From: Pseudomonas aeruginosa PAO1
GTDB lineage: Bacteria > Pseudomonadota > Gammaproteobacteria > Pseudomonadales > Pseudomonadaceae
NCBI RefSeq assembly: GCF_000006765.1
Contig: NC_002516.2
Strand: one strand, 5' to 3'
Length of the DNA stretch: 64,000 nucleotides
Shown here in pieces: positions 1 through 64,000 of the stretch (within the stretch, counting starts at the first letter, position 1; every line of letters begins with the position of its first letter). The notes under the pieces are model-generated. The model saw only the letters and a program-made list of their open reading frames with translations, was not told where the DNA came from and did not search any database. The translations under genes and the position numbers were made by a program.

Positions 1-395
1 ATCCGGTCGTCCAGTTGCAGGACCACTTCCAGGCGCGGGTTGCGCGCCATGAATTCCATCACCAGCGGCCCCAGCCAGAGCGTGCCGAAGCTCATCGGCG
101 CCATCACCCGCAATTCCCCGCACAGGTCGTTCTCGCGCAGGGCCACGCTTTCCGCGGCGTTGTTCAGGTCCTGCAGCGAGGCCTTGGCCGACTTGTAGAA
201 GAAGCCGCCGGCCTCGGTCGGCTCGACGTTGCGCGTCGAGCGGTAGAGCAGGCGCACGCCGAGGTGGCGCTCCAGGTCGCTGACGCGTTTGCTGATCACG
301 GACTTGGACAGGCTCATGCGTTCGGCGGCGGCGCTGATGCTGCCCAGCTCGACCACGTTGAGGAAGGCCTGTATGTCTTCAAGGCGCAGGCTCAT
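1..395 (-). CDS. LysR-family transcriptional regulator (5' part only; runs off the window start)
   Basis: ATG at 395 reads MSLRLEDIQAFLNVVELGSISAAAERMSLSKSVISKRVSDLERHLGVRLLYRSTR, a LysR HTH. Divergent from the hydrolase gene. Absent from the ORF track because it is truncated. Confidence 0.92.
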   Translation of the reverse strand, partial: MSLRLEDIQAFLNVVELGSISAAAERMSLSKSVISKRVSDLERHLGVRLLYRSTRNVEPTEAGGFFYKSAKASLQDLNNAAESVALRENDLCGELRVMAPMSFGTLWLGPLVMEFMARNPRLEVVLQLDDR

Positions 396-695
396 GGCGA
401 ATCTCGAAACAATCGGGAGGCAGACTGTCGCATGCGGGAGAACTCCTGGTAAGGGGATGCGCGCGTCGCACGTACGGGAAAGACAATGGCAGGGCAAGCG
501 TAGCGCGCCCGGGGAATGGCATTGTTCTCGTATCGAGAACACCGTTTTCGCATTTTACCGGGCGGTAAATCGCTGTCGCTGTCACTACTCTTGATGGGCG
601 GCGTGCGCTCCCGAGACCGCCCATGCTTGCCTCCCAGGAGGCGCTTCGTTTCACACCGCGCGGCGACGGACGCCGCCCGAGACCGGAGAAACACC

Positions 696-1313
696 ATGTC
701 CTTCACCTACAAGCGACTCGACAAGAACGATGCGGCGGTGCTGTTCGTCGACCACCAGGCAGGCCTGCTCTCCCTGGTCCGCGATTTCAGCCCGGACGAG
801 TTCAAGAACAATGTCCTGGCATTGGCCGACATCGCCAGGTTCTTCAACCTGCCGACCATCCTCACCACCAGCTTCGAGGATGGCCCCAACGGCCCGCTGG
901 TGCCGGAACTCAAGGAAATGTTTCCGCAGGCCCCGTACATCGCCCGCCCCGGCAACATCAACGCCTGGGACAACGAGGACTTCGTCAAGGCGGTCAAGGC
1001 CACCGGCAAGAAGCAACTGATCATCGCCGGCGTGGTGACCGATGTCTGCGTAGCCTTCCCGACCCTCTCGGCGCTGGAGGAGGGGTTTGACGTATTCGTC
1101 GTCACCGACGCCTCCGGCACCTTCAACCCGGTGGTGCGCGACGCCGCCTGGGCGCGCATGACCGCCGCCGGCGCGCAACTGATGAACTGGTTCAGCGTCG
1201 GCTGCGAACTGCACCGCGACTGGCGCAACGACATCGAAGGCTTCGGTGCCATCCTCGGCGGCCACCTGCCGGCGTACGCCAACCTGATCCAGAGCTTCGG
1301 CACGAAGAAGTAA
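696..1313 (+). CDS. ycaC: Isochorismatase-family cysteine hydrolase (YcaC-like), 205 aa
   Basis: RBS GGAGA before ATG 696; motifs FVDHQAGLL, INAWDN, GVVTDVCVAFP (catalytic Cys). Confidence 0.88.
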   Translation: MSFTYKRLDKNDAAVLFVDHQAGLLSLVRDFSPDEFKNNVLALADIARFFNLPTILTTSFEDGPNGPLVPELKEMFPQAPYIARPGNINAWDNEDFVKAVKATGKKQLIIAGVVTDVCVAFPTLSALEEGFDVFVVTDASGTFNPVVRDAAWARMTAAGAQLMNWFSVGCELHRDWRNDIEGFGAILGGHLPAYANLIQSFGTKK

Positions 1314-1334
1314 GCCGGCTTCGCCGCTGTCCCG

Positions 1335-1375
1335 GACACAAGGCACTCCGACCATCGGGTGCCTTGTGTCGTTTT
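1335..1375 (+). terminator. Rho-independent terminator-like hairpin
   Basis: GACACAAGGCAC...GTGCCTTGTGTC 12-bp stem followed by GTTTT, just after the stop at 1313. Confidence 0.7.
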
Positions 1376-1456
1376 CCGTCCAGGTGTTTTCATCGGAACG
1401 CCGCTTCGCCGGAACCCGAGGTTCCGGCACGCCCCCCCATGCACAGGAGAAACCCC

Positions 1457-1864
1457 ATGGCTACCCAGGTCGTCAACGCTTCCCTCGGCACCACCCCTTA
1501 TCGCGTGACCCTCGGCGACGACAGCCACCAGTGGCTGAGCGACGTGCCGGCCGCCCTCGGCGGCGGCGACAGTGGTCCCTCGCCGCACGAGATCCTGCTC
1601 TCGGCGCTGGGCGCCTGCACGGCGATCACCGTGGCGATGTACGCGCAGCGCAAGGAGTGGCCGCTGGAGGGTATCGACGTGCAACTGAACATCGTCGAGG
1701 AACGCACCAAGCCGGAGCCCTTCACCCATATCCGCCGCGACATCCGCCTGGCCGGCGATCTCGACGCCGAGCAGCGCCAGCGTCTGCTGGAGATCGCCAA
1801 TGCCTGCCCGATCCATCGTGTACTCTCCGGAGAGGTCAGCGTCAGCAGCCAGCTACGCGACTGA
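1457..1864 (+). CDS. OsmC/Ohr-family protein, 135 aa
   Basis: RBS AGGAGA; GPSPHEILLSALGACTAIT and ANACPIHRVL (two conserved Cys). Confidence 0.9.
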   Translation: MATQVVNASLGTTPYRVTLGDDSHQWLSDVPAALGGGDSGPSPHEILLSALGACTAITVAMYAQRKEWPLEGIDVQLNIVEERTKPEPFTHIRRDIRLAGDLDAEQRQRLLEIANACPIHRVLSGEVSVSSQLRD

Positions 1865-1891
1865 ACCCGCACGCACAACGAGGAGCACGGC

Positions 1892-2449
1892 ATGAGCGAC
1901 GACATCAAGGTATTGGGCATTTCCGGCAGCCTGCGCAGCGGCTCCTACAACAGCGCGGCGCTGCAGGAGGCGATTGGCCTGGTCCCGCCGGGCATGAGCA
2001 TCGAGCTGGCGGACATCTCCGGCATCCCGCTGTACAACGAGGACGTCTACGCCCTCGGCTTCCCGCCCGCGGTGGAACGCTTCCGCGAGCAGATTCGCGC
2101 GGCGGACGCGCTGCTGTTCGCCACCCCGGAATACAACTATTCGATGGCCGGGGTGCTGAAGAATGCCATCGACTGGGCCTCGCGGCCGCCGGAGCAGCCG
2201 TTCTCCGGCAAGCCGGCGGCGATCCTCGGCGCCAGCGCCGGGCGTTTCGGCACCGCGCGGGCGCAGTATCACTTGCGCCAGACGCTGGTGTTCCTCGACG
2301 TTCATCCGCTGAACAAGCCGGAAGTGATGATCTCCAGCGCGCAGAACGCCTTCGATGCCCAGGGCCGGCTGCTCGACGACAAGGCGCGCGAGCTGATCCA
2401 GCAGCAGTTGCAGGCCCTGCAGCTATGGGTGCGCCGCCTGCGCGGTTGA
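1892..2449 (+). CDS. NAD(P)H-dependent FMN/quinone reductase (ChrR/YieF family), 185 aa
   Basis: GISGSLRSGSYN, TPEYNYSMAGVLKNAIDWASR, GASAGRFG motifs. Confidence 0.93.
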   Translation: MSDDIKVLGISGSLRSGSYNSAALQEAIGLVPPGMSIELADISGIPLYNEDVYALGFPPAVERFREQIRAADALLFATPEYNYSMAGVLKNAIDWASRPPEQPFSGKPAAILGASAGRFGTARAQYHLRQTLVFLDVHPLNKPEVMISSAQNAFDAQGRLLDDKARELIQQQLQALQLWVRRLRG

Positions 2450-2475
2450 ATGCCTCGTCACCGGAGAGCCTGAAC

Positions 2476-3423
2476 ATGAGCAATACCGAAGAGCGTTGCG
2501 ACCTGTCCTCCTCGCGGGACTGTCCGGAACGCCACGAACACCTGCTGCAACGGGTCACCGCGCGTGCCGCGGAAATCGGCGGCGGGATCACCGTCAGTCG
2601 GCTGATGCCGTCGCGCCAGCGGCGGATGATCGGTGCCTGGTGCTTCCTCGACCATGCCGGTCCCGCCGAATTCGAACCTGGCGGCGGACTGGCCGTGGGC
2701 CCGCACCCGCACATCGGCCTGCAGACCTTTACCTGGATGATCCAGGGCGAGGCGTTGCACCGCGACAGCCTGGGCAACGTCCAGGTGATCCGCCCCGGCC
2801 AGGTCAACCTGATGACCGCCGGTCATGGCATCGCCCACACCGAGGAGTCGCTGCCCGACGAGCGCCACGCCCACGCCGCGCAGTTGTGGATCGCGCTGCC
2901 CTACGAGCAGCGCGACATCGCCCCGGCCTTCGACCATCATCCCGACCTGCCGCGCTGGCAGGAGCAGGGGGTCACCTTCACCCTGCTGGCCGGTGCGCTG
3001 GCCGGGCGACAGGCGCCGTGCCGGCTCTACTCGCCGCTGCTCGGTGCCGACCTGGCCTGCCACGACGCCTCGACCCTGCAACTGACGCTCGACCCGCACT
3101 TCGAGTACGGCCTGCTGCCGCTGGAAGGCGGGTTGGAAGTGGGCGGCGAGCATTTCGCGGTGAACGAACTGGCCTACCTGGGCGACGGCCGCGACGGCCT
3201 GCAACTGCAACTCGACCCTGGCGCGCGGGTGCTGTTGCTGGGTGGCGCACCGTTCGGTGCGGAGATCTTCATGTGGTGGAACTTCGTCGGCCACAGCAAG
3301 GGCGAGATCGCCCGGGCGCAGAAGGCCTGGGAGGAGGGGGATGCCCGCTTCGGCCGGCTCGACGCCCTGGAAGGGCCGCGCTTGAGCGCTCCGCCGATTC
3401 CCTGGAAGATCGACGCCGAGTGA
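2476..3423 (+). CDS. Pirin-family bicupin protein, 315 aa
   Basis: GAWCFLDH, VGPHPHIGLQTFTW, HRDSLG, NLMTAGHGIAHTE metal-binding motifs. Real start lies within the long 1366..3423 ORF. Confidence 0.92.
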   Translation: MSNTEERCDLSSSRDCPERHEHLLQRVTARAAEIGGGITVSRLMPSRQRRMIGAWCFLDHAGPAEFEPGGGLAVGPHPHIGLQTFTWMIQGEALHRDSLGNVQVIRPGQVNLMTAGHGIAHTEESLPDERHAHAAQLWIALPYEQRDIAPAFDHHPDLPRWQEQGVTFTLLAGALAGRQAPCRLYSPLLGADLACHDASTLQLTLDPHFEYGLLPLEGGLEVGGEHFAVNELAYLGDGRDGLQLQLDPGARVLLLGGAPFGAEIFMWWNFVGHSKGEIARAQKAWEEGDARFGRLDALEGPRLSAPPIPWKIDAE

Positions 3424-3582
3424 GGTCGATGTGCCGCCGGGTGCCCCGGCGGCGTCCTCGAATGCCTGTCGGCGATCGTTGTGGACCTGCGGCCTGGCGA
3501 TTCGCCGGCAGCGGGAAAACTTTCTGCACCCATCGCCGGTCAGAACTCGCCTATCGCATGCACCGAACAGGAAGTGAGCCAC

Positions 3583-4056
3583 ATGCAATTCGAACACCTG
3601 GTCCAGGTCAACGACCGGACACTTGTCGACCTGCCGGTCCTCGACCGGCTGCAACTCTGGGAAGGCCTGGTCTGCCGTGCGCGCGAGCCACAGTATTTCG
3701 TCGTCGGCCTGGAGCGTTTCGAGATCCTCGTCGATGACGGCGACCGCCTGCACCGGCGCCTGTACCTGCCGGGTCTGGTGGTCGAGGACGAAGTCGTGCT
3801 GAAGGCGCCGGACAGTGCCCACTACAGTATCAAGCCGAGCGCCGAGGTGGCCGGCGGCAGCCTCGACATGACCATCGAGGAGCCGGAACCCGGCTCGCTG
3901 TTCGTGCGTTTCGCCTACTGCACCCGCTACCTGCAGCCGCTGGGCGACGAACTACCCTACGACGCCTTCGTCAAGCAGGCCTATATCGCCATGGATGTGG
4001 AGACCATCGCCACCATCCGCGACCGGTTCGGCGCCAGCGCCGCCAGCGGGAGTTGA
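3583..4056 (+). CDS. DUF1857/AtaL-like (START/SRPBCC-type) protein, 157 aa
   Basis: RBS-like AGGAAG before ATG; QLWEGLVCRAREPQYFV resembles DUF1857. Family call is from recall. Confidence 0.6.
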   Translation: MQFEHLVQVNDRTLVDLPVLDRLQLWEGLVCRAREPQYFVVGLERFEILVDDGDRLHRRLYLPGLVVEDEVVLKAPDSAHYSIKPSAEVAGGSLDMTIEEPEPGSLFVRFAYCTRYLQPLGDELPYDAFVKQAYIAMDVETIATIRDRFGASAASGS

Positions 4057-4058
4057 GC

Positions 4059-5900
4059 GTGGAACACGGAAGCAGTTTTCTCCAGTCCGGCGTGGTCTTC
4101 CTGATCGCGGCGGTGTTCATGGTGCCGCTGGCCAAGCGTCTGCAACTGGGCGCGGTGCTCGGCTACCTGCTGGCCGGCGTGCTGATCGGTCCCAGCGTGC
4201 TGGGCCTGGTGGACAACCCGGAAAGCGTCGCGCAGATCTCCGAGATGGGCGTGGTATTGCTGCTGTTCATCATCGGCCTGGAGCTGTCGCCGCGGCGCCT
4301 GTGGGTGATGCGCAAGTCGGTGTTCGGCGTCGGCCTGCTGCAGGTGCTGCTGACCGGCCTGGTGATCGGCACCGTGGCCCTGGTCGGCTTCGACCAGCCG
4401 GTGAACAGCGCGGTGGTGCTCGGCCTGGGCCTGGCGCTGTCGTCCACCGCCTTCGGCCTGCAGATCCTCGCCGAGCGCAAGGAACTGACCCAGCCCCATG
4501 GCCGCCTGGCCTTCGCCATCCTGCTGTTCCAGGACATCGCGGCGATCCCGCTGATCGCCATGATCCCGCTGCTCAGCGGTGCGCACAGCGACGCCGGCGG
4601 CAGCGAACTGACCCAGACCCTCAAGGTGGTCGGCAGCATCGCCGCGGTGGTGGTCGGTGGCCGCTACCTGCTGCGCCCGGTGTTCCGTATCGTCGCCCAG
4701 ACCAAGCTGCAGGACATGTCCACCGCCACCGCGCTGCTGGTGGTGATGGGCACCGCGCTGCTGATGGAGCTGGCCGGCGTGTCCATGGCCCTCGGTGCCT
4801 TCCTCGCCGGCCTGCTGCTGGCCGACTCGGAGTACCGCCACGAACTGGAGGCGCAGATCGAGCCGTTCAAGGGCCTGTTGCTCGGCCTGTTCTTCATCAG
4901 CGTGGGGATGAGCGCGGACATCAGCCTGCTGCTCAAGTCGCCGTGGATGGTGCTCGGCCTGACCGTGCTGCTGATCGCCCTGAAGGCGCCGGTGCTGTAC
5001 TTCGTCGGACGCATTTCCGGCGGCCTCGACAAGGCCTCGGCGCTGCGCCTGGGCGTGGTCCTGGCGGCCGGCGGCGAGTTCGCCTTCGTCGTGTTCAAGA
5101 TGGCCCGCGACCAGGGCCTGTTCCAGAACGACCTGCACAACCTGCTGGTGCTTTCCATCACCCTGTCGATGGCCCTGACCCCGTTGCTGGTACTCGGCCT
5201 CGCGCGCCTGCTGGCGAAGGAGCCGGAGGCGACGAAGCCGCCGCCGGAAATGGAACGCATCGACAACGACGACACCCCGCGCGTGGTGATCGCCGGGGTC
5301 GGCCGCATGGGCCAGATCGTCGCTCGCGTGCTGCGCGCCCAGCGCGTGCCGTTCATCGCCCTGGACACCTCGGTGGAGACCATCGAGCTGACCCGTACCC
5401 TCGGCGCGATCCCGATCTTCTACGGCGACCCGATGCGCCCGGAGATCCTTCGCGCGGCCCAGGTAGAGAAGGCCGAGTTCTTCGTCATCGCCACCGATGA
5501 CCCGGAGACCAACATCGAGACGGCCAAGCGCGTGCGCAAGCTGTATCCGCACCTGAAGATCATCGCTCGCGCGCGTAACCGCCAGCACGTCCACCTGTTG
5601 CTCGACGCCGGGGTCGAGCCGGTGCGCGAGACCTTCTTCTCCAGCCTGGAGATGAGCCGCATGGTGCTCTGCGGCCTGGGTCTGAGCGAGGAACAGGCGG
5701 ACGCGCGGATCCGTCGTTTCCGCCGGCACGACGAAGAGGTCCTGGCCTCCCAGCACCTGTTCTACAACGACCGCGACGCGCTGATCAAAAGCGCTCGCGA
5801 GGCGCGGGTCGAGCTGGAGACGCTGTTCCAGACCGACCAGTTGGAAGACCGTGGCGCGGTAGCGGCGGAGACCCCGGAGAAACCTTCCCGCGCCTCCTAG
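4059..5900 (+). CDS. kefB: Glutathione-regulated K+ efflux antiporter (CPA2 + KTN), 613 aa
   Basis: Many TM helices; ALSSTA, FQDIAAIP, ELEAQIEPFKGLLLGLFF; C-terminal KTN domain IAGVGRMGQ. GTG start. Confidence 0.92.
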   Translation: MEHGSSFLQSGVVFLIAAVFMVPLAKRLQLGAVLGYLLAGVLIGPSVLGLVDNPESVAQISEMGVVLLLFIIGLELSPRRLWVMRKSVFGVGLLQVLLTGLVIGTVALVGFDQPVNSAVVLGLGLALSSTAFGLQILAERKELTQPHGRLAFAILLFQDIAAIPLIAMIPLLSGAHSDAGGSELTQTLKVVGSIAAVVVGGRYLLRPVFRIVAQTKLQDMSTATALLVVMGTALLMELAGVSMALGAFLAGLLLADSEYRHELEAQIEPFKGLLLGLFFISVGMSADISLLLKSPWMVLGLTVLLIALKAPVLYFVGRISGGLDKASALRLGVVLAAGGEFAFVVFKMARDQGLFQNDLHNLLVLSITLSMALTPLLVLGLARLLAKEPEATKPPPEMERIDNDDTPRVVIAGVGRMGQIVARVLRAQRVPFIALDTSVETIELTRTLGAIPIFYGDPMRPEILRAAQVEKAEFFVIATDDPETNIETAKRVRKLYPHLKIIARARNRQHVHLLLDAGVEPVRETFFSSLEMSRMVLCGLGLSEEQADARIRRFRRHDEEVLASQHLFYNDRDALIKSAREARVELETLFQTDQLEDRGAVAAETPEKPSRAS

Positions 5901-5906
5901 CGCCCG

Positions 5907-5932
5907 ACCCATGCCGGTACGCCGGCATGGGT
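5907..5932. terminator. Perfect hairpin downstream of kefB
   Basis: ACCCATGCCGG-TACG-CCGGCATGGGT; no strong U-tract. Confidence 0.5.
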
Positions 5933-6066
5933 GATTCCCACGCCTGGGTCCATACTTTGCGGATATCGCAGTACGAAGGTTGGGATACCCGCGCGGCATC
6001 CCCTCTGTAGGGTGGAGGGCATCAGCCCAGCAGACGGCTGGACGCTTCCGCCGATCGAGGAACCTT

Positions 6067-7566
6067 ATGCCTGTCGAACACCTGGACGTACTCATCGTCG
6101 GCGCCGGATTGTCCGGCGTCGGCGCCGCCTACCACCTGATGAAGCATTGCCCCGGCAAGAGCTTCGCCCTGCTCGAAGGGCGCGCGGCGATGGGCGGTAC
6201 CTGGGACCTGTTCCGCTACCCCGGCATCCGTTCCGACTCGGACATGTTCACCCTCGGCTACAACTTCAAGCCATGGAGCGATCCTAAGGCCATCGCCGAC
6301 GGTCCGTCGATCCGCCGCTACATCGAGGAGACCGCACGGGAGAACGGCATCGACCGGAAGATCCGCTACCGCCACCGGGTGCTCAGGGCCGACTGGGATT
6401 CCGCCAATGCGCGCTGGAACCTCGACGTGCAGCGCGGCGACGAGCCCGAGCCGCTGCGCATGACCGCGCAGTTCCTGCTGATGTGCACCGGCTACTACCG
6501 CTACGAGGCCGGCTATACCCCGGAATTCGTCGGTCGCGAGGACTTCGCCGGGCAGGTCGTCCATCCGCAGCTGTGGCCCGAGGACCTCGACTACAGCGGC
6601 AAGAAGGTGGTGGTGATCGGTAGCGGCGCGACCGCCGTGACCCTGGTGCCGTCGCTGACCGACAAGGCCGCCCACGTCACCATGCTGCAGCGCTCGCCAT
6701 CCTACGTGATCACCCTGCCGCAGAAGGACGCGATCTCCAATTTCCTCCGCCGCTTCCTTCCGGAAACCTGGATCTACCGCCAGGCGCGGGCGCGCAACGT
6801 GGCCATGCAGATGGTCTTCTTCATGCTCGCCAGGACCTTCCCCGGCCTGGTCCGCAAGGCCCTGCTCAAGCTGGCCAGCCTGCAACTGGGCAAACGCTTC
6901 GACATACGTCACTTCAGCCCGCGCTACAAGCCGTGGGACGAGCGGGTCTGCGCGGTGCCGGACGGCGACCTGTTCAAGGTGCTGCGCAAGGGCAAGGCGT
7001 CGGTGGTCACCGAGCACATCGACCGCTTCGTCGAGCGGGGCATTCGCCTGAAGACCGGCGAGGTGCTGGAGGCGGACATCATCGTCACCGCCACCGGCCT
7101 CGACCTGGTGATGTTCGGCGGCGCCGAGCTGGCGGTCGACGGCAAGCCGTTCCTGGTCAACCAGAGCATGGGCTATCGCGGCATCATGCTGCGCGACCTG
7201 CCGAACCTGGCGGCGGTGGTCGGCTATACCAACGCCAGTTGGACGCTCAAGGCGGACCTCTCCAGCGAATACTTCTGCCGCCTGATCAATCACATGGATG
7301 CCACCGGCATGCGCCAGGTGACCGCCCGCGACAGCACCGGCGACGTGCGCGAGGAGCCCTTCCTCAACCTCGACTCCGGCTACATCCAGCGCGCCGCCGA
7401 GCGCATGCCCAAGCAGGGCGACCGGATGCCCTGGAAGCTTTACCAGAACTACGTCCTCGACCTGGCGCTGCTGCGCTACGGCAAGGTCGAGGACGGCTAC
7501 CTGGTGTTCTCCTCGCCGGCGCCGCAGCGGCAAGCCGGCGGCGCGGCGGTGCAGGCCCTGGGCTGA
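6067..7566 (+). CDS. Flavin-containing Baeyer-Villiger monooxygenase (EthA-like), 499 aa
   Basis: GAGLSG FAD motif, BVMO fingerprint FAGQVVHPQLWP, second Rossmann motif GSGATA. Confidence 0.9.
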   Translation: MPVEHLDVLIVGAGLSGVGAAYHLMKHCPGKSFALLEGRAAMGGTWDLFRYPGIRSDSDMFTLGYNFKPWSDPKAIADGPSIRRYIEETARENGIDRKIRYRHRVLRADWDSANARWNLDVQRGDEPEPLRMTAQFLLMCTGYYRYEAGYTPEFVGREDFAGQVVHPQLWPEDLDYSGKKVVVIGSGATAVTLVPSLTDKAAHVTMLQRSPSYVITLPQKDAISNFLRRFLPETWIYRQARARNVAMQMVFFMLARTFPGLVRKALLKLASLQLGKRFDIRHFSPRYKPWDERVCAVPDGDLFKVLRKGKASVVTEHIDRFVERGIRLKTGEVLEADIIVTATGLDLVMFGGAELAVDGKPFLVNQSMGYRGIMLRDLPNLAAVVGYTNASWTLKADLSSEYFCRLINHMDATGMRQVTARDSTGDVREEPFLNLDSGYIQRAAERMPKQGDRMPWKLYQNYVLDLALLRYGKVEDGYLVFSSPAPQRQAGGAAVQALG

Positions 7567-7582
7567 ACCCGGTGGGCGTCGC

Positions 7583-8518
7583 TCAGGCGTTCGCCACGAC
7601 CTGCCCGTAGGCCTTGCGCCAGGCGTCCAGGCCGCCGGCCAGCGCCCAGGTGCGGGTGAAGCCGGAGGCGTTGAGGCGCTGGGCGAGCATCGCGGCGGAA
7701 AGTTCGTGGGGACAGGCGCAATAGATGACGATGCTGGCGTCCCTGAGGTCGCCGGGGAGGTCCTTCAGCGACACGTTCAGCTCCACCGGGATGGCTCCCG
7801 GAATGCCGCTTGGCTCGTCTTCGTGATGGGCGCGGACATCGAGGATCACCGGCAATTGCCCCTGTTCGCGAAGGTTTTCCAGTTCCTCCACGCTGATTCG
7901 CGGAATCCGCCGGCTGCGCGACAGCAGGCGCTGGCGCTGCCAGAGCTTCCAGGCGATGAAGGCGGCGAAGGCGCCGGCGATCAGCAGCGCGCCGATGGCC
8001 GCGTAGTCGCTGAGCAGGGCCAGCAGGTGGTCTACCGCATCGCTGAAGATCACCCCCAGCAGCAGCGCGGAACCGGCCCAGAGTGCCGAGCCGGCGGCGT
8101 CGTAGGCGAGGAAGCGGCGCAGGTGGGTGCGGGTCATGCCGGCCAGGGTGGTGGACAACGCACTGGCGCCGGGCAGGAACTTCGACATCAGCAGCGCCCT
8201 CGGACCGACCCGCAGGTACATGTTCTGGCTCTGGCGGATGCAACTGTCCTGGGACAGCGAGACCTTGCAGATGCTGCGCAGGAGGAAGCCGCCGTAGCGG
8301 CGTCCGGCCAGGTACCAGGCGACGTCCGCCAGCAGGCAGGCGAGCACCACCACCAGCAGGACCACGCCCAGCGGCGCGCCGACGCCCTGCATGGCCAGCG
8401 CGCCGGCGACGATCAGCGCCGGGTAGGCGGGGATCGGCAGCCCGGCCTGCTCGCAGAGCACGTTGAGGAACAGCAGGAGCAGCCCGTGGTTCTCCAGCAG
8501 GGGTTGCAGTTCACGCAT
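7583..8518 (-). CDS. DedA-family membrane protein fused to a C-terminal rhodanese domain, 311 aa
   Basis: EQAGLPIPA and SKFLPG DedA motifs; ILDVR...IPGA...YCACPHE...LAGGLDAW rhodanese motifs. Confidence 0.88.
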   Translation of the reverse strand: MRELQPLLENHGLLLLFLNVLCEQAGLPIPAYPALIVAGALAMQGVGAPLGVVLLVVVLACLLADVAWYLAGRRYGGFLLRSICKVSLSQDSCIRQSQNMYLRVGPRALLMSKFLPGASALSTTLAGMTRTHLRRFLAYDAAGSALWAGSALLLGVIFSDAVDHLLALLSDYAAIGALLIAGAFAAFIAWKLWQRQRLLSRSRRIPRISVEELENLREQGQLPVILDVRAHHEDEPSGIPGAIPVELNVSLKDLPGDLRDASIVIYCACPHELSAAMLAQRLNASGFTRTWALAGGLDAWRKAYGQVVANA

Positions 8519-8652
8519 GGCGGAGCCTCTCGAATTCTTCTGCGGGTAGTGTGAGCGCGAAGCGTGAAGCTGGGAAGAACCCAGTCGGCAGGGCCGGAGG
8601 CGTTGCGGCGGATAACGCCGCTGCGTCGAGAGAGGCTGGGGCGCAACGAAAG

Positions 8653-8682
8653 CAGCCCCTCGCCCGTGGGGGCGAGGGGCTG
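8653..8682 (-). terminator. Terminator hairpin after the pirin gene
   Basis: 13-bp perfect stem CAGCCCCTCGCCC/GGGCGAGGGGCTG, followed by CTTTCGTT on the minus strand, immediately after the stop at 8688. Confidence 0.65.
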
Positions 8683-8687
8683 TCGGG

Positions 8688-9386
8688 TCAGGCCACTTCC
8701 ACCAGCAGCACTTCGCTGTCTTCCAGGGCGGTGACCTTCAGGGTCGGTTCGTCGCGTACCGCCAGGCCATCGCGGGCCTCGGCGCGCACGCCGTTGACCT
8801 CGATGCTGCCGGTGGCCGGCACCAGGTAGGCGCGGCGACCGTTTTCCAGGGCGTACTCGGCGCTCTGGCCGGCCTTCAGGGTCACCGCGGCGACCTCGGC
8901 GTCGGCGCGGATGTGCAGCGCTTCGCTGTCCTGCTCGTCGCCGCTGGCGAGAGTGACGAAACGACCGTCGCGCTCGGCCTTCGGGAACGGTTTGGAGCCC
9001 CAGCGCGGTTGGTCGCCGCGGCGGTCCGGGATGATCCAGATCTGGAAGATCCGGGTGGTCTCGGCTTCCAGGTTGTACTCCGAATGGACGATGCCGGTAC
9101 CGGCGCTCATCACCTGCACGTCACCGGCCTCGGTGCGGCCCTTGTTGCCCAGGCTGTCCTGGTGGGTGATCGCGCCTTCGCGGACATAGGTAATGATCTC
9201 CATGTCGCGGTGCGGGTGCGGCGGGAAGCCGCTGCCGGCGGCGATCTCGTCATCGTTCCAGACCCGCAGGCGGCCCCAGTCCTCGCGCTCCGGGTCATAG
9301 TAGTCGGCGAAGGAAAAATGATGACGCGCGTTCAGCCAGCCGTGGTTGGCATGGCCCAGACGGTCGAAGGGACGACGTTCGATCAT
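8688..9386 (-). CDS. Pirin/YhhW-like quercetinase-family protein, 232 aa
   Basis: HHFSFADYYDP, GFPPHPHRDMEIITYV, HQDSLG, MSAGTGIVHSE. Confidence 0.93.
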   Translation of the reverse strand: MIERRPFDRLGHANHGWLNARHHFSFADYYDPEREDWGRLRVWNDDEIAAGSGFPPHPHRDMEIITYVREGAITHQDSLGNKGRTEAGDVQVMSAGTGIVHSEYNLEAETTRIFQIWIIPDRRGDQPRWGSKPFPKAERDGRFVTLASGDEQDSEALHIRADAEVAAVTLKAGQSAEYALENGRRAYLVPATGSIEVNGVRAEARDGLAVRDEPTLKVTALEDSEVLLVEVA

Positions 9387-9503
9387 GATCGGATCTCCAT
9401 TGGGCCCGTCGCCGCTCGTTTGCGCGAGGGTGCGGGCGGTTGATGGGGTCATCATCCGTCAGATCATTGCGATAAAAAAGCGCGTATTTTTGGCTTTATC
9501 TAT

Positions 9504-10139
9504 CTAATTATTAGATTCGATAAGGGCACGAAGGAAGCGCGGGTCAGCCAGTACGGCGAGGTGCCCGCCCGGGTATTCCCGCACTCGCGCGTCCAGGCGG
9601 TGGGCGAAGGTACGTTGCAGCGGCGGCGGGCTGAGCCGGTCGGCGGCCGCCACAACGTAGGTGACCGGGCAGGCTGGACGAACCTGCCGCGGCGGGTCGA
9701 TCAGCAATTGCGCTGGCTCGCTGGCGCTGGTCGGCACCTCGGCGCCGAGCAGTTCGAGGAAGCCGGCGCGGTCTTCCAGGCGGACCCGCCCTCCGAGCGG
9801 GTCGAGGCGGCATAGCCCGAGGAGATTGTCCTGGCCGCTGTCCTGGTAGCTTTCCAGCGCGCCGCCGCCCTCGCTGACCAGCGCGCTGAACAGGTACAGG
9901 TGCGCGGCGCGCTCGCCCAGGCGGGCCGCCAGGCATTGCGCCAGGTAGCCGCCGAAGCTGTGGCCGCAGAGTATCACCCGCTCCTCGCCGGCCAGCGTGG
10001 CGGCGGCCTGGTCCAGCCAATGCGCCAGGTCGCATCCGGGCGCGTCGCGCAGATGGTCGCAGCTTCGCCAGCCGGCGCCTTCCACGGACCAGGCGGAGCG
10101 GCGCAGGAAAAATCCCGAGACCAGCAGCGCGCCGCTCAT
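9504..10139 (-). CDS. Alpha/beta hydrolase (esterase/thioesterase-like), last gene of the biosynthetic operon, 211 aa
   Basis: GHSFGG nucleophile elbow, ADRLSP, GGHLAVL. ATG overlaps the MFS stop (ATGA). Confidence 0.82.
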   Translation of the reverse strand: MSGALLVSGFFLRRSAWSVEGAGWRSCDHLRDAPGCDLAHWLDQAAATLAGEERVILCGHSFGGYLAQCLAARLGERAAHLYLFSALVSEGGGALESYQDSGQDNLLGLCRLDPLGGRVRLEDRAGFLELLGAEVPTSASEPAQLLIDPPRQVRPACPVTYVVAAADRLSPPPLQRTFAHRLDARVREYPGGHLAVLADPRFLRALIESNN

Positions 10140-11365
10140 CCGCCGGCCCGCTCGGCCTGGCGCAGGCCGACCGCGCCGACCTGCAGCAGCATGATCACCC
10201 CGCACAGCGCGGCCAGGCCGAGGTACAGCGCCTGGCTGCCGGCATGGTCGAGCATGATCCCGCCGTACAGCGGTGCCAGCGCGGTGCCGAGGCTGTAGAG
10301 ATTGGCCGCGCCGAAATAGCTGCCGCGCAAGTCGTCGGGGGTCAGTTGGTCGACCTCCACGCTGAAGGTCGGGAACACGATCAGTTCGCCGAGGCTGAGT
10401 ACCACCGTGGCCAGCGCCAGGCCGGCGAACAGGGTCACCGGGGTCCAGGCGAAGCCTAGCTGGGCCAGGAGCATGAGCAGCATGCCGAGCATCAGGCGGC
10501 CGCCGGTGCCGGTGTTTTCCAGCAGGCGGAGGAGGGGAAACTGGGCGACCACTATGGTCAGCGCGTTGATGGTCACCAGCAGGGCGATGCTGTTGACCAC
10601 GTCGGGCAGACCGCTGCGGGTGAGGTACTGCACGAGGGTCGAATCGAAGGTGGCGTAGATCAGCGCGGCCAGCATGTTGCACAGCAACAGCAGGGTGAAG
10701 GCGCGATGCCGGCCCATGCTCAGGCAGGCTTCGAGGAACCCCGTCGAGGATCGCGGGGCAAGGCTGCGCCGCTTAAGTTCGAGGTGGTGCAGCAGGCGCC
10801 AGAGCAGCAGGCCGTAGCAGAAGTAGACCAGCGCGGTGACCAGGAAGGTGCCGGCCTGGGCGGCGACGCCGAGAGTCAGGCCGATCAGCGGGCCGAGGGC
10901 GGCGCCGAGGTTGATCAGGAAGTACCGGCAGTAGAGCGCCAGTTCCCGCGAGCGGCGATCCTCGACGCGGTCGCCGATCAGCGCCTTGCAACTGGATTCG
11001 AGCAGGGCGCAGCCGATGCTCACCCCGGAGATCGCCAGTCCGTAGGACAGCGGCTGGCCGCTGAAGCCCAGCAACACGAAGGAAAGCCCGCTGAGGCTGG
11101 TGCCGAAGAAGATCAGGCGCTTGCGCCCGAAACGGTCCGACAGCCAGCCGGTGTAGATGCCGCTGAGCGCGCCGCAGACGGTCGCCAGCGCCAGCAGCAG
11201 GCCGATGGCGCTGGCGGACAGCCGGAACTCGCGCCACAGCAGCAATGCCAGGAACGGCCAGACCATGAAGTAGGCGCCGCGGGTCAGCAGCGTACCGACG
11301 AGCATCACGTGGATTTCCGTCGGCAGGGCGCGGAAGCGTTGCACGCTGAAGGTGTTGTCGCTCAC
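10136..11365 (-). CDS. MFS exporter, 409 aa
   Basis: About 12 hydrophobic segments; motif A GWLSDRFGRK. GTG start overlaps the upstream stop. Confidence 0.9.
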   Translation of the reverse strand: MSDNTFSVQRFRALPTEIHVMLVGTLLTRGAYFMVWPFLALLLWREFRLSASAIGLLLALATVCGALSGIYTGWLSDRFGRKRLIFFGTSLSGLSFVLLGFSGQPLSYGLAISGVSIGCALLESSCKALIGDRVEDRRSRELALYCRYFLINLGAALGPLIGLTLGVAAQAGTFLVTALVYFCYGLLLWRLLHHLELKRRSLAPRSSTGFLEACLSMGRHRAFTLLLLCNMLAALIYATFDSTLVQYLTRSGLPDVVNSIALLVTINALTIVVAQFPLLRLLENTGTGGRLMLGMLLMLLAQLGFAWTPVTLFAGLALATVVLSLGELIVFPTFSVEVDQLTPDDLRGSYFGAANLYSLGTALAPLYGGIMLDHAGSQALYLGLAALCGVIMLLQVGAVGLRQAERAGG

Positions 11366-12321
11366 GGGCGGGGCTCCTGGGCGAGGGGACGGATGCCGCC
11401 GCGCAGGCTGCCGGCGGCTACCTGGTGGAACAGCGGCAGGAAGCTTTCCGGCAGTTCGCGGGTGAACTCGCTGCTCAGCCAGCAGCGCAGCAGGCAGCGG
11501 CGCTGCCGCTCGTCGTCGCTGAACTCGGTGCGCGCGTGCAGGGTGGTGTGGTTGTTCACCAGCACCAGCATGCCCTTGCTGAAGTCCAGTTCGGCATAGC
11601 CGTCGGCGCGTTCGATCGCCTCGTCCAGGCCGTCGAGCATGCTTCGCACCTGCGGGGCGAGGCTTAGCCCGTGGCGCGTCACCGATTCGTTGAACTTGCG
11701 GATATAGCGCAAGACGAAGGTCCGCGGGGTTTCCGTGAGCAGCGGCACCAGCGCGTAGTCGGCGTCGCCTTCGTCGCGCAGGTCGTGGGGGATCGGCTGG
11801 CCGAGCAGGGGCAGCCAGGCCGGATTGGCGGCTTCCAGGGTGGCGAGGACGTCGGCCGAGGAACGGATGCGGAAGGCGCCGCCCCGGCGTGCCGGCGACC
11901 AGCAGGCGAGCACCGTGAGGTCGGCGCGATCGGAGTGGAAGGCCAATTCCTGGCTGGTCAGGTGGCCGCGCTGCGGCGCGTCGCGGGCGTCGCGCAGGCC
12001 GAGGTCGCGCACTTCCTTGAGGTACTCGCCGTTGCGGTTGATCGCCACGGTGCGTCCCAGCCATTGGCAGAATGCGCGGAACACCCGCTGGAATTCGTCC
12101 TCGGCGAGTCCGCGCAGCAGCGCGGAATCGTGCAGCAGCACGCCGCTTCCATGCTCCAGTTCGTGATGCAGGCGCTGGCGCAGGAGAGCCTCCGCGCTAT
12201 CCGCGGGACGCCGCTCCAGCAGGCGCGCGAACAGCGTTTCCAGGCCGGCGGCGAAAGCGGCCGAAGCGCAGAACACCGCGTTGCCCCGCCAGGGCGCGGG
12301 GCGACGATGGATGGTTGTCAT
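11362..12321 (-). CDS. TauD/clavaminate-synthase-like Fe(II)/2-oxoglutarate dioxygenase, 319 aa
   Basis: LAFHSDRADL (HxD), NNHTTLHAR, RCLLRCWL. ATGA overlap with the upstream gene. Confidence 0.85.
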   Translation of the reverse strand: MTTIHRRPAPWRGNAVFCASAAFAAGLETLFARLLERRPADSAEALLRQRLHHELEHGSGVLLHDSALLRGLAEDEFQRVFRAFCQWLGRTVAINRNGEYLKEVRDLGLRDARDAPQRGHLTSQELAFHSDRADLTVLACWSPARRGGAFRIRSSADVLATLEAANPAWLPLLGQPIPHDLRDEGDADYALVPLLTETPRTFVLRYIRKFNESVTRHGLSLAPQVRSMLDGLDEAIERADGYAELDFSKGMLVLVNNHTTLHARTEFSDDERQRRCLLRCWLSSEFTRELPESFLPLFHQVAAGSLRGGIRPLAQEPRP

Positions 12322-13916
12322 AGCGAGGCTCCGTATTCCTGCTGCCAGAGCGACAGGGTGGTGAGGGTGAACAACTGGTCGCCGGGCAGCGCCGCGACGC
12401 TCGGTGCATCCAGGCCTTCCAGGCCGAGGTCGTGGAGCGCCGGTAGGCGTTCGGCGAGGTGCCGGCGCATTTCCCCGAGGGCCTGCGGCCAACGTTCGAA
12501 CGGCAGGCGGAAATGCCGTTTCGGCTGCGCCTGCCAGCGTTTCTCGCGCTGCTCCAGGAGCGCCACCAGCGGTGCCTTGGCGGTGTCGCCGACGATCCGC
12601 TGGAGGCGCCCGGCGCGCTGCGCCAGGGCGCCATGCAGGTAGGGGGTGCGCGCTTCGATGGTGCGCGACATCAGCAGATGGTCGGCGCGGCGCAGCAGCG
12701 GCTCCAGCGAGTAGTGCAGGTCGAACTGGCCGATCGCCGCCTCGAGGCCCTGGCCGAGGGCCTCGTGGGCGAGTTCCTCGATCCGCTCGGCGACCCGTCG
12801 GCCCGCCGGTTCCGCCAGCAGCGCGGCCTTGCGCCGGTACTCGCCGAACCAGGCGGCGGCAAAGCGCCGCGGTTCCGGTGTGTCGCGCCGGCGCCAGAGT
12901 TCGAGATGGCGCGGGTAGCCCCAGAACAGTTCGTCGGCGCCTTCGCCGAGAAGCACGCAGTGATAGCCCTGCTCGCCGATACCGTCGGCCAGGCGCTGGT
13001 ACATCAGCAGGCTGGACATCCGTGTCGCCCCGCCGAAGTTGCCGACCGCGCGACGCAGCAGCGGCATGAAGGCTTCCTGGCGCAGCTCGAAGCGTTGCAG
13101 CCGAGGGTGTGGCAGCAGGCTTTCCTCGTCGCCTTCCAGGCACAGGTGAAAGCGTTGCAACTGCGGGTCCAGGTAGCTGCCGAGCAGGTTGGAATCGACC
13201 CCGCCGCTGACCAGCAGGGCGCAGGGGCGGAAGGTCTGGCGGCAGCGTTCGAGGGTTTCGCCGAGCTGCTCGTCGAGGCTGTCCACCTCGCTGGCCGGGG
13301 CGGTGGCCAGCCGCTGGCGCTGGCAGAGGCGCGGACGCTCCTGGGAGAGATCGAAGCGCAACACCTCGCCGGGCAGCAGCAGACGGACCTGCTGGAACAG
13401 GGTCTGGCCTTCCAGCGGCACGCCGGCGGCGACCACCTGGGCGATCGCCTCGGCGTCGGCGCGGGCGCCGCCGAGCAGGTGCAGCAGCGCCCGCGGCTCG
13501 GAGGCGAAGGCCAGCAGGCCGCGCTCGGGCTGGTAGCTGTAGTACAGCGGCTTGATGCCGAACTCGTCGCGCAGCAGGGTCAATTGCCGGGTCTGCGGGT
13601 CCCAGCTGGCGAGGGCGTACATGCCGTCCGGCAGTACCCCGCGCTGCAAGCCGTCGAGCAGCAGGCGGATCTCGCCATGGATTTCGCAGCCGGCCTGGTA
13701 GACCTCGCCGTTGTAGGCGACCCGCCGCTGACCCTCCTGCGGCGGCAGCGGTACCGCCGCGGCGCCGGACATCGGCAGGCGGGTCATGCCGATGGCGCCG
13801 TTCGGCAGGGCCGCGATGCCCTCGCCGAACGGGCCGCGATGGGCCAGCAGGCGTAGCGCTCCGGCGAAGCGCGAGACACTGAAACCGGTGCCGACGTAAC
13901 CGAGGATGCCGCACAT
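12318..13916 (-). CDS. Asparagine synthetase B-like amidotransferase / lactam-synthetase homologue, 532 aa
   Basis: N-terminal MCGILG (Ntn Cys), HRGP, RDEFGIKPLYY, PP-loop LVSGGVDSN, GEGADELFWGY. Confidence 0.88.
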   Translation of the reverse strand: MCGILGYVGTGFSVSRFAGALRLLAHRGPFGEGIAALPNGAIGMTRLPMSGAAAVPLPPQEGQRRVAYNGEVYQAGCEIHGEIRLLLDGLQRGVLPDGMYALASWDPQTRQLTLLRDEFGIKPLYYSYQPERGLLAFASEPRALLHLLGGARADAEAIAQVVAAGVPLEGQTLFQQVRLLLPGEVLRFDLSQERPRLCQRQRLATAPASEVDSLDEQLGETLERCRQTFRPCALLVSGGVDSNLLGSYLDPQLQRFHLCLEGDEESLLPHPRLQRFELRQEAFMPLLRRAVGNFGGATRMSSLLMYQRLADGIGEQGYHCVLLGEGADELFWGYPRHLELWRRRDTPEPRRFAAAWFGEYRRKAALLAEPAGRRVAERIEELAHEALGQGLEAAIGQFDLHYSLEPLLRRADHLLMSRTIEARTPYLHGALAQRAGRLQRIVGDTAKAPLVALLEQREKRWQAQPKRHFRLPFERWPQALGEMRRHLAERLPALHDLGLEGLDAPSVAALPGDQLFTLTTLSLWQQEYGASL

Positions 13917-15394
13917 CACGAGGCTTCCCGTTGCAGCAGGGCGGCGAGCGCACGGCGGTCGTGCTTGCCGGCGCCGTTCAGCGGCAGGGCCTGGTGCGAC
14001 AGCACCACGCGCTGTGGCGCGCGGAGGGTGCCGAGCTGCTGCTGGAGCCAGGGCAGGAAGGCGAACTCGACCTGCGGCGCGGTGTGGATCACGGCGACAT
14101 AGTCTTCGCCATAGAGCGGGCAGTCGACCTTCAGGCAGCAGACGTCGATCACCTCGTCCAGGCCGTTGAGCGCCCTTTCGCATTCATTCAGGTGGAACAG
14201 GTTGCCGCCCTTGTTGATGGTGCCGTCGCAACGGCCGAGGACGTGCACGCAGCGGTCCTCGTCGAAGTAGGCGAGGTCCTGGGTGTTCAGCCAGCCGTCC
14301 TCGAGCACCTGGGCGGTCAGGTCGGGGCGGTTGACGTAGCCGGAGAACAGGCTCGGCGTGCGCACCCACAGGCGCCCGCGTTCGCCGCTGCCCTCCAGCG
14401 GGCGGCCGTCGGGGTCGGTCAGCTTGAGTTCCAGGCCGACGGCAGGTCCCACCGAGTTGTCGAACGCATCGCCGCGACGCTTGCCGAAGAGGAAGGCGAA
14501 GCCGCACTCGCTGAGGCCGTAGATGTTCGCCAGCGCCGCGTAGTCGCGCTGGAAGGCCGCCTGCAGGTCGGCGTCCAGGCGCGCCGAGCCGGCGACGCAG
14601 AGCAGGCGCTGCAACGGCAAGCGGCGCGGCGGCGGGGAGCCTTCCTTGACCATGTGGTTGACCACCGGCGGCACCAGGTAGAGGAAACTGATGCCGAAGC
14701 GTTCCACGCATTCCCAGAAGCCTTCGCTGTCGGCCCAGCAGTGCAGCGGCAGGAGCACCGCGCTGCCGCCGTACAGCAGCGGGAAGAGGAAATTGATGCC
14801 GAGGATGCCCAGGCCGCTGATCCGGTAGAAGCAACCGGAGCGCGTGTGCTCGCCGATGCCCAGGCAGTCGCGGCCGATGCGGTAGGCATGGAGCATGGCC
14901 TGCTGGCTGAGTTCGATGCCTTTCGGCTGGCCGGTGGTGCCCGAGGTGAACAGGATCATATGGCTGTGCGCGGCGCGGTCGAGCCGGCGCGTCGCGCTGC
15001 GCTCGAAGTCCAGCGCCAGGCGCAGCCCGGCCAGCGCGCCCTCGAGCGGATGTTCGCTGGCCAGCGCTTCCAGGCGCATCTCGTCGACGATGGCCTGCTT
15101 CGCGGCCTCCCCCCACTCGGGATCGATCAGCACCAGATGCTTGCCCGCGCGCATGACCGCATAGATCAGGCAGAGGTTGCGGTAGCTGTTGTCGAGCAGC
15201 ACGCCGACACTGCGGCAGGCATGCGCGGCGATCTGCTCGGCGAGGGCATCGACCTGGCGGTCGGCGTCGCCCCAGGTGTATTCCAGCGGTCGCTCCGGCT
15301 CGCGGGCGTCGATCAGGAACGGCCGCCGCGGGTCGGCGCTGCCGAGATGGCGGAGGGTGCTGTCGAGCGATACGGGTACGGGGAGGCTGCTCAT
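13916..15394 (-). CDS. Stand-alone ANL-superfamily adenylating enzyme (acyl-CoA/amide ligase-like), 492 aa
   Basis: LFTSGTTGQPKG, YGLSECG, WLNTQDL, GAGKHDR; no carrier domain. Confidence 0.88.
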   Translation of the reverse strand: MSSLPVPVSLDSTLRHLGSADPRRPFLIDAREPERPLEYTWGDADRQVDALAEQIAAHACRSVGVLLDNSYRNLCLIYAVMRAGKHLVLIDPEWGEAAKQAIVDEMRLEALASEHPLEGALAGLRLALDFERSATRRLDRAAHSHMILFTSGTTGQPKGIELSQQAMLHAYRIGRDCLGIGEHTRSGCFYRISGLGILGINFLFPLLYGGSAVLLPLHCWADSEGFWECVERFGISFLYLVPPVVNHMVKEGSPPPRRLPLQRLLCVAGSARLDADLQAAFQRDYAALANIYGLSECGFAFLFGKRRGDAFDNSVGPAVGLELKLTDPDGRPLEGSGERGRLWVRTPSLFSGYVNRPDLTAQVLEDGWLNTQDLAYFDEDRCVHVLGRCDGTINKGGNLFHLNECERALNGLDEVIDVCCLKVDCPLYGEDYVAVIHTAPQVEFAFLPWLQQQLGTLRAPQRVVLSHQALPLNGAGKHDRRALAALLQREAS

Positions 15395-15403
15395 GCCGGC
15401 TCC

Positions 15404-16150
15404 TCAGCGATTCAGCGCGGTGAAGGCGTGGATGTCGAAGTTCACCGCCACCTGCGGCGCGCTCTCGATCTCGCGCACCGCGGCGATGAAGCGGTCGGCG
15501 TAGTCTTCGCCGCCTTCCTGCTCGATGTAGCGGGTCACGTAGCTGGTGGAGAGGAAGAACAGCGCGACCTCCTCCGGGCTGAGGAAGATGATGTTGGCGA
15601 ACACTTCGCGGCGGCAGTCGCGCAGGTGCGGGCAACTGCCCATGATCTCCAGGGTGTCGTCATAGCGGGTCAGGCGCGGATCACGGTGTTTGGCCCACTT
15701 GTTCACCAGTTCGTGCTCGATGAAGTCGCGCAGCGGCCCGTAGGCGATCGGGAAGTCGTACTTGTAGGCGCAGAACAGCCCGCCGGGGGTCAGCCAGTCG
15801 GCCATGCGCGTCAGCACCTGCTTGCGGTCCATCCAGTAGAAGGAGGTGGCGCTGGTGACCAGGTCGAAGCGGCGTTGCGGCGCGAAGGTTTCCGCCGGCG
15901 ACACGCTGAAGCGGATCTCCGGGTAGTTCTCGCGGGCCTTGGCGATCAGCGCCTCGCCCAGGTCGCTGCCTTCCACGTAGCGGAACCAGGGTTGCAGGCG
16001 GACGGTCGAGACGCCGTTGCCGCAGCCGATGTCCAGCGCCGCTTCGCGTGCCGGGGCGCGTTCGGCGAGGTTGCGGTAGAGCGAATCCGGATAGGCGATC
16101 TTGCCGCGGACCACGTTGTAGGCGTCTGCGTGCTTGTCGAACTGCTTCAT
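15404..16150 (-). CDS. Class I SAM-dependent methyltransferase (Tmt1/Tam-like small-molecule MTase), 248 aa
   Basis: ALDIGCGNG motif I, FDLVTSATSFYWMD, N-terminal Y..R...YP..LY pattern. Confidence 0.85.
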   Translation of the reverse strand: MKQFDKHADAYNVVRGKIAYPDSLYRNLAERAPAREAALDIGCGNGVSTVRLQPWFRYVEGSDLGEALIAKARENYPEIRFSVSPAETFAPQRRFDLVTSATSFYWMDRKQVLTRMADWLTPGGLFCAYKYDFPIAYGPLRDFIEHELVNKWAKHRDPRLTRYDDTLEIMGSCPHLRDCRREVFANIIFLSPEEVALFFLSTSYVTRYIEQEGGEDYADRFIAAVREIESAPQVAVNFDIHAFTALNR

Positions 16151-17514
16151 TGGGTAATCTCCAGTAGGCTCTCGTGGTAATCGCCCTTGTGGACGAAATT
16201 GATGTAGGTGCCGCTGCCGCCGAGGTAGCGGTAGCTGTGCTCGACGCCGGCGGGGATGAACACGCTGGCCGGGCTTTGCAAACGGCGCAGTTGGCCGCCG
16301 AGCAGGACTTCCACCTCCAGGCCGCGGTAGTCCTCGTCGCTGCCGAGGAACAGGAACACCGAGTCGCAGTTGTGCACGTGGCTGTCGACGTGGCCCGGCC
16401 CGCCGTCGCCGACGTCGTGGAACTGGCGGGCGATGAAATAGAACGGCGAGCCGTCGAGCAGGCGCCGGTCGAGCATGACGAAGCGCTTGCCGGGGCCGTG
16501 GCGGTGGTACTTCAGTTCGCTGGCGGATTTCTCGAAAGGCGTGAGGAACAGGGATTGGCGGTGCATCGGCGTGTAGCGTTGCAGCGAGACGCGGCCGTTG
16601 ATCAGTTCCGGATCGAAGGCGCTGTAGGCGTCCTGGTTTTCCTGCATGGCCAACTGGTGCAGGCGGGCGACATGGACGAAGGCGTTCTCGCCGACCACCG
16701 GGTGCATCGGCGAACGCTTGATCCGGCTGTGCGCCTCGACCAGCTCGGAGACCGCGAGGACGTTCTTCAGGTTGAAGCGGTCGGCGGCGAACTTGGTGTG
16801 CAGCAGGGTCAGCAACTGGAAGGTATCGGTGATCCCGGCGCGTTCGCCGATCCCGTTGCAGCTCGCCGAGTGCCACTGGACCCCGGCCTGGATCGCCGCC
16901 AGGGTGTTGCCCAGGGCCAGGCCGCGGTCGTTGTGCACGTGGTACTCGAAGACCACGTCGGGGAACTCGTGGCGCAGCAGCGAGAGCACGTCGAAGGTCT
17001 CGTCCGGCAGCAGGATGCCCACGCTGTCGGCGAAGCAGATGCGATCGGCGCCGGCGTCGCGCGCGGTGGCGATCATGCTGACCAGGTCGCTGACCGAGGT
17101 GCGCGCGGCGTCTTCCACCGTGGCCCGGACCCGCAGGCCGCGTTCGCGGGCGTAGCGGATCGCGTCGTGGAACAGTTCGAGCACCTCCTCGCGGTTCATG
17201 CCCTTGAACTTGGTTTCCAGCGAGATCGCGTTGATCGAGGCGAACAGCCCGACCCACTGCGCACCGGTTTCCAGCACCGCGTCGATATCCTCCCGGCGCG
17301 CCCGGGCGTGGGCCAGCACCGGCGTGGAAACCGCCGCCACCACGGCGCGTACCCGCTCGCGTTCGTCCGCGGAAATCCGCGGGTGGCCGCACTCGATCAT
17401 ATCCACCCCCAGCGCCGCGATTTCCCTCGCCAGCTGGACCGACTGCGCGCTGTCGAAGCTGCACTGGCGGGCCTGGCACCCCTCGCGCAGGGTGCAGTCG
17501 ATGACCCGGATCAT
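16147..17514 (-). CDS. IPMS/homocitrate-synthase-like DRE-TIM enzyme with C-terminal cupin domain, 455 aa
   Basis: DCTLREGCQ, EYHVHNDRGLA, GIGERAG; C-terminus HVDSHVHNCDS...VFIPAGVEH. Confidence 0.85.
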   Translation of the reverse strand: MIRVIDCTLREGCQARQCSFDSAQSVQLAREIAALGVDMIECGHPRISADERERVRAVVAAVSTPVLAHARARREDIDAVLETGAQWVGLFASINAISLETKFKGMNREEVLELFHDAIRYARERGLRVRATVEDAARTSVSDLVSMIATARDAGADRICFADSVGILLPDETFDVLSLLRHEFPDVVFEYHVHNDRGLALGNTLAAIQAGVQWHSASCNGIGERAGITDTFQLLTLLHTKFAADRFNLKNVLAVSELVEAHSRIKRSPMHPVVGENAFVHVARLHQLAMQENQDAYSAFDPELINGRVSLQRYTPMHRQSLFLTPFEKSASELKYHRHGPGKRFVMLDRRLLDGSPFYFIARQFHDVGDGGPGHVDSHVHNCDSVFLFLGSDEDYRGLEVEVLLGGQLRRLQSPASVFIPAGVEHSYRYLGGSGTYINFVHKGDYHESLLEITQ

Positions 17515-18389
17515 CGTCTCGCTCCCGCGTCCGAGGCCGACAGCGTCGCCAGCCGCGGCTCCCTGATGAAGTCGTGGATCTTCGGCGCATGACCGAACTG
17601 GCGGGAGAAACGGGCGAGGAAGGTGACCATCTTCAGCGAGTAGTCGCACAGCTGCGGAAGATAGTGGTCGAGGTTGTCCTCGGTGATTGCCTCGTCCGGG
17701 AACACGCTTTTCAGGTTGGAAGCGATCCAGGTTTTCATGCTGTCCTCTCGATTCAGTTGGTGGAATTCGTCGTCCTCGACGAAGACGATCGGCATGCCGA
17801 TGCGCAGCTGGCCGCTGCGGTTGTTGTGGCTGCCATGTGCGGTGCGGGCGGGCCAGACCAGGACGTCGCCGGCGTCCAGCTCGGCATCCACCAGTTGCTC
17901 GCGGGAAATGCCGTTGGCCTGTAGGTCGATGCACTTGAACATCGGGTAGGCGAGGTCGAATTCGTGAGGGAAGATCGTGCGGTCGTCGGGGTAATAGAAC
18001 ATCCCGCCGTTGTCGTTCCGCGATGGGGTCAGGGCGACCCAGAAGGTCTGCGCGCTTTCGTAGCGCTTCTCCCACAGCGCGATGTCCTGGTGCAGCGGGA
18101 TGTAGGACTCGTCGGCATGGCGCTTGATGAACGCCGCGTGGCGCAGCAGGCGCGGCTTGCGCAGATGGTCGCGGACCAGCGCGTCGAGCCCGGAACGGGC
18201 GAACCAGTCGTCCCAGAAGAGCGGATCGTGGCGGTGCAGGTTGCGCACCTTCTTCGCCTCGCGGCGCTCGTCGTCGGCGATGTCGAATTCCGGTTCCAGC
18301 GCCGGGTCCGGCCGCTGCGCCGCGGCGAGGATCCAGTCCAGCGCCTGTTGGCGCAATTGCGGGGATACCACCTGCCGATAGTGTTTCAT
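17511..18389 (-). CDS. PhyH-family Fe/2OG dioxygenase with C-terminal carrier-protein-like domain, 292 aa
   Basis: IPLHQD (HxD), FWVALT, TAHGSHNN; C-terminal ~75 aa with LCDYSLKMVTFLARF...IHDFIREPRLATLS. Confidence 0.8.
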   Translation of the reverse strand: MKHYRQVVSPQLRQQALDWILAAAQRPDPALEPEFDIADDERREAKKVRNLHRHDPLFWDDWFARSGLDALVRDHLRKPRLLRHAAFIKRHADESYIPLHQDIALWEKRYESAQTFWVALTPSRNDNGGMFYYPDDRTIFPHEFDLAYPMFKCIDLQANGISREQLVDAELDAGDVLVWPARTAHGSHNNRSGQLRIGMPIVFVEDDEFHQLNREDSMKTWIASNLKSVFPDEAITEDNLDHYLPQLCDYSLKMVTFLARFSRQFGHAPKIHDFIREPRLATLSASDAGARR

Positions 18390-19000
18390 TGGACGGACTC
18401 CTTGCTGACGGTGTGGACGATGAAATCGATCACCGCCGGGTCCTGCAGGGCCAGGTGGTGCGGACGCTCGCAGGGGAAGGTGTCGAGCCGCTCGATCAGG
18501 TCGCACCAGCGTTCGGCGGCCGGGTCGCGGCCGGCGTCGTCCCGGCAGCGCACCCAGCTGGCGCGGGCGAGGCGATGGCGGGGCTGCCAGCGGCCGAACA
18601 GCTCGACATTGCGCAGCAGGACCTCTTCGCGCAGTTCGCCAAGCTCGCTCATCAGGGCGATCCATTCGCGCATCTCGGCGCTCAGCCAGCGCTGGTATTG
18701 CTCGCTCGGCGGCATTCGCCGCAGGGCCGGCCAGGGCAGGTGGCTGTCGATCATCAGCAGGCGGCTGGCCGGCAACTGGCGGGCCATCTCGTAGCCGACC
18801 AGGCCGCCGAAGGAATAGCCGATCAGCCAGTCCGGTTCTTCCGCCAGGCCGTCGAGTACCTGGCTGGCGAGGGCTTCGATGCTGGCGTAGGCATCCAGCC
18901 GGTGGTAGTCGACCAGCCGGCAGTCCGTTGCGCCGAGGCGTGCCAGCAGCCCGCGGAAGCAGCTCGGGTGGCCGATGAAGTCAGGCAGCAGGATCAGCAT
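18386..19000 (-). CDS. Stand-alone thioesterase (NRPS TE-like), 204 aa
   Basis: WLIGYSFGGLVGYEMA, LMIDS, C-terminal HHLALQDP. Confidence 0.85.
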   Translation of the reverse strand: MLILLPDFIGHPSCFRGLLARLGATDCRLVDYHRLDAYASIEALASQVLDGLAEEPDWLIGYSFGGLVGYEMARQLPASRLLMIDSHLPWPALRRMPPSEQYQRWLSAEMREWIALMSELGELREEVLLRNVELFGRWQPRHRLARASWVRCRDDAGRDPAAERWCDLIERLDTFPCERPHHLALQDPAVIDFIVHTVSKESVQ

Positions 19001-20256
19001 GGGCGTAGCGCCTCGGCCATGGCCGCCGCCAGCGCCAGGGTCCGTTCGCGGCCGAAGCGGCTGGCCAGGCTGGCGTCCCAGCCGCCGTCGTCGCGCCGGA
19101 CCAGGGTCAGGGTCAGCGGCAGGCGGCTCTTCAGTGTCGGCCGGTGGATGAACCCGGCGCTGTGGAATGGCTGGTCGATGACATTGATCATCACCTGGGC
19201 GTCGGCATAGCGCAGCCCGGCCCGTTCGGCGATGGCCTCCGCCGGCAGCAGGCTGTGCTCGAAGGCCTCGAGCCTGTGTCGTTCGAAGGTGTCCTCGGCG
19301 GTCGCGGCGTCCAGCAACAGCGGCACCAGGTTCAGCCAGCAACCGGAAACCGCCGTGCCTCGGCGACTGCGCAGGCTGACCGGGGTCAGCGCCAGGACCT
19401 TGCCGGTGGCGCCCTGGCTGGCCAGGGCGAGAGCCAGGGCGCAGGCGAGCCGGGTCAGCAGGGCGGCTTCGCCGCCTCCTGGCGTGGCAGCCAAGCGGAA
19501 ATCCTCGCAATGGCTGGCGCGCTCCGCCCAGGGCAGGCTCGCCAGTTCACGGAACGCCTCGCCGCGCTCGCTCCAGTAGTCTTCCAGCCTGGTCCTGCGC
19601 TCGCGCAGCTGGCGCTCCAGGCGCCATTGCTGCTGGAGGAAGCCGAACTCGGGGGCCGCCGCTTCGGTCGTGGGGTCGGCGTTGAGCACGGCCAGGCGGG
19701 CCAGCAGCACGCTGGCGAAGTCGGCGTCGGCGACCAGGTGATGCAGCCAGACGCCCCAGCGCGCACGTCCTCCGCAGCGCCCGTGGAACAGTCGCAGCAG
19801 GCCGCGCTCGAACAGGGAATGCGGGCGTTGCAGCAGCGCTGCGATGAGCGCGTTTTCGTCGGCGAAGGGGCCGACTTCCAGCGCCGGGCTCTCCTCGGGC
19901 TGCCCGTGGACGACCAGTTCGAAACCTTCCGCGCCGCTGTCCACCTGGCTGTCGAGCAACGGGAACTCTTCGCGCAGGCGCCGTCCCAGGCGCGTCAGGT
20001 CGGATGCCGGCACCTCGGCCGGAGCCAGGTAGCAGAGGCCGAAGCGGGTCAGGTCGGCGCCGAGCAGCTCGCTGAAGACCATCCCGCAGGACCAGGGCGA
20101 CAGGTCGACGCGCAAGGACTGCGCGGCCTCATCCGGCATCGGTTGGTGCCGCAGGCGGTCGCGCTCGGAGGGGGACAGGCGGTGCCAATCGCCGACCACC
20201 ACCAGGTGCTCGCGGAACCAGTGGTAGCGCACCTCCGCGGAGAGACCGACGTTCAT
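18994..20256 (-). CDS. Stand-alone condensation-domain-like protein, 420 aa
   Basis: GVWLHHLVADA (HHxxxD motif), PVSLR...CWLNLVPL. ATG overlaps the NRPS stop. Confidence 0.78.
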   Translation of the reverse strand: MNVGLSAEVRYHWFREHLVVVGDWHRLSPSERDRLRHQPMPDEAAQSLRVDLSPWSCGMVFSELLGADLTRFGLCYLAPAEVPASDLTRLGRRLREEFPLLDSQVDSGAEGFELVVHGQPEESPALEVGPFADENALIAALLQRPHSLFERGLLRLFHGRCGGRARWGVWLHHLVADADFASVLLARLAVLNADPTTEAAAPEFGFLQQQWRLERQLRERRTRLEDYWSERGEAFRELASLPWAERASHCEDFRLAATPGGGEAALLTRLACALALALASQGATGKVLALTPVSLRSRRGTAVSGCWLNLVPLLLDAATAEDTFERHRLEAFEHSLLPAEAIAERAGLRYADAQVMINVIDQPFHSAGFIHRPTLKSRLPLTLTLVRRDDGGWDASLASRFGRERTLALAAAMAEALRPC

Positions 20257-22109
20257 GCCGCGCTCCTCGACAGCACCAGCGGCTGCTCCGGCGTCGCCGC
20301 CCGTTCCAGCAGACGCTCCGGCGCCAGGCCGTGGCTGCGCAGGAGACGGCTGAACTGGTCGAGGCGCGAGTTTGCCTGCAAGTCGGCGAGTCCCAGATTT
20401 GCTCCCGCACCCGCCGATTGACAGAGGGCGACCAGTTGCAGGGCGAGCAACGAGTTGCCGCCGCAGAGGAAGAAATCCTGGTCGGCGGCGCCGACCTCGC
20501 AACCCAGCAATTCGCTCCACAGCTGCGCGCAGCCGCGTTGGTCGGGATCGAGCGCGCTGGCGCAGCGCTCCAGCGGTTCTTCCAGGCGGCGCAGCAGGGC
20601 GGCGCGGTCCAGCTTGCCGTGTGCCGTCAAGGGCAAGGCCTCGACCCGGACGCAGGCATGCGGGCGCTGCCAGGTGGGCAGTTGGCGGAGCAGGGCCTGC
20701 GGGCTGGCGTCGGCTTTTCCCGTCCAGGCGCAGAGCAGTTGCTTGACGCCGTTGCGCTCGCGGACCAGCAGGGCGCAGTCGAGGATGCCCGGCTGGCGGC
20801 GGAAGCGCTGTTCCAGGGCGGGGAGGTCGAGGCGATAGCCGTTCAGCTTGACCTGGCCATCGCCGCGGCCGATGAAGCGCAGCCGGCCCTGCTCGTCGTA
20901 GCGAGCGCGGTCGCCGGTACGGTAGGCACGCAGGAGGCGGCCGCGATAGGGCAACTCGACGAAGCTGGCGCGGGTGCGCGCCGCATCGTTCCGATAACCC
21001 TGCGCCAGGCCGGCGCCGAAGGCGACGATCTCCCCGGCCCGGTCGGGCTCGGCGATCTCCTGTCCGTGCTCGTCGAGCAGGAGCACCGCGGTGCCGGCGA
21101 TGGCCTTGCCGATGGGGATGTCGTCTTCCTCGAGGTCGTCGTCGGTGACGACATGGCAGCAGGTGAAGGTGGTGTTCTCCGTCGGTCCGTAGCCATTCAC
21201 CAGGTGCAGTCGCGGATGCCGCAGCAGCGCCCGGCGCACGTGCGGCACCGAGAGGATGTCGCCGCCGGTGAGCAACTGGCGAAGGCCGCCGAGACAGTCC
21301 GGGTCGAGGTCCACCAGGGTGTTGAACAGCGAGGCGGTGAGCCAGGCGCTGTCGGCTCCGCGCTCTCCGATCAACTGGCGCAGCACGCCCGGGTCGAGGG
21401 GGCCGAGGTCGTTCAGCACGCAGCAGCCGCCGTTGAGCAGCGCACCCCAGATCTCCAGGGTCGCCGCATCGAAGGACAGCGGCGAGTTCACCAGGAAGCG
21501 CATCTGCGGAGCGAACGCGAGGAACGACTGGCCCAGGCACAGGCGGGTAATGCCGGCGTGGGTGCAGGCGATGGCTTTCGGGCGGCCGGTGGTGCCCGAG
21601 GAGAAGTTGATGTAGGCGATCTGGTCCGCCGCGAAGCATGGCCGGGCGACCGAGGCTGGAGCGGCAGGCAGGTGCCTGACCGGGACGCAGGGAAGACCGT
21701 TGGCGGGCGTCGGCGTGGTCGAGCAGTCGAGGATCAGGCGGCAGTCGACCTGCCGGCACAACTCTGCATTCCAGGCCGCCGGTTGTTTCAGGTCTATATA
21801 TAAGTAGTGATGGCCGGATAACAGTATGGCGAGCAGGCAGGTAATGCTTTCCCGAGAATATTCGCCGTACACTCCAAGACAAACTCCCGGCTGCGGATAA
21901 TGCTCGAGAAGATAGTCTGAAAGTTGTTCGGCGCTATCCAGGAGTTGCCGATAGTCGACACTTCCGAAACGGTCCCTGATGGCTTCGCGATGGGGATGAA
22001 GCGCTGCCATTTCGCTGAAGCGGGCCACCACCGTCGGGTGCGCGTACAGGTCGAGCAGGGAGTTCTGGGACATTCTGACAATCGCCTTTTTTCGAAAAAA
22101 TGAGTCCAT
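20253..22109 (-). CDS. NRPS adenylation-thiolation didomain (Val-type specificity code), 618 aa; PA1221 orthologue
   Basis: A3 FSSGTTGRPK, A4 SFDAATLEIW, A5 NGYGPTENTTF, A7 YRTGD, A10 HGKLDR; T motif FFLCGGNSLLA. Start MDSFF at 22109. Confidence 0.93.
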   Translation of the reverse strand: MDSFFRKKAIVRMSQNSLLDLYAHPTVVARFSEMAALHPHREAIRDRFGSVDYRQLLDSAEQLSDYLLEHYPQPGVCLGVYGEYSRESITCLLAILLSGHHYLYIDLKQPAAWNAELCRQVDCRLILDCSTTPTPANGLPCVPVRHLPAAPASVARPCFAADQIAYINFSSGTTGRPKAIACTHAGITRLCLGQSFLAFAPQMRFLVNSPLSFDAATLEIWGALLNGGCCVLNDLGPLDPGVLRQLIGERGADSAWLTASLFNTLVDLDPDCLGGLRQLLTGGDILSVPHVRRALLRHPRLHLVNGYGPTENTTFTCCHVVTDDDLEEDDIPIGKAIAGTAVLLLDEHGQEIAEPDRAGEIVAFGAGLAQGYRNDAARTRASFVELPYRGRLLRAYRTGDRARYDEQGRLRFIGRGDGQVKLNGYRLDLPALEQRFRRQPGILDCALLVRERNGVKQLLCAWTGKADASPQALLRQLPTWQRPHACVRVEALPLTAHGKLDRAALLRRLEEPLERCASALDPDQRGCAQLWSELLGCEVGAADQDFFLCGGNSLLALQLVALCQSAGAGANLGLADLQANSRLDQFSRLLRSHGLAPERLLERAATPEQPLVLSRSAA

Positions 22110-22421
22110 CTGCCGGCTTCTTCGGCTAAATGAAGGATTTTTGGTTTTTCGCGAAGACGGCGGCCGAGTCTTCCCGGGCTCTGCCAGTCGTCCGCCGCCC
22201 ACCGGCTCGCTCACGCGAGCGGCAAGCGTCGAGGCGCCTTGCCCGGAAAAACCGTTATGGAAATACGGAGTGCCGTCGACTCAAGGGCAGTCAACTGCTG
22301 CCATGCAGTCTTATCGTCAGGAAAGAGAGAAAAGCGATGAGAATGGATTCACGGTCACGCATTGCACTTCCACCTTGCGTTGGTTTTCCGAAGTGTTTCG
22401 CTGTGTGTGTTTTTATATGTT

Positions 22422-22479
22422 TCGTGGGTATTTAAAATAAGATACAAATTTCCCCTCACAACTATGAGAATTGGTAGTT
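22422..22479 (-). promoter_or_regulatory. las/rhl (lux-type) box with putative -10 driving the biosynthetic operon
   Basis: 22460-22479 reads AACTACCAATTCTCATAGTT on the minus strand (CT-N12-AG with 5-bp dyad arms). A TATTTT hexamer begins 20 nt downstream, fitting a box centred near -42. Confidence 0.75.
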
Positions 22480-22792
22480 GGCGAAAGGGCGCCATGAGGG
22501 GCGTCGAAGCGTGCCGGCTGATGGCTTTTTGCCGAGGCAGGCGGCCGCGGCTACGCCTGCCGGGGGTAGCACGGACAAGTGGTGTCGGGGGGCCTGGCCG
22601 CTGCGGCGAGGCGCGGAGGTCCGGCTGGCGCGGCGATCATCACAGAGGATTCTGCGGCGTCATTCATCGTTTGAATGGTTGCTGCCGCAAGCGCGCCCGG
22701 CGCCGTCGATGCTGGTCTGCGGTGTCGGGCGCTCGCTGGCGTTGCGTTGGCCAGCCGTCCCGGCCGGGTGCGTAGGCACCGGCCGGAGGTTT

Positions 22793-23950
22793 TCAGGAGG
22801 CGGGCAGCGGCGCACCCTTGGGCCATAGCAGCCAGAGCCGGCCCGGCTGCTTCATGTGTCCGGCGAGTTCGCCGGCGGCGTCGCCGGTGCCCCAGAACAG
22901 ATCGGCGCGGACCTCGCCGACGATGGCCCCGCCGGTATCCTGGGCCGCCACCGGACGGACCACCGCGCTGCCGTCGTCAGGGCGGGTGGTGGACAGCCAC
23001 ATCAGGCTGCCCAGCGGAATCACCTTGCGGTCGATGGCCACGCTGTAGCCGTCGGTTAGCGGTACGTTCAGCGAGCCGCGCGGACCTTCGTCGCTGTCCG
23101 GGCGCAGGCTGAAGAACACGAAGCTGGGATTGCTCGCCAGCAGTTCGGAGACCCGCTGCGGATTGGCCTCGGCCCAGTCGCGGATGCGCTTCATGCTGAT
23201 CTCTTCCTTCGGCACCAGGCCCTGCTCGACCAGCCAGCGGCCGACCGGCTTGTACGGGTGGCCATTCTGGTCGCCGTAGCCGATCCGCAGTTGCCGGCCG
23301 TCTTCCAGCTGGATGCGCCCGGAACCCTGGATCTGCAGGAACTGCAGGTCCATCGGGTCGCCCAGCCAGGCGAGCACCGGCGCGCTGGAGCCGTTGTCGC
23401 GGATCGTCGCGGCGTCGTCGTAGGGTTTCAGCACCCGGCCTTCCAGGCGTCCGCGCAGGCGCTTACCCTTGAGTTCCGGGTAGACGCTTTCCAGCGCGAC
23501 CACCACCAGGTCGTCCGGTACGCCGTAGACCGGCACCGGGGTTTTTTCGCCCTGGCTCAGGCTGCCGTGGTAGACCGGTTCGTAGTAGCCGGTGATCAGG
23601 CCCTGGTCGCCGTTGCTGGAGGAACGCAGGCTATAGACCTGCATCCGCTCCTGGAGGAACGCGCGCACCGCCGTCGGATCGGCGGCGACCGTCGTGGCGC
23701 TCGCACAGGGCTCGCCCCATACCGGGTCCTTGGCCAGCCGCGCGCAGGCCGAGCGCCAGGCATTGAAGCCGGCGAGCAGGTCGGCGTCGCTGGTGGCCGG
23801 CAGGGCGTCCCAGGGCACGCTGTTGTAGGTGGTGACTTCGGCGGGTTTGGGCGGGGGCTCTTTCTTGCCGTCGTCGCATGCCGTCAGCAGGGCGGCGAAA
23901 GGGAGCGCGCAGAGCAGCAGGCGGCGCCAGGGATGGAACGGAAACTTCAC
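22793..23950 (-). CDS. mltA: Membrane-bound lytic murein transglycosylase A (lipoprotein), 385 aa
   Basis: Lipobox LLTAC, GLITGYYEP, FLQIQGSG, NPSFVFF, AQDTGGAIVG...DLFWG. Confidence 0.95.
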   Translation of the reverse strand: MKFPFHPWRRLLLCALPFAALLTACDDGKKEPPPKPAEVTTYNSVPWDALPATSDADLLAGFNAWRSACARLAKDPVWGEPCASATTVAADPTAVRAFLQERMQVYSLRSSSNGDQGLITGYYEPVYHGSLSQGEKTPVPVYGVPDDLVVVALESVYPELKGKRLRGRLEGRVLKPYDDAATIRDNGSSAPVLAWLGDPMDLQFLQIQGSGRIQLEDGRQLRIGYGDQNGHPYKPVGRWLVEQGLVPKEEISMKRIRDWAEANPQRVSELLASNPSFVFFSLRPDSDEGPRGSLNVPLTDGYSVAIDRKVIPLGSLMWLSTTRPDDGSAVVRPVAAQDTGGAIVGEVRADLFWGTGDAAGELAGHMKQPGRLWLLWPKGAPLPAS

Positions 23951-24045
23951 GCCAAGGACTTCCTGGTGGTGGATCGAAGCCCGCTAGCTTGGGCAAAGCG
24001 CGACGGTGCGTCAAACCGCGGCGACGACCGAAGCGTATCGCCGCG

Positions 24046-24939
24046 TTACACCGAGGCGGCGATGAGTTCGCGCAGCCAGCGATGGGCCGGATCGCGGTGC
24101 GAGCGCTCGTGCCAGAGCATGGCCAGGTCGTAGCCGGACACCTCCAGGGGCGCCTCGACCACTCGCAACCTGTCGCGCTCGCGTACCAGTCGCGACGGCA
24201 GCAGCGCCACCAGGTCGGTGCTTTCCAGCACCGCGCGGAGGAACAGGAAGTGCGGCACCGACAACGCCACCCGGCGTTCCGCGCCGAGTTCGGCGAGCGC
24301 CTGGTCGGTGGGACCTAGGAAGCCGCCGCCGTCGGGCGAGACGATCGCCTGCTCGAGGCGGCAGAACTGCTTCAGCGTCGGTCGCCGACGCAGCCCCGGA
24401 TGCCCGGCGCGCCCGGCCAGCACATAGCGCTCGCTGAACAGCCGGCGACAGCGCAGTCCCGGCGGCGCTTCTTCGAGGGTGTGGAAGGCCAGGTCGATCT
24501 CGCCGCGTTCCGCCTGCCTGACGATTCGCGTCGGCGCCAGCTCCAGCACCGCCAGGCGGCTGCCCGGCGCCTGGCGGCGAAGACTGGCGAGGATCGGCAG
24601 GAGGATCGCCGACTCGGCGTAGTCGGTGGCGGCGACGCGCCAGGTATGCCGTGACTGCGTCGGATCGAACGGCGCGGCCGGCGCCACCGCCTGCTCCAGG
24701 GCTTCCAGGGCCAGGCGTAACGGCTCGCGCAGCTCCTCCGCCCGCGCCGTCGGGCGCATCCCGCGCGGGCCGGGAAGCAGCAAGGGATCGTCGAAGATCG
24801 CCCGCAGCTTGGCCAGGTGCACGCTCACCGAGGGTTGGGAAAAATTCAGGCGTTCCGCCGCGCGCGTCACATTGTGTTCGGTGAGCAGCACGTCGAGGGT
24901 CACCAGCAGGTTCAGGTCCAGTCGCCGGAGATTAATCAT
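24046..24939 (-). CDS. LysR-family regulator, 297 aa
   Basis: LDLNLLVTLDVLLTEHNVTRAAERLNFSQPSVS HTH; divergent from a quinone reductase. Confidence 0.94.
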   Translation of the reverse strand: MINLRRLDLNLLVTLDVLLTEHNVTRAAERLNFSQPSVSVHLAKLRAIFDDPLLLPGPRGMRPTARAEELREPLRLALEALEQAVAPAAPFDPTQSRHTWRVAATDYAESAILLPILASLRRQAPGSRLAVLELAPTRIVRQAERGEIDLAFHTLEEAPPGLRCRRLFSERYVLAGRAGHPGLRRRPTLKQFCRLEQAIVSPDGGGFLGPTDQALAELGAERRVALSVPHFLFLRAVLESTDLVALLPSRLVRERDRLRVVEAPLEVSGYDLAMLWHERSHRDPAHRWLRELIAASV

Positions 24940-25023
24940 CCATATACCTGGAATTTCGGATATTCATTTCAACTATATCCGGCGATGGCCGATCCTGCGC
25001 CCACCTTTTGCCGGAGACCCGCC

Positions 25024-25803
25024 ATGAACGTACTCATCGTCTATGCCCATCCCGAGCCGCGCTCCCTCAACGGTGCGCTCAAGGACTTCGCGGTCGCCCG
25101 CCTCGAGGCGGCCGGCCATGCGGTGCAGGTTTCGGACCTCTACGCGATGGGCTGGAAGGCCGTGCTCGATGCCGGCGACAGCCTCGAGCGCGAGGCCAGC
25201 GAACGCTTCGATCCTTCCGCAACTTCCCTGCGCGCCTTCGAGAACGGTTGGCAGAGCGTCGACATCGCCGGTGAGCAGGACAAGCTGCGCTGGGCCGATA
25301 CGCTGATCCTGCAATTCCCGCTCTGGTGGTTCAGCATGCCGGCGATCCTCAAGGGTTGGATCGATCGCGTCTATGCCTGCGGCTTCGCCTACGGGGTCGG
25401 CGAACATTCCGACAGCCACTGGGGCGACCGCTACGGCGAGGGCCGGATGCAGGGCAAGCGGGCGATGCTGGTAGTCACCGCCGGCGGCTGGGAGTCGCAC
25501 TACGCCGCGCGCGGTATCAACGGACCGATGGACGACCTGCTGTTCCCCATCCACCACGGCATCCTGCATTACCCCGGCTTCGAGGTATTGCCGCCGTTCG
25601 TCGTCTATCGCAGCGGCCGGATCGACGCGGAGCGTTTCGCCGCGCTGAGCGAGCAGTTGGGCCGGCGCCTCGATGACCTGCAGCGCGCTGCGCCGATCCC
25701 GTTCCGCCGGCAGAACGGCGGCGACTACCTGATCCCGGCGCTGACCCTGCGCGACGAACTTGCCCCGCAGCGGGCCGGTTTCGCCATGCACCTGGCCGAA
25801 TGA
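25024..25803 (+). CDS. Flavodoxin-like NAD(P)H:quinone oxidoreductase (NQO/KefF-like), 259 aa
   Basis: VLIVYAHPEPRSLN, QFPLWWFSMPAILKGWIDRV. Confidence 0.92.
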   Translation: MNVLIVYAHPEPRSLNGALKDFAVARLEAAGHAVQVSDLYAMGWKAVLDAGDSLEREASERFDPSATSLRAFENGWQSVDIAGEQDKLRWADTLILQFPLWWFSMPAILKGWIDRVYACGFAYGVGEHSDSHWGDRYGEGRMQGKRAMLVVTAGGWESHYAARGINGPMDDLLFPIHHGILHYPGFEVLPPFVVYRSGRIDAERFAALSEQLGRRLDDLQRAAPIPFRRQNGGDYLIPALTLRDELAPQRAGFAMHLAE

Positions 25804-25812
25804 CCCCGGGGG

Positions 25813-26439
25813 TCAGGCCTCCAGCGGCTGCGCCTGGGCGGCCCCCTGCGCGCCGCGTGCGGCGAAGAGCTGGCTGCCGATGTGCAGGGCCTGGTCCAGA
25901 TGCCGGATCGGATCGGCGCTCTCCGACTCCAGCAACAGTTCGGAACGGACCACCCGTGCGCCGCAGTAATCGAAGATGCCATGGTCGATCTGGGTGCGCA
26001 TCGCCCCGGCGTAGCCGTGCCGCTCGAAGGTGCCGGCATCGGCGCCGCCGACACCGACCAGCACCACGCGCAGGCGCTGCAGCTTTTTCCGCAGGTCGCC
26101 GCCGATGCTGTAGTCGAAGGCCCAGCCATTGGAGAACACGCGATCGATCCAGCCCTTGAGCAGGGCCGGCATCGACCACCAGTAGATCGGGTAGACCAGC
26201 ACCAGGGTATCGGCGCGATCGATGCGCGCCTGCTCGGCGAGGACGTCGGCGGGAGGCGACGCCTGGCCGCGATGCACGGCGTGGTCGGCCAGGCCGAAGC
26301 GCGGCTCGAAGCCTTCCGCCGCCAGGTCGGCGGTTTCCGCGGAATGACCGGCGCGGACCACGCCTTCGGCGATGCGCGCGGCGAGGGCGTGGGTGAGAGA
26401 GCGGGGATGATGATGAGCGACGACGATCAGGGCATGCAT
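25813..26439 (-). CDS. Flavodoxin-like NAD(P)H:quinone oxidoreductase, 208 aa
   Basis: ALIVVAHHHPRSLT, YPIYWWSMPALLKGWIDRV. Confidence 0.92.
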   Translation of the reverse strand: MHALIVVAHHHPRSLTHALAARIAEGVVRAGHSAETADLAAEGFEPRFGLADHAVHRGQASPPADVLAEQARIDRADTLVLVYPIYWWSMPALLKGWIDRVFSNGWAFDYSIGGDLRKKLQRLRVVLVGVGGADAGTFERHGYAGAMRTQIDHGIFDYCGARVVRSELLLESESADPIRHLDQALHIGSQLFAARGAQGAAQAQPLEA

Positions 26440-26493
26440 GGGCGAATTCCTCCGGGAATTGCGGGAAGGGGGGCAAGTCGATAGTCTGGGTAA

Positions 26494-26540
26494 AACCTAC
26501 TTTCCGTAGGTTACCTTTAGTAAGTTACTTTTAGTAGGTT
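26494..26540. promoter_or_regulatory. Three tandem TAC-N5-GTA palindromes, probable TetR operator array
   Basis: Cores at 26498, 26512 and 26526 (14-bp period). The first is a perfect AACCTAC-N5-GTAGGTT. Lies between divergent genes. Confidence 0.65.
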
Positions 26541-26544
26541 ATCT

Positions 26545-27153
26545 ATGTCAATGCACTCCCCAGACGACCCGTCGCCACGCCGCCGCCTGTCCCGCGACGA
26601 GCGCCAGCGCCAGTTGCTCGAGGTGGCCTGGCGGCTGGTCCGCGAAGAAGGTACCGAGGCGCTGACCCTCGGACGCCTGGCCGAGCAGGCCGGGGTGACC
26701 AAGCCGGTGGTCTATGACCACTTCGGCACCCGCGCCGGCCTGCTGGCGGCGCTCTACCAGGATTACGACCTGCGCCAGACGGCGCTGATGGAGGCTGCCC
26801 TGGAAGCGAGCGAGGCGACCCTGGAGGGGCGCGCCGACGTCATCGCCCGCGCCTATGTCGACTGCGTGATGCAACAAGGCCGGGAGATTCCCGGGGTGGT
26901 CGCGGCCCTCGCCAGCTCGCCGGAGCTGGAGCGGATCAAGCGCGACTACGAGGTTCTCTTCATGGACAAGTGCCGCGCCGTGCTGGAGCCCTTCGCCGGC
27001 GGCGGACGGCTGACCGTCGCCGCTCTGCGCGCAATGATCGGCGCCGCCGAAGCGCTGTCGCACGCGGCCGCCACCGAAGAGATCGCCCCGGAAGAGGCGC
27101 GGCGGGAACTGTACGAGGCGATCGTGGCGATGGTCGCGCGGAGTCGTCGGTGA
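26545..27153 (+). CDS. TetR-family regulator, 202 aa
   Basis: LTLGRLAEQAGVTKPVVYDHFGTRAGL HTH. Confidence 0.93.
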   Translation: MSMHSPDDPSPRRRLSRDERQRQLLEVAWRLVREEGTEALTLGRLAEQAGVTKPVVYDHFGTRAGLLAALYQDYDLRQTALMEAALEASEATLEGRADVIARAYVDCVMQQGREIPGVVAALASSPELERIKRDYEVLFMDKCRAVLEPFAGGGRLTVAALRAMIGAAEALSHAAATEEIAPEEARRELYEAIVAMVARSRR

Positions 27154-28040
27154 AGGAACCGCGTGCCCTGGAGGAATATCGCCGGGCGATAGTGGCGGCC
27201 TGTCCGGAGCTGGTGGACGCCACTTTCGCCATCCTGGCCTCGGGCTGGCATTCCACGGCGGTGGAGGTCGGAGGGCGCTGGGTGTTCAAGTTTCCGCGCG
27301 GCGCGGAGGCCGAGGCGGCGCTGCTGCGCGAGGCCGCCGTGCTACGCCTGGTGCGTCCGGCGGTGAGCCTGCCGGTGCCGGCGCCGCAGGTGTTTGCGGG
27401 ACCGCCGCTGTTTTCCCGCCACGAGAAACTGCCTGGCGGTTACCTCCTGGGCGAGGACTACCGGCGCCTGGACGAACCCGCACGGCAGGCGGTCGGCGAT
27501 GCGTTGGGGCGCTTCTACGCCGAGCTGCATCGACTGCCACCGGCGCGCATGCGGGCGGTTGGAGCCTTGCCGGTGCGTCCCTGGGAGTCGCCTGCGGCGA
27601 TGCGCAGGCGCGCCTTGCCGCTGCTGCCTGCGGCCTGGCGCGAACGCGCGGAACGCTTGGTGCGGGAATATGCCAAGCTGCCTGCCGATCCGCTGGGTTC
27701 GATCTTCGGCTTCTTCGACGGCCATGGCTGGAACATGGCATTCGATAGCGAGGCCGGGCGGCTGAACGGTGTGTACGACTTCGCCGACGCGGGCATCGGT
27801 CCGCTGCACCAGGAATTCATCTATTCCGCGTTCATCGATGCCGACCTCACCGAGCGCATCGTCGCCGCCTACGAGCGCTTCAGCGGTCGGCGCCTGGAGC
27901 GTCGGCGGATCGCCTTGCTGACGGCGGCGCATCGGTTGTCGGAGCTGGCCGAGCTGGCCGACGAGCCGCGCCATCTGCCGGACATGCTCGCCGGCGCCCT
28001 CGACGGCCTGGCCCTGGCGGAGGCGCAGGGCCTGGCCTGA
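27150..28040 (+). CDS. Aminoglycoside-phosphotransferase/kinase-like fold protein, 296 aa
   Basis: SGWHSTAVEV...WVFKFPR...LLREA, DGHGWN, GVYDFAD. GTG overlaps the TetR stop. Confidence 0.75.
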   Translation: MKEPRALEEYRRAIVAACPELVDATFAILASGWHSTAVEVGGRWVFKFPRGAEAEAALLREAAVLRLVRPAVSLPVPAPQVFAGPPLFSRHEKLPGGYLLGEDYRRLDEPARQAVGDALGRFYAELHRLPPARMRAVGALPVRPWESPAAMRRRALPLLPAAWRERAERLVREYAKLPADPLGSIFGFFDGHGWNMAFDSEAGRLNGVYDFADAGIGPLHQEFIYSAFIDADLTERIVAAYERFSGRRLERRRIALLTAAHRLSELAELADEPRHLPDMLAGALDGLALAEAQGLA

Positions 28041-28116
28041 TGAGGGGACGTGCGGTCGTGCTGGGCAGGACGGATATGCCCGCGTGCGGACATCCGCCGC
28101 GAAGTACCGCTACCGC

Positions 28117-28467
28117 TCAGAGATAGGCTTGCGCGCGGCGCCGCGAGCGCGGCATGCGGTTCTTCCCGGACAATTCGTTGAGACGCGCCTGCCAGGCCTT
28201 GCGGGCGGCATCGCGGTCCTGGCGCTGCGCGGCGGCGAGCCTGGCCTCGGCTTTCGGCCGCGGCGCGGCCTTGTCGATCACTGGCGCAGCGGCGGTGGGG
28301 GTGACAGGGGCACTGGCCGGAGCGGCGTTTTCCTGGGCCTGGGCGAAGGCGTTGGTGCGCCGGCAGGTCTTGCAACTGACCTGGCCGACGTCGCTCGAGC
28401 CGTTCACGTTGCTGTCGCCGCGCCCGCAGGCTGCCTGGCCGGATTCGCTCAAGAAGTGCGTAACCAT
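28117..28467 (-). CDS. Small hypothetical protein with putative N-terminal Zn-binding motif, 116 aa
   Basis: Strong RBS CAGGAGG; THF...ACG...SCKTC; Ala/Pro linker; basic C-terminus. Confidence 0.72.
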   Translation of the reverse strand: MVTHFLSESGQAACGRGDSNVNGSSDVGQVSCKTCRRTNAFAQAQENAAPASAPVTPTAAAPVIDKAAPRPKAEARLAAAQRQDRDAARKAWQARLNELSGKNRMPRSRRRAQAYL

Positions 28468-28576
28468 CTGATCCTCCTGGAGAAAAAAGGGCGGCATTAT
28501 TCCCAGAAGTGCCTTCGAGTGCCAGCCTCGGGGGAGAACAGCTGACGAACTGCAAGACCTTTCCGTCGACCTTCGT

Positions 28577-29383
28577 TCAGTCGGCTGGCCGCCGCATGCT
28601 GTCGCGCACGTAGCGGGCCGGGGGGCTGCCGAGCGCCTTGCGGAACATGCCGATGAACGAGCTGACCGACTCGTAGCCGAGGATCTCGGCGGTGCGTTGC
28701 ACCGAAACGCCGGCGGACAGTTGCTGCAGGGCGATGATGATCTGCAATTGCTGGCGCCACTGGCCGAAGGTCATGCCGGTCTCCCGGCGCACCATCCGCG
28801 CCAGGGACCGCTCGCTCATCGCCACTCGCCTGGCCCATTCGGCCATGCTGGCGCGGTCGCCGGGGGCGCGGGTCAGTTCGTCGGCGATGCGGCGCAGGCC
28901 GCGGTTGTCCGGCAGCGGCAGGTAGAGCTGTTCGGTCGGCGCCTGTTCCAGGAGTTCCAGCAGCACCCCGGCGAGACGTGCGAGCGGGCCGTCGTGCGGA
29001 TAGTCCTGCGGTTGCGCGCTCAGGTGCAGGATCAGTTCGAGGACCAGCGGCGACAGGGCCAGGGTGCAGCAGTCGCTCGGCAGGCGTGCCGCCCCCGGCT
29101 CGACGAAGAGGAAGCAGACCTTGCCGTTGGCGGTGACCCGGTTGCTATGGGCGATGCCGCCGGGAATCCACACACCGAACCCGGCCGGCACCATCCACAG
29201 GCCATCGGGCACCGTGCAGGTGATGCCGCCGCGGCAGGCCACCACCAGCTGGCCCTTGCGATGCCGGTGCACCGGCACTTCGGTGTCGTTGTGCCGGGCC
29301 TCCAGCTGCAGGGCCAGGGCCGGCTGGCCGAGCGCGTCGGGATCGAAGCGTTGGGCGAGGTAGGTCTGCGGTTCACGGCTCAC
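28577..29383 (-). CDS. AraC-family regulator with N-terminal cupin, ~268 aa (start uncertain)
   Basis: PVHRHRKGQL, WIPGGIAH, MSERSLARMVRRETGMTFGQW, LGYESVSSFIGMFRKALGSPP. Confidence 0.9.
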   Translation of the reverse strand: MSREPQTYLAQRFDPDALGQPALALQLEARHNDTEVPVHRHRKGQLVVACRGGITCTVPDGLWMVPAGFGVWIPGGIAHSNRVTANGKVCFLFVEPGAARLPSDCCTLALSPLVLELILHLSAQPQDYPHDGPLARLAGVLLELLEQAPTEQLYLPLPDNRGLRRIADELTRAPGDRASMAEWARRVAMSERSLARMVRRETGMTFGQWRQQLQIIIALQQLSAGVSVQRTAEILGYESVSSFIGMFRKALGSPPARYVRDSMRRPAD

Positions 29384-29525
29384 GGCAGGTCCTGTGGTTG
29401 TCCGAATTCGATTATTTTCTGGCTGAGTAGTCGATATTTGCAAATCGCCACGACCCGTAGCCTGTGCTCCTCAACCCGACAGGAGCGGCCGACCGCTCCG
29501 CGCCCTCGATACCCTGGTGCCCTGC

Positions 29526-29714
29526 ATGCTGAGCGAAGTCTCCGTTTCCGGCCTCTACGTGCCGCCATTGTTCCTCTACCTGTGCCTGGCGATGCCGCTC
29601 TACCTGCTGCTGGAGCGCCTCGCCTGGCGCTGGCTGGAATGCGCCTGGCATCCCGGCCTGCTGCGTTTCTTCCTGTCGTTCATCGTGCTGTCCGTGCTGG
29701 TGCTGAAGTTCTGA
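29526..29714 (+). CDS. DUF1656/AaeX-like small membrane protein, 62 aa
   Basis: GLYVPPLF...WHPGLLRFFLSF; first gene of an AaeXAB-like operon. Confidence 0.8.
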   Translation: MLSEVSVSGLYVPPLFLYLCLAMPLYLLLERLAWRWLECAWHPGLLRFFLSFIVLSVLVLKF

Positions 29715-29726
29715 GCCGAGGTCCCC

Positions 29727-30635
29727 ATGTCCATCGTTCGTCTTTCCAAGGTGGCTGCGACCTTCGCCTGCGGCCTGCTCGCCCTGTGCCTGGCGTTGCA
29801 GTTGTGGCAAGCCTACGTGCTGGCGCCCTGGACCCGCGACGGGCGGGTCAGCGCGCAGGTGATCCGCATCGCGCCGGAAGTCTCCGGCAGCGTCGAGGCG
29901 GTGTTCGTCGCAGATAACCAGCGGGTGGCCCGCGGCGATCCGCTGTACCGCATCGATCCGCGCAGCTATCGCCTGGCCGTGCGCCAGCGCGAGGCGGAGC
30001 TGGAGCAGGCGCGGGAAACACTGCGCCAACGTGACGAGCAATGGCGCCGACGCATGCAGTTGGCCGGCGCGGTTTCGCGCGAGGAGGTCGCCAACGCCGG
30101 TCGCGCCCTGCGTATCGCCCGCGCCCGCGCCGAGGCCGCCGGGGCGGCGCTCGACCAGGCGCGGCTGGACCTGCGGCGCAGCGAGTTGCGCTCACCGGTG
30201 GACGGCTATGTGACGCAGTTGCGCGTGCAGCCCGGCGATTACGCGGCGGCGGGCCGGACCAACATCTTCATCGTCGATCGGCGAAGCTTCTGGGTCACCG
30301 GCTATTTCGAGGAAACCAAGCTGCGCAATGTACAGGTCGGCGCGCCGGCGACGATCAAGCTGATGGGGTTCGATCCGCTGCTCGACGGCCATGTCGCGAG
30401 CATCGGTCGCGGTGTCGCCGACCTCAACGAAAGCCGTGCCGACAGCGGCCTGCCGCAGGTCAGCCCGAACTTCAGCTGGATACGCCTGGCGCAGCGCGTG
30501 CCGGTGCGCATCGAACTCGACCGGGTACCGGCGGGCGTGGTGCTTGCCGCCGGCATGACCGGCAGTGTCGAGGTGCTGCAGGCGGGGACCGCGCGGCACT
30601 GGCGGCTGACCCGCTGGTTGCAGGAGTACCTTTGA
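29727..30635 (+). CDS. HlyD-family membrane fusion protein (AaeA/FusE-like), 302 aa
   Basis: APWTRDGRV, IAPEVSG, SPVDGYVT, WIRLAQRVPVRI. Confidence 0.92.
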   Translation: MSIVRLSKVAATFACGLLALCLALQLWQAYVLAPWTRDGRVSAQVIRIAPEVSGSVEAVFVADNQRVARGDPLYRIDPRSYRLAVRQREAELEQARETLRQRDEQWRRRMQLAGAVSREEVANAGRALRIARARAEAAGAALDQARLDLRRSELRSPVDGYVTQLRVQPGDYAAAGRTNIFIVDRRSFWVTGYFEETKLRNVQVGAPATIKLMGFDPLLDGHVASIGRGVADLNESRADSGLPQVSPNFSWIRLAQRVPVRIELDRVPAGVVLAAGMTGSVEVLQAGTARHWRLTRWLQEYL

Positions 30636-32674
30636 TGGCGGCGTCTGCGTCCGGCGGGCGCGATTGGTACGCGGCGTTGCCGTTGCCCTGGCGGACCGAC
30701 AGCCTGGGCTACGTGCTGCGCAGCATCGGCGCTGCCGCTCTGGCGCTCGGCCTGGGACTCTACCTGCAACTGGATTCGCCGTTTTCCGCGGCGTCCACTG
30801 TGCTGTTGCTGATCAATCCGGTGCAGGGGGCGGTGGTCGGCAAGGGCTGGTGGCGCGCCGTGGGTACCCTGGTCGGCACGCTCGCTGCCTTCGTCCTGAC
30901 CGCGCTGTTCGCCCAGAAGATGCTGCTGTTCGTCGTCGCCCTGGGTTTCTGGCTGGGTCTCTGCGTCGGCGTCATGAGCCTGGTCCGGCACTTCTACGCC
31001 ACCGCCGCGGTGGTCGCCGGCTACACCGTGTGCCTGGCGCTGGGACCGGCCATGGTCGAGCCCGAGGCGGCCTTCGAGCACATCGTCACCCGCGCCTCGG
31101 CGGTAATCGTCGGGGTCTGCTGCCTGAGCCTGGTGACCGTGCTCTTCAGCCGCAGGACCGTGTCCGGGCGGGTGCGCCAGCGTCTCGTCTCGCTCTGCGC
31201 GGCGACGCTGGCGCTGGTCGCTGCGCGGCACGCCGGTGCGGCTGACGGGGAACTGGAGCGCCGTCGCCGGACGCTGGCCGGCGAGGTCTACGCGGTAGAC
31301 GACCTGCTGGGCGTCGGTCGCGCCGAGTCGCGGGTGCTGAGCGCTGCGCTCCCGGCGATCCGCGGTGGCCTGGCGGCGCTGTTTTCCACGCTGATGGAGT
31401 TCCGCTTCGCCGGCGAGACGCATTGGGCCCGGTGCTTGGCGGAGCGCGGACTGGCGCTGCCGATGGCCGACGACCTGCGCCTGCTGGGCGGCCAACTGGA
31501 GCGCGGCGAGCTCGACTTCGCCGGCGCCGCGCGACGGCTCGCGAGCTTGCGCGGTCGCCTGGCGGCGATTCGGCGCGGACTTCCGACAGACCAAGCGGAT
31601 GCCTGTCGCGAAGGGCTGTTCATGGAGCGTCTCGACGAGCAACTGGATGACCTGCAGGCCGCCCTGCGGGGGTTCGCCCGGCTCGACGGCCGGGCCCCCG
31701 CCGACGTCCGCCCAGCGGCCTTCCATCGACATTACCGCGAGGCCTTGCGCAACGGCGCGCGAGCCTGGCTGGCGATGCTGGTCGGCGGCGCCCTGTGGTT
31801 CCTCAGCGGGTGGGACCAGGGGCCGACCCTGCTGGCGGTGCTCGGCCCCTACTGCACGCTGCTGGCAGCCTCGCCCTTTCCCGCCGAGGGCACGCGCAAT
31901 TTCATTCGCGGCACGCTCTACGCGATACCTGCCGCATTGCTCTGCAAATTCCTTCTGCTACCGCTGATCAACGGTTTTCCATTGCTGCTGCTGTGCCTCG
32001 CCTTCTTCTGGTCGTTCGGTATCCAGGCCACCACAGTGCCCAGGCGGGCGTTGCAGGGAATCGCCTACCTGATCGCCTTCAACACCCTGGTCGCCACCGG
32101 CAATCTCGCCCGCTTCGATTTCGGCGACTTCGCCAACCAGTCCTGCGCCTGGGTGCTGGCGCTCTGCATCAGCCTGCTGGTCTACCGCCTGCTGCCGAAG
32201 GACCTGGAACGGCATTCGGCGTCGCTGCTCGACCATCTGCGCCGCGAGACCCTCGCCTTGCTGCGTCGTCGCGCCGGTTTCGACGCGCATGCCTGGCAGG
32301 CCCGCCAGCAGCATCGCATCGCCCAGCTGGGCGCGCTGCATGGCATGGAACATCCGCGCAGCGCGCTGGCCCTGCGCCTGGGCTTCGTATCCCTGCAACT
32401 CGGCCGCGAGTCGCGGCGCCTGTGGCGCGCCCTGGCCGGGCTCGACCCGGCCGCCGCGGAGGCGCGGTGGATCGAGCGCGCACTGCGAGCCATCGCCGTC
32501 CGCCATCGCGATCCGCCGCTCGCCGCGCGGCACGCACGCCGTGCCGGCGCCCGCCTGGCGGCCGCCGGCGAGTGGCGCCTGGCCGCGATCCTCACCGACC
32601 TCGCCTGGTTGCTCCGGGCCTATTCGCAAAGCGTCTCGTCCGACGGGGCGCAGCATGGAGAAAAGACCTCATGA
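30635..32674 (+). CDS. FUSC-family (AaeB/FusC-like) inner-membrane efflux protein, 679 aa
   Basis: Two hydrophobic repeats; SAASTVLLLINPVQGAVVGKGWWRAVGTLVG. TGATG overlap. Confidence 0.88.
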   Translation: MAASASGGRDWYAALPLPWRTDSLGYVLRSIGAAALALGLGLYLQLDSPFSAASTVLLLINPVQGAVVGKGWWRAVGTLVGTLAAFVLTALFAQKMLLFVVALGFWLGLCVGVMSLVRHFYATAAVVAGYTVCLALGPAMVEPEAAFEHIVTRASAVIVGVCCLSLVTVLFSRRTVSGRVRQRLVSLCAATLALVAARHAGAADGELERRRRTLAGEVYAVDDLLGVGRAESRVLSAALPAIRGGLAALFSTLMEFRFAGETHWARCLAERGLALPMADDLRLLGGQLERGELDFAGAARRLASLRGRLAAIRRGLPTDQADACREGLFMERLDEQLDDLQAALRGFARLDGRAPADVRPAAFHRHYREALRNGARAWLAMLVGGALWFLSGWDQGPTLLAVLGPYCTLLAASPFPAEGTRNFIRGTLYAIPAALLCKFLLLPLINGFPLLLLCLAFFWSFGIQATTVPRRALQGIAYLIAFNTLVATGNLARFDFGDFANQSCAWVLALCISLLVYRLLPKDLERHSASLLDHLRRETLALLRRRAGFDAHAWQARQQHRIAQLGALHGMEHPRSALALRLGFVSLQLGRESRRLWRALAGLDPAAAEARWIERALRAIAVRHRDPPLAARHARRAGARLAAAGEWRLAAILTDLAWLLRAYSQSVSSDGAQHGEKTS

Positions 32675-32928
32675 AAACCTCGTTCTTGCTGGCCTTGCTG
32701 CTGTCCTGCTGGTCCCAGGTCCAGGCGGCGGACGACGACGGGAAAGAGTTGCCGCCGATCGAGCGCTACGACTACGGCATGCCGCTGGACATCGAGCGGG
32801 TGCTTTCCGTCACGCCGGTGCCGGCCACCTGTGGCGTGGTGCCGCTGGTGATGCTCTACCGCGACAGCGCCGGACGCCTACATCGCTTGCAGTACCGAGG
32901 CCTTGGCGCGGGCTGTTCGCGGCACTGA
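32671..32928 (+). CDS. DUF2790-family small exported protein, 85 aa
   Basis: Signal peptide; YDYGMPLDIERV, CGVVP...YRDSAG..H.LQY...GAGC. ATGA overlap. Confidence 0.8.
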   Translation: MKTSFLLALLLSCWSQVQAADDDGKELPPIERYDYGMPLDIERVLSVTPVPATCGVVPLVMLYRDSAGRLHRLQYRGLGAGCSRH

Positions 32929-32949
32929 GAAGCGGGCGCAGGCGCTGTC

Positions 32950-33453
32950 TCAGCGCGCCGCGCCTTCGATGATCGCCAGGACGTCGCCGATGGCGTGCTC
33001 CAGGTAGTCGCCCGCCTTGTACGCCGCAAGCGCCTGCGGACCGCCGTCGAGCACCGCCTGCGGCCGTTCGACGAAGCGTCCGAGCAGGTTGAACTCCTCG
33101 TCCAGCACCAGTACCAGCGGAATCGCGATTCGCTCCAGCGCCAGGCGCTGGCGCAGGTCGTCCTCGGCGCGGCCCTTGGAAATGATCGCCAGCTCGATGT
33201 TCGGTTGCAGGCGCTGCGCGAAGTCCAGCGCGGCCAGGTTGATCTGGCAGTCCGGGCACCACATTTCCCCGGCGACCAGCAGGCGATAGCGCCGTTCGAT
33301 GCGTTGCAGGCGTTCCGTCAGGGCGCTCGGCAGCCCGTTGCTTTCCAGCTTCTGCCGGAACCGCGCGACCGCGCCCTGTTCCGTGGCCAGGCCATGGCCG
33401 ACGAAGGCGGCGAAGTCTTCTCCGATATCGAACAGTTCCGCGTAAGAGGCCAT
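32950..33453 (-). CDS. Thioredoxin-like protein (WCPDC), 167 aa
   Basis: AGEMWCPDC, IPLVLVLD...GRFVERP. Confidence 0.85.
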   Translation of the reverse strand: MASYAELFDIGEDFAAFVGHGLATEQGAVARFRQKLESNGLPSALTERLQRIERRYRLLVAGEMWCPDCQINLAALDFAQRLQPNIELAIISKGRAEDDLRQRLALERIAIPLVLVLDEEFNLLGRFVERPQAVLDGGPQALAAYKAGDYLEHAIGDVLAIIEGAAR

Positions 33454-33644
33454 GCTGGTTTCGCTCCTGTGCTTGGGGAGGGATGGCGCGGCGGATACGC
33501 CAGGCAGTCGCGCCACGCCGGGGCGGCCAGGGTAGCGCGCTCGCCGCGTCGCGGCGAGCGCCGGCGTGCTTCGCCGGGACTGGTCGTTAGCATGGCGCGG
33601 CTGGTAAAAAGACAGCGCCCCCACTGCCCGCCAAGGCCCGCCCG

Positions 33645-34427
33645 ATGCTGATCGACCTGCCTTCCACCCGTCCGGTCTTCGCCTATGCCCAGGATTATCT
33701 CCACGGCGAGCGCGTCGAGCTGCACCGGCATTCGCGCGCGCAATTGATCCATGCGCTCAGCGGGGTGGTCACGGTCGGCACCGCCGAGGGCACCTGGGTG
33801 GTGCCGCCGGGACGCGGTGTCTGGTTGCCGGCCGGTATCGAGCATGCCCTGCGTTTCGCCGGCCAGGTGCGCATGCGCACCTTGTTCATCGCCCCGCAGG
33901 CGCGCCACGACCTACCGCGGGACTGCCGGGTGGTGGACGTGCCGCCGTTGCTGCGGCAATTGATCGTCGCGGCGATGCGGATCGCCCCGGACTACCCGCC
34001 GGGTGGCCGCGACGAGCGGGTGATGGAGCTGATCCTCGATGAACTGCGGGTGCTGCCGATCCTCGCCCTGCACGTGCCACAGCCGGTCGATCCGCGACTG
34101 GCGGCGCTGTGCCGCAGCCTGCGCGCCGAGCCGGCCGCCGACTGGAGCCTGGGCGATGCCGCGCGTCGCCTGGGCGTCAGCCCGCGGACCCTGACCCGCG
34201 CCTTCCAGCGCGAAACCGGTCTCAGCTTCGTCCAGTGGCTGCGGCGCATGCGCCTGCTCGCCAGCCTCGATGCGCTGGCGGCAGGGCACTCGATCCTCGA
34301 GGTCGCACTGGACCTCGGCTACGACAGCCAGAGCGCCTTCAGCGCCATGTTTCGCCGGACCCTGGGCGTTTCGCCGAGCCTCTATTTCGGCCGCGGCGCC
34401 GCCTACGGAGTGGCCGAGGGCGACTGA
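33645..34427 (+). CDS. AraC-family regulator with N-terminal cupin, 260 aa
   Basis: HRHSRAQL, WLPAGIEH, VSPRTLTRAFQRETG, LGYDSQSAFSAMFRR. Confidence 0.92.
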   Translation: MLIDLPSTRPVFAYAQDYLHGERVELHRHSRAQLIHALSGVVTVGTAEGTWVVPPGRGVWLPAGIEHALRFAGQVRMRTLFIAPQARHDLPRDCRVVDVPPLLRQLIVAAMRIAPDYPPGGRDERVMELILDELRVLPILALHVPQPVDPRLAALCRSLRAEPAADWSLGDAARRLGVSPRTLTRAFQRETGLSFVQWLRRMRLLASLDALAAGHSILEVALDLGYDSQSAFSAMFRRTLGVSPSLYFGRGAAYGVAEGD

Positions 34428-34429
34428 GT

Positions 34430-35941
34430 TCAGTCCTTCTGGCGCAGCATCAGCGAGGCCAGGGCGCAGGCCAGGAGCGCCACGCAGGAAAGGTAGAAGG
34501 CGTCGGAGTAGGCCATCAGGTAGGCCTGCTGGCGCACCCCGTGGTCGAGCAGGGCCAGCGCCTGCTGCTGCTCCGGCAGTTGTATCCGCACCTGGCCACC
34601 GCCCAGGCGCTGCTGCAGGGCGCCGTCGAAGATCGTCAGGGTCTCGCCGATCCGCTCGGAGTGGAAGCGCTCGCGCAGCGAGACCAGTTGCGTCAGCAGC
34701 GCGGTGCCGATCGCGCCGCCGAGGTTGCGCAGCATCGAGATCAGCGCCGAGGCCGAGCCGGCCTGGGCCTTGTCCAGGCCCTTCACCGCCAGTACCGAGA
34801 GCGCGACCATGATCAGCGGCTGGCCGATGCCGCGCACGACGATGGAGGGGATGATCACGTTGCGTCCCGCGTCGGCGTTCAGGTGCGCGCCCATCCAGCA
34901 GCCCAGGGCCATGATCGCGAAGCCGCCGGCCACCAGCAGCTTGGGGTTCAGCCAGCGCATCAGGCGCGGCAGCAGCGGCGCCAGGAGCAGTTGCACGAGG
35001 CCGTAGAGGATCAGGCTGTCGCCGATCTGCCGGGCGTTGAAACCCTGCAACTGGGACAGGTAGTTGGGCACCAGGAACACCAGGCCGAAGGTCGCCGCGC
35101 CGAACACCGCCATCGCCAGGCTGGACACGCCGAAGTTGTAGCTGCCCAGCAGGCGCAGGTTGATGAACGGCCGCGCGCCCCACAGTTGGCGCTGTACGAA
35201 GAGCAGCAGGGCGAGCACGGCGAGGACGGCGAAGGTGCGGATGAAGCCGGACTCGAACCAGTCGCGGCGGCCACCTTCCTCCAGCACTATCTGCAGCGCG
35301 CCGAGGCCGGCGACCATCGCGCCGATGCCGAGCCAGTCGGCCTGGCGCAGGCGTTCGCGGTCGCCGTCGCGGGGGCGGATCGACCAGGCCACCGCGGCCA
35401 GCAGGGCGATCCCCGGCAACAGTTGCAGGAGAAAGATCCAGCGCCAGGAATAGGCATCCGCCAGCCAGCCGCCGATCGACGGGCCGGCGGCCTGGGCCAC
35501 ACTGTTGGAAAGGCTGAACAGCGCCATGCCGAGGGGTATCCGGCTGGACGGCAGCTCGGTGAGGATCAGTTGCATCGACAGCGGGATCAGCACCGCCCCC
35601 GAAGCCCCCTGGATCACCCGGATCAGGATCAGCGTCGACAGGTTCGGCGCCAGCGCGCAGCTCAGCGAACTGAGCAGGAACACCAGCGAGCCGAGGAGCA
35701 TCACCCGGCGCAAGGAGAACACTTCCACCAGCCAGGCGGTAAGCGGGATCATGCTGATTTCCGCGACCAGATAGGCGGTGGAGATCCACGAGCCCTCCTC
35801 GAAGGTGGCTCCCAGCGCGCCTTCTATCTCCGGCAGCGCCGCGCTGGTGACGTGCACGTTCATGCCGGCCATGAAGCAGCCGAACAGGCCGCCGGTGACG
35901 GCGACCCAGGCACGCAGCGATACCTTGTCGTCAGCGCTCAT
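34430..35941 (-). CDS. EmrB/QacA-type DHA2 MFS efflux transporter, 503 aa
   Basis: SWISTAYLVAEI, RVIQGASG, GPSIGGWL, WRWIF, RNLGGAIG. Confidence 0.92.
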   Translation of the reverse strand: MSADDKVSLRAWVAVTGGLFGCFMAGMNVHVTSAALPEIEGALGATFEEGSWISTAYLVAEISMIPLTAWLVEVFSLRRVMLLGSLVFLLSSLSCALAPNLSTLILIRVIQGASGAVLIPLSMQLILTELPSSRIPLGMALFSLSNSVAQAAGPSIGGWLADAYSWRWIFLLQLLPGIALLAAVAWSIRPRDGDRERLRQADWLGIGAMVAGLGALQIVLEEGGRRDWFESGFIRTFAVLAVLALLLFVQRQLWGARPFINLRLLGSYNFGVSSLAMAVFGAATFGLVFLVPNYLSQLQGFNARQIGDSLILYGLVQLLLAPLLPRLMRWLNPKLLVAGGFAIMALGCWMGAHLNADAGRNVIIPSIVVRGIGQPLIMVALSVLAVKGLDKAQAGSASALISMLRNLGGAIGTALLTQLVSLRERFHSERIGETLTIFDGALQQRLGGGQVRIQLPEQQQALALLDHGVRQQAYLMAYSDAFYLSCVALLACALASLMLRQKD

Positions 35942-37082
35942 CGGCGGAGGCTCCGTCCGGTTCGCGAGTGTCCACGGTGGCGATCACCGACATCCCCGGA
36001 AGCAGCCGCCCCCGCTCGGCGGCGTCGGCGTCCAGGCGGATACGCACCGGGAAGCGCTGGACGATCTTGGTGAAGTTGCCGGTGGCGTTGTCCGGCGGCA
36101 GCAGCGCGAATACCGCGCCGGAGGCCGGCGCCACGCTGTCGACGCGGCCGCGCCAGCGGCGGCCGAACGTGTCCACCTCCAGCTCTACCGGTTGCCCGGG
36201 ACGGATGCGTTCGAGCTGGGTCTCCTTGTAGTTGGCCACCACGTAGGCCTGCTCCAGCGGCACCACCGCCAGCAGCGGCAGCCCCGGCGTGACGTACTGG
36301 CGCAGGCGCACCTTGCGCTGGCCGACGCGGCCGGCGAATGGGGCGCGGATTTCGGTATCGTCCAGGGCGTGGCGCGCCAGTTCGCGCGCCGCCGCGGCTT
36401 CCTGCAGCTCCGCCTGGCGCTGGGCGAGCGCCGCCTCCGCCTCGCGTCGCCGGCTCTTCAGTACGTCCTTGGCGGCGCGCTGGCGGCCTTCCTCGGCGCT
36501 TGCCCGCCGCGCCGCCGCCCGCGCTCGCTGGTGCGCCGCGTCGGCGTTCTCCAGGCGCTGGCGACTGGTGGCATGCTCGTCGGCCAATTGCCGGTAGCGT
36601 CGCCAGTCGGTCTCGGCGCGGCGCCATTCGGCTCGCGCCGCTTCGCCATCGGCGCGGGCGCGGCTGATCGTCTGCGCCTGCTCCAGCAGTTGCCGATCGA
36701 GGGTCTCCAGCTTCGCGCGCTGGGCTTCCAGCGCCGCCTGCGCCGCCGCTTCGCGGGCCTCGGCGGCGCGCAGGCGCTGGCGGAAGTCGCGCGGGTCCAG
36801 GCGCAGCAGCAGGTCGCCGGCCTGGACGTCGGCGTCGTCGGCCACCAGCACCTCGGCGACGTAGCCGGAGACCTGCGCGCTGACCGCCACCCAGTCGGCG
36901 CGTACATAGGCATCGTCGGTGCCCTCCAGGAAGCGTCCGCTGCTCCACCACCAGGCCAGCAGGGCGGCGAGCGCGATGGCGCCGGCGAGGCCGCCCAGCA
37001 GCCAGGTTCGGCGCCGGCGCGTGGCTGCTGGCATGGTTTCGCCAGTGGTGTGTTCGATGGGTTCCCTGATTGCCTGGTTCAT
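35931..37082 (-). CDS. EmrA-type membrane fusion protein, 383 aa
   Basis: TDDAYV, IRAPFAG, VANYKETQL, PPDNATGNFTKIVQR. ATG overlaps the OMF stop. Confidence 0.92.
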   Translation of the reverse strand: MNQAIREPIEHTTGETMPAATRRRRTWLLGGLAGAIALAALLAWWWSSGRFLEGTDDAYVRADWVAVSAQVSGYVAEVLVADDADVQAGDLLLRLDPRDFRQRLRAAEAREAAAQAALEAQRAKLETLDRQLLEQAQTISRARADGEAARAEWRRAETDWRRYRQLADEHATSRQRLENADAAHQRARAAARRASAEEGRQRAAKDVLKSRRREAEAALAQRQAELQEAAAARELARHALDDTEIRAPFAGRVGQRKVRLRQYVTPGLPLLAVVPLEQAYVVANYKETQLERIRPGQPVELEVDTFGRRWRGRVDSVAPASGAVFALLPPDNATGNFTKIVQRFPVRIRLDADAAERGRLLPGMSVIATVDTREPDGASADER

Positions 37083-38527
37083 TGTCCGTTTTCCTGATGG
37101 GAGGGGCTGGAAGCGGCTTGCCAGCCGCCGCCGAGAGCCCGGAACAGTTCGACCTGGCGCTCGGCGACGCGCATCTCGGCGTCGACCAGGCGCGCCCGGT
37201 CGGCGACCAGACTGCGTTGGCTGTCGAGCAGCTCGAGGGCATCGAGGGCGCCGGCGCGATAGTTGCTGCGCGCCAACCGGTAGGCGTGGCGCTGCTCGTC
37301 GAGGGCACGCTGGAGGTCGGCACGCCGCTGGCGCTCGCCGGCATACAGCGCCAGGGCACGCTCGACCTCGCGCAGGGCGCCGAGCACCGCTCCGTCGAAG
37401 CGCGCCAGGGCGGCGTCGCGCTCTGCCGCTGCGCTGTCCAGGCGGCCTCGCGCGCTTTCCCGGTTGGGGAAGCGCCAGCTCAGCAGCGGGCCGGCCGCGT
37501 AGGCCAGCGCGCCGCTGCCGCCGAGGCCGGCGAGGGTCGCTGCGGAGGTTTCGGCGCCGACGGCGAAGCTGATGCGCGGGTACAGCTCGGCTTCGGCCAG
37601 CGCGCGCCGGGCGTCGGCGGCGGCGAGCCGGCGCTCGGCCGCGCGGACGTCCGGGCGGCGCGCCAGCAGGCTCCAGCCGTCGCCGGTGGGCAGGGCACGG
37701 CGCAGTTGCGGTATGCCGGCGCAGGTCGCGGCAGGAGCGTCCAACTGGCGCGGCGAGCGCCCGCTGAGCAGCGCCAGTTCGTAGAGTGCCGCGCGCCGCC
37801 GCGCCTCGAGCATCGGCAGCGCGGCGCGGGTCCGCTCGCGCAAGGCCAGCAGCCGGCGTCGCTGCAGCTCGCTGGAAAGGCCGGCGGCGAGCTGGCGTTC
37901 GCTCAGCGCCAGGCTCGCGTCGAGCAGACCGACCGATCGGCGTTGTACCTCTGCCCGTCGCGCCAGGGCGCAGGCGCGGACGTAGGCGAGGGTGGTCTGG
38001 CTGGCCACGCTGACCCTGAGCAGGTCGCGTGCCGCTTGCGCCGCTTCGGCATCCGCCTTCGCCGCGGCGATGCGGGCGCGGACTTCGCCCCACAGGTCCA
38101 ACTGGTAGGACAGGTCGAGGCGGACGGTGTGTTTCCACTGGCTGTGCAGGTCCTCGTCGGTGGCTTCGGCGAGGGTCTGGTCGTCGCCGTCGCGCCCATA
38201 CTGGTAGCCATAGCCGACCTCGGTCCGTGGCCAGCGTTCGCCCTGTGCGCCGCGCAGATGGCCGAGGAGCGCGCGGGCATGGGCATCGGCTGCGGCCAGG
38301 TCGCGGTTGTGGCGCAGCGCGGCGGCCACCAGGTGGTTCAGCCCAGGGTCCTGGTAGAGCGTCCACCACTGGGCGGGCAGCGCGTCGCCGCGGGTTCCCG
38401 CCACCCTCGACAGGCCAGGGTCGAGGCTTTCCGCGCGTGGCGCGGGTTGGTTGCGGTTCGCGCAGCCCAGCGCGGTGGAGATCCCCAGCGCCAGCGCCAC
38501 GCAACGCAGATGACTGGCAAGCGGCAT
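37079..38527 (-). CDS. Outer-membrane efflux lipoprotein (OprM/NodT family), 482 aa
   Basis: Lipobox TALGC, WWTLYQDPGL, SYQLDLWG, LLARRPDVRAAE, LFRALGGGW. Confidence 0.92.
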   Translation of the reverse strand: MPLASHLRCVALALGISTALGCANRNQPAPRAESLDPGLSRVAGTRGDALPAQWWTLYQDPGLNHLVAAALRHNRDLAAADAHARALLGHLRGAQGERWPRTEVGYGYQYGRDGDDQTLAEATDEDLHSQWKHTVRLDLSYQLDLWGEVRARIAAAKADAEAAQAARDLLRVSVASQTTLAYVRACALARRAEVQRRSVGLLDASLALSERQLAAGLSSELQRRRLLALRERTRAALPMLEARRRAALYELALLSGRSPRQLDAPAATCAGIPQLRRALPTGDGWSLLARRPDVRAAERRLAAADARRALAEAELYPRISFAVGAETSAATLAGLGGSGALAYAAGPLLSWRFPNRESARGRLDSAAAERDAALARFDGAVLGALREVERALALYAGERQRRADLQRALDEQRHAYRLARSNYRAGALDALELLDSQRSLVADRARLVDAEMRVAERQVELFRALGGGWQAASSPSHQENGQ

Positions 38528-38635
38528 TGCCCTGCTCCCGTGTCTGAAAGAGCGGGGAACGGTAAGGCAGGCGCGGGCGGCCTGCGCCGGCAAAAGCGCC
38601 AGTCATCGTCGCAAAATGGACAGTCGGCGGATTTT

Positions 38636-38889
38636 TCAGCGTTGTCGCATCAGGTACGGGCCGCAGCCCAGGGCCAGCAGCCCGGCCGGGATGGCCAGCA
38701 GGGAGATGCGGGCGATCTGCCGGGAGTAGCGGTTCACCCCGGCAAAGCTGTCGGCCTTGGTGGCGGTCTCCCGGCGAAACCCCGGTCGCGGCTTTCGGCG
38801 CGGCTGCGTTCGAGAAGGAACTCCACGGCGACCACGCCCAGCCAGAATGCGACGGCGAACAGGCGAAGGGACAACGGCAACGGGTGCAT
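38636..38889 (-). pseudogene. Frameshifted, probably internally deleted small membrane-protein gene
   Basis: ATG 38889 gives MHPLPLSLRLFAVAFWLGVVAVEFLLERSRAESRDRGFA and stops at 38734. A different frame continues ...NRYSRQIARISLLAIPAGLLALGCGPYLMRQR* to 38636. Confidence 0.55.
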
Positions 38890-38909
38890 GGCGCGCTCTC
38901 GCTGGTCTT

Positions 38910-39794
38910 TCAGGCGTTCTCCGGATGCCGTCTCAGCCAGCGCAGGGCGTCGTCCCACAGCGCCTCTGCACCGGCGCGGAAGTAGCCCATGTGTCCGAGC
39001 GGTCCACCGTCGGGTCGCAGGTCGAGGGTTTCCAGCGGTGCGTTGCGGTAGGCCTCGACGAAGGCGTCCCGCGAGCGCGGCGGTGCCCAGGGATCGTCCA
39101 GGGCGGTGGCGAACAGACAGGGCGTGCGCACTGCGGCGTAGCGCTGGTGGAGGTGGCGCATCGCCGGGTCGTCGAAATAGTAGCGGGGATGGCGGCACCA
39201 GCGCTTCCAGTCGCGGTAGACCCCCAGCGGCAGGTCGTCGCCCATGCCCAGCAGGCTCCAGGCCATGTAGCCTTTCCAGGCCACCAGCGGCGGCAGCACC
39301 AGGGTCCACAGCAGGCGCACCTTGAGCGCTTCGCGGCGCGACATCCAGCCGCTCCAGCCGGCGCCGCTGCCGAAGCTGTAGCAGGCGGCGAGCCGCCCAT
39401 GGTCGGGCAGCAGGCCGATGGCGTGGCCGCCGAAGGAGTGGCCGATCCAGTACAGCGGCCGCTCCTCCCGGCCGAGCAGCTCGACGGCGGCGGCGAGGTC
39501 CCGGTAGGCCCAGTCCAGGTAGGACATGGCGAAGCCCTTCAGGCTTGCCGGCGCGGATTCGCCGATGCCGCGATAGTCCAGGGTGAGTACGTCGAAGCCC
39601 TGGCGCGCGGCGTGTTCGGCGAAACGCCGGTAGAAGCGCTGGGCGACGCCCGTCGCGCCGGCCACCAGCAGGTTGCCATGGGCGTGGCCCGGCGCGTGGT
39701 AGCGGTAGGCGGACAGCGGATAGCCGTCGGTCGCGGGCAGGGCCAGGCGTTCCATCCGCACCGGCGCTGCGGAATGTTGAGTCAACGAAGTCAT
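38910..39794 (-). CDS. Alpha/beta-fold hydrolase, 294 aa
   Basis: AGATGV...Y.RFA, LDYRGIGES, WIGHSFGG, DDPWAP, LGHMGYF. Confidence 0.88.
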   Translation of the reverse strand: MTSLTQHSAAPVRMERLALPATDGYPLSAYRYHAPGHAHGNLLVAGATGVAQRFYRRFAEHAARQGFDVLTLDYRGIGESAPASLKGFAMSYLDWAYRDLAAAVELLGREERPLYWIGHSFGGHAIGLLPDHGRLAACYSFGSGAGWSGWMSRREALKVRLLWTLVLPPLVAWKGYMAWSLLGMGDDLPLGVYRDWKRWCRHPRYYFDDPAMRHLHQRYAAVRTPCLFATALDDPWAPPRSRDAFVEAYRNAPLETLDLRPDGGPLGHMGYFRAGAEALWDDALRWLRRHPENA

Positions 39795-39850
39795 GTCGGT
39801 TTCCGCAGGAGAGATGGAGCGGAGCGACCGGGGGTCGACCCGCAGGGGAG

Positions 39851-40648
39851 CTAGCGGCCTTTGAACGCCGGCGCGCGCTTTTGCACCATCGCCAGCACGC
39901 CCTCGCGGACGTCCTCGCTGCCGATCAACGCGGCCAGCGACTCGTTGACCCGCGACAGCGCCGCATCGTCCCCCTCGTCGCGCCCCTGGAACGCCGATTG
40001 CAGCGCGGCGCGCACCGCCAGCGGCGCGGCCCGGGCGATCCGCTCGGCGTATTCGAGGGCCCGTGCCAGTTCCTCGCCGGGTTCCACCACCTCGGTGAGC
40101 AGGCGCATGCGCAGGGCTTCGTCGGCATCGAACTCATCGCCGGTGAGGATGTAGCGCATGGCGTCGGTCCAGCCCGCCGCGCGCGGGAAGCGCACGGTGG
40201 ATCCGCCCAGCGGCGGGATGCCGCGTAGCACCTCCAGATGGGCGAAGCGCGTGCCGCGCGCGGCCACCGCGATGTCGGCATTGAGCATTAGCTCTATCCC
40301 GGCGGTCCAGCAGGTGCCTTGCACCGCGACCACCAGCGGCTTGCTCCGACGCGGCTGGACCACGCCCCAGGGATCGACGCCGCCGTCCGGATAGCGGAAA
40401 CCGCTGGCGGCGAGCTTCGGTGCCAGTTCCATCAGGTCGAGCCCGGCGGTGAAGTGCTCGCCATGGGCGAAGAGCACGGCACAGCGGGATTCCTCGCTGC
40501 GCTCGTATTCACCCATGGCCAGCGCCAGGTCCGCCAGCATTGCGCTGTCGAAGGCGTTGCGCTTGCCCGCGCGGTCCAGGCCGATGAGAAACAGATGACC
40601 GCGCTGCTCTCGGGTGACGCGGCCCGGGCCGCTGTTGGCTTCGCTCAT
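39851..40648 (-). CDS. Crotonase/enoyl-CoA hydratase family protein, 265 aa
   Basis: KRNAFD, FTAGLDL, VAVQG.CWTAGIEL, LEVLRGIPPLGG. Confidence 0.92.
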   Translation of the reverse strand: MSEANSGPGRVTREQRGHLFLIGLDRAGKRNAFDSAMLADLALAMGEYERSEESRCAVLFAHGEHFTAGLDLMELAPKLAASGFRYPDGGVDPWGVVQPRRSKPLVVAVQGTCWTAGIELMLNADIAVAARGTRFAHLEVLRGIPPLGGSTVRFPRAAGWTDAMRYILTGDEFDADEALRMRLLTEVVEPGEELARALEYAERIARAAPLAVRAALQSAFQGRDEGDDAALSRVNESLAALIGSEDVREGVLAMVQKRAPAFKGR

Positions 40649-40702
40649 GATGCCTCTCTCCTGTGCTTGGGTTGGTGGAGCGGAAACTTCTTCTAGTTAC
40701 CT

Positions 40703-40742
40703 ACCGAACATTCGGTTTGTAAAAACTAAACAAACATTCGGT
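40703..40742. promoter_or_regulatory. Probable TetR operator pair
   Basis: Palindrome ACCGAA-CA-TTCGGT (40703-40716), with AACATTCGGT repeated 26 bp later, between the divergent crotonase and TetR genes. Confidence 0.55.
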
Positions 40743-40812
40743 AACCGTCAAATTGAGGCGCCAAGGCTTATGGCATAGAATCAACGCCTTTGATCGAGAG
40801 CAGGAACCTTCC

Positions 40813-41373
40813 GTGCGTCCGTTGAAAATCTCCCGCGACGAGCTTCTCCAGCGCTGCGCCGGCACCTTCCGTCGCTACGGCTACCACGGCACCACCATGG
40901 AAATGCTGTCCAGCGCCTGCGGCTTGACCAAGGCCTCGTTCTACCACCACTACCCGAACAAGGAAGCCTTGCTCCGCGACGTTCTCGAATGGACCCACCA
41001 GCGGCTCGCCGAGACGCTCTTCAGCATCGCCTACGACCCGCTGCTGACGCCCCGCGAGCGCCTGGAAAAACTCGGCCGCAAGGCCGCCCGGTTGTTCCAG
41101 GACGACAGCATCGGCTGCCTGATGGGCGTGGTCGCGGTCGACGCCAGCTATGGTCGCAGCGAGCTGATGGCGCCGATCCGCAGTTTCCTCGACGACTGGG
41201 CGCAAGCCTTCGCCCAGCTCTACCGCCCGGCCTTCGACGAGGCGCAGGCGCTGGAGCGCGGCCGGCAACTGGTGGCCGATTTCGAAGGCGCCATCCTGCT
41301 GGCGCGCATCTATGGCGAGCCGGGCTATATCGATGGCGTCACCCGGCGAGCGCTGGAGCAACTGGCGGGCTAG
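40813..41373 (+). CDS. TetR-family regulator, 186 aa
   Basis: GYHGTTMEMLSSACGLTKASFYHHYPNKEAL; GTG start after AGGAA. Confidence 0.9.
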   Translation: MRPLKISRDELLQRCAGTFRRYGYHGTTMEMLSSACGLTKASFYHHYPNKEALLRDVLEWTHQRLAETLFSIAYDPLLTPRERLEKLGRKAARLFQDDSIGCLMGVVAVDASYGRSELMAPIRSFLDDWAQAFAQLYRPAFDEAQALERGRQLVADFEGAILLARIYGEPGYIDGVTRRALEQLAG

Positions 41374-41452
41374 CCTGCGCCCGCCTTCAACCTGAACGAA
41401 GCGTTTCGCCAGGCGGTCGGAACAACAGGTCCCCGTTCCGGAAGCCGAGTCC

Positions 41453-43225
41453 ATGCCGCTGCGCCGTGCCGTTTTCGCCATCCTTTTCGCGTCCCTGGGC
41501 AGTCCTTTGGTCGCCGCCGAAACACCCCTGCGCCTGGAGCGCCTGGAGCGCTGCGGCGATCTCCTGGCCAGCGAGCGGCAGGAGTGGTGCCTGCGCGTGC
41601 GCGGCCTGGGCGCCGGCCTGCCGCGCCTGTTGCTGGACGGCCGCGAACTGCCGGCCACCGCCCTGCGGCGCGAGGGCGACGGCCTGCGGCTCCGCCTGGA
41701 CCGCCGTGGCCACGCCAGCGGTCCGCTTTGGCTGGAGCAGGGCGGGCGCAGCAGCAATCCGGTATGGCTGACCCTGAACGGCAGTCATGTGCTCGCCGCC
41801 GGTCCCGACGAGGTGGCGAAGAACATGGATGGCCTGACCACCTACGTCGACCTGGTCAGCCTGTTGATCGAGGAGAACCACGACGGTCGCCGGGAGGCCG
41901 AACGCCTGGCCGATAAATATGGCGCGCGGGTGGTCGGCGCGATCCCGCCGTTGAACCTCTACCAGTTGCGCCTGCCGGCGCGCGACCTCGTCCAGCGCGA
42001 CGCGCTGGTCCTCCGCATCGGCAGCGAGACCAGCGTGGACGCCGTGGTGGTGGAGGAGTCCGCGCCGGAGAAGGGCGAGGAAACCGAGGCGGCGCGCCGG
42101 CCCGTGGACAAGCCGGACAGCGACTCCGACGAGTGGGCGGCCAATCGTTTCATGGACGCGGTGAACTATTACCAGCGTCGGGTCCGCGCCCGCCAGGCGC
42201 CGCTGGAGACCCGCCCGGTGCGCATCGGGGTGATCGAGCGCGACGTCGACTTCGACGCTCCCGACTTCGCCGACTACCTCGGCCCCTGCAAGGCGCCCGC
42301 ACCGCGTACCTGCCTCTACGCGCGCGATGCCGAACGTCCCGACAACCACGGTTCGACGGTCGCCGGCATCCTCGCCGCGCGCTGGGACCAGGGCGGCAAC
42401 AGTGGCTTCCTGCGTGGGCTGGACCGCGCCAGCCAGGGTTTCGAAGTGATCGTCGAGCGCAATTCGGATGCTGGCATCACGGCCAACGTCGCCGCCTCGG
42501 TGAACCTGGTGGAGGATGGCGTGCGGGTGCTCAACTGGAGCTGGGGCATCCACCGCGTCGGCGCTCGCGACGTCGATGGCGACGAGGTGGATTCGCTGGT
42601 GCGCTCGGGGATTGCCATGAGCGGCTACGAGGAGTTGCTCGAGGAGTTCTTCCTCTGGCTGCGCAAGGAGCATCCGGACGTGCTGGTGGTCAACTCCGCC
42701 GGCAACGGCTCGTCCTACTCCGGTACCGACGAATACCGCCTGCCGTCCTCCTTCGTCACCGAGCAGTTGCTGGTGGTGGGCGGCCACCAGCGCAGCGAGC
42801 GCCAAGGCCTGGCGGTGGACGACCCGGCCTACGCGGTCAAGCGCAGCACCTCGAACGTCGACATGCGGGTGGATGTCACCGCCGCCGCCTGTACCCATGC
42901 CTCGACCCTGGAGCGGGACGCGCGGGGCGAGGTGCACTGCGGCACCTCCTATGCCACGCCGATGGTCGCCGGCACGGTCGCCGCCATGCTTTCCCTCAAC
43001 CCGCGGCTGCGACCCGAGGAGATCCGCATGCTGCTCCGGCGCAGCGCCATGACCATCGGCGGCGACTACGATTTCGAGCCGGCCGATGCCGAGGACCTCA
43101 CCGCACCGATCCTGCCCTCGGAGCGCGGCTACCGCCTGGACCACCGCGACGTCGGCCGCTCGGCGCGGCTGGACATGCAGAAAGCCCTGGACCTGGCGGT
43201 GAAGAGCCGCGAGCGCGTGCGCTGA
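41453..43225 (+). CDS. sprP: Secreted subtilisin-like (S8) protease SprP, 590 aa
   Basis: Signal peptide; NHGSTVAGIL, NSAGN, CGTSYATPMVAG. Name recalled from synteny with PA1242. Confidence 0.85.
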   Translation: MPLRRAVFAILFASLGSPLVAAETPLRLERLERCGDLLASERQEWCLRVRGLGAGLPRLLLDGRELPATALRREGDGLRLRLDRRGHASGPLWLEQGGRSSNPVWLTLNGSHVLAAGPDEVAKNMDGLTTYVDLVSLLIEENHDGRREAERLADKYGARVVGAIPPLNLYQLRLPARDLVQRDALVLRIGSETSVDAVVVEESAPEKGEETEAARRPVDKPDSDSDEWAANRFMDAVNYYQRRVRARQAPLETRPVRIGVIERDVDFDAPDFADYLGPCKAPAPRTCLYARDAERPDNHGSTVAGILAARWDQGGNSGFLRGLDRASQGFEVIVERNSDAGITANVAASVNLVEDGVRVLNWSWGIHRVGARDVDGDEVDSLVRSGIAMSGYEELLEEFFLWLRKEHPDVLVVNSAGNGSSYSGTDEYRLPSSFVTEQLLVVGGHQRSERQGLAVDDPAYAVKRSTSNVDMRVDVTAAACTHASTLERDARGEVHCGTSYATPMVAGTVAAMLSLNPRLRPEEIRMLLRRSAMTIGGDYDFEPADAEDLTAPILPSERGYRLDHRDVGRSARLDMQKALDLAVKSRERVR

Positions 43226-43247
43226 GGCGTTCCGCCGGCCCGGGGCC

Positions 43248-45824
43248 TCACGGCGAGGCTTCCAGCAGCCGGGCGAGGCGTTCGGCGAGTTCGTTGTGGC
43301 GGAACGGCTTGGTCAATACCTCGAAGCCGTTGAGTTGCTCGGGCCTGAGGTTGGCGTAGCCGGTGATGACCAGCACCGGCAATTGCGGGAAGCGCTGGCG
43401 CAGTTCCTCGGCAAGCTGCACGCCGGTCTTGTCGGCCATGAGATGGTCGGTGACCAGCAGGTCGGGCGCCAGGCCGCGCTCGACCTCGCCCAGGGCTTCC
43501 TCCGCCGACGCCGCCTCGCTGACCTGGTAGCCGAGATCGCCGAGCAGCAGCGCGGTGGTGTAGCGCACCATCCTGTCGTCGTCGACCAGCAGCACGTGGG
43601 TCGGCCGCGACGCCTCCGGTGCGTCCGGGCAGCTTTCTGCGGTGGATTGCGTCTGCTCCGCGGTGATCGGCAGCCAGATGCTCACCCGGGTCCCCTTGCC
43701 GATCTCCGAGTGGATGCCCAGGCCGCCGCCGGACTGGGCGACCAGGCCCTGGACCATCGACAGGCCGAGGCCGGTGCCCTTGCCCACGCCCTTGGTGGAA
43801 AAGAACGGCTCCATGCAGCGGGCCAGCACCTCGGCGGGCATGCCTCCGCCGTTGTCGGCGACTTCCAGGCACACGTAGCGGCCGGCGCCGAGACCGTCCA
43901 CCGCGCCGTCGATCACCAGGTCGGTCCGCGCGCCTATTTCCAGGCGGCCGCCTTCGCCCATGGCGTCGCGGGCGTTCACCGCGAGGTTGAGGATGGCCAG
44001 TTCGAACTGGTGCGGATCCACCACCACCGCAGGCAGGCGTTCCGGGATCTCGATGCGGACCTCGATGGTCGGGTCGAGCGAGCGCTCGATCAGGTCGTGC
44101 ATGCCTTCGACCAGCTCGCGCAGGGCCACCGCCTGCGGCTTGAGGGTTTGCCGGCGGGCGAAGGTGAGCAGGCGACCGACGAGGTTCCGCGCCCGTTCGG
44201 CGGACTGTAGCGCGCCGTCGATGAGGTCGGTGGAGCGGGCGTCGTCGAGCCGCCGGCGGATCAGTTCCAGCGAGGCCATGATCGGCGTCAGCAGGTTGTT
44301 GAAGTCATGGGCGATGCCGCCGGTCAACTGGCCGACCATCTCCATCTTGCGTGCCTCGTGAAGCTGCGCCAGGGCGCTTTCGCGCTGGGCGAGCATGGTC
44401 GCGACACGTTCTTCCAGGCTTTCGTTGAGTTCGCGCAGCTCGTTCTCGGCGCGTACCCGCGCGCTGATGTCCATGCACACGCAGAGCAGGCCGCTGGCGG
44501 CATGCTGCTCGTCCACCAGCGGCGTGACCTGGTTCTGCACCCACACCGTATCGCCGTCGGGGCGAACGTAGCGGCCGCTCATCTCGAACGCCGCGCCGGT
44601 CGCTCCGCCTGGCGCCGCGGGGAGGGCGAAGTCGGCGGGGGCGAGGATGTCCTGCATGCGCAGGCCGAGCAGGGTCTCGCGCGAACGGCCGGCGATCTCG
44701 CAGTAGCGATCGTTGACCCGGGTGAAGCGCCAGTTCCGGTCGCATACCGCGATGCCCGCGCTGGCCTGGTCGAACATCGCCGCCAGTTGCGCGGAACTGG
44801 TGCGCAGCGCCAGCTCCGCGCGGGCATGGGTGAGCGAGGTCCAGGCCAGCTTGGCGGCTTCCTCCGCCAGGCGGCGCGGATCTTCGCCGAGCGCCTGCGG
44901 ATGGGCGAAGTGGATCGCCAGCAGCGCCTCCAGCCGGCCGTGGCGCAGCACCGGGACATGCAGCGTGGCGCCCAGCCCCAGGCGCGCGCGGCTCGCCGCC
45001 TCGTCGAGACTCATGCCGCGTTCCCCGGCAAGGTCTTCCCGCGCCACGCTGCGTCCGGCATGCAGTTCGCCGGACAGGGTGGCGCCGAACGACAGGTAGC
45101 GATGCCGACCGACCGCCGAGCGGCCGTCGTGGAGATAGTCGCGATGAACCTGGAAGGTCATGCCGTCGCCGTTGTCCTCGCCGAAGAATATCCGCGACGC
45201 GCCCAGCTCCTCGCCGAGCCGGCGCAGGGCGGTGGCTTCGATCTCCAGGGGATCGGCCAGGGACGGCAGGGTCTGGCCCAGTTCCAGGAGGAACGCCTGG
45301 CGGCGTTCGAAACGCACCCGCTCGGTGGTCTCGGTGACGATGCACAGCACGCCGCCGACGGAACCGTCGGTTTCCCGCACCGCCGAATAGGACACGTCGA
45401 AATAGACCGTCTCGCCGCGCCCGTGGCGTTCGATGTAGAAGGGCCGATCCTTTGCCGCGAAGGTCTCGCCGGTCTCGTACACCCCGCGCAGCAGCGGTTC
45501 GAGGTCATCCCACAGCTCCCGCCAGTTCTCTATCGCCGGCCGACCGAGGGCGCGCGGATGCTTGTCGCCGATGCTCGGCGCGTAGGCATCGTTGTACAGG
45601 GCGACGAATTCCGCGCCCCAGAACAGCACGATCTGCGCCTTGGCCGGCAGCAGCGTGGCCATCGTTGTCTTCAGGCTCGCCGACCAGGCGTCCGGCGGGC
45701 CGAGGGGCGAACTGGCCGCGTCGAGGCTGAGCAACAGTTTCCCGACCGCTCCTCCGTTGGCCAGGAAGGCCGGTGGATGGTCGAGGGGGTTCGGGTCCGG
45801 TTCGATGGTGAAAGGCTGTGCCAT
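43248..45824 (-). CDS. Cytoplasmic hybrid sensor kinase (PAS-GAF-PAS-HisKA-HATPase-REC), 858 aa
   Basis: H-box GGIAHDFNNLL, NLAVNARDAM, DNGGGM, FFSTKGVGKGTGLGLS, REC LLVDDD...TDHLM...KPF; no TM segment seen. Confidence 0.92.
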   Translation of the reverse strand: MAQPFTIEPDPNPLDHPPAFLANGGAVGKLLLSLDAASSPLGPPDAWSASLKTTMATLLPAKAQIVLFWGAEFVALYNDAYAPSIGDKHPRALGRPAIENWRELWDDLEPLLRGVYETGETFAAKDRPFYIERHGRGETVYFDVSYSAVRETDGSVGGVLCIVTETTERVRFERRQAFLLELGQTLPSLADPLEIEATALRRLGEELGASRIFFGEDNGDGMTFQVHRDYLHDGRSAVGRHRYLSFGATLSGELHAGRSVAREDLAGERGMSLDEAASRARLGLGATLHVPVLRHGRLEALLAIHFAHPQALGEDPRRLAEEAAKLAWTSLTHARAELALRTSSAQLAAMFDQASAGIAVCDRNWRFTRVNDRYCEIAGRSRETLLGLRMQDILAPADFALPAAPGGATGAAFEMSGRYVRPDGDTVWVQNQVTPLVDEQHAASGLLCVCMDISARVRAENELRELNESLEERVATMLAQRESALAQLHEARKMEMVGQLTGGIAHDFNNLLTPIMASLELIRRRLDDARSTDLIDGALQSAERARNLVGRLLTFARRQTLKPQAVALRELVEGMHDLIERSLDPTIEVRIEIPERLPAVVVDPHQFELAILNLAVNARDAMGEGGRLEIGARTDLVIDGAVDGLGAGRYVCLEVADNGGGMPAEVLARCMEPFFSTKGVGKGTGLGLSMVQGLVAQSGGGLGIHSEIGKGTRVSIWLPITAEQTQSTAESCPDAPEASRPTHVLLVDDDRMVRYTTALLLGDLGYQVSEAASAEEALGEVERGLAPDLLVTDHLMADKTGVQLAEELRQRFPQLPVLVITGYANLRPEQLNGFEVLTKPFRHNELAERLARLLEASP

Positions 45825-46059
45825 GTCTGCGGAGTCTTGCTCGGTTCCGGTTGAGGTGGTGGGTCGTATGGAATATAGGAGGGCGGTGGGTGCGCTTGCG
45901 TTCAATCCGGCTGGGCGGGATGGCGCACCGGGGCGCTCCAGACGCTCGGCGCGTTGCCAGGCGGAGTCTGGCGATGATTTCGTACGCGGTGCCCGAGACC
46001 GCGATGGAGACTTGGCGTAGGGGCGAACGACGCCACCGGCGTCATTCGCCATGGCCGGG

Positions 46060-46401
46060 TCAACCGGAACGTCGAGCGGCTACCAGGCGCTGCTGCAGGC
46101 GCGTCAGGAAGGCCACTTCGAAGGCGGTCTTCTGCATCGGTGTGGGCAGGCTGTCGCGGCCGAAGGCGAAGGCGGTCCAGAGCTGGCCTTCGATCTGGTC
46201 GGCAAGCCAGTTCTCGGCCTGGCGGACGCCCTTGTCGATGGCGGGCTGGGCGGGAACCGGCCAGAGCAGGGAGAGACCGGGTTGCCGGTCGGCGGGGGGA
46301 ATCTCGACCATCAGGTCCTTGTAGCGTTCGATGATTGCGTCGACGTGGGTCTTTTCCTTTTCATCCTTCGTCATGCTGGGTACTCCGTTTCTGAGAGTCA
46401 C
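46060..46401 (-). CDS. qslA: LasR-specific anti-activator QslA, 113 aa
   Basis: GTG start gives (M)TLRNGVPSMTKDEKEKTHVDAIIERYKD...AFEVAFLTRLQQRL, recognised sequence and position upstream of aprX. Confidence 0.85.
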   Translation of the reverse strand: MTLRNGVPSMTKDEKEKTHVDAIIERYKDLMVEIPPADRQPGLSLLWPVPAQPAIDKGVRQAENWLADQIEGQLWTAFAFGRDSLPTPMQKTAFEVAFLTRLQQRLVAARRSG

Positions 46402-47076
46402 ATGACCTGCCGCCTTCGCTGTCAATCGATGGAGGCAGGATCGCGCAGGGTTGACAGACCGGGAAACGGAACCGGCAGACCACGAGGGTCTCCCCACGCG
46501 ATCCGCCATGAAGGCCCGCAGTTGGAAAACTGCGGTCGAGCCGATGCCTGCAAAAGCATTCGCTGCTTTCGCATGCACCGCTCGGCGCATTGCGCCGTCT
46601 CTTCGGGCTGTCAAACCCGGTCACGGATTTGGCCGTGACGGGCGCAGGATAGGGGCAGGCAAGGCGGGGAGCAAGGGCGGGAACGGGTGACGGCAGAGGC
46701 TATCGGCAGGCAAGGCGTTGGCTGAAGCGATTCATGGAAATAACCCGGCGTTGGGAGCGCGCCGTTAATCATCGTTTACCAGGAGAAAACAATCCGCCTG
46801 GACTGTTCGATTCAATATTTTGTGATGCGCTTCACGCAATAAGAGTATTCCTTATGAGCCACGCAAAAGTGTCATTCGCTTCTTCGAAGAGGGCGCTGCC
46901 GAAGTTGCACGCTAGTTGGGCACGCCGCGAGGGCGGCTCGGCACTTTGGTGCATAAGGATATAACCCTTTCTTCATTTCTGATTTTCGTCAGAGTTCGTG
47001 CCGGGGCGACCGTCCGTCATTCGATATTAATTAAAAGCGTCAATAATTCGTTTAGGAATCATAGGCTTGGAAATCC

Positions 47077-47096
47077 ACCTGGCAGAACTGACAGGT
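47077..47096 (+). promoter_or_regulatory. las box upstream of aprX
   Basis: ACCTGGCAGAACTGACAGGT: CT-N12-AG with dyad ACCTG/CAGGT, close to the lasB OP1-type consensus. Confidence 0.8.
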
Positions 47097-47415
47097 CGGT
47101 ATGCCCAACCAAAGTATTGAACTGATTTAAGTGGTGGTACAAATTTGCCTTTCCCATGTTAGTCCTACTTAACAGGCGAAGCGGTGGAGAGCGCTCTGTT
47201 GCGGGCTGCTCGGGATTAAATGGGTTTCGCCCTCGGGGGCTCCTGTCTTCCAATAAAAACAAGTTGTCGCCAGGCCTGATGAACTTTCAGGTACCCGCGT
47301 TCCGTTTTCTCGCGGAACTCACTGACTGCGCTTAACCGCGTGACCGGTTCGGTCGGTAAACAGCGACCTGCGCCGGAAACGCGATAACCGAGACAACTCA
47401 ATCGAGGAACAGAAG

Positions 47416-48660
47416 ATGGGATTATTCAATGCAGCCGCGAACCTGTTCGGCCAGGTCTACGAGCGCGCGACGCAGGTGGCCGCCACCGCCGTCACGGCGG
47501 TGGCGGACGTGGCCAGGACATTGGTGGGCTCCACCGTCGACGCCGTGGAGCAGCAGGTGCACGAAGCGCTGACATCGGTGCATGACGCCGTTGCCAGCGT
47601 GGAGCAGGCGCTGGAGGGTACGGTCGGCGCGGTGGCCGGCACGCTCGGCGAGATCGCCGGCGACGCCCTCGACACCGTAGGCTCCGCGGTCGGCACGCTG
47701 GGCGGGCTGGCCGGCAACTCGCTGGCGATCGCCGACGACTTGTTGCACGGGCGCGTCGAGCCGGAGGATTACCTGAAGCTGGTCGGTGACCTGGGGCAGG
47801 GCGTCGGTGCCACCGTCGGCCATGCCTGGGAATTCGGCAGCGACAGCCTGAAGGCCGCCAACGATCTCTACCACGCCGCCTACCAGGGTGGCTCGCTAAG
47901 CCTCGGCAACAGCGACGGCCTGCTCGGGGTCAATGTGATCGGCTCGCTGCTCGGCGGCAATCACGACCAGGGCGTGATTCCCGATAGCCGCGGCATCCTC
48001 GGCCCGCTGCCGATCAACGTCTCCTTCACCGAGCAAGGCCTGACCTTCGGCGGCGAGACGCCGCTGACTCCGCTGGTCACCGCAGCCCTGGCGCTGAATC
48101 CGATCACCGCGCCGCTGGTGCCGGTGCTGGCGCCGCTCAACCTCGGCGGCCTGGGAGTGGTCGGCTCGGTCGACAAGGAAGGCTTCAGCGCCAAGTTCTA
48201 CGGTATCGCCGGACCCAGCTACAACCTCGGCGTGGCCAATCTCGGCGGCACCCTGGAGCTGGGTAGCTACAACGAGGTCAAGCTGCTGAGCTGGAACGAG
48301 GTGACCCTCAAGGACCTGCCCATCGTCGGCGGCATCCTCGGCTACGTGCCGGTGGTCAAGGACATCGGTGTCTCGCTGCCGACGCTGGACCTGCACTTCG
48401 ACAGCAAGCTGTATGCGCAAACGATTGCCGGTGTCGATGTCGCCGGGGTCGGGCCGAAGGGCCAGATCGAGCTGGTGCATGACCTCGACAATGACCTGTC
48501 GATCGTCGCCGGTATCGCCGGGGATACCGCGCACAGCGCACTGGACGGGGCCGGCAAGGTGCTCGCGGCGCTGCTCGGCCACGGCGGCGAAGCGGCGCCG
48601 CCGACAATCCAGCTGATCGGCGCCGACCCGGCGCCGGAGCATCAGGCCCTGGCCGCCTGA
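47416..48660 (+). CDS. aprX: AprX, Gly/Val/Leu-rich Apr type I secretion substrate of unknown function, 414 aa
   Basis: Immediately upstream of aprD; RBS GAGGA; no N-terminal signal peptide; C-terminal IQLIG. Confidence 0.85.
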   Translation: MGLFNAAANLFGQVYERATQVAATAVTAVADVARTLVGSTVDAVEQQVHEALTSVHDAVASVEQALEGTVGAVAGTLGEIAGDALDTVGSAVGTLGGLAGNSLAIADDLLHGRVEPEDYLKLVGDLGQGVGATVGHAWEFGSDSLKAANDLYHAAYQGGSLSLGNSDGLLGVNVIGSLLGGNHDQGVIPDSRGILGPLPINVSFTEQGLTFGGETPLTPLVTAALALNPITAPLVPVLAPLNLGGLGVVGSVDKEGFSAKFYGIAGPSYNLGVANLGGTLELGSYNEVKLLSWNEVTLKDLPIVGGILGYVPVVKDIGVSLPTLDLHFDSKLYAQTIAGVDVAGVGPKGQIELVHDLDNDLSIVAGIAGDTAHSALDGAGKVLAALLGHGGEAAPPTIQLIGADPAPEHQALAA

Positions 48661-48746
48661 CGGCGAGGGAACGCCCGGCACAGGGAGGTGCCATCCGGGC
48701 TCATTCGGGATTCCAGCGGCAGTCGTGGCAGAAGTGAGCGCGCTCG

Positions 48747-50528
48747 ATGGCAAGGCTCGGTTCCAGCGTTACCAACGAAATCAAACAGGCCCTGGCGGCC
48801 AGCCGCGGCGCATTGCGCAGCGTGGCGGCGTTCTCCGGGGTGATCAACCTGCTGATGCTGGTGCCCTCGCTGTACATGCTGCAGGTGTACGACCGCGTGC
48901 TGTCCTCGGCCAACGAAGTCACCCTGTTGATGCTGACCCTGATGGCGCTTGGCGTGTTCGTCTTCATGGGCGCGCTGGAGGCGCTGCGCAGCTTCGTCCT
49001 GGTGCGGGTCAGCGAACGCTTCGACGGCCAATTGCACGGGCGGATCTACGCCGCCGCCTTCGAACGCAACCTGCGCGCCGGCGGCCAGGAGGCCAGCCAG
49101 GCGCTGCACGACCTGACCACCCTGCGCCAGTTCATCACCGGCCAGGCGCTGTTCGCCTTCTTCGACGCACCCTGGTTCCCGGTCTACCTGCTGGTGATCT
49201 TCCTCTTCGACCCCTGGCTCGGCCTGCTCTCGCTGGTCGGCGCGCTGGCCCTGATGGCCCTCGCCTGGTTCAACGAACGCGCCACCCGTGCGCCGCTGGC
49301 CAAGGCCGGCGAGTTGTCGATCAAGTCCGGCCAACTGGCCAGCAACAACCTGCGCAACGCCGAGGTGATCGAGGCGATGGGCATGCTCGGCAGCATGCGC
49401 GGGCGCTGGGAACGGCTGCACCAGGCGTTCCTCGACCAGCAGAGCCTGGCCAGCGAGCGCGCGGCGCGGATCAACGCGCTGAGCAAATACCTGCGCATCG
49501 CCCTGCAATCCCTGGTGCTCGGCCTCGGCGCCTGGCTGGCGGTGGAGGGACGCATCACCCCGGGGATGATGATCGCCGGCTCGATCCTGATGGGACGTGC
49601 GCTGGGGCCTATCGACCAACTGATCGGCGTGTGGAAGCAGTGGGGCGCGGCGCGCGATGCCTATCGCCGGCTGAGCGGCCTGCTCGACGAATTCCCCGCC
49701 CGCGAGCGGCGCATGGAATTGCCCGAGCCGCGTGGCCACCTGCTGCTGGAATCGCTGGACGCGGCGCCGCCCGGCAGCGAGGCGCGCACCCTGCGTGGCC
49801 TGACCCTGGCGATCCCGGCCGGCTCGGTGGTCGGCGTGATCGGTCCGTCCGGCTCCGGCAAGTCGAGCCTGGCGCGGGTAGTGCTGGGCATCTGGCCGAC
49901 CCTGCACGGCAGCGTGCGCCTGGACGGCGCCGAGATCCGCCAGTACGAGCGCGAGACCCTCGGCCCGCGCATCGGCTACCTGCCGCAGGACATCGAACTG
50001 TTCGCCGGCACGGTGGCGGAAAACATCGCCCGCTTCGGCGAGGTGCAGGCCGACAAGGTGGTGGAGGCGGCGCGCCTGGCCGGGGTCCATGAACTGGTCC
50101 TGCGCCTGCCGCAGGGCTACGACACCGTGCTCGGCGTCGGCGGCGCCGGGCTTTCCGGCGGCCAGCGCCAGCGCATCGCCCTGGCCCGGGCGCTGTACGG
50201 CGCGCCGACCCTGGTGGTGCTCGACGAACCCAACTCGAACCTCGACGACAGCGGCGAGCAGGCGCTGCTGGCGGCGATCCAGGCGCTCAAGGCGCGTGGC
50301 TGCACGGTGCTGCTGATCACCCACCGGGCCGGCGTGCTGGGTTGCGCCGACCGCCTGCTGGCGCTGAACGCCGGCCAGTTGCACCTGTACGGCGAGCGCG
50401 ACCAGGTGCTCGCCGCCTTGAACAACCAGCGCGCCGCGTCGGCGTCGCAGCAGCGCGCGGACTACCGGGTGGCCGGCTACGGCGCGCCGCAGGTGGTGGC
50501 CGCGCCGCGCCAGGGAGGTGTGGAATGA
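48747..50528 (+). CDS. aprD: T1SS ABC transporter AprD, 593 aa
   Basis: LQVYDRVL, Walker [27 protein letters not shown]. Confidence 0.97.
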
Positions 50529-51823
50529 CCCGCACGGTGAAACGCGACGAGAACGCCTATGCGCGACTGGGCTGGCTGCTGGTCCTGTTCGGCTTCGGCG
50601 GCGCGCTGCTCTGGGCCGCCTTCGCGCCGCTCGACCAGGGCGTGGCGGTGCCGGCCACGGTGATCATCTCCGGCCAGCGCAAGTCGGTGCAGCATCCGCT
50701 GGGCGGGGTGGTCAAGCACATCCTAGTGCGCGACGGCCAGCATGTGGAGGCGGGCGAGCCGCTGATCCGCATGGAACCGACCCAGGCCCGGGCCAACGTC
50801 GATTCGCTGCTCAACCGGTACGCCAACGCGCGGCTCAACCAGGCGCGCCTGCAGGCCGAATACGACGGCCGGCGGACCCTGGAGATGCCCGCGGGGCTGG
50901 CCGAGCAGGCCCCGCTGCCGACCCTCGGCGAGCGCCTGGAGTTGCAGCGGCAGTTGCTGCACAGCCGCCAGACCGCGCTGGCCAACGAACTCTCCGCATT
51001 GCGGGCGAACATCGAGGGGCTGCGCGCCCAGCTCGAAGGGTTGCGCCAGACCGAGGGCAACCAGCGCCTGCAACAACGCCTGTTGAACAGCCAGTTGAGC
51101 GGTGCGCGCGACCTCGCCGAGGAAGGCTACATGCCGCGCAACCAGTTGCTCGAACAGGAGCGCCAACTGGCCGAGGTGAACGCCCGGCTATCGGAGAGCA
51201 GCGGTCGCTTCGGGCAGATCCGCCAGAGCATCGCCGAGGCGCAGATGCGCATCGCCCAACGCGAGGAGGAGTACCGCAAGGAAGTCAACGGGCAACTGGC
51301 GGAAACCCAGGTCAATGCGCGGACGCTCTGGGAGGAGCTGTCCTCGGCGCGCTACGAACTGCGCCACGCCGAGATCCGCGCGCCGGTCAGCGGCTACGTG
51401 GCCGGCTTGAAGGTGTTCACCGATGGCGGGGTGATCGGCCCCGGCGAATTGCTGATGTACATCGTGCCCAACAGCGACAGCCTGGAAGTGGAGGGCCAGC
51501 TCGCGGTGAACCTGGTCGACCGGATCCACAGCGGGCTGCCGGTGGAGATGCTGTTCACCGCCTTCAACCAGAGCAAGACCCCGCGGGTCACCGGCGAGGT
51601 GACCATGGTCAGCGCCGACCGCCTGCTCGACGAGCAGAACAAGCAGCCCTACTACGCGCTGCGCGCCCAGGTCGACGCGGCCGCGATGGGTAAGCTGAAG
51701 GGCCTGCAGATCCGCCCGGGGATGGCGGTGCAGGTGTTCGTCCGCACCGGCGAGCGCTCGCTGCTCAATTACCTGTTCAAGCCCCTGTTCGACCGCGCCC
51801 ACGTGGCGCTGGCGGAGAACTGA
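50525..51823 (+). CDS. aprE: T1SS membrane fusion protein AprE, 432 aa
   Basis: [43 protein letters not shown]; ATGA overlap with aprD. Confidence 0.96.
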
Positions 51824-51826
51824 CCG

Positions 51827-53272
51827 ATGACCATGCGCCGCCTGATGACCTGGCTGTTCGGCGCCTTCCTGTTGCTGCTGCGCGAGGACGCCTTCGCCCT
51901 CGGCCTGCTGGACGGCTATCACCTGGCCCTGGAGAACGACCCGCAGTTCCAGGCCGCGATCCAGGAGCACGAGGCCGGCAGGCAATACCGTGCGCTCGGC
52001 CGCGCGGCGCTGCTGCCGCGCCTGGTGTACAGCTACAACCGTGGGCGCAGCTGGTCCGATGTGACCCAGACCACCACCCGCGGCGATTTCAAGGAAGACC
52101 GCGACTACGACAGCTACGTCTCCACCCTCAGCCTGCAACAGCCGTTGTTCGACTACGAGGCCTTCAGCCGCTACCGCAAGGGCGTGGCCCAGGCGCTGCT
52201 GTCCGACGAGCGCTTCCGCAGCCAGAGCCAGGAACTGCTGGTCCGGGTCCTGGAAGCCTATACCGGCGCGCTGCTGGCCCAGGACCAGATCGAACTGGCG
52301 CGGGCGCAGAAACGCTCCTACCGCGAGCAGTTCCAGCTCAACCAGCGCCAGTTCGAGCGCGGCAACGGCACCCGCACCGACACCCTGGAGACCCAGGCCC
52401 GCTTCAACCTGGCCCAGGCCCAGGAAATCGAGGCGCGGGACAGCCAGGATGCCGCCCTGCGCGAACTGGAGCGGCTGGTCGGGGCGCCGCTGGAGATCGC
52501 CGACCTGGCGCCGCTCGGCGAACGCTTCCAGGTGCGCCCGCTGAGCCCCGCCAGCTACACCGCCTGGCGCGACCTGGCGCTGGCCGAGAATCCCGAGCTG
52601 GCCTCGCTGCGCCACGCGGTGGACGTGGCCCGCTACGAGGTCGAGCAGAACCGCGCCGACTTCCTGCCGCGCCTGGGCCTGTACGCCAGCACCGGCAAGT
52701 CCAAGTCCGGTTCGGAGAACACCTACAACCAGCGCTACGAGACCGACAGCGTCGGCATCCAGTTGAGCGTTCCGCTGTTCTCCGGCGGCGAGACCCTGGC
52801 GGCGACGCGCCAGGCCACGCATCGCATGGAGAAGAGCCATTACGACCTGGACGACAAGGTCCGCGAGACCCTCAACCAGGTGCGCAAGATGTACAACCAG
52901 AGCAGCAGCAGCGCGGCGAAGATCCGCGCCTACGAGATGACCGTGGATTCGGCGCGGACGCTGGTGATGGCCACGCGCAAGAGCATCGCCGCCGGGGTGC
53001 GGGTCAACCTCGACCTGCTGAACGCCGAGCAGGCGCTGTACAGCGCGATGAATGAGCTGTCCAAGGCCAAGTACGACTACCTCACGGCCTGGGCACGCCT
53101 GCGTTTCTACGCCGGGGTGCTGGACGAAGCCGACCTGGAACTGGTGGCGGCGAACTTCGTTTCCGGCGAGACGCCGGCGCGCCGCCGCGACTGCGCGACG
53201 ACGGATTGCCCGGCGCCGCTGCACACCCTGTCGAAGACCGATACGGAGGAAAACCGGAGCGCGCTCAATTGA
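51827..53272 (+). CDS. aprF: T1SS outer-membrane protein AprF (TolC family), 481 aa
   Basis: ALENDPQF, GRAALLP, LDLLNAEQ; position in the apr operon. Confidence 0.95.
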   Translation: MTMRRLMTWLFGAFLLLLREDAFALGLLDGYHLALENDPQFQAAIQEHEAGRQYRALGRAALLPRLVYSYNRGRSWSDVTQTTTRGDFKEDRDYDSYVSTLSLQQPLFDYEAFSRYRKGVAQALLSDERFRSQSQELLVRVLEAYTGALLAQDQIELARAQKRSYREQFQLNQRQFERGNGTRTDTLETQARFNLAQAQEIEARDSQDAALRELERLVGAPLEIADLAPLGERFQVRPLSPASYTAWRDLALAENPELASLRHAVDVARYEVEQNRADFLPRLGLYASTGKSKSGSENTYNQRYETDSVGIQLSVPLFSGGETLAATRQATHRMEKSHYDLDDKVRETLNQVRKMYNQSSSSAAKIRAYEMTVDSARTLVMATRKSIAAGVRVNLDLLNAEQALYSAMNELSKAKYDYLTAWARLRFYAGVLDEADLELVAANFVSGETPARRRDCATTDCPAPLHTLSKTDTEENRSALN

Positions 53273-53630
53273 GACCGCGAAGGACGTGCGGGCAATTGTT
53301 CGCCTGGCGTGAAGTCGATGTCCCGGGCGGGTCGACAGAGGTCGAACAATACGCATGGAATTGTTTTTTCAATAAGGCGCTATTTATATGAAACGGTTTT
53401 TATAATATTCCAGTGTCTTCGGTAGTTTGTCTTTCCTGCATGATTTCATATATGCGGAATTCGTTCGTGCATATGCTTTAAGTGCAGCTTAATTTTTTTC
53501 ATGAAACCTGTGGACATTGGAAAATGAGCTGTGTCAGTTTGGACTTCGGCCTGATCTGGCCGATAACTGCAATTATCCATCCGATAATTGTATCCGAGTT
53601 ATTTCCTTTACAACTTAAAGGGATATGACA

Positions 53631-55070
53631 ATGTCCAGCAATTCTCTTGCATTGAAAGGTCGTAGCGATGCGTATACCCAGGTAGACAACTTCCTGCATG
53701 CCTATGCGCGGGGCGGGGACGAATTGGTCAATGGCCATCCGTCCTATACCGTCGACCAGGCGGCGGAGCAGATCCTCCGCGAACAGGCGTCTTGGCAGAA
53801 AGCGCCGGGCGACTCGGTGCTGACCCTGTCCTATTCGTTCCTGACCAAACCGAACGACTTCTTCAATACGCCGTGGAAGTATGTCAGCGATATCTACTCG
53901 CTGGGCAAGTTCAGCGCCTTTTCCGCGCAGCAGCAGGCCCAGGCCAAGTTGTCGCTGCAATCCTGGTCGGACGTCACCAATATCCACTTCGTCGACGCCG
54001 GCCAGGGCGATCAGGGCGACCTGACCTTCGGCAACTTCAGCAGTAGTGTCGGCGGTGCGGCGTTCGCCTTCCTGCCGGATGTACCGGATGCGCTCAAGGG
54101 GCAATCCTGGTACCTGATCAACAGCAGCTACAGCGCCAACGTCAATCCGGCCAACGGCAACTACGGACGCCAGACCCTGACCCACGAGATCGGCCATACC
54201 CTGGGCCTGAGCCACCCCGGCGACTACAACGCCGGCGAGGGCGATCCCACCTACGCCGACGCTACCTACGCCGAGGACACCCGCGCCTATTCGGTGATGA
54301 GCTACTGGGAAGAGCAGAACACCGGCCAGGACTTCAAGGGCGCCTATTCCTCGGCACCGCTGCTGGACGACATCGCGGCGATCCAGAAGCTCTACGGGGC
54401 CAACCTGACCACTCGCACCGGCGACACGGTGTACGGCTTCAACTCCAACACCGAGCGCGACTTCTACAGCGCCACCTCGTCCAGTTCCAAGCTGGTGTTC
54501 TCGGTGTGGGACGCCGGCGGCAACGACACCCTGGACTTCTCCGGCTTCAGCCAGAACCAGAAGATCAACCTCAACGAGAAGGCGCTGTCCGATGTCGGCG
54601 GGTTGAAGGGCAATGTGTCGATCGCTGCCGGGGTCACCGTGGAAAACGCCATCGGCGGCTCGGGTAGCGACCTGTTGATCGGCAACGACGTGGCCAACGT
54701 GCTCAAGGGCGGCGCCGGCAACGACATCCTCTACGGCGGCCTCGGCGCGGACCAGCTGTGGGGTGGCGCGGGAGCCGACACCTTCGTCTACGGCGATATC
54801 GCCGAGTCCTCCGCGGCGGCGCCGGATACCCTGCGCGACTTCGTCAGCGGCCAGGACAAGATCGACCTGTCCGGGCTGGACGCCTTCGTCAACGGCGGGC
54901 TGGTGCTGCAATACGTCGACGCCTTCGCCGGCAAGGCCGGCCAGGCGATCCTGTCCTACGACGCGGCGAGCAAGGCCGGCAGCCTGGCGATCGACTTCAG
55001 CGGGGACGCCCATGCCGATTTCGCGATCAATCTGATCGGCCAGGCGACCCAGGCCGACATCGTCGTCTGA
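53631..55070 (+). CDS. aprA: Alkaline metalloprotease AprA (serralysin), 479 aa
   Basis: [11 protein letters not shown] Zn motif, Met-turn SVMSY, GGxGxD RTX nonapeptide repeats, C-terminal INLIGQ...DIVV. Confidence 0.98.
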
Positions 55071-55084
55071 CGCGCTGACACGGG

Positions 55085-55113
55085 CGCGGTTCGGTGCGGC
55101 GGTACGAACCGCG
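55085..55113. terminator. Stem-loop immediately after aprA
   Basis: CGCGGTTCG...CGAACCGCG 9-bp stem; no U-tract. Confidence 0.4.
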
Positions 55114-55316
55114 GCCCTTCGGCCGGCCGGGCACTGTTCGAATTGATAGGTGTCTTCCACAGGAGCGAAGTTGTGAACTGTGGCGCGCCCGTGGGCCTGC
55201 GACCCGGCGGACGAACGGAGGTCCGCGGCGCCTGGCGCGCGCTGGCGTTCGAAGCGAGGGTGGCGGGCGGCGTTCGCCGTGTTATCCGATGTTCCAGGCT
55301 TGAAGGAGATCTCTCG

Positions 55317-55712
55317 ATGTCGGCAAGCGCGAAGCTCTCCAGGATGGTTTGCTTGCTCTGCGGTTTTTTCAGCACAGGTATCAGTATGGCCAGCAGTCTG
55401 ATTCTTCTCAGCGCTTCCGATCTCGCCGGGCAATGGACCCTGCAGCAGGACGAGGCGCCCGCGATCTGCCACCTGGAGCTGCGCGACAGCGAAGTGGCGG
55501 AAGCCAGTGGCTACGACCTGGGCGGCGATACCGCCTGCCTCACGCGCTGGCTGCCCAGCGAGCCGCGCGCCTGGAGGCCTACCCCGGCCGGGATCGCGCT
55601 GCTCGAACGCGGCGGCCTGACCCTGATGCTCCTCGGTCGCCAGGGCGAGGGCGACTACCGGGTGCAGAAGGGCGACGGCGGGCAGTTGGTGCTGCGCCGC
55701 GCGACGCCCTAG
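55317..55712 (+). CDS. aprI: Alkaline protease inhibitor AprI, 131 aa
   Basis: RBS AAGGAG; signal peptide; mature SSLILLSASDLAGQW; WRPTPAGIAL. Confidence 0.95.
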   Translation: MSASAKLSRMVCLLCGFFSTGISMASSLILLSASDLAGQWTLQQDEAPAICHLELRDSEVAEASGYDLGGDTACLTRWLPSEPRAWRPTPAGIALLERGGLTLMLLGRQGEGDYRVQKGDGGQLVLRRATP

Positions 55713-55724
55713 CTCGCTTGCGGG

Positions 55725-57350
55725 TCAGACCACGAAGCGACCGATCATGCCCTTGAGGTCGTTGGCCAGGCGCGACAGCTCGTGGCTGGCGCCGCGGGTC
55801 TGCTCGGCGCCCTGGGTGGTCTGCACGGCAACGTCGCGGATGTTCACCAGGTTGTGATCGACCTCGCGGGCGACGTGGGCCTGCTCCTCGGCAGCGCTGG
55901 CGATCACCAGGGTGCGCTCGTTGATCCGCGTGGCGTGCTCGGCGATCTCGCCCAGGGCGTGGTCGGCGGCCTCGGCCTCGTCGAGCATCTGCCGGGCGCG
56001 CTGGTCGTTCTCGCGCATCGCGGACACCGCGGTGTCGGTGCCCTCGCGGACGCTGGCGATCATGCCTTCGATCTCATGGGTCGATTGCTGGGTGCGGTGG
56101 GCGAGGGCGCGCACTTCCTCGGCGACCACCGCGAATCCGCGGCCCTGCTCGCCGGCGCGGGCGGCCTCGATGGCGGCATTGAGGGCGAGGAGGTTGGTCT
56201 GCTCGGCGATGGCGCGGATCACGTCGAGCACCTTGCCGATGTCCTGCGCCTGGCTGGCCAGGCCTTCCACCAGGCGCGCGGTCTGGCCGATCTCGGCGTT
56301 CATCTGGCGGATCGAGCGGACGGTCTGTCCGACCCGTGCGCGGCCGTTGCCGGCGGCCCGTTCCGAGAGACTGGAGGCCTCGGCGGTGGAGCTGGCGTTG
56401 CGCGCGACCTCCTCGACCGCCGCGCTCATTTCGTTGACCGCGGTGGCGGCCATCTCGATCTCATCGTTCTGCCGGGCCAGCGACCGGTTGCCTTCCTCGG
56501 TCACCGCGTTCAGTTGCTCGGCAGCGGCGGCCAGCAGCGCGGCGGAATCGCCGATCTGCTCGATGGTGTCGTGCAGGCTGGCCTGCATGCTGCGCATGGC
56601 CTTCATCAGTTGCGCCGGCTCGTCGTCGCCGTCGCTGGCGATCTCGCCGGTCAGGTCGCGGGCCGCGATGCGGTCGGCGCAGGACACCGCCTGGCGGATC
56701 GGCACGACGATGCTGCGGGTCAGCAGCCAGGCGATCGTCACGCTGGCCGCCAGGGCCACCAGCAGCACCGCGAGGATCGCGGTGGAGGCCCGGGAGTAGA
56801 CATCGGCGGCTTCGGCGGTGGAGGCGCGGGCGGCCTCGCGGTCGAGGGCGATGAGTTGCTTCAGGGTCCGCTGCACCTGCTCGTAGCGCTGCAACTGGGC
56901 CCCGCCCATCAGCACGCTGGCTTCGTCGGTACGGTTGTCACGGGACAGCGCGAGCAGGGCGGCGTGTCCTTCGAGGTACTCCTGCTGGCGCTGGACGAAC
57001 TGGTCGAGCAACGCGCGCTCCTCGTCCAGGACCAGCAAGGGGCGGTATTCCCTTTCCACCCTGGCGAGGGTAGCGATGACCTCGTCCATCCGTTGTTCCT
57101 GCTGGCGCATGCGCGTGGCGTCGTGCAGCAGCACGTGGTTCATCTCGCCGAGGCGCAGTTCGCTCATCAGGCCGCTGAGCTGGGCCGAGGCTTCGACGCT
57201 GGGCAGCCAGACCTCGCCGATATCCTTGGCGGCGCGGTTCAGCGAACCCATGCGGTTGTGCGCGAAGAGGCCGAGCGCCACCAGCAGCGAGGCGAGGATG
57301 GCGAAGCCGATGACGGCGCGTGGGGTGATGGCGATACGACGAAGAAGCAT
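55725..57350 (-). CDS. Methyl-accepting chemotaxis protein (TM-4HB-TM-HAMP-MA), 541 aa
   Basis: Two TM helices around a helical periplasmic domain; IAEQTNLLALNAAIEAARAGEQGRGFAVVAEEVR. Confidence 0.95.
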   Translation of the reverse strand: MLLRRIAITPRAVIGFAILASLLVALGLFAHNRMGSLNRAAKDIGEVWLPSVEASAQLSGLMSELRLGEMNHVLLHDATRMRQQEQRMDEVIATLARVEREYRPLLVLDEERALLDQFVQRQQEYLEGHAALLALSRDNRTDEASVLMGGAQLQRYEQVQRTLKQLIALDREAARASTAEAADVYSRASTAILAVLLVALAASVTIAWLLTRSIVVPIRQAVSCADRIAARDLTGEIASDGDDEPAQLMKAMRSMQASLHDTIEQIGDSAALLAAAAEQLNAVTEEGNRSLARQNDEIEMAATAVNEMSAAVEEVARNASSTAEASSLSERAAGNGRARVGQTVRSIRQMNAEIGQTARLVEGLASQAQDIGKVLDVIRAIAEQTNLLALNAAIEAARAGEQGRGFAVVAEEVRALAHRTQQSTHEIEGMIASVREGTDTAVSAMRENDQRARQMLDEAEAADHALGEIAEHATRINERTLVIASAAEEQAHVAREVDHNLVNIRDVAVQTTQGAEQTRGASHELSRLANDLKGMIGRFVV

Positions 57351-57589
57351 GGGGTGGTCTCCGACCGGGCTGTGGGAAGGTGCTTGGTCCTGTAGCGGGG
57401 CGCGGAAGGGTTTCTTGAGGGGCTGCGGGGCTATTTGGAATTGCCTTACATGATTGCTAGGAATTTTCTGTAAGTTTTCGATGTGCTCGAGCCGGTTGTG
57501 CCGTTTTCGGCATGCTCCGGGTCGATTGAGGTCAAGAGAAGGCTGTCGCGGCAGGCCACCCTAGGGATTGGTCGAACAAGGAGAAGCCC

Positions 57590-58594
57590 GTGATCCGAAT
57601 GACGCTGGACGAGGTCCGCGAGCTGGCCGTGCGCATCCTGCGCCGGCACGCTTTCAGCGAAGCCCATGTACAGGCGGTGGCCGATACCCTGGTGGCGGGG
57701 GAGCGTGACGAATGCGCGTCCCACGGTATCTGGCGGTTGCTCGGCTGCATCGCCACCCTGAAGGCCGGCAAGGTATCCGCCGACGCCGAGCCGGAACTGC
57801 ACGACATCGCTCCCGGCCTGCTGCGGGTCGACGCCCATGGCGGGTTCTCCCAGTGCGCATTCCGGCTGGGGCTGCCGCATCTGCTGGAGAAGGCCCGCAG
57901 CCAGGGTATCGCGGCGATGGCGGTGAACCGCTGTGTGCATTTCTCCGCGCTATGGGTTGAGGTCGAGGCACTCACCGAGGCGGGCCTGGTGGCCCTGGCG
58001 ACCACGCCGAGTCATGCCTGGGTGGCGCCGGCGGGCGGACGCAAGCCGATCTTCGGCACCAACCCGATCGCCTTTGGCTGGCCGCGTCCGGACGGCCCGC
58101 CGTTCGTCTTCGACTTCGCCACCAGCGCCGTGGCGCGTGGCGAGATCCAGTTGCACGAACGCGCCGGCAAGCCGATCCCGCTGGGCTGGGGGGTGGACGA
58201 GCAGGGCGAGCCGACCACCGATGCCAGCGCCGCGTTGCGAGGCGCCATGCTTACTTTCGGCGGGCACAAGGGCTCGGCCCTGGCGGCGATGGTCGAACTG
58301 CTCGCCGGTCCGCTGATCGGCGACCTGACCAGTGCCGAGTCGCTGGCCTACGACGAGGGCAGCCGTTCTTCTCCCTACGGTGGCGAACTGCTGATCGCCA
58401 TCGATCCGCGGCGCATGCTCGGCGCCTCGGCGGAGGAGCACCTGGCGCGCGCCGAGACGCTGTTCGAAGGCATCGTCGAACAGGGCGCGCGCTTGCCCTC
58501 GCAGCGACGCTTCGAAGCGCGCGAACGCAGCGCCAGGGACGGCGTGACGATTCCCGAGGCGTTGCACCGGGAGCTGCTGGCGTTGCTGGAGTGA
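57590..58594 (+). CDS. dpkA: Delta1-pyrroline/piperideine-2-carboxylate reductase (Ldh_2 family; DpkA/LhpD), 334 aa
   Basis: ASHGIWRL, HFSALW, FGTNPIAF, FDFATS, FGGHKGSALA; adjacent to lhp genes. Confidence 0.88.
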   Translation: MIRMTLDEVRELAVRILRRHAFSEAHVQAVADTLVAGERDECASHGIWRLLGCIATLKAGKVSADAEPELHDIAPGLLRVDAHGGFSQCAFRLGLPHLLEKARSQGIAAMAVNRCVHFSALWVEVEALTEAGLVALATTPSHAWVAPAGGRKPIFGTNPIAFGWPRPDGPPFVFDFATSAVARGEIQLHERAGKPIPLGWGVDEQGEPTTDASAALRGAMLTFGGHKGSALAAMVELLAGPLIGDLTSAESLAYDEGSRSSPYGGELLIAIDPRRMLGASAEEHLARAETLFEGIVEQGARLPSQRRFEARERSARDGVTIPEALHRELLALLE

Positions 58595-58644
58595 GCGCAA
58601 GGCGAGGGGCCGACCGGACAGCGTGGCGCAACGAGGACGACTGC

Positions 58645-58677
58645 GTAGGGCGGATAGCGCCAACGGCGCTATCCGCC
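58645..58677. repeat. GTAG-type REP element
   Basis: GTAG followed by a perfect 13-bp stem GGCGGATAGCGCC-AAC-GGCGCTATCCGCC, between convergent genes. Confidence 0.75.
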
Positions 58678-58697
58678 ATCCAGGCTCCCAGGCGTGC

Positions 58698-60278
58698 TCA
58701 ATCCAGCGCCTCGCGCGTGCTCCGGCCATCGACCAGGCGCAGCAGGCCCAGCGGGTTGGCGTTCTTCAGGGCGTCCGGGAGCAGGCTGTCGGGGTAGTCC
58801 TGGTAGCACAGCGGGCGCAGGAAACGCTCGATGGCCAGGGTTCCCACCGAGGTGCCGCGAGCGTCGGAGGTGGCCGGGTAGGGGCCGCCGTGGACCATGG
58901 CGTCGCACACCTCGACGCCGGTCGGATAGCCGTTGAATAGCAGGCGCCCGGCCTTGCGTTCGAGCAGCGGGACCAGCCCGGCGAACGCCGCGAGGTCGTC
59001 CGCTTCGCCGATCAGGGTCGCCGACAACTGGCCGTGCAGGTTGTCCAGCGCGCGGGCAAGCTGTTCCTCGTCGGCCGCCTCGACGACCACGGTGGCCGGG
59101 CCGAACACCTCTTCCTGGAGCAGTTCGTCGCCTTCCAGCAACAGGCCCACGTCGGCCTTGAACAACTGCGGATGGGCCTGCCGTCCTTCCTGTGGCGCGC
59201 CGGCCAGGCGCCGGATGCCGGGATGGCGCTCCAGGCGTTGCAGTCCTTCGACATAGCTGCGCAAGGTACCGGCGTTGAGCATGCTCTGTGCCGGCCTGGC
59301 GGCCAGTGCCTCGCCCAGGGCCGCGACGAAGGCGTCGAAGCCGGGGGAGCGCAGGCCAAGCACCAGGCCCGGCTTGGTGCAGAACTGGCCGCAGCCGAGC
59401 GTCACCGAGGCGGCCAGCTCCTCCGCCACCTGCCGGCCGCGCCGGCGCAGGGCTTCGGGGAGCACCACCAGCGGATTGATGCTGCTCATCTCGGCGAACA
59501 CCGGGATCGGCTGCGGCCGCGCCGCTGCCAGGTCGCACAGTGCGCGCCCGCCCTTGAGCGAACCGGTGAAGCCGACCGCGCGGATGGCCGGATGGCGCAC
59601 CAGCGCCTCGCCGACGCCGCTGCCGTAGACCATGTTGAATACCCCGTCCGGCATGCCGCTGTCGGCCGCCGCCTGGAGGATCGCGTCGGCCACGCATTCG
59701 GCTGTGGCCATGTGTCCGCCGTGGGCCTTGACCACCACCGGACAGCCGGCGGCCAGGGCGGCGGCGCTGTCGCCGCCGGCGGTGGAAAAGGCCAGCGGGA
59801 AGTTGCTGGCACCGAACACCGCCACCGGGCCGAGACCGATTCGCCACTGGCGCAGGTCGGGGCGCGGCGGGGTACGCCCGGGTTGTCCGCGATCGATGCG
59901 CACGCCGTGGAAGTCGCCACGCCGCAGGACTTCGGCGAACAGCCGCAACTGGTTGGCGGTACGTGTCCGTTCGCCCTCGATACGTGCGGCGGGCAGCGCG
60001 GTCTCGCGACGGACCAGGGCGACGAAGTCGTCGCCCAGGGCGTCGAGGCGCGAGGCGATCGCCTCGAGGAATCCGGCGCGGCGCGTGGCGGACAGTTGCC
60101 GGTAGTGTGGATAGGCGCGTTCGGCGGCGCGGGCGGCGGCGTCGACCTCCGCCTCGGTGGCCTGGACGAAGGCGTAGGGCAGCGCTTCTCCGCTGTCGGC
60201 GTCGAGGCTGCGCAGGGTGAGGTTGCCGGCGGCGCTGCGAGCGCCGCCAACGTAGTTGTGACCGAGGATGCTGGGCAT
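58698..60278 (-). CDS. lhpG: Alpha-ketoglutaric semialdehyde dehydrogenase, 526 aa
   Basis: GASNFPLAFSTAGGD, GFTGS, AEMSSINP, GQFCTKPG, EEVFGP; real start MPSILG at 60278. Confidence 0.9.
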   Translation of the reverse strand: MPSILGHNYVGGARSAAGNLTLRSLDADSGEALPYAFVQATEAEVDAAARAAERAYPHYRQLSATRRAGFLEAIASRLDALGDDFVALVRRETALPAARIEGERTRTANQLRLFAEVLRRGDFHGVRIDRGQPGRTPPRPDLRQWRIGLGPVAVFGASNFPLAFSTAGGDSAAALAAGCPVVVKAHGGHMATAECVADAILQAAADSGMPDGVFNMVYGSGVGEALVRHPAIRAVGFTGSLKGGRALCDLAAARPQPIPVFAEMSSINPLVVLPEALRRRGRQVAEELAASVTLGCGQFCTKPGLVLGLRSPGFDAFVAALGEALAARPAQSMLNAGTLRSYVEGLQRLERHPGIRRLAGAPQEGRQAHPQLFKADVGLLLEGDELLQEEVFGPATVVVEAADEEQLARALDNLHGQLSATLIGEADDLAAFAGLVPLLERKAGRLLFNGYPTGVEVCDAMVHGGPYPATSDARGTSVGTLAIERFLRPLCYQDYPDSLLPDALKNANPLGLLRLVDGRSTREALD

Positions 60279-60370
60279 GGGGCCTCCCTGGGGACGGTGG
60301 ACGGAATGCTCTGCCGCTGGCCCTCGCCGGCCGCTCCCCGGGGAGCGAGGCGGCGAGGGCGGGGCGTCGG

Positions 60371-61288
60371 CTACAAGCCGACGTCCGGCAGCGCCGGCCG
60401 GCTGGCCAGGGCCTTGGCCATGATCCGCTCGACGTGCTCGCGATCGGCGCCGCGCAGGGCCAGGCGCGGTGGACGGGTGAGGGCGCTGCCGCGACCGGCG
60501 AGTTGCTCGCAGAGCTTGATGCACTGCACCAGGTCGGGACGGGCGTCGAGATGGAGGATCGGCATCAGCCACTCGTAGATCGGCATCGCCTCGGCGAAGC
60601 GCCCGGCCCTGGCCAGGCGGAAGATGGTCTCGCCTTCCTTCGGAAACACGTTGGACATTCCCGAGATCCAGCCCTGGGCACCCACCGCCACGCTTTCCAG
60701 GACCACGTCGTCGAGCCCGGCGAAGAGGATGAAGCGCTCGCCCACCTGGTTGCGTACGTCGATGAAGCGGCGGGTGTCGCCGGAGCTGTCCTTGAAGCAG
60801 ACGATGTTCTCGCAGTCGGCCAGGGAAACCAGGATGTCCGGGGTGACGTCGTTCCGGTAGATCGGCGGGTTGTTGTAGACCATCACCGGCAGGTCGGTGC
60901 CGCTGGCCACGCTGCGGAAATGCTCGGCGGTCTCGTGCGGCTTGGAGGAATAGACCAGCGCCGGCATCACCATGATGCCGTCGACGCCGACCCGCTCCAC
61001 CGCCTTGGCCACCTTCGCCGCGCCGGCGCTGGTGAACTCGGCGATCCCGCAGATCACCGGCACGCGGCCGCCGGAGGCATCCTTGGCGACCTCGGTGACG
61101 GCCATCTTCTCCTCGATGGTCAGCGAGGTGTTCTCGCCGACGCTGCCGCATACCACCAGCCCGGACACGCCGTCGCGCACCAGGTTGGAGATGACCGTGT
61201 GGGTTTCCTCCAGGTTCACCGAGAAATCGGCGTTGAATTGGGTGGTGACCGCGGGGAATACGCCGCTCCAGTTGACGTGCTTGCTCAT
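60371..61288 (-). CDS. lhpC: DapA-family Delta1-pyrroline-4-hydroxy-2-carboxylate deaminase, 305 aa
   Basis: GSVGEN, MVYNNP, FKDSSGD; hydroxyproline context. Confidence 0.88.
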   Translation of the reverse strand: MSKHVNWSGVFPAVTTQFNADFSVNLEETHTVISNLVRDGVSGLVVCGSVGENTSLTIEEKMAVTEVAKDASGGRVPVICGIAEFTSAGAAKVAKAVERVGVDGIMVMPALVYSSKPHETAEHFRSVASGTDLPVMVYNNPPIYRNDVTPDILVSLADCENIVCFKDSSGDTRRFIDVRNQVGERFILFAGLDDVVLESVAVGAQGWISGMSNVFPKEGETIFRLARAGRFAEAMPIYEWLMPILHLDARPDLVQCIKLCEQLAGRGSALTRPPRLALRGADREHVERIMAKALASRPALPDVGL

Positions 61289-61438
61289 GGTTTCTCCTTT
61301 TTTCGTATTTCGTATACGAATTCAGTCGGACCGCTGCGGTCCGAGTCACAGGGCGACGGCAGCGTTCGCCGTCATGGGCGATCCGGTACGCGCCGGATCG
61401 GTTTCCGCCCGGCCGCTGCCTGCGGTCGGGCGGGGTGG

Positions 61439-62473
61439 TCAGCAGTGGCCGCCGGGCCAGGTGTCGGACAGCCGATAGCCTTGCGGCCAGGGATCGTCCG
61501 GGTCGAGCAGGTACTGGTGGATGCCGGTGATCCAGGCCCGCCCGGACAGGCACGGGAGGATCGCCGGACGGCCGCCGAGTTCGGTCAGCGACTCGATGTG
61601 GCAGTGGAATTCCGAACCGATGATGGAGCGCCCGACGAAGCGTTCGCCGACCCGCAGCTGGCCTTTCGCCTGGAGCACCGCCATCCGCGCCGAGCAGCCG
61701 GTGCCGCAGGGCGAGCGGTCGATCTTGCCGGGGCGGATGACCACCGCGTTGTTCGCGCCGAGGACACCGTCGCGGCGCTCCGGCGGCGCGGCCAGCTGGC
61801 AGAAGGACAGATGGTCCCAGTCCGGGTTGGTCGGGTGGCGGAAGCCCAGTTGTTCGTTGGCCGCGTGGGTGATCTTCAAGCCGGTGGCGACCAGCTCGGC
61901 GGCCTCGTCGGCGCGCAGGGCGAAGCCCAGGCGCCGGGCGTCGGCGATGACGAAGCTGTCGCCGCCGTAGGCGGTGTCGACCTGTAGCGAGCCGAGGCCC
62001 TCGACTTCGATCCAGGCGTCGAGGCGGTCGGCGAACGACGGCACGTTGCGGATTTCCACCCGCTCGGCCTTGCCGTCGCGGCATTCCGCGCGGGCCTCGA
62101 TCAGCCCGCCCGGCGCTTCCAGCAGCAGCCGGGTCAGCGGTTCGCGCATCGGCAGGATGCCGCTGTCGAGCAGTACGGTGGCCACGCACAGCGAATTGGA
62201 ACCGGACATCGGCGGGGTGTCGGCCGGCTCCATGATGATCCAGCCCATCTGCGCGCGCGGGTCCTTGGCCGGCACCAGCAGATTGGCGTGGCGGAACACT
62301 CCGCCGCGCGGTTCGTTGAGGACGAAGTTGCGCAGGTCCTGGTCTCTGGCGATCCAGCGCGACTGTTCCCAGAGGGTGGCGCCGGGCGGCGCGGCGACGC
62401 CGCCGACGATCACGTCGCCGACCTCGCCTTCGGCATGGCAACTGACGATGTGGACGATCCGCTGCGAACGCAT
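61439..62473 (-). CDS. lhpK: Proline racemase/hydroxyproline epimerase-dehydratase superfamily protein (Ser/Cys type), 344 aa
   Basis: [27 protein letters not shown]. Name from recalled synteny. Confidence 0.85.
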
Positions 62474-62498
62474 GGCTATCTCCTGTGCGGGGGCGGGC

Positions 62499-63221
62499 TC
62501 AGAGCACCGAGCGGAGGAATTCCACCGTCTCCGGCCGCTGCGGGTTGCCGATCACCTGGTCGGGGGGGCCGATCTCGTGGACCAGGCCATTGCGGAAGAA
62601 CGCCACCCGGTCGGACACGTCGCGGGCGAAGCGGATCTCGTGGGTGACCAGGACCATGGTCATGCCTTCCTCGGCGAGCAGGCGCATGGTGTCCAGCACC
62701 TCGCCGACCAACTGCGGGTCGAGCGCCGAGGTGGCTTCGTCGAACAGCATGTAGTCCGGCGACATCGCCAGCGCCCGGGCGATCGCCATGCGCTGTTGCT
62801 GGCCGCCGGAAAGGCGCTGGGGGAAGACCTTGAGCTTGTCGCCGAGACCGACGTGGGTGAGTTGCTTCAGCGCCATCGCCTCGGCTTCGGCGCGGCTCTT
62901 GCCGAGCACCTTGCGCGGCGCGAGCATGACGTTTTCCAGCACGGTCAGGTGGGGGAAGGCGTTCCACTGCTGGAAGACGATGCCGATCTTCCGCCGCAGG
63001 CGGTTGAGGTCGGTACCGCGGGCATGCACGTCGATGCCGTCGACGCGGATGCTGCCGCGCTGGATCGGCTCCAGGCCGTTGATGCACATCAGCAGGGTCG
63101 ACTTGCCGGAACCGGAGCCGCCGATGATCGACAGCACCTCGCCCTTGTCCACCCTCAGGTCGACACCCTTGACCACCTCGAACTGGCCGTAGGCCTTGTG
63201 CACGTCGTTGATCTCGATCAT
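62499..63221 (-). CDS. lhpO: Polar amino-acid ABC transporter ATPase, 240 aa
   Basis: [31 protein letters not shown]. Confidence 0.92.
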
Positions 63222-63862
63222 TGCTGCCATCTCCGTTCCAGCCGGGCGCCGAGTCGCGCGACCACCCAGCTCATGAGGTAATAGACGAGCCCCGCGATGC
63301 AGAGCACGAAGAGCGGTTCCTGGATGCGCGTGACGATGGTCTGCGAGGCGCGCAGCAGTTCGACGATGCCGATCCAGAGCACCAGCGAGGTGTCCTTCAT
63401 CACCGACAGGGTCAGGTTGACCCAACCGGGGAAGGCCACCCGGGCGGCCATCGGCAGGACGATGTGGAACAGGTCCTGGCGATAGCTCAGGCCCAGCGAA
63501 CGCGCCGCCCGGCGCACGCTCGGCGGTACCGAGAGGACGCCGCCGCGGACCACCTCGGCGCAGTAGGCGGCGGCGTACACGCCGAGCACCAGGCAGGCCA
63601 CGGCGAAGGCGCTCCAGTCGAGGCCGAGGATGCTCTTGAAGGAATTGAGCAGGACGAACTGGATCAGCAGCGGCACGCTGCGGAATACGTCGAGCAGCGC
63701 CGCCAGCGGCAGGCTGGCGCGTGGCAGCAGGGCGCGGAGCAGGCCGAAGACGACACCCAGCAGGGTGCCGATCAGCATCGCCATGGCGGTGATGGCGAGG
63801 GTGGTCCAGGCGCCTTGCAGGAGGAACAGCAGGTCGTTGGCGGTGAGGCTGGTGGTGAACAC
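63218..63862 (-). CDS. lhpN: Amino-acid ABC transporter permease, 214 aa
   Basis: FRSVPLLIQF, AEVVRGG, EAA-like AARSLGLS, KDTSL; GTG start. Confidence 0.9.
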   Translation of the reverse strand: MFTTSLTANDLLFLLQGAWTTLAITAMAMLIGTLLGVVFGLLRALLPRASLPLAALLDVFRSVPLLIQFVLLNSFKSILGLDWSAFAVACLVLGVYAAAYCAEVVRGGVLSVPPSVRRAARSLGLSYRQDLFHIVLPMAARVAFPGWVNLTLSVMKDTSLVLWIGIVELLRASQTIVTRIQEPLFVLCIAGLVYYLMSWVVARLGARLERRWQQ

Positions 63863-63872
63863 GGCATTCCCC

Positions 63873-64000
63873 TCAGTAACGGAACAGGCGCCAGCCCAGC
63901 AGGCGGGCGGCCAGCACCAGCAGCTTGGCCATGGCGAAGTAGAGGACGGCGGCCAGGGCGAAGTATTCGAAGGTGCGGAAGGTCTTGACGTTGAGTGCTT
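63873..64000 (-). CDS. lhpM: Amino-acid ABC transporter permease (3' end only)
   Basis: ...TFRTFEYFALAAVLYFAMAKLLVLAARLLGWRLFRY*; truncated by the window end. Confidence 0.8.
   Translation of the reverse strand, partial: ALNVKTFRTFEYFALAAVLYFAMAKLLVLAARLLGWRLFRY

Follow-up and report, generated by a model that had tools for sequence, protein, structure and literature searches.

An intact RhlR- and PqsE-dependent operon of Pseudomonas aeruginosa, PA1221-PA1211, with a homocitrate-synthase-like Claisen enzyme and a tentatively proposed N-acyl-valine product

Results

Gene Content and Conservation of the Locus

The window analyzed here is a stretch of 64,000 nucleotides from contig NC_002516.2 of Pseudomonas aeruginosa PAO1. 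By third-position GC frame analysis and ORF tracing, 11 intact, co-oriented genes fill positions 9504-22109 of its minus strand exactly, in keeping with the 11 genes of a preliminary description of this DNA, and together they make up the PA1221-PA1211 operon in intact form. Adjacent genes overlap at nine of the ten junctions, i.e., as ATGA, GTGA or TGATG at the eight that had been listed before and, in addition, by 7 bp between G2 and G3; the G6/G7 junction has a 9-bp gap and is the only one without overlap. The genes, their separable parts and the features downstream are as follows:

22109-20253, minus strand: G1 (PA1221), NRPS adenylation-thiolation (A-T) didomain, 618 aa
20256-18994, minus strand: G2 (PA1220), divergent free-standing condensation (C) domain, 420 aa
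19000-18386, minus strand: G3 (PA1219), small thioesterase (TE), 204 aa; Pfam Thioesterase, 38.8 bits; motif GYSFG
18389-17511, minus strand: G4 (PA1218), PhyH-type Fe/2OG oxygenase with a carrier (T) domain
17748-18389, minus strand: N-terminal part of G4, PhyH-type Fe/2OG oxygenase; Pfam PhyH, 127 bits; HQD at aa 100-102
17511-17747, minus strand: C-terminal part of G4, second carrier (T) domain; Ser in DYSL (aa 249-252)
17514-16147, minus strand: G5 (PA1217), HMGL-like synthase with a fused cupin
16558-17514, minus strand: N-terminal part of G5, Claisen-condensing TIM barrel; Pfam HMGL-like, 203 bits; HxH at 192-194
16147-16557, minus strand: C-terminal part of G5, fused metal-binding cupin; H375, H379, H381, D384, H426
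16150-15404, minus strand: G6 (PA1216), class I SAM methyltransferase, 248 aa; Pfam Methyltransf_25/11
15394-13916, minus strand: G7 (PA1215), ANL adenylate-forming ligase, 492 aa; A3, A5, A8 and A10 motifs; Pfam AMP-binding
13916-12318, minus strand: G8 (PA1214), AsnB-like glutamine amidotransferase (predicted), 532 aa; Pfam Asn_synthase and GATase_7
12321-11362, minus strand: G9 (PA1213), TauD-family Fe/2OG oxygenase, 319 aa; Pfam TauD; motifs HSD and HTTLHAR
11365-10136, minus strand: G10 (PA1212), MFS efflux transporter, 409 aa; Pfam MFS_1, 138 bits; nearest NCBIfam model YdeE
10139-9504, minus strand: G11 (PA1211), small alpha/beta hydrolase, 211 aa; Pfam Abhydrolase_6; motif GHSFG
8688-9455, minus strand: pirin gene (Pfam Pirin), 48 bp downstream of the cluster without an intervening terminator
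8653-8682, minus strand: strong terminator beyond the pirin gene

All cluster enzymes have intact catalytic motifs based on a motif check. The A-T, thioesterase, PhyH, HMGL-like, methyltransferase, ANL ligase, Asn_synthase/GATase, TauD, MFS and alpha/beta hydrolase calls lie above the Pfam thresholds, and three calls, i.e., the C domain of G2, the carrier domain of G4 and the cupin, lie under them. The domain calls agree with the anatomy described before, i.e., three ATP-dependent carboxyl activators, two carriers, two Fe/2OG oxygenases, a Claisen synthase, an exporter and a hydrolase. A motif search anywhere in the window found neither an MbtH nor an Sfp-type PPTase motif, again as described.

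The entire 11-gene order is kept in Xenorhabdus, Chromobacterium and Serratia, and in Serratia a PPTase gene adjoins the cluster. The pirin gene is missing from these syntenic clusters; it is probably co-transcribed with the cluster in P. aeruginosa, yet lies outside the conserved cluster. A core made up of the synthase, the amidotransferase and the TauD-type oxygenase is found repeatedly in different phyla, which is a new observation, and often adjoins genes for citrate synthase, aconitase, PrpF or fumarase; an aconitase is also present in the Streptomyces relatives. The P. aeruginosa cluster lacks an aconitase/PrpF gene, a point against the N-acyl-valine reading discussed below.

Promoter Region and Status of the Cluster

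Two features lie upstream of G1:

[quoted passage not shown]
22110-22459, minus strand: promoter-proximal lower-GC region and long 5' leader, in which GC falls to ~0.55

The box, which had been noted previously, contains the dyad ACTA-N10-TAGT, of which the window holds one copy compared to 0.02 expected, while the bare CT-N12-AG motif by itself has no significance in the window. A sigma-70 consensus, a terminator and an Rfam match were looked for in 22110-22459 and none was found; the absence of a sigma-70 consensus is compatible with an activator-dependent promoter. The literature reports that the PA1221 promoter requires RhlR and PqsE, in agreement with the density regulation suggested earlier, and that RpoH induces the PA1221-PA1211 operon. 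The cluster itself is already known: Previous work treats it as an orphan operon, and its antiSMASH label is "NRPS-like/betalactone." It is without a product to date, as stated in the preliminary description, since publications up to late 2026, including papers of July and September 2026, report none.

NRPS Components

G1 matches PA1221 (PDB 4DG8/4DG9) over its full length with 1415 bits and matches Pfam AMP-binding and PP-binding, with the carrier Ser within GGNSL (aa 550-554). Published work reports that PA1221 activates valine; thus, the earlier identification of the first gene as a Val-activating A-T didomain stands. G2, which by itself remains under the Pfam threshold, has HHLVAD at aa 172-177 with a conserved HH...D, and its relatives number just 35 among 1.8 billion representatives. 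Judged by its family, G2 is a true C domain, because homologs pass Pfam Condensation and the PDB matches of the family profile are NRPS C domains only; some relatives form the C-terminal domain of A-T-X proteins. The carrier domain of G4 alone reaches just E=0.06 against PP-binding and has 52% identity to a 75-aa stand-alone PP-binding protein of Chromobacterium; in Xenorhabdus, its counterpart is a separate small ORF.

G5 Has the Residues of a Homocitrate Synthase and a Fused Cupin

Homocitrate synthases (HCS) are the best matches of the G5 barrel by sequence and by fold. The barrel is 34% identical to Sulfolobus HCS (6KTQ) and, set beside this enzyme, S. pombe Lys4 (3IVS) and Thermus HCS (2ZTJ), has a homocitrate-synthase signature (Glu11, His69, Arg130/T132), i.e., the Glu in LREG, the His in AH.R and the Arg in VR..xED. 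The equivalent positions are occupied by Asp, Leu/Ile and Glu/Gln/Asn in IPMS, citramalate synthase and MAM synthase. The signature, described here for the first time, is unchanged across 60 homologs; we take the three residues to have the specificity roles known from published homocitrate-synthase structures. According to the literature, purified PA1217 consumes acetyl-CoA and forms no 2-isopropylmalate from ketoisovalerate, and the homocitrate-type residues fit this absence of isopropylmalate synthesis. The previous assignment of G5 as an alkylmalate synthase/IPMS is, therefore, not upheld.

The fused cupin has conserved His/Asp residues and AlphaFold models with pLDDT 93-94 that match cupin folds. 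By fold, it is closest to MarH and a non-heme iron epimerase/lyase (PDB 6J4B, 7EQK), at 24-26% identity and E ~1e-7; in its models, it resembles MarH-type cupins acting on 2-oxo acids, a likeness that is new here. MarH-type enzymes bind 2-oxo acids at the metal and enolize C3. In contrast to MarH-type epimerases/lyases, the G5 cupin is joined to a Claisen synthase; any catalytic activity of this cupin is putative, and it could be a regulatory domain. G5 also differs from homocitrate synthases in that the metal cupin replaces their regulatory domain and in that its relatives are carrier-fused: G5 homologs have a fused PP-binding domain or a carrier gene directly upstream, and these carrier fusions are likewise new.

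Tailoring Enzymes and Ligase

The nearest NCBIfam models of G6 are BioC and trans-aconitate methyltransferases, far under cutoff, and its matches to other solved methyltransferases are weak. SAM binding by PA1216 has been demonstrated experimentally; in the literature, binding of valine esters was not measurable and the effect of organic acids was not significant, which counts against the N-acyl-valine reading discussed below. Instead of O-methylation, PA1216 could catalyze C-methylation of a 2-oxo acid, another point against that reading.

The PDB neighbors of G7 are A domains and feruloyl-, oxalate- and malonyl-CoA ligases, and the structure of the lactone synthetase CysF (8RA0) is absent from its 60 best PDB matches. 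A G7-like ligase and a carrier protein occur together in all nine loci that have the ligase, and no carrier was found in loci without it. This co-occurrence points to carrier loading as the likely role of G7. That G7 is always accompanied by a carrier and lacks specific similarity to CysF is new; it could still cyclize a free acid in the manner of CysF.

G8 has the motifs Cys2, HRGP, NGE and SGGVDS. Its best PDB match is the hydroxyamidotransferase 7YLZ, a weak match (54 bits) confined to the N-terminal domain, followed by AsnB. The N-terminal Cys is kept in 17 of the 17 family proteins examined (G8 and 16 others), which argues that G8 is a glutamine amidotransferase and not a beta-lactam synthetase, a new assignment. 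To our knowledge, beta-lactam synthetases (BLS) and CarA lack this Cys nucleophile. G9 has FrbJ as its best PDB match, matches the glutarate dioxygenase GlaH/CsiD weakly, and has no PDB match to clavaminate synthase at E<=0.01. The suggestion that G9 is CAS-like and that the product is beta-lactam-like is supported by neither enzyme, although PGAP names the gene beside the AsnB-like gene "clavaminate synthase family."

Discussion

We tentatively propose, at somewhat less than an even chance, that PA1221-PA1211 makes an exported, small, polar N-acyl-L-valine, the acyl group being a tailored hydroxy-polycarboxylic acid of the homocitrate type with a primary amide. Because the product has never been detected, all chemistry proposed here is read from sequence. 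The exported acyl-valine part of the preliminary description is retained, given the enzyme anatomy and valine activation. By contrast, its reactive ring, whether beta-lactam or beta-lactone, has no specific support; with the points on IPMS, beta-lactam and beta-lactone weakened, a strained ring (beta-lactone or epoxide) is possible, and the evidence does not favor it.

The cystargolide/belactosin pathway, which comprises the IPMS CysA, the methyltransferase CysG, the lactone synthetase CysF, the hydrolase CysE and the MFS transporter CysB, underlies the "betalactone" label that antiSMASH assigns to this locus, and the beta-lactone suggested previously is the same guess. A cystargolide-like beta-lactone-valine would arise from an alkylmalate by PA1216 methyl esterification, PA1215 lactonization, PA1211 de-esterification and NRPS coupling to valine. 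We consider this outcome unlikely, even though the published cys/bel warhead route uses exactly an IPMS, a methyltransferase, an ANL lactone synthetase and a hydrolase and leads to products that contain valine. The same enzyme classes (Claisen synthase, SAM methyltransferase, ANL enzyme, alpha/beta hydrolase) and an MFS exporter occur in PA1221-PA1211 with the synthase, methyltransferase and ANL genes contiguous, and the oxalate- and malonyl-CoA ligases that are the nearest solved relatives of CysF are also among the neighbors of G7. However, G5 combines homocitrate-synthase residues with a fused cupin and PA1217 made no isopropylmalate, whereas CysA is an ordinary LeuA-type IPMS with 58% identity to the housekeeping enzyme and no cupin reported. 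Moreover, 8RA0 is outside the 60 best PDB matches of G7, G6 matches other solved methyltransferases only weakly, and a carrier protein always accompanies G7, whereas the substrate of CysF is a free acid. Valine addition relies on NRPS A-T, C and TE here and on an amide-bond synthetase and an ATP-grasp ligase there, and a beta-lactone route gives no role to the genes that are extra here, i.e., those for the conserved amidotransferase, both Fe/2OG oxygenases and the second carrier.

Dapdiamide-type chemistry would dehydrate the hydroxy acid to a fumarate- or aconitate-like acid that is amidated by PA1214, epoxidized or oxidized by a carrier-tethered Fe/2OG enzyme and conjugated to valine, giving a glutamine-mimicking electrophile. 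By enzyme class, the cluster resembles the dapdiamide pathway in its ATP-dependent acid activator, terminal-carboxamide glutamine amidotransferase, TauD-family oxygenase with a presumably tethered substrate, predicted valine conjugate and exporter. The dapdiamide route also has an ANL ligase and an AsnB-like amidotransferase, and its product carries valine. In Pantoea, the TauD-type epoxidase DdaC acts on a fumaramoyl substrate while an A-T protein holds it, and Val/Ile/Leu is added. The aconitase, PrpF or fumarase genes of related clusters could furnish the double bond, and the Halomonas and Vibrio relatives, with two ATP-grasp ligases and an MFS transporter, resemble peptide antimetabolite clusters. 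However, the acid comes from a dedicated Claisen synthase here and from fumarate in dapdiamide; the cluster has a C domain in place of the ATP-grasp ligase, no diaminopropionate genes and, in P. aeruginosa, Xenorhabdus and Chromobacterium alike, no dehydratase gene, and we rate this product as quite unlikely. A Pantoea plasmid match considered as the Dda cluster was rejected as a different cluster. Still less probable is a metalloprotease or deformylase inhibitor resembling actinonin, with valine linked to a substituted succinamic acid or hydroxamate; PA1214 would add an amide or hydroxylamine and an oxygenase would form the N-OH. In actinonin/matlystatin biosynthesis, a substituted succinyl unit, i.e., a four-carbon diacid, receives its amide from an AsnB-like enzyme before an NRPS couples it to valine; a 2-substituted malate contains the succinate backbone, and 7YLZ is the best solved relative of G8. 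That match is the weak one noted above, the CCR, mutase and AurF-like N-oxygenase genes that supply skeleton and N-OH there are missing here, and no extra deformylase or protease resistance gene lies nearby. We know of no TauD- or PhyH-family enzyme making such an N-OH. A beta-lactam is suggested by the adjacent AsnB-like, "clavaminate synthase family" and MFS genes; following the clavam, carbapenem and tabtoxin routes, the AsnB-like enzyme would be a beta-lactam synthetase and the TauD-type enzyme its clavaminate-synthase-like partner. Such a product has scarcely any probability given the glutamine-site motifs and invariant Cys of G8, the similarity of G9 to FrbJ rather than clavaminate synthase, and the lack in the cluster of a CEAS- or CarB-type gene for a beta-amino acid precursor.

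Homocitrate synthases and FR-900098 biosynthesis are also among the closest known systems. In FR-900098 biosynthesis, HCS-like FrbC works alongside TauD-like FrbJ, the best solved relative of G9. The frb pathway also has an aconitase. Unlike in homocitrate synthase and FR-900098 systems, lysine-pathway and phosphonate genes are missing here.

Based on the gene content and intact motifs established here, and on the published valine activation, SAM binding, regulation and IPMS inactivity, we infer a substrate class, an order of steps, a use of carriers and an N-acyl-valine product as follows. RhlR with PqsE would switch the operon on from the lux-box promoter. PA1217 would then condense an acetyl unit with a 2-oxo-dicarboxylate, e.g., 2-oxoglutarate or oxaloacetate, its MarH-like cupin binding or enolizing the 2-oxo acid, and may cooperate with the adjacent carrier domain. 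PA1216 would methylate the acid, in all likelihood at a carboxyl group to give a possibly transient ester, PA1214 would use glutamine-derived ammonia to turn one carboxylate into a carboxamide, and PA1213 and the PhyH domain of PA1218 would hydroxylate or otherwise oxidize the acid. PA1215 is predicted to adenylate an acid and load it onto the carrier domain of PA1218, from which the divergent C domain PA1220 would couple the acyl group to PA1221-held valine. Finally, PA1219 would free the product, PA1211 would strip the ester, and PA1212 would export the N-acyl-valine from the cell.

Results

The eleven-gene locus is confirmed as real. In a window with a GC content of ∼68%, third-position GC frame analysis and ORF tracing resolve eleven minus-strand genes, G1 to G11 in order of transcription, which fill their interval exactly. 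The features discussed here are as follows.

9504-22109, minus strand: cluster PA1221 (G1) to PA1211 (G11)
22110-22500: region upstream of the cluster with its 5' leader (between the expected transcription start and the ATG)
22460-22479: predicted lux-type box AACTACCAATTCTCATAGTT upstream of the cluster
47077-47096: second near-perfect lux-type dyad ACCTGGCAGAACTGACAGGT
47416-55070, plus strand: operon resembling an alkaline protease (apr) secretion locus

As stated in the preliminary description, eight junctions overlap as ATGA, GTGA or TGATG; the G2/G3 junction is a 7-bp overlap, and G6 and G7 are the only separated pair (9 bp). G1 matches the solved PA1221 protein over its full length, and the locus is, therefore, PA1221-PA1211 of P. 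aeruginosa. Pfam and NCBIfam agree with the previous assignments of G1 as an A-T didomain, G3 as a thioesterase, G4 as a PhyH oxygenase, G6 as a methyltransferase (class I by these models), G7 as an ANL ligase and G10 as an MFS transporter, and they identify G5 as an HMGL-like Claisen synthase, G8 as an asparagine-synthetase-like amidotransferase, G9 as a TauD-family oxygenase and G11, previously listed as an esterase, as an alpha/beta hydrolase. On inspection, the catalytic motifs are intact throughout the cluster enzymes. Three previous domain calls, i.e., a condensation domain in G2, a carrier in G4 and a cupin in G5, fell below Pfam thresholds and were, therefore, examined further. The window contains no MbtH or Sfp-type PPTase motif and the cluster no PPTase gene, as previously noted; in P. 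aeruginosa, the unlinked PcpS serves as PPTase, and in Serratia an Sfp-type PPTase gene adjoins the cluster copy. The next gene downstream, 48 bp away with no terminator in between, encodes a pirin and has a strong terminator behind it; this gene is absent from the conserved cluster in the other organisms compared.

The predicted lux-type box is a 20-bp dyad with CT-N12-AG. The extended dyad occurs once in the window versus 0.02 expected; the bare CT-N12-AG pattern is not significant, with 167 matches versus about 190 expected. Quorum control is borne out by the literature, in which expression from a PA1221 promoter-gfp fusion needs RhlR and PqsE. The 5' leader is unusually long (about 320 nt) and low in GC, and scans of it for a sigma-70 consensus, a terminator and an Rfam family found none of these. 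RpoH has been reported to induce PA1211-1221 2- to 80-fold, with PA1216 and PA1217 responding most strongly and far above PA1221; a crude scan found no sigma-32-like promoter inside the cluster. The second dyad in the window (8/10 paired positions) precedes a plus-strand operon by about 320 bp. The products of this operon are a 414-aa protein without a Pfam match, an ABC exporter, an outer-membrane factor and a serralysin-type metalloprotease that has RTX repeats. It resembles the apr locus for type I secretion, an ordinary virulence operon under quorum control.

The nonribosomal peptide synthetase parts form a minimal A-T, C and TE module without a PPTase gene of its own. G1, identical to the solved PA1221, contains Pfam AMP-binding and PP-binding domains with the motifs SSGTTGRPK, GK and GGNSL, in which the carrier Ser site is present, and PA1221 has been reported to activate valine. 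G3 reaches 38.8 bits with Pfam Thioesterase (cutoff, 26.4) and has the motif GYSFG. G2 alone is below the Pfam cutoff for Condensation, a word-based homologue search with it returned P. aeruginosa proteins only, and an exhaustive search of 1.8 billion representatives found only 35 relatives. Nevertheless, three lines of evidence bear out its description as a condensation domain. First, some of the relatives pass Pfam Condensation or are the C-terminal domain of A-T-X proteins. Second, HHLVAD, of the HHxxxD type, is conserved across the family. Third, the family profile matches only NRPS condensation domains among solved structures in the PDB (LgrA, 7e-11). Similarly, the C-terminal 80 residues of G4 hold up as a carrier, with 52% identity to a 75-residue stand-alone Chromobacterium protein that passes Pfam PP-binding; in Xenorhabdus, the counterpart of this piece is a separate small ORF. 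A PDB sequence search with G4 gave no match.

G5 had been described as an isopropylmalate synthase (IPMS). In sequence and fold, its barrel is nearest to homocitrate synthases (HCS); the best match is the Sulfolobus HCS (202 bits, 34% identity), followed by Lys4 and the Thermus HCS. In alignments including 6KTQ and 3IVS, G5 and the HCS structures have in common a Glu in TLREG, a His in AH.R and an Arg (plus Ser/Thr) in VR.(S/T)xED. The corresponding residues are Asp, Leu/Ile and Glu/Gln/Asn in IPMS, citramalate synthase and methylthioalkylmalate synthase, and the HCS-type residues are invariant in 60 homologues of G5. We take the His and Arg to be the residues that hold the distal carboxylate of 2-oxoglutarate in published HCS structures; a literature search on HCS specificity residues returned nothing. 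From this signature, we infer that G5 probably accepts a 2-oxo-dicarboxylate, which would explain why purified PA1217 has been reported to consume acetyl-CoA and to form no 2-isopropylmalate from 3-methyl-2-oxobutanoate. Residues and assay both speak against the IPMS assignment. The early protein Qst of phage LUZ19 has been reported to bind PA1217.

The C-terminal 135 residues of G5 are confidently a cupin fold, as had been claimed, with His375, His379, His381, Asp384 and His426 invariant and with MarH and a related non-heme iron epimerase/lyase as the best fold matches. MarH-type enzymes act at C3 of 2-oxo acids. At least nine G5 homologues have a C-terminal extension with a DSL motif. Three of the five carrier-like sequences scanned passed the Pfam PP-binding cutoff, i.e., the extensions of two G5 homologues and a related stand-alone 80-residue protein encoded in one of the homologous loci (L008). 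In other homologues, the fusion partner is a divergent methyltransferase-like domain of a second kind. For a Claisen enzyme of this family, coupling to a carrier protein is unusual.

Among the tailoring enzymes, G8 keeps MCGILG, HRGP, NGE and SGGVDS, which by sequence is the signature of an apparently working class II (Ntn) glutamine amidotransferase of the AsnB family; its best solved relatives, the hydroxyamidotransferase 7YLZ and AsnB, are both weak matches. All 17 AsnB-like proteins of the examined loci start with Met-Cys, and the RGP motif is kept in nearly all. Beta-lactam synthetases (BLS) have lost this N-terminal Cys, and its retention in G8 and its family argues against G8 being such an enzyme. 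Domain calls with Pfam and NCBIfam reveal no CEAS- or CarB-type precursor gene in the cluster. For G9, previously described as clavaminate synthase (CAS)-like, no clavaminate synthase was matched at E<=0.01 in the PDB; the best solved relative is FrbJ, and there is weak similarity to glutarate dioxygenase. Among solved structures, G7 comes nearest to A domains and to feruloyl-, oxalate- and malonyl-CoA ligases; its best 60 PDB matches do not include the lactone synthetase CysF (8RA0). We read G7 as a putative carrier-loading ligase because G7-like ligases accompany carrier proteins: Every locus with such a ligase encodes a carrier protein, and none was found in ligase-free loci. The models nearest to G6 are the carboxyl methyltransferases BioC and Tam, both far below cutoff; in the literature, PA1216 binds SAM, and a thermal-shift screen gave no usable clue to its substrate. 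G11, encoded in the same cluster as this methyltransferase, is a small alpha/beta hydrolase.

The cupin-fused synthase family is broad. The complete 11-gene order is also present in Xenorhabdus stockiae, Xenorhabdus sp. BG5, Chromobacterium phragmitis and Serratia rubidaea. A core reduced to the synthase, the AsnB-like enzyme and the TauD-type oxygenase is widespread and spans Proteobacteria, Actinobacteria and Firmicutes; it was found in Acinetobacter, an Alteromonadaceae genome, Pseudomonas lijiangensis, Streptomyces, Kitasatospora, Hyphomicrobium, Tateyamaria, Halomonas and Vibrio, among others. Its partners differ between loci; among them are a methyltransferase like G6, PhyH, an ANL ligase together with a carrier, an MFS transporter, a hydrolase and, as alternatives, A plus T-C proteins or a pair of ATP-grasp ligases. 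Genes of the TCA type are also frequent partners: Streptomyces loci have aconitase, those of Halomonas and Vibrio have PrpF, and those of P. lijiangensis and Acinetobacter have citrate synthase, with a fumarase gene also near the core in P. lijiangensis. As judged from gene neighborhood, these partners would fit tricarboxylic- or dicarboxylic-acid chemistry.

A second context combines the synthase with a pair of ThiF-type adenylating enzymes, a hydrolase and an MFS transporter. In Bacillus mycoides (L022, 2333-7158), the cupin-fused synthase and two ThiF-type enzymes are accompanied by an alpha/beta hydrolase and a small membrane protein, and in a Burkholderiales MAG (L034, 7219-12650) by an alpha/beta hydrolase and an MFS transporter. 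This context, found in Firmicutes and some Betaproteobacteria, is a different uncharacterized small-molecule pathway around the same synthase. In Burkholderia glumae (L081, 7653-12507), a fatty-acid-hydroxylase-like gene, the cupin-fused synthase and a TauD gene are immediately preceded by a LuxR-family gene that encodes autoinducer-binding and GerE domains, and no AsnB-like gene is present; this locus is a further link of the synthase family to quorum-type regulators.

Decay or fragmentation seems to have affected several cluster copies. In a Serratia rubidaea copy (L084), the genes for AsnB, PhyH and TE are split, G5, G7 and G8 are left only as fragments in Serratia silvae (L006), and G1-G4 are missing in Xenorhabdus bakwenae (L002), which could reflect real gene loss or assembly error. 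In the clinical isolate P. aeruginosa 2014S05-249 (L085, NZ_CP131792.1, an 847-kb record typed as plasmid; 1379-11406), the distal half of the cluster is 100% identical, and phage genes lie immediately next to a PA1215 homologue of only 1044 bp rather than 1479 bp. Thus, a prophage appears to interrupt the operon in some strains.

Discussion

The literature treats PA1221-PA1211 as an orphan cluster, in agreement with the preliminary description, and our literature searches found neither an assigned product nor a cluster joining IPMS, asparagine synthetase and clavaminate synthase. We tentatively favor a reading, with slightly less than an even chance of being correct as a whole, in which the product is a polar hydroxy-polycarboxylic acid that is amidated, joined to valine and exported. 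The homocitrate-synthase-like G5, together with its own cupin and a neighboring carrier, would build the acid, which would then be methylated and amidated with nitrogen from glutamine, and one or both of the Fe/2OG enzymes may oxidize it. G7 would load the acid onto the carrier of G4, and the C domain of G2 would couple the acyl group to valine on PA1221. Subsequently, the thioesterase would free the product, the hydrolase would strip the ester and the MFS transporter would export the compound. The gene content, the intact motifs, valine activation, SAM binding, the regulation and the negative IPMS assay are established here or in the literature, and the substrate class, the sequence of reactions, the use of carriers and the product are proposals.

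The preliminary description had proposed a beta-lactone- or beta-lactam-like valine conjugate under quorum control. This proposal is only partly supported: The gene set, valine and quorum control stand, and there is no support for the IPMS and CAS-like assignments or for a BLS. Because antiSMASH already labels the cluster genes as NRPS-like/betalactone, the beta-lactone idea is an existing automatic annotation rather than a new proposal. A cystargolide-like beta-lactone joined to valine agrees with the enzyme classes and the amino acid; we consider it unlikely given the HCS signature of G5, the negative IPMS assay and a G7 that is tied to carriers and lacks specific similarity to CysF. It would also assign no function to the conserved amidotransferase or to either oxygenase. 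In the Cys/Bel cassette, an IPMS supplies a 2-/3-alkylmalate, the ANL enzyme is a lactone synthetase of the CysF/BelH kind, and a carboxyl O-methyltransferase with an ester hydrolase performs cryptic methylation. In this cluster, G5 has HCS-type residues, and the class I methyltransferase and the small alpha/beta hydrolase may or may not act as in that cassette.

Other warheads fare less well. An unsaturated or epoxy amide of the dapdiamide type would make good use of the amidotransferase and of a carrier-dependent TauD enzyme, but it requires a dehydratase, which is absent from the P. aeruginosa cluster, and we regard it as improbable. More improbable still is an actinonin-like succinamic acid or hydroxamate, for which the logic of AsnB plus valine is present but an N-oxygenase gene is not. 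A beta-lactam is scarcely credible: In the BLS, CarA and TblS systems, an AsnB-like enzyme without the N-terminal Cys cyclizes a beta-amino acid, and on this defining point G8 differs by keeping its Cys. Three further links were rejected. In Ham/fragin biosynthesis, HamB, considered as an IPMS-like protein, is a cupin only and the cluster does not include the LeuA gene, according to the published work; gammanonin, an actinonin-like compound of Gammaproteobacteria, is made by an unrelated NRPS-PKS cluster; and a TauD match on a Pantoea plasmid, considered as a candidate DdaC, is part of another cluster that has ThiF, GNAT and ATP-grasp genes.

The proposed pathway is unlike every characterized system compared. 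Possibly, if on balance doubtfully, the trio of a cupin-fused and often carrier-fused synthase, an Ntn amidotransferase and a TauD enzyme defines a widespread uncharacterized pathway family for tricarboxylic-acid-derived amide antimetabolites or signals. If so, the P. aeruginosa operon would be a quorum-controlled, valine-conjugating version of this pathway, and a Claisen enzyme of the IPMS/HCS family that uses a carrier protein in place of acetyl-CoA, or in addition to it, would represent new enzymology.

Secondary-metabolite clusters in P. aeruginosa are few, and most now have assigned products; the product of this cluster is a long-standing question. Four points redirect the search and open it to direct tests, namely a synthase of the homocitrate type, probable coupling to a carrier, apparently obligatory amidation and a core that is conserved across phyla. 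The compound to seek is likely a polar, amide-bearing valine conjugate of a homocitrate- or citrate-type acid and not a lipophilic isopropyl beta-lactone or a beta-lactam, which affects extraction, chromatography, labeled precursors and in vitro substrates. Because the core is conserved in many phyla, the shared chemistry could be solved in nonpathogenic organisms. The cluster has been reported to be strongly induced by quorum sensing and RpoH, PA1216 to be required for virulence in C. elegans, and a ΔPA1211-15 mutant to have less 3OC12-HSL. If the trio does define such a pathway family, the product of the P. aeruginosa operon would explain the links to worm virulence, 3OC12-HSL levels and the LUZ19 protein Qst.

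Follow-up and report, generated by a model that had tools for sequence, protein, structure and literature searches.

Related pathways and the layout of PA1211-PA1221

In dapdiamide biosynthesis, an ANL enzyme activates a small di- or polycarboxylic acid, an AsnB homolog amidates it, Fe/2OG enzymes oxidise it and the unit is joined to Val, Ile or Leu. Primary metabolism supplies this acid, fumarate, without a dedicated synthase, and the pathway is not known to involve a methyltransferase/esterase pair. The HiVir (pantaphos) cluster of Pantoea ananatis encodes the synthase HvrC, the dehydratase HvrDE, the O-methyltransferase HvrF, ATP-grasp ligases and an MFS protein. A protective role has been proposed for HvrF (PMC7858074), and toxin production requires hvrF (10.1101/2022.11.22.517531). 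For cystargolide and belactosin (Cys/Bel), the order of the pathway is documented (PMC11427300).

In the window, the whole 64,000-nucleotide stretch of Pseudomonas aeruginosa PAO1 that was analysed, we detected three consecutive minus-strand genes at 13916-17514 (PA1215, PA1216 and PA1217) using frame-specific GC3 and Pfam/NCBIfam matches. They are translationally coupled through start/stop overlaps or a 10 nt gap, with PA1216 placed between the synthase gene PA1217 and the ANL gene PA1215. These genes are the centre of the known quorum-regulated orphan NRPS cluster PA1211-PA1221, an operon of 11 genes on the minus strand throughout and among the few P. aeruginosa NRPS clusters still without a product (none is reported in PMC13351317 or in the literature that we searched). 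The first-pass annotation, made from the letters alone, had described three consecutive genes and a terminal esterase; this layout is confirmed, the esterase being the alpha/beta-hydrolase PA1211, and the four enzyme classes that it had assigned (synthase, methyltransferase, ANL, esterase) are correct. The features are as follows.

20253..22073, minus strand: PA1221, NRPS A-T didomain, Val-activating (PF00501 and PF00550)
18994..20256, minus strand: PA1220, divergent stand-alone condensation (C) domain (weak PF00668, conserved HHxxxD)
18386..19000, minus strand: PA1219, thioesterase with a conserved GYSFGG motif (PF00975)
17739..18389, minus strand: PA1218 N-terminal part, PhyH-family Fe(II)/2OG oxygenase (PF05721, 1e-36)
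17514..17738, minus strand: PA1218 C-terminal part, small carrier module (alignment with the stand-alone proteins of loci L001-L004)
16147-17514, minus strand: PA1217 whole gene, HMGL-like synthase, 455 aa (PF00682)
16552..17514, minus strand: PA1217 catalytic part, DRE-TIM Claisen-condensing synthase (PF00682, 7e-60)
16150..16551, minus strand: PA1217 C-terminal cupin module (AF2 model, invariant residues, profile matches)
15404..16150, minus strand: PA1216, class I SAM methyltransferase, 248 aa (Pfam Methyltransf_25/11)
13916..15394, minus strand: PA1215, ANL adenylate-forming enzyme, 492 aa (PF00501)
12318..13916, minus strand: PA1214, AsnB-type glutamine-dependent amidotransferase, N-terminal MCGIL (PF00733 and GATase_7)
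11362..12321, minus strand: PA1213, TauD-family Fe(II)/2OG oxygenase (PF02668)
10136..11365, minus strand: PA1212, MFS transporter, start codon uncertain (ORF and GC3 frame; PF07690 in orthologs)
9504..10139, minus strand: PA1211, alpha/beta-hydrolase with GHSFGG (Abhydrolase_6/1)

With Cys/Bel, the cluster shares valine as a partner and a set of four enzymes: an HMGL-family Claisen synthase, a likely carboxyl methyltransferase, an alpha/beta-hydrolase and an ANL enzyme. Probably it also shares a transient methyl ester that differentiates carboxyls. CysA is a canonical LeuA-type 2-isopropylmalate synthase (IPMS), 58% identical to a housekeeping IPMS, whereas PA1217 is similar to homocitrate synthase (HCS) and carries a cupin. 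Coupling in the P. aeruginosa cluster would involve carriers, a C domain and a thioesterase, in contrast to the amide-bond synthetase and ATP-grasp enzyme of Cys/Bel (CysC/D, BelV/U); its ANL enzyme probably loads a carrier, unlike CysF/BelH, and its two Fe/2OG oxygenases and AsnB amidotransferase have no place in the Cys/Bel beta-lactone scheme. In HiVir, too, a Tam/Tmt1-type O-methyltransferase accompanies a synthase of the HCS/IPMS family that accepts an anionic 2-oxo acid, but HiVir has no ANL, AsnB or NRPS parts, whereas the Pseudomonas cluster has no dehydratase. A phosphonate product is unlikely, since a PEP-mutase signature was absent both from the window and from every related locus. 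The combination of ANL, AsnB and Fe/2OG enzymes is like that of dapdiamide at the level of enzyme classes.

The synthase-cupin PA1217 and the methyltransferase PA1216

The best PDB match of PA1217 is the homocitrate synthase 6KTQ (202 bits; Foldseek TM 0.75, rmsd 1.4 A), compared with 134 bits for an IPMS-family MAM synthase and 131 bits for citramalate synthase among the PDB sequences. On these scores, the enzyme first annotated as IPMS-like is instead HCS-like, with a cupin. It has the TIM barrel, the Arg-Glu/Asp...HxH site and the subdomain II of the HCS/IPMS DRE-TIM enzymes, and also matches HCS_D2 (AF2 model, pLDDT 94). The pocket residues R10/E11, H69, R130, T132 and H192/H194 are invariant in 56 family members and, as far as residues can tell, this is a pocket of the homocitrate-synthase type and not of the IPMS type. 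The His, Arg and Thr presumably act as ligands of the distal carboxylate as in HCS structures, for which Arg43 and the numbering offset were checked. PA1217 resembles homocitrate synthase (lysine AAA, NifV) and FrbC-type enzymes in fold and metal ligands, and has the His/Arg/Thr pocket of both solved HCS types. It differs from HCS in having a metal cupin for the regulatory domain, in the change of REGEQ to REG[CLIM]Q and in its location in a secondary-metabolite operon, and it scores below all NCBIfam equivalog cutoffs (TIGR02146, 261 bits vs 414; nifV, 216 vs 463). Measured against the LeuA-type IPMS of Cys/Bel, which supplies 2-isopropylmalate or sec-butylmalate, PA1217 differs in its HCS-type H69/R130/T132 and in the cupin that stands where LeuA has its C-terminal domain. 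In its actinobacterial form, the HMGL-cupin core includes an aconitase beside the PA1217 relative, as in homocitrate and FR-900098 chemistry. In a published 2-isopropylmalate synthase assay, PA1217 consumed acetyl-CoA without yielding product, while LeuA made product; the same study found PA1217 bound by a phage protein (10.1101/577908).

The C-terminal module of PA1217 is all-beta in the AF2 model (pLDDT about 90). Its match to Cupin_2 is weak, and its profile matches the small cupins 6J4B (1.3e-5) and 7EQK (1.8e-4) via the metal-binding strands; residues H375, H379, H381, D384, H426 and Y428 are invariant in the family. In the predicted structure, a metal cupin takes the place of the LeuA/HCS regulatory domain. 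This module had been missed when the enzyme was described as IPMS-like.

PA1216 carries motif I (LDIGCGNG) at 16013-16036, and its SAM/SAH binding is experimental (PMC13351317). The best NCBIfam matches are BioC and trans-aconitate methyltransferase (Tam), both below cutoff, and sequence similarity is low (HvrF 42 bits, Tmt1 24, Tam 31). Using Foldseek with the AF2 model (pLDDT 95.8), we found HvrF (9E72, TM 0.82; the structure contains pantaphos), Tmt1 (3G5T, 0.78) and Tam (2P35, 0.61) as top matches, with JHAMT and BioC as further neighbors. PA1216 is therefore likely of the Tam/Tmt1/HvrF structural type, a predicted carboxyl O-methyltransferase of small polycarboxylates, and the earlier idea of O-methylation gains support from these matches. 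In a published DSF screen, organic acids gave PA1216 no significant stabilisation, which counts against the pathway proposed below. CysG and BelI, O-methyltransferases that depend on SAM and a metal, reached 37 and 27 bits in BLASTP over the SAM core only, and were absent from the PDB sequence matches of PA1216 and from the Foldseek top 50. Kosakonia, Citrobacter and Piscirickettsia carry solitary homologs (64-69% identity) outside any cluster, so PA1216 may act on a common metabolite. Within clusters, the methyltransferase gene travels with the synthase/ANL sub-block and not with the A-T sub-block, is also found in clusters without an A domain, and co-occurs with a hydrolase in cluster types I, IV and V. 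In all type I clusters, the operon ends with a PA1211-type hydrolase, a candidate esterase for the methyl ester.

The ANL enzyme PA1215, the carriers and the NRPS part

PA1215 has the core motifs of the ANL superfamily: A3 (TSGTTGxPKG), A5 (YGxTE-like) and A8 (GRxD..K.GG) are intact and conserved, A7 keeps the Asp of TGD with a variable Gly, and the catalytic A10 Lys477 (13964-13966) lies in GAGKHDR. FYRISG occupies residues 189-194 (window 14813-14830), and GCFYR[IV]SGLGILG is invariant in all orthologs (39 to 99% identity); its counterpart in generic ANL enzymes is P.FH..G. The departure from xFHxxG pointed out in the first-pass annotation is thus no chance oddity. The Arg of this motif aligns with the Asp column of the A-domain 'FD'. 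The clade is sharply bounded, with orthologs at 373 bits or more followed by a drop to 145 bits. PA1215 reaches 92-102 bits with generic ANL enzymes, and oxalate-CoA and malonyl-CoA ligases are among its best PDB matches; it does not look like a ligase of fatty or aryl acids, the activity named at the outset as speaking against a beta-lactone role. CysF, BelH and BhCysFE were compared as sequences truncated at about 400 residues, and CysF gave 40 bits (26% identity) with PA1215 and 38 bits with the unrelated A domain of PA1221. Where CysF/BelH have the motif CRHTLDVAHATDLH with the proposed base H192, PA1215 has GCFYRISGLGILG instead, and its best 60 PDB matches do not include 8RA0. While CysE is sometimes fused to CysF, the PA1215 family contains no ANL-hydrolase fusion.

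Loci with an ANL enzyme of the PA1215 clade (ANL15) encode a C domain or a KAS III-type transferase in 22 of 25 cases, whereas strong matches to such transferases were found in none of about 27 loci without it, in which ATP-grasp ligases occur instead. Most ANL15-type clusters also have a small carrier protein, which in P. aeruginosa is fused to PA1218. Because of this co-occurrence, an acyl-carrier ligase fits PA1215 better than a lactone synthetase, and the partners of the clade suggest thioester loading rather than lactonisation.

PA1221 is essentially identical to PDB 4DG8/4DG9 'PA1221' (1386 bits), carries its T-domain Ser in GGNSL and is reported to activate L-valine (PMC13351317, citing Mitchell 2012). 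PA1220 matches PF00668 weakly (14.8 bits; 29.9 for the L002 ortholog), and its HHLVADA (HHxxxD, 19723-19743) is kept in five orthologs. The PhyH part of PA1218 carries HxD (LHQD) and thus appears to be of the hydroxylase rather than the halogenase type. The carrier module of PA1218 corresponds to a separate gene of 74-76 aa in other genera, with an invariant Ser in xS[LM]K[LM]VTFL; two orthologs exceed the PF00550 gathering score of 20.8 (L003, 30.5 bits; L001, 21.2). PA1218 itself reaches 14.3 bits with a non-canonical Ser motif, which counts against the proposed pathway. Together with HHxxxD and GYSFGG, the Ser carriers give the cluster the features of thiotemplated assembly, with a pair of adenylating enzymes, a pair of carriers and a single competent C domain. 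The carrier always adjoins PhyH in type I clusters, so it may be loaded with valine by PA1221 and not by PA1215. The best PDB match of PA1214 is the hydroxyamidotransferase 7YLZ, with Cys2 conserved in orthologs, and that of PA1213 is FrbJ (5EQN, 82 bits). The second carrier, at the C-terminus of the PhyH oxygenase, had been missed in the earlier annotation.

Proposed pathway and alternative readings

The reading that we favor, at somewhat under an even chance, is that PA1217-PA1216-PA1215 form the acid-building and activating module of a thiotemplated pathway in which a homocitrate-like acid is methyl-masked, activated and coupled to valine. PA1217 would condense acetyl-CoA with a 2-oxo acid bearing a distal anionic group (2-oxoglutarate-like) to a homocitrate-type hydroxy-polycarboxylate, and its fused metal cupin would act on the 2-oxo acid or the product. 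PA1216 would convert one carboxyl to a methyl ester, a chemistry predicted from its structural neighbors, masking the charge and fixing the carboxyl that reacts next. PA1215 would adenylate another carboxyl and load it as a thioester on the PA1218 carrier module, PA1214 would amidate a further carboxyl to the carboxamide, and hydroxylation would fall to PA1218 and PA1213. The C domain PA1220 may then join the acyl unit to Val-S-PA1221, after which PA1219 would release the product, PA1211 take off the methyl ester and PA1212 export it. This scheme follows the cystargolide/belactosin logic of synthase, cryptic O-methyl masking, ANL activation and esterase.

A true beta-lactone route, in which PA1217 makes an alkylmalate, PA1216 methylates C1, PA1215 is a CysF/BelH-like carrier-independent beta-lactone synthetase, PA1211 de-esterifies and the lactone acid is joined to Val, yielding an inhibitor of a protease, the proteasome or ClpP, appears quite improbable. 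It has the Cys/Bel precedent (PMC11427300), the same four enzyme classes in conserved synteny and the carboxyl-O-methyltransferase type of PA1216, which includes Tmt1; an ANL15-type enzyme fused to a methyltransferase domain in one locus (L068) links methylation with adenylation, and a hydroxy-polycarboxylate from PA1217, being a beta-hydroxy acid as well, could also lactonise. Against this, PA1215 scores with CysF at the level of an A domain and lacks the CysF/BelH motif, CysG shares only the SAM core with PA1216, and the PA1217 pocket is not of the IPMS type. Moreover, PA1211 has no significant match to CysE/BelR (E above 1), no HMGL-cupin locus contains a CysF-type gene, and a lactonising PA1215 would leave the second carrier without a loading enzyme. 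Actinobacterial type II clusters do contain a CysE-like hydrolase (32-35% identity). BLAST and structure comparison place the four proteins no closer to their Cys/Bel counterparts than to generic family members, an outcome that the first-pass annotation had itself named as refuting its reading; the more cautious form of that reading, in which Val is linked to an alkylmalate-type acyl unit, is compatible with the conserved operon. PA1215-PA1217 most likely resemble a beta-lactone warhead pathway in logic and not in ancestry, as unrelated superfamily members.

Also unlikely is that PA1215 is a free-acid ligase, either a CoA ligase or a DdaG/CysC-like amide-bond synthetase, with the carrier serving PhyH only, e.g., holding valine for hydroxylation. 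The association of carrier and PhyH, the matches to CoA ligases of small dicarboxylates, the dapdiamide-like enzyme combination and the Xenorhabdus loci L011, which have ANL15 without carrier or C domain, would all be consistent with it. However, a competent C domain requires a thioester donor, cluster types III-V without an A-T protein beside the carrier retain ANL15 with KAS III/C and often a carrier, and L011 looks decayed. PA1216 could instead be a Tam-like protective enzyme outside the pathway, esterifying a toxic by-product such as the trans-isomer of an unsaturated polycarboxylate. Its nearest structural relatives HvrF and Tam, the role proposed for HvrF and the solitary homologs agree with this fairly improbable reading, but induction within the cluster is strongest for PA1216, which is translationally coupled between synthase and ANL genes, the methyltransferase and esterase co-occur in three architectures, and hvrF is needed for toxin production. 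The authors of the 2026 PA1216 paper suggested N-methylation of carrier-bound valine, given the nearby valine-activating NRPS and a melting temperature shifted by protected Gly-Gly dipeptides; hydrophobic amino esters (valine mimics) gave no shift, all close characterised structural neighbors are small-acid carboxyl O-methyltransferases, and the gene moves independently of the A-T sub-block, which makes this highly improbable.

Returning to the thiotemplated acid module, the HMGL-cupin core has 480 relatives in species-level genomes with at least five architectures and occurs widely, among others in Streptomyces, Kitasatospora and Xenorhabdus. All 11 genes of the block are conserved in Xenorhabdus, Serratia, Burkholderia and metagenomes (ANL identity 39 to 99%), and the HMGL-MT-ANL-AsnB-TauD-hydrolase sub-block travels as a unit in L002. 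The L011 loci retain the acid sub-block but lack the NRPS one, which counts against the proposed module, although their methyltransferase gene is split. More speculatively, and with a low probability, the HMGL-cupin/AsnB/TauD/PhyH family may make an amidated, hydroxylated polycarboxylate 'warhead' acid that in P. aeruginosa a convergent cryptic-methyl-ester route would deliver, possibly as a beta-lactone or other electrophile, onto valine, giving a quorum-controlled, virulence-linked enzyme inhibitor. Papers summarised in PMC13351317 describe quorum sensing, RpoH/heat shock and a kappa-opioid as inducers of PA1211-PA1221 and a PA1216 mutant as attenuated in C. elegans. If confirmed, the transient methyl ester would mean that the masking strategy of cystargolide/belactosin arose a second time, independently. 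A vague annotation of 'IPMS, methyltransferase, adenylation enzyme' is here sharpened to specific functional predictions for PA1217, PA1216 and PA1215, and one solved HMGL-cupin member would annotate hundreds of clusters.

The PA1211-PA1221 operon

In the window, whose G+C content is about 68%, third-position GC traced unbroken minus-strand coding from 9.5 to 22.1 kb, with changes of reading frame that delimit eleven genes.

Genes of the block in order of transcription (window coordinates; functions assigned with Pfam and NCBIfam)
20253-22073, minus strand, A-T didomain (PA1221), first transcribed
18994-20256, minus strand, divergent condensation (C) domain (PA1220)
18386-19000, minus strand, thioesterase (PA1219)
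17511-18389, minus strand, PhyH oxygenase with a C-terminal tail (PA1218)
16147-17514, minus strand, HMGL-like synthase (PA1217)
15404-16150, minus strand, class I methyltransferase (PA1216)
13916-15394, minus strand, ANL enzyme (PA1215)
12318-13916, minus strand, AsnB-type amidotransferase (PA1214)
11362-12321, minus strand, TauD oxygenase (PA1213)
10136-11365, minus strand, MFS transporter (PA1212)
9504-10139, minus strand, alpha/beta-hydrolase (PA1211), last transcribed

Neighbouring genes overlap at their ends or are separated by only a few bases, and promoter-like or terminator-like sites within the block did not rise above chance; the eleven genes therefore look like a single operon. They pair one-to-one with PA1211-PA1221, consistent with the gene functions given in PMC13351317, and the A-T protein is nearly identical to 'PA1221' of PDB entries 4DG8/4DG9, which identifies the window as Pseudomonas aeruginosa DNA. 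The gene set described in the first-pass annotation is real: its three consecutive genes are PA1217, PA1216 and PA1215, and its esterase is PA1211. The operon is bordered by a pirin-family gene (8688-9455) and an MltA lytic transglycosylase gene (22793-23950), with a LysR regulator gene at 24046-24963. An AT-rich stretch upstream of PA1221 (22340-22480) contains CTACCAATTCTCATAG (minus strand, about 22477-22462), which matches the minimal CT-N12-AG las/rhl-box pattern, one that is frequent by chance.

The cluster was still termed orphan in a 2026 paper, which reports that PA1216 binds SAM and SAH and summarises that quorum sensing, RpoH and a kappa-opioid induce the cluster and that a PA1216 mutant is attenuated in C. 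elegans (PMC13351317). PA1217 is bound by a phage protein and, in a 2-isopropylmalate synthase assay, consumed acetyl-CoA with no product, while LeuA does form product (preprint 10.1101/577908). Our literature search found no reported product and no proposal of a beta-lactone for PA1211-PA1221, and it did not link the actinobacterial form of the cluster core to any known compound.

The synthase, methyltransferase and ANL enzyme

The closest solved relative of PA1217 is the homocitrate synthase (HCS) 6KTQ (202 bits), against 134 bits for an IPMS-family methylthioalkylmalate synthase, 131 for citramalate synthase and 127 for the fungal HCS. In alignments, PA1217 agrees with both homocitrate synthases at three sites: a metal strand that reads REG, a His within 'AH.R', and the Arg together with Thr/Ser in 'VR.[T/S].ED', whereas IPMS-type enzymes carry RDG, Ile/Leu and Glu/Gln...Gly/Ser at the same sites and citramalate synthase has Asn...Tyr at the corresponding site. 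Arg43 of the S. pombe HCS has been published as contacting 2-oxoglutarate. With the offset that places the first Arg at Arg43, the other three residues correspond to His103, Arg163 and Ser165 in that enzyme. These we take to be ligands of the C5 carboxylate, and the PA1217 residues H69, R130 and T132 are invariant across 56 diverse family members. The AF2 model of PA1217 (pLDDT 94) superposes best on 6KTQ (TM 0.75, rmsd 1.4 A). In place of the regulatory domain, residues 322-455 form an all-beta module with invariant H375, H379, H381, D384 and H426. A fold search with the full model had its top 50 all taken by the TIM barrel, and a domain profile was used for this module instead; against PDB sequences it matched two small cupins, 6J4B and 7EQK (presumably MarH/StnK3-type 2-oxo-acid epimerases), through their metal-binding strands. 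From the kinship with 6KTQ, the pocket residues and the cupin-like module, we conclude that PA1217 combines an HCS-type enzyme with a metal cupin in one chain and is not the IPMS-like synthase first proposed. Its predicted 2-oxo acid substrate most likely bears a distal anionic group.

The structure nearest to the AF2 model of PA1216 (pLDDT 95.8) is HvrF bound to SAH and pantaphos (TM 0.82), and the yeast trans-aconitate 3-methyltransferase Tmt1 follows at TM 0.78. Further neighbours are the uncharacterised 4HG2, bacterial Tam, and then juvenile-hormone-acid methyltransferase, BioC and LahSb. The characterised close neighbours all esterify carboxyls, mostly those of small polycarboxylates from synthase/aconitase-type chemistry, which supports a predicted role of PA1216 in carboxyl O-methylation; with HvrF, Tmt1 and Tam among its relatives, the earlier suggestion of a Tmt1-like carboxyl methyltransferase gains backing. 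The HvrF cluster also includes an HCS/IPMS-like synthase, and HvrF is essential for toxin production though the proposed pathway needs no HvrF. N-methylation of carrier-bound valine by PA1216, the guess of PMC13351317, is argued against both by these carboxyl-methylating neighbours and by valine-type esters, which gave PA1216 no shift in the published screen. That DSF screen could not serve to name a substrate, organic acids and valine esters alike giving no significant shifts. As a caveat, PA1216 homologues at 64-69% identity, above that of some in-cluster orthologues, stand alone in Kosakonia (locus L007), a Citrobacter-like metagenome contig (L008) and Piscirickettsia (L009), where they adjoin acetyltransferases, fimbrial genes or mobile elements.

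The orthologues of PA1215 form a sharply bounded clade: even members at only 39% identity score 373 bits or more, and the next ANL enzyme drops to 145 bits. The clade retains the adenylation motifs and the A10 lysine, and GCFYR[IV]SGLGILG is invariant among the orthologues. In an alignment including distant relatives, the Arg of this signature lines up with the 'FD' aspartate of A domains; the aligned position is Arg/Lys in cluster types I, III and V (listed below), while type IV enzymes have Asp, Glu or His there. The position of this Arg suggests that the substrate of PA1215 may be anionic rather than amino, fatty or aryl.

A second carrier, a proposed pathway and its alternatives

Xenorhabdus, Burkholderia, Serratia and metagenomes also contain the complete eleven-gene block. 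In these loci a separate gene of 74-76 aa lies between PhyH and the synthase, and its product is a PP-binding carrier (30.5 and 21.2 bits in two orthologues; gathering score 20.8). As this protein aligns with the tail of the PhyH ORF in the window, P. aeruginosa is predicted to carry a second carrier module, fused to PA1218. PhyH and small carrier are a single ORF in the window and two genes 8-20 nt apart in Xenorhabdus, Burkholderia and two metagenome loci; an internal ATG of PA1218 (MKTWIAS, 17718-17738) matches the start of the separate carrier genes.

With this module the operon counts two carriers, as many as adenylating enzymes, and a single competent C domain, which keeps its HHxxxD motif. 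On the simplest reading, the T domain of PA1221 would receive valine from that protein's own A domain, and the small carrier would receive the acid from PA1215. The product of an HCS-type enzyme has three carboxyl groups, and the operon has exactly three carboxyl-modifying enzymes (methyltransferase, ANL enzyme and glutamine-dependent amidotransferase, PA1214, which keeps its catalytic Cys2), plus an esterase. This correspondence leads us to propose that an HCS-type acid would be made, one carboxyl masked as a methyl ester, one amidated and one adenylated and loaded; hydroxylation and condensation with valine would follow, and then release, de-esterification and export. Experiments, all of them from the literature, have established no more than the binding of SAM, the consumption of acetyl-CoA and the activation of valine, and every further step we infer.

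The cluster had been likened to the cystargolide (Cys) and belactosin (Bel) beta-lactone pathways. There, CysG/BelI methylate the C1 carboxyl of a 3-alkylmalate, lactone formation falls to the ANL enzymes CysF/BelH and ester removal to CysE/BelR, and CysC/BelV and the ATP-grasp enzymes CysD/BelU add amino acids (PMC11427300); the synthase CysA belongs to the canonical IPMS enzymes and shares 58% identity with a housekeeping one (PMC10776993). We tested homology by BLASTP, motif alignment and HMMs over 90 loci, using the authors' own proteins (supplement 3 of PMC11427300), in which CysF, BelH and BhCysFE are truncated at about 400 residues. PA1215 matched this CysF sequence at 40 bits (26% identity), on par with the 38 bits between CysF and the unrelated A domain of PA1221, against 92-102 bits with generic ANL enzymes in PDB; 8RA0 was absent from its best 60 PDB matches. 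PA1216 matched CysG at 37 bits in the SAM core only, the similarity of PA1211 to CysE/BelR was not significant by BLASTP, and motif alignment found no counterpart in PA1215 of the CysF/BelH motif CRHTLDVAHATDLH. By BLASTP, PDB comparison and motif, the cluster is therefore no closer to Cys/Bel than to generic family members, and HMMs over the 90 loci found no CysF-type gene in any locus with the PA1217-type fusion (HMGL-cupin). Specific homology was rejected on these grounds. A transient ester is shared with our scheme; the PA1211-PA1221 genes are not members of the Cys/Bel families. The first-pass annotation correctly described genes of an orphan cluster that was already known, and its analogy was perceptive, if only partly right.

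A beta-lactone could nevertheless arise via PA1215 or via the thioesterase, and we hold it improbable that PA1215 is a carrier-independent beta-lactone synthetase. The parallels with FrbJ, HvrF and FrbC-like proteins also raised a phosphonate origin. A simple motif test found no PEP-mutase signature (EDKxxxxxNS) in the window or in any locus, although pepM could lie elsewhere, and a phosphonate product is therefore unlikely.

New in our analysis are the recognition that PA1217 has an HCS-type pocket and is fused to a cupin, the grouping of PA1216 by structure with polycarboxylate O-methyltransferases, a previously overlooked carrier module predicted on PA1218, the ANL clade with its partners, and an account of how large and varied the family of this quorum-regulated, virulence-associated cluster is.

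The wider family of HMGL-cupin clusters

The HMGL-cupin family has 480 relatives in one-genome-per-species data and is far larger than the eleven-gene block. Family HMMs over 90 loci, with Pfam checks, separated five cluster types, in which ANL15 and MT16 denote PA1215-type and PA1216-type enzymes.

Cluster types
Type I: the eleven-gene PA1211-PA1221 block
Type II (about 16 Streptomyces/Kitasatospora species): TauD, CysE-like hydrolase, T-C, PhyH, HMGL-cupin, 264-aa protein; AsnB, A domain orthologous to PA1221, full-length aconitase, ATP-grasp ligases
Type III: TauD, HMGL-cupin, AsnB, distant ANL15-type enzyme, PhyH, DUF2332, C domain or KAS III-like protein
Type IV: carrier, KAS III-like, AsnB, ANL15-type, PhyH, Abhydrolase_2 esterase, TauD, MT16-like methyltransferase, HMGL-cupin
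Type V: ACP, HMGL-cupin, AsnB, methyltransferase, ANL15-type, esterase, TauD

From the content of these types, the deep core of the family is therefore HMGL-cupin, AsnB, TauD and PhyH. Of 25 loci with an ANL15-type enzyme, 22 also have a strong C or KAS III match, and the other three are Xenorhabdus and Serratia loci that are fragmented or without the NRPS sub-block; about 27 loci lacking ANL15 have no such match and employ ATP-grasp ligases instead. A hydrolase accompanies PA1216-type methyltransferases in types I, IV and V. The actinobacterial 264-aa protein was rejected as a PA1216 homologue (hhalign probability 0.8%) and matches Methyltransf_25 only below threshold.

Gene order is permuted in locus L002, with an HMGL-MT-ANL-AsnB-TauD-hydrolase-MFS sub-block and another of A-T, C, TE, PhyH and carrier. 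Cluster genes are fragmented into several ORFs in Serratia rubidaea NCTC12971 (L018), Xenorhabdus bakwenae (L011) and Serratia silvae (L017), the latter two without the NRPS sub-block, which reflects either cluster decay or assembly frameshifts. The HMGL-cupin fusion also exists outside this cluster family. In Trichodesmium, Oscillatoria, Thermoactinomyces and relatives (L049, L051-L052, L054-L058, L060, L062, L064) it has no AsnB, TauD, PhyH, ANL or methyltransferase gene within 10 kb.

In the type V cluster of Tateyamaria omphalii (L068:16373-18622), a 749-aa protein joins an ANL15-type enzyme to a C-terminal class I methyltransferase domain; the cluster further encodes an unfused methyltransferase resembling PA1216, together with an esterase and a KAS III-like protein. 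In the actinobacterial core version of Kitasatospora sp. MAP5-34 (L005/L019:5235-7259), a 674-aa protein joins an alpha/beta-hydrolase to an ATP-grasp amino-acid ligase. Its hydrolase part shows 32-35% identity to BelR/CysE across about 125-157 aa, and the fusion adjoins a T-C protein, with a full-length aconitase further downstream. In type III, a DUF2332 protein of about 355 aa takes the place of the methyltransferase (L021, L025, L027-L029, L061 and L069).
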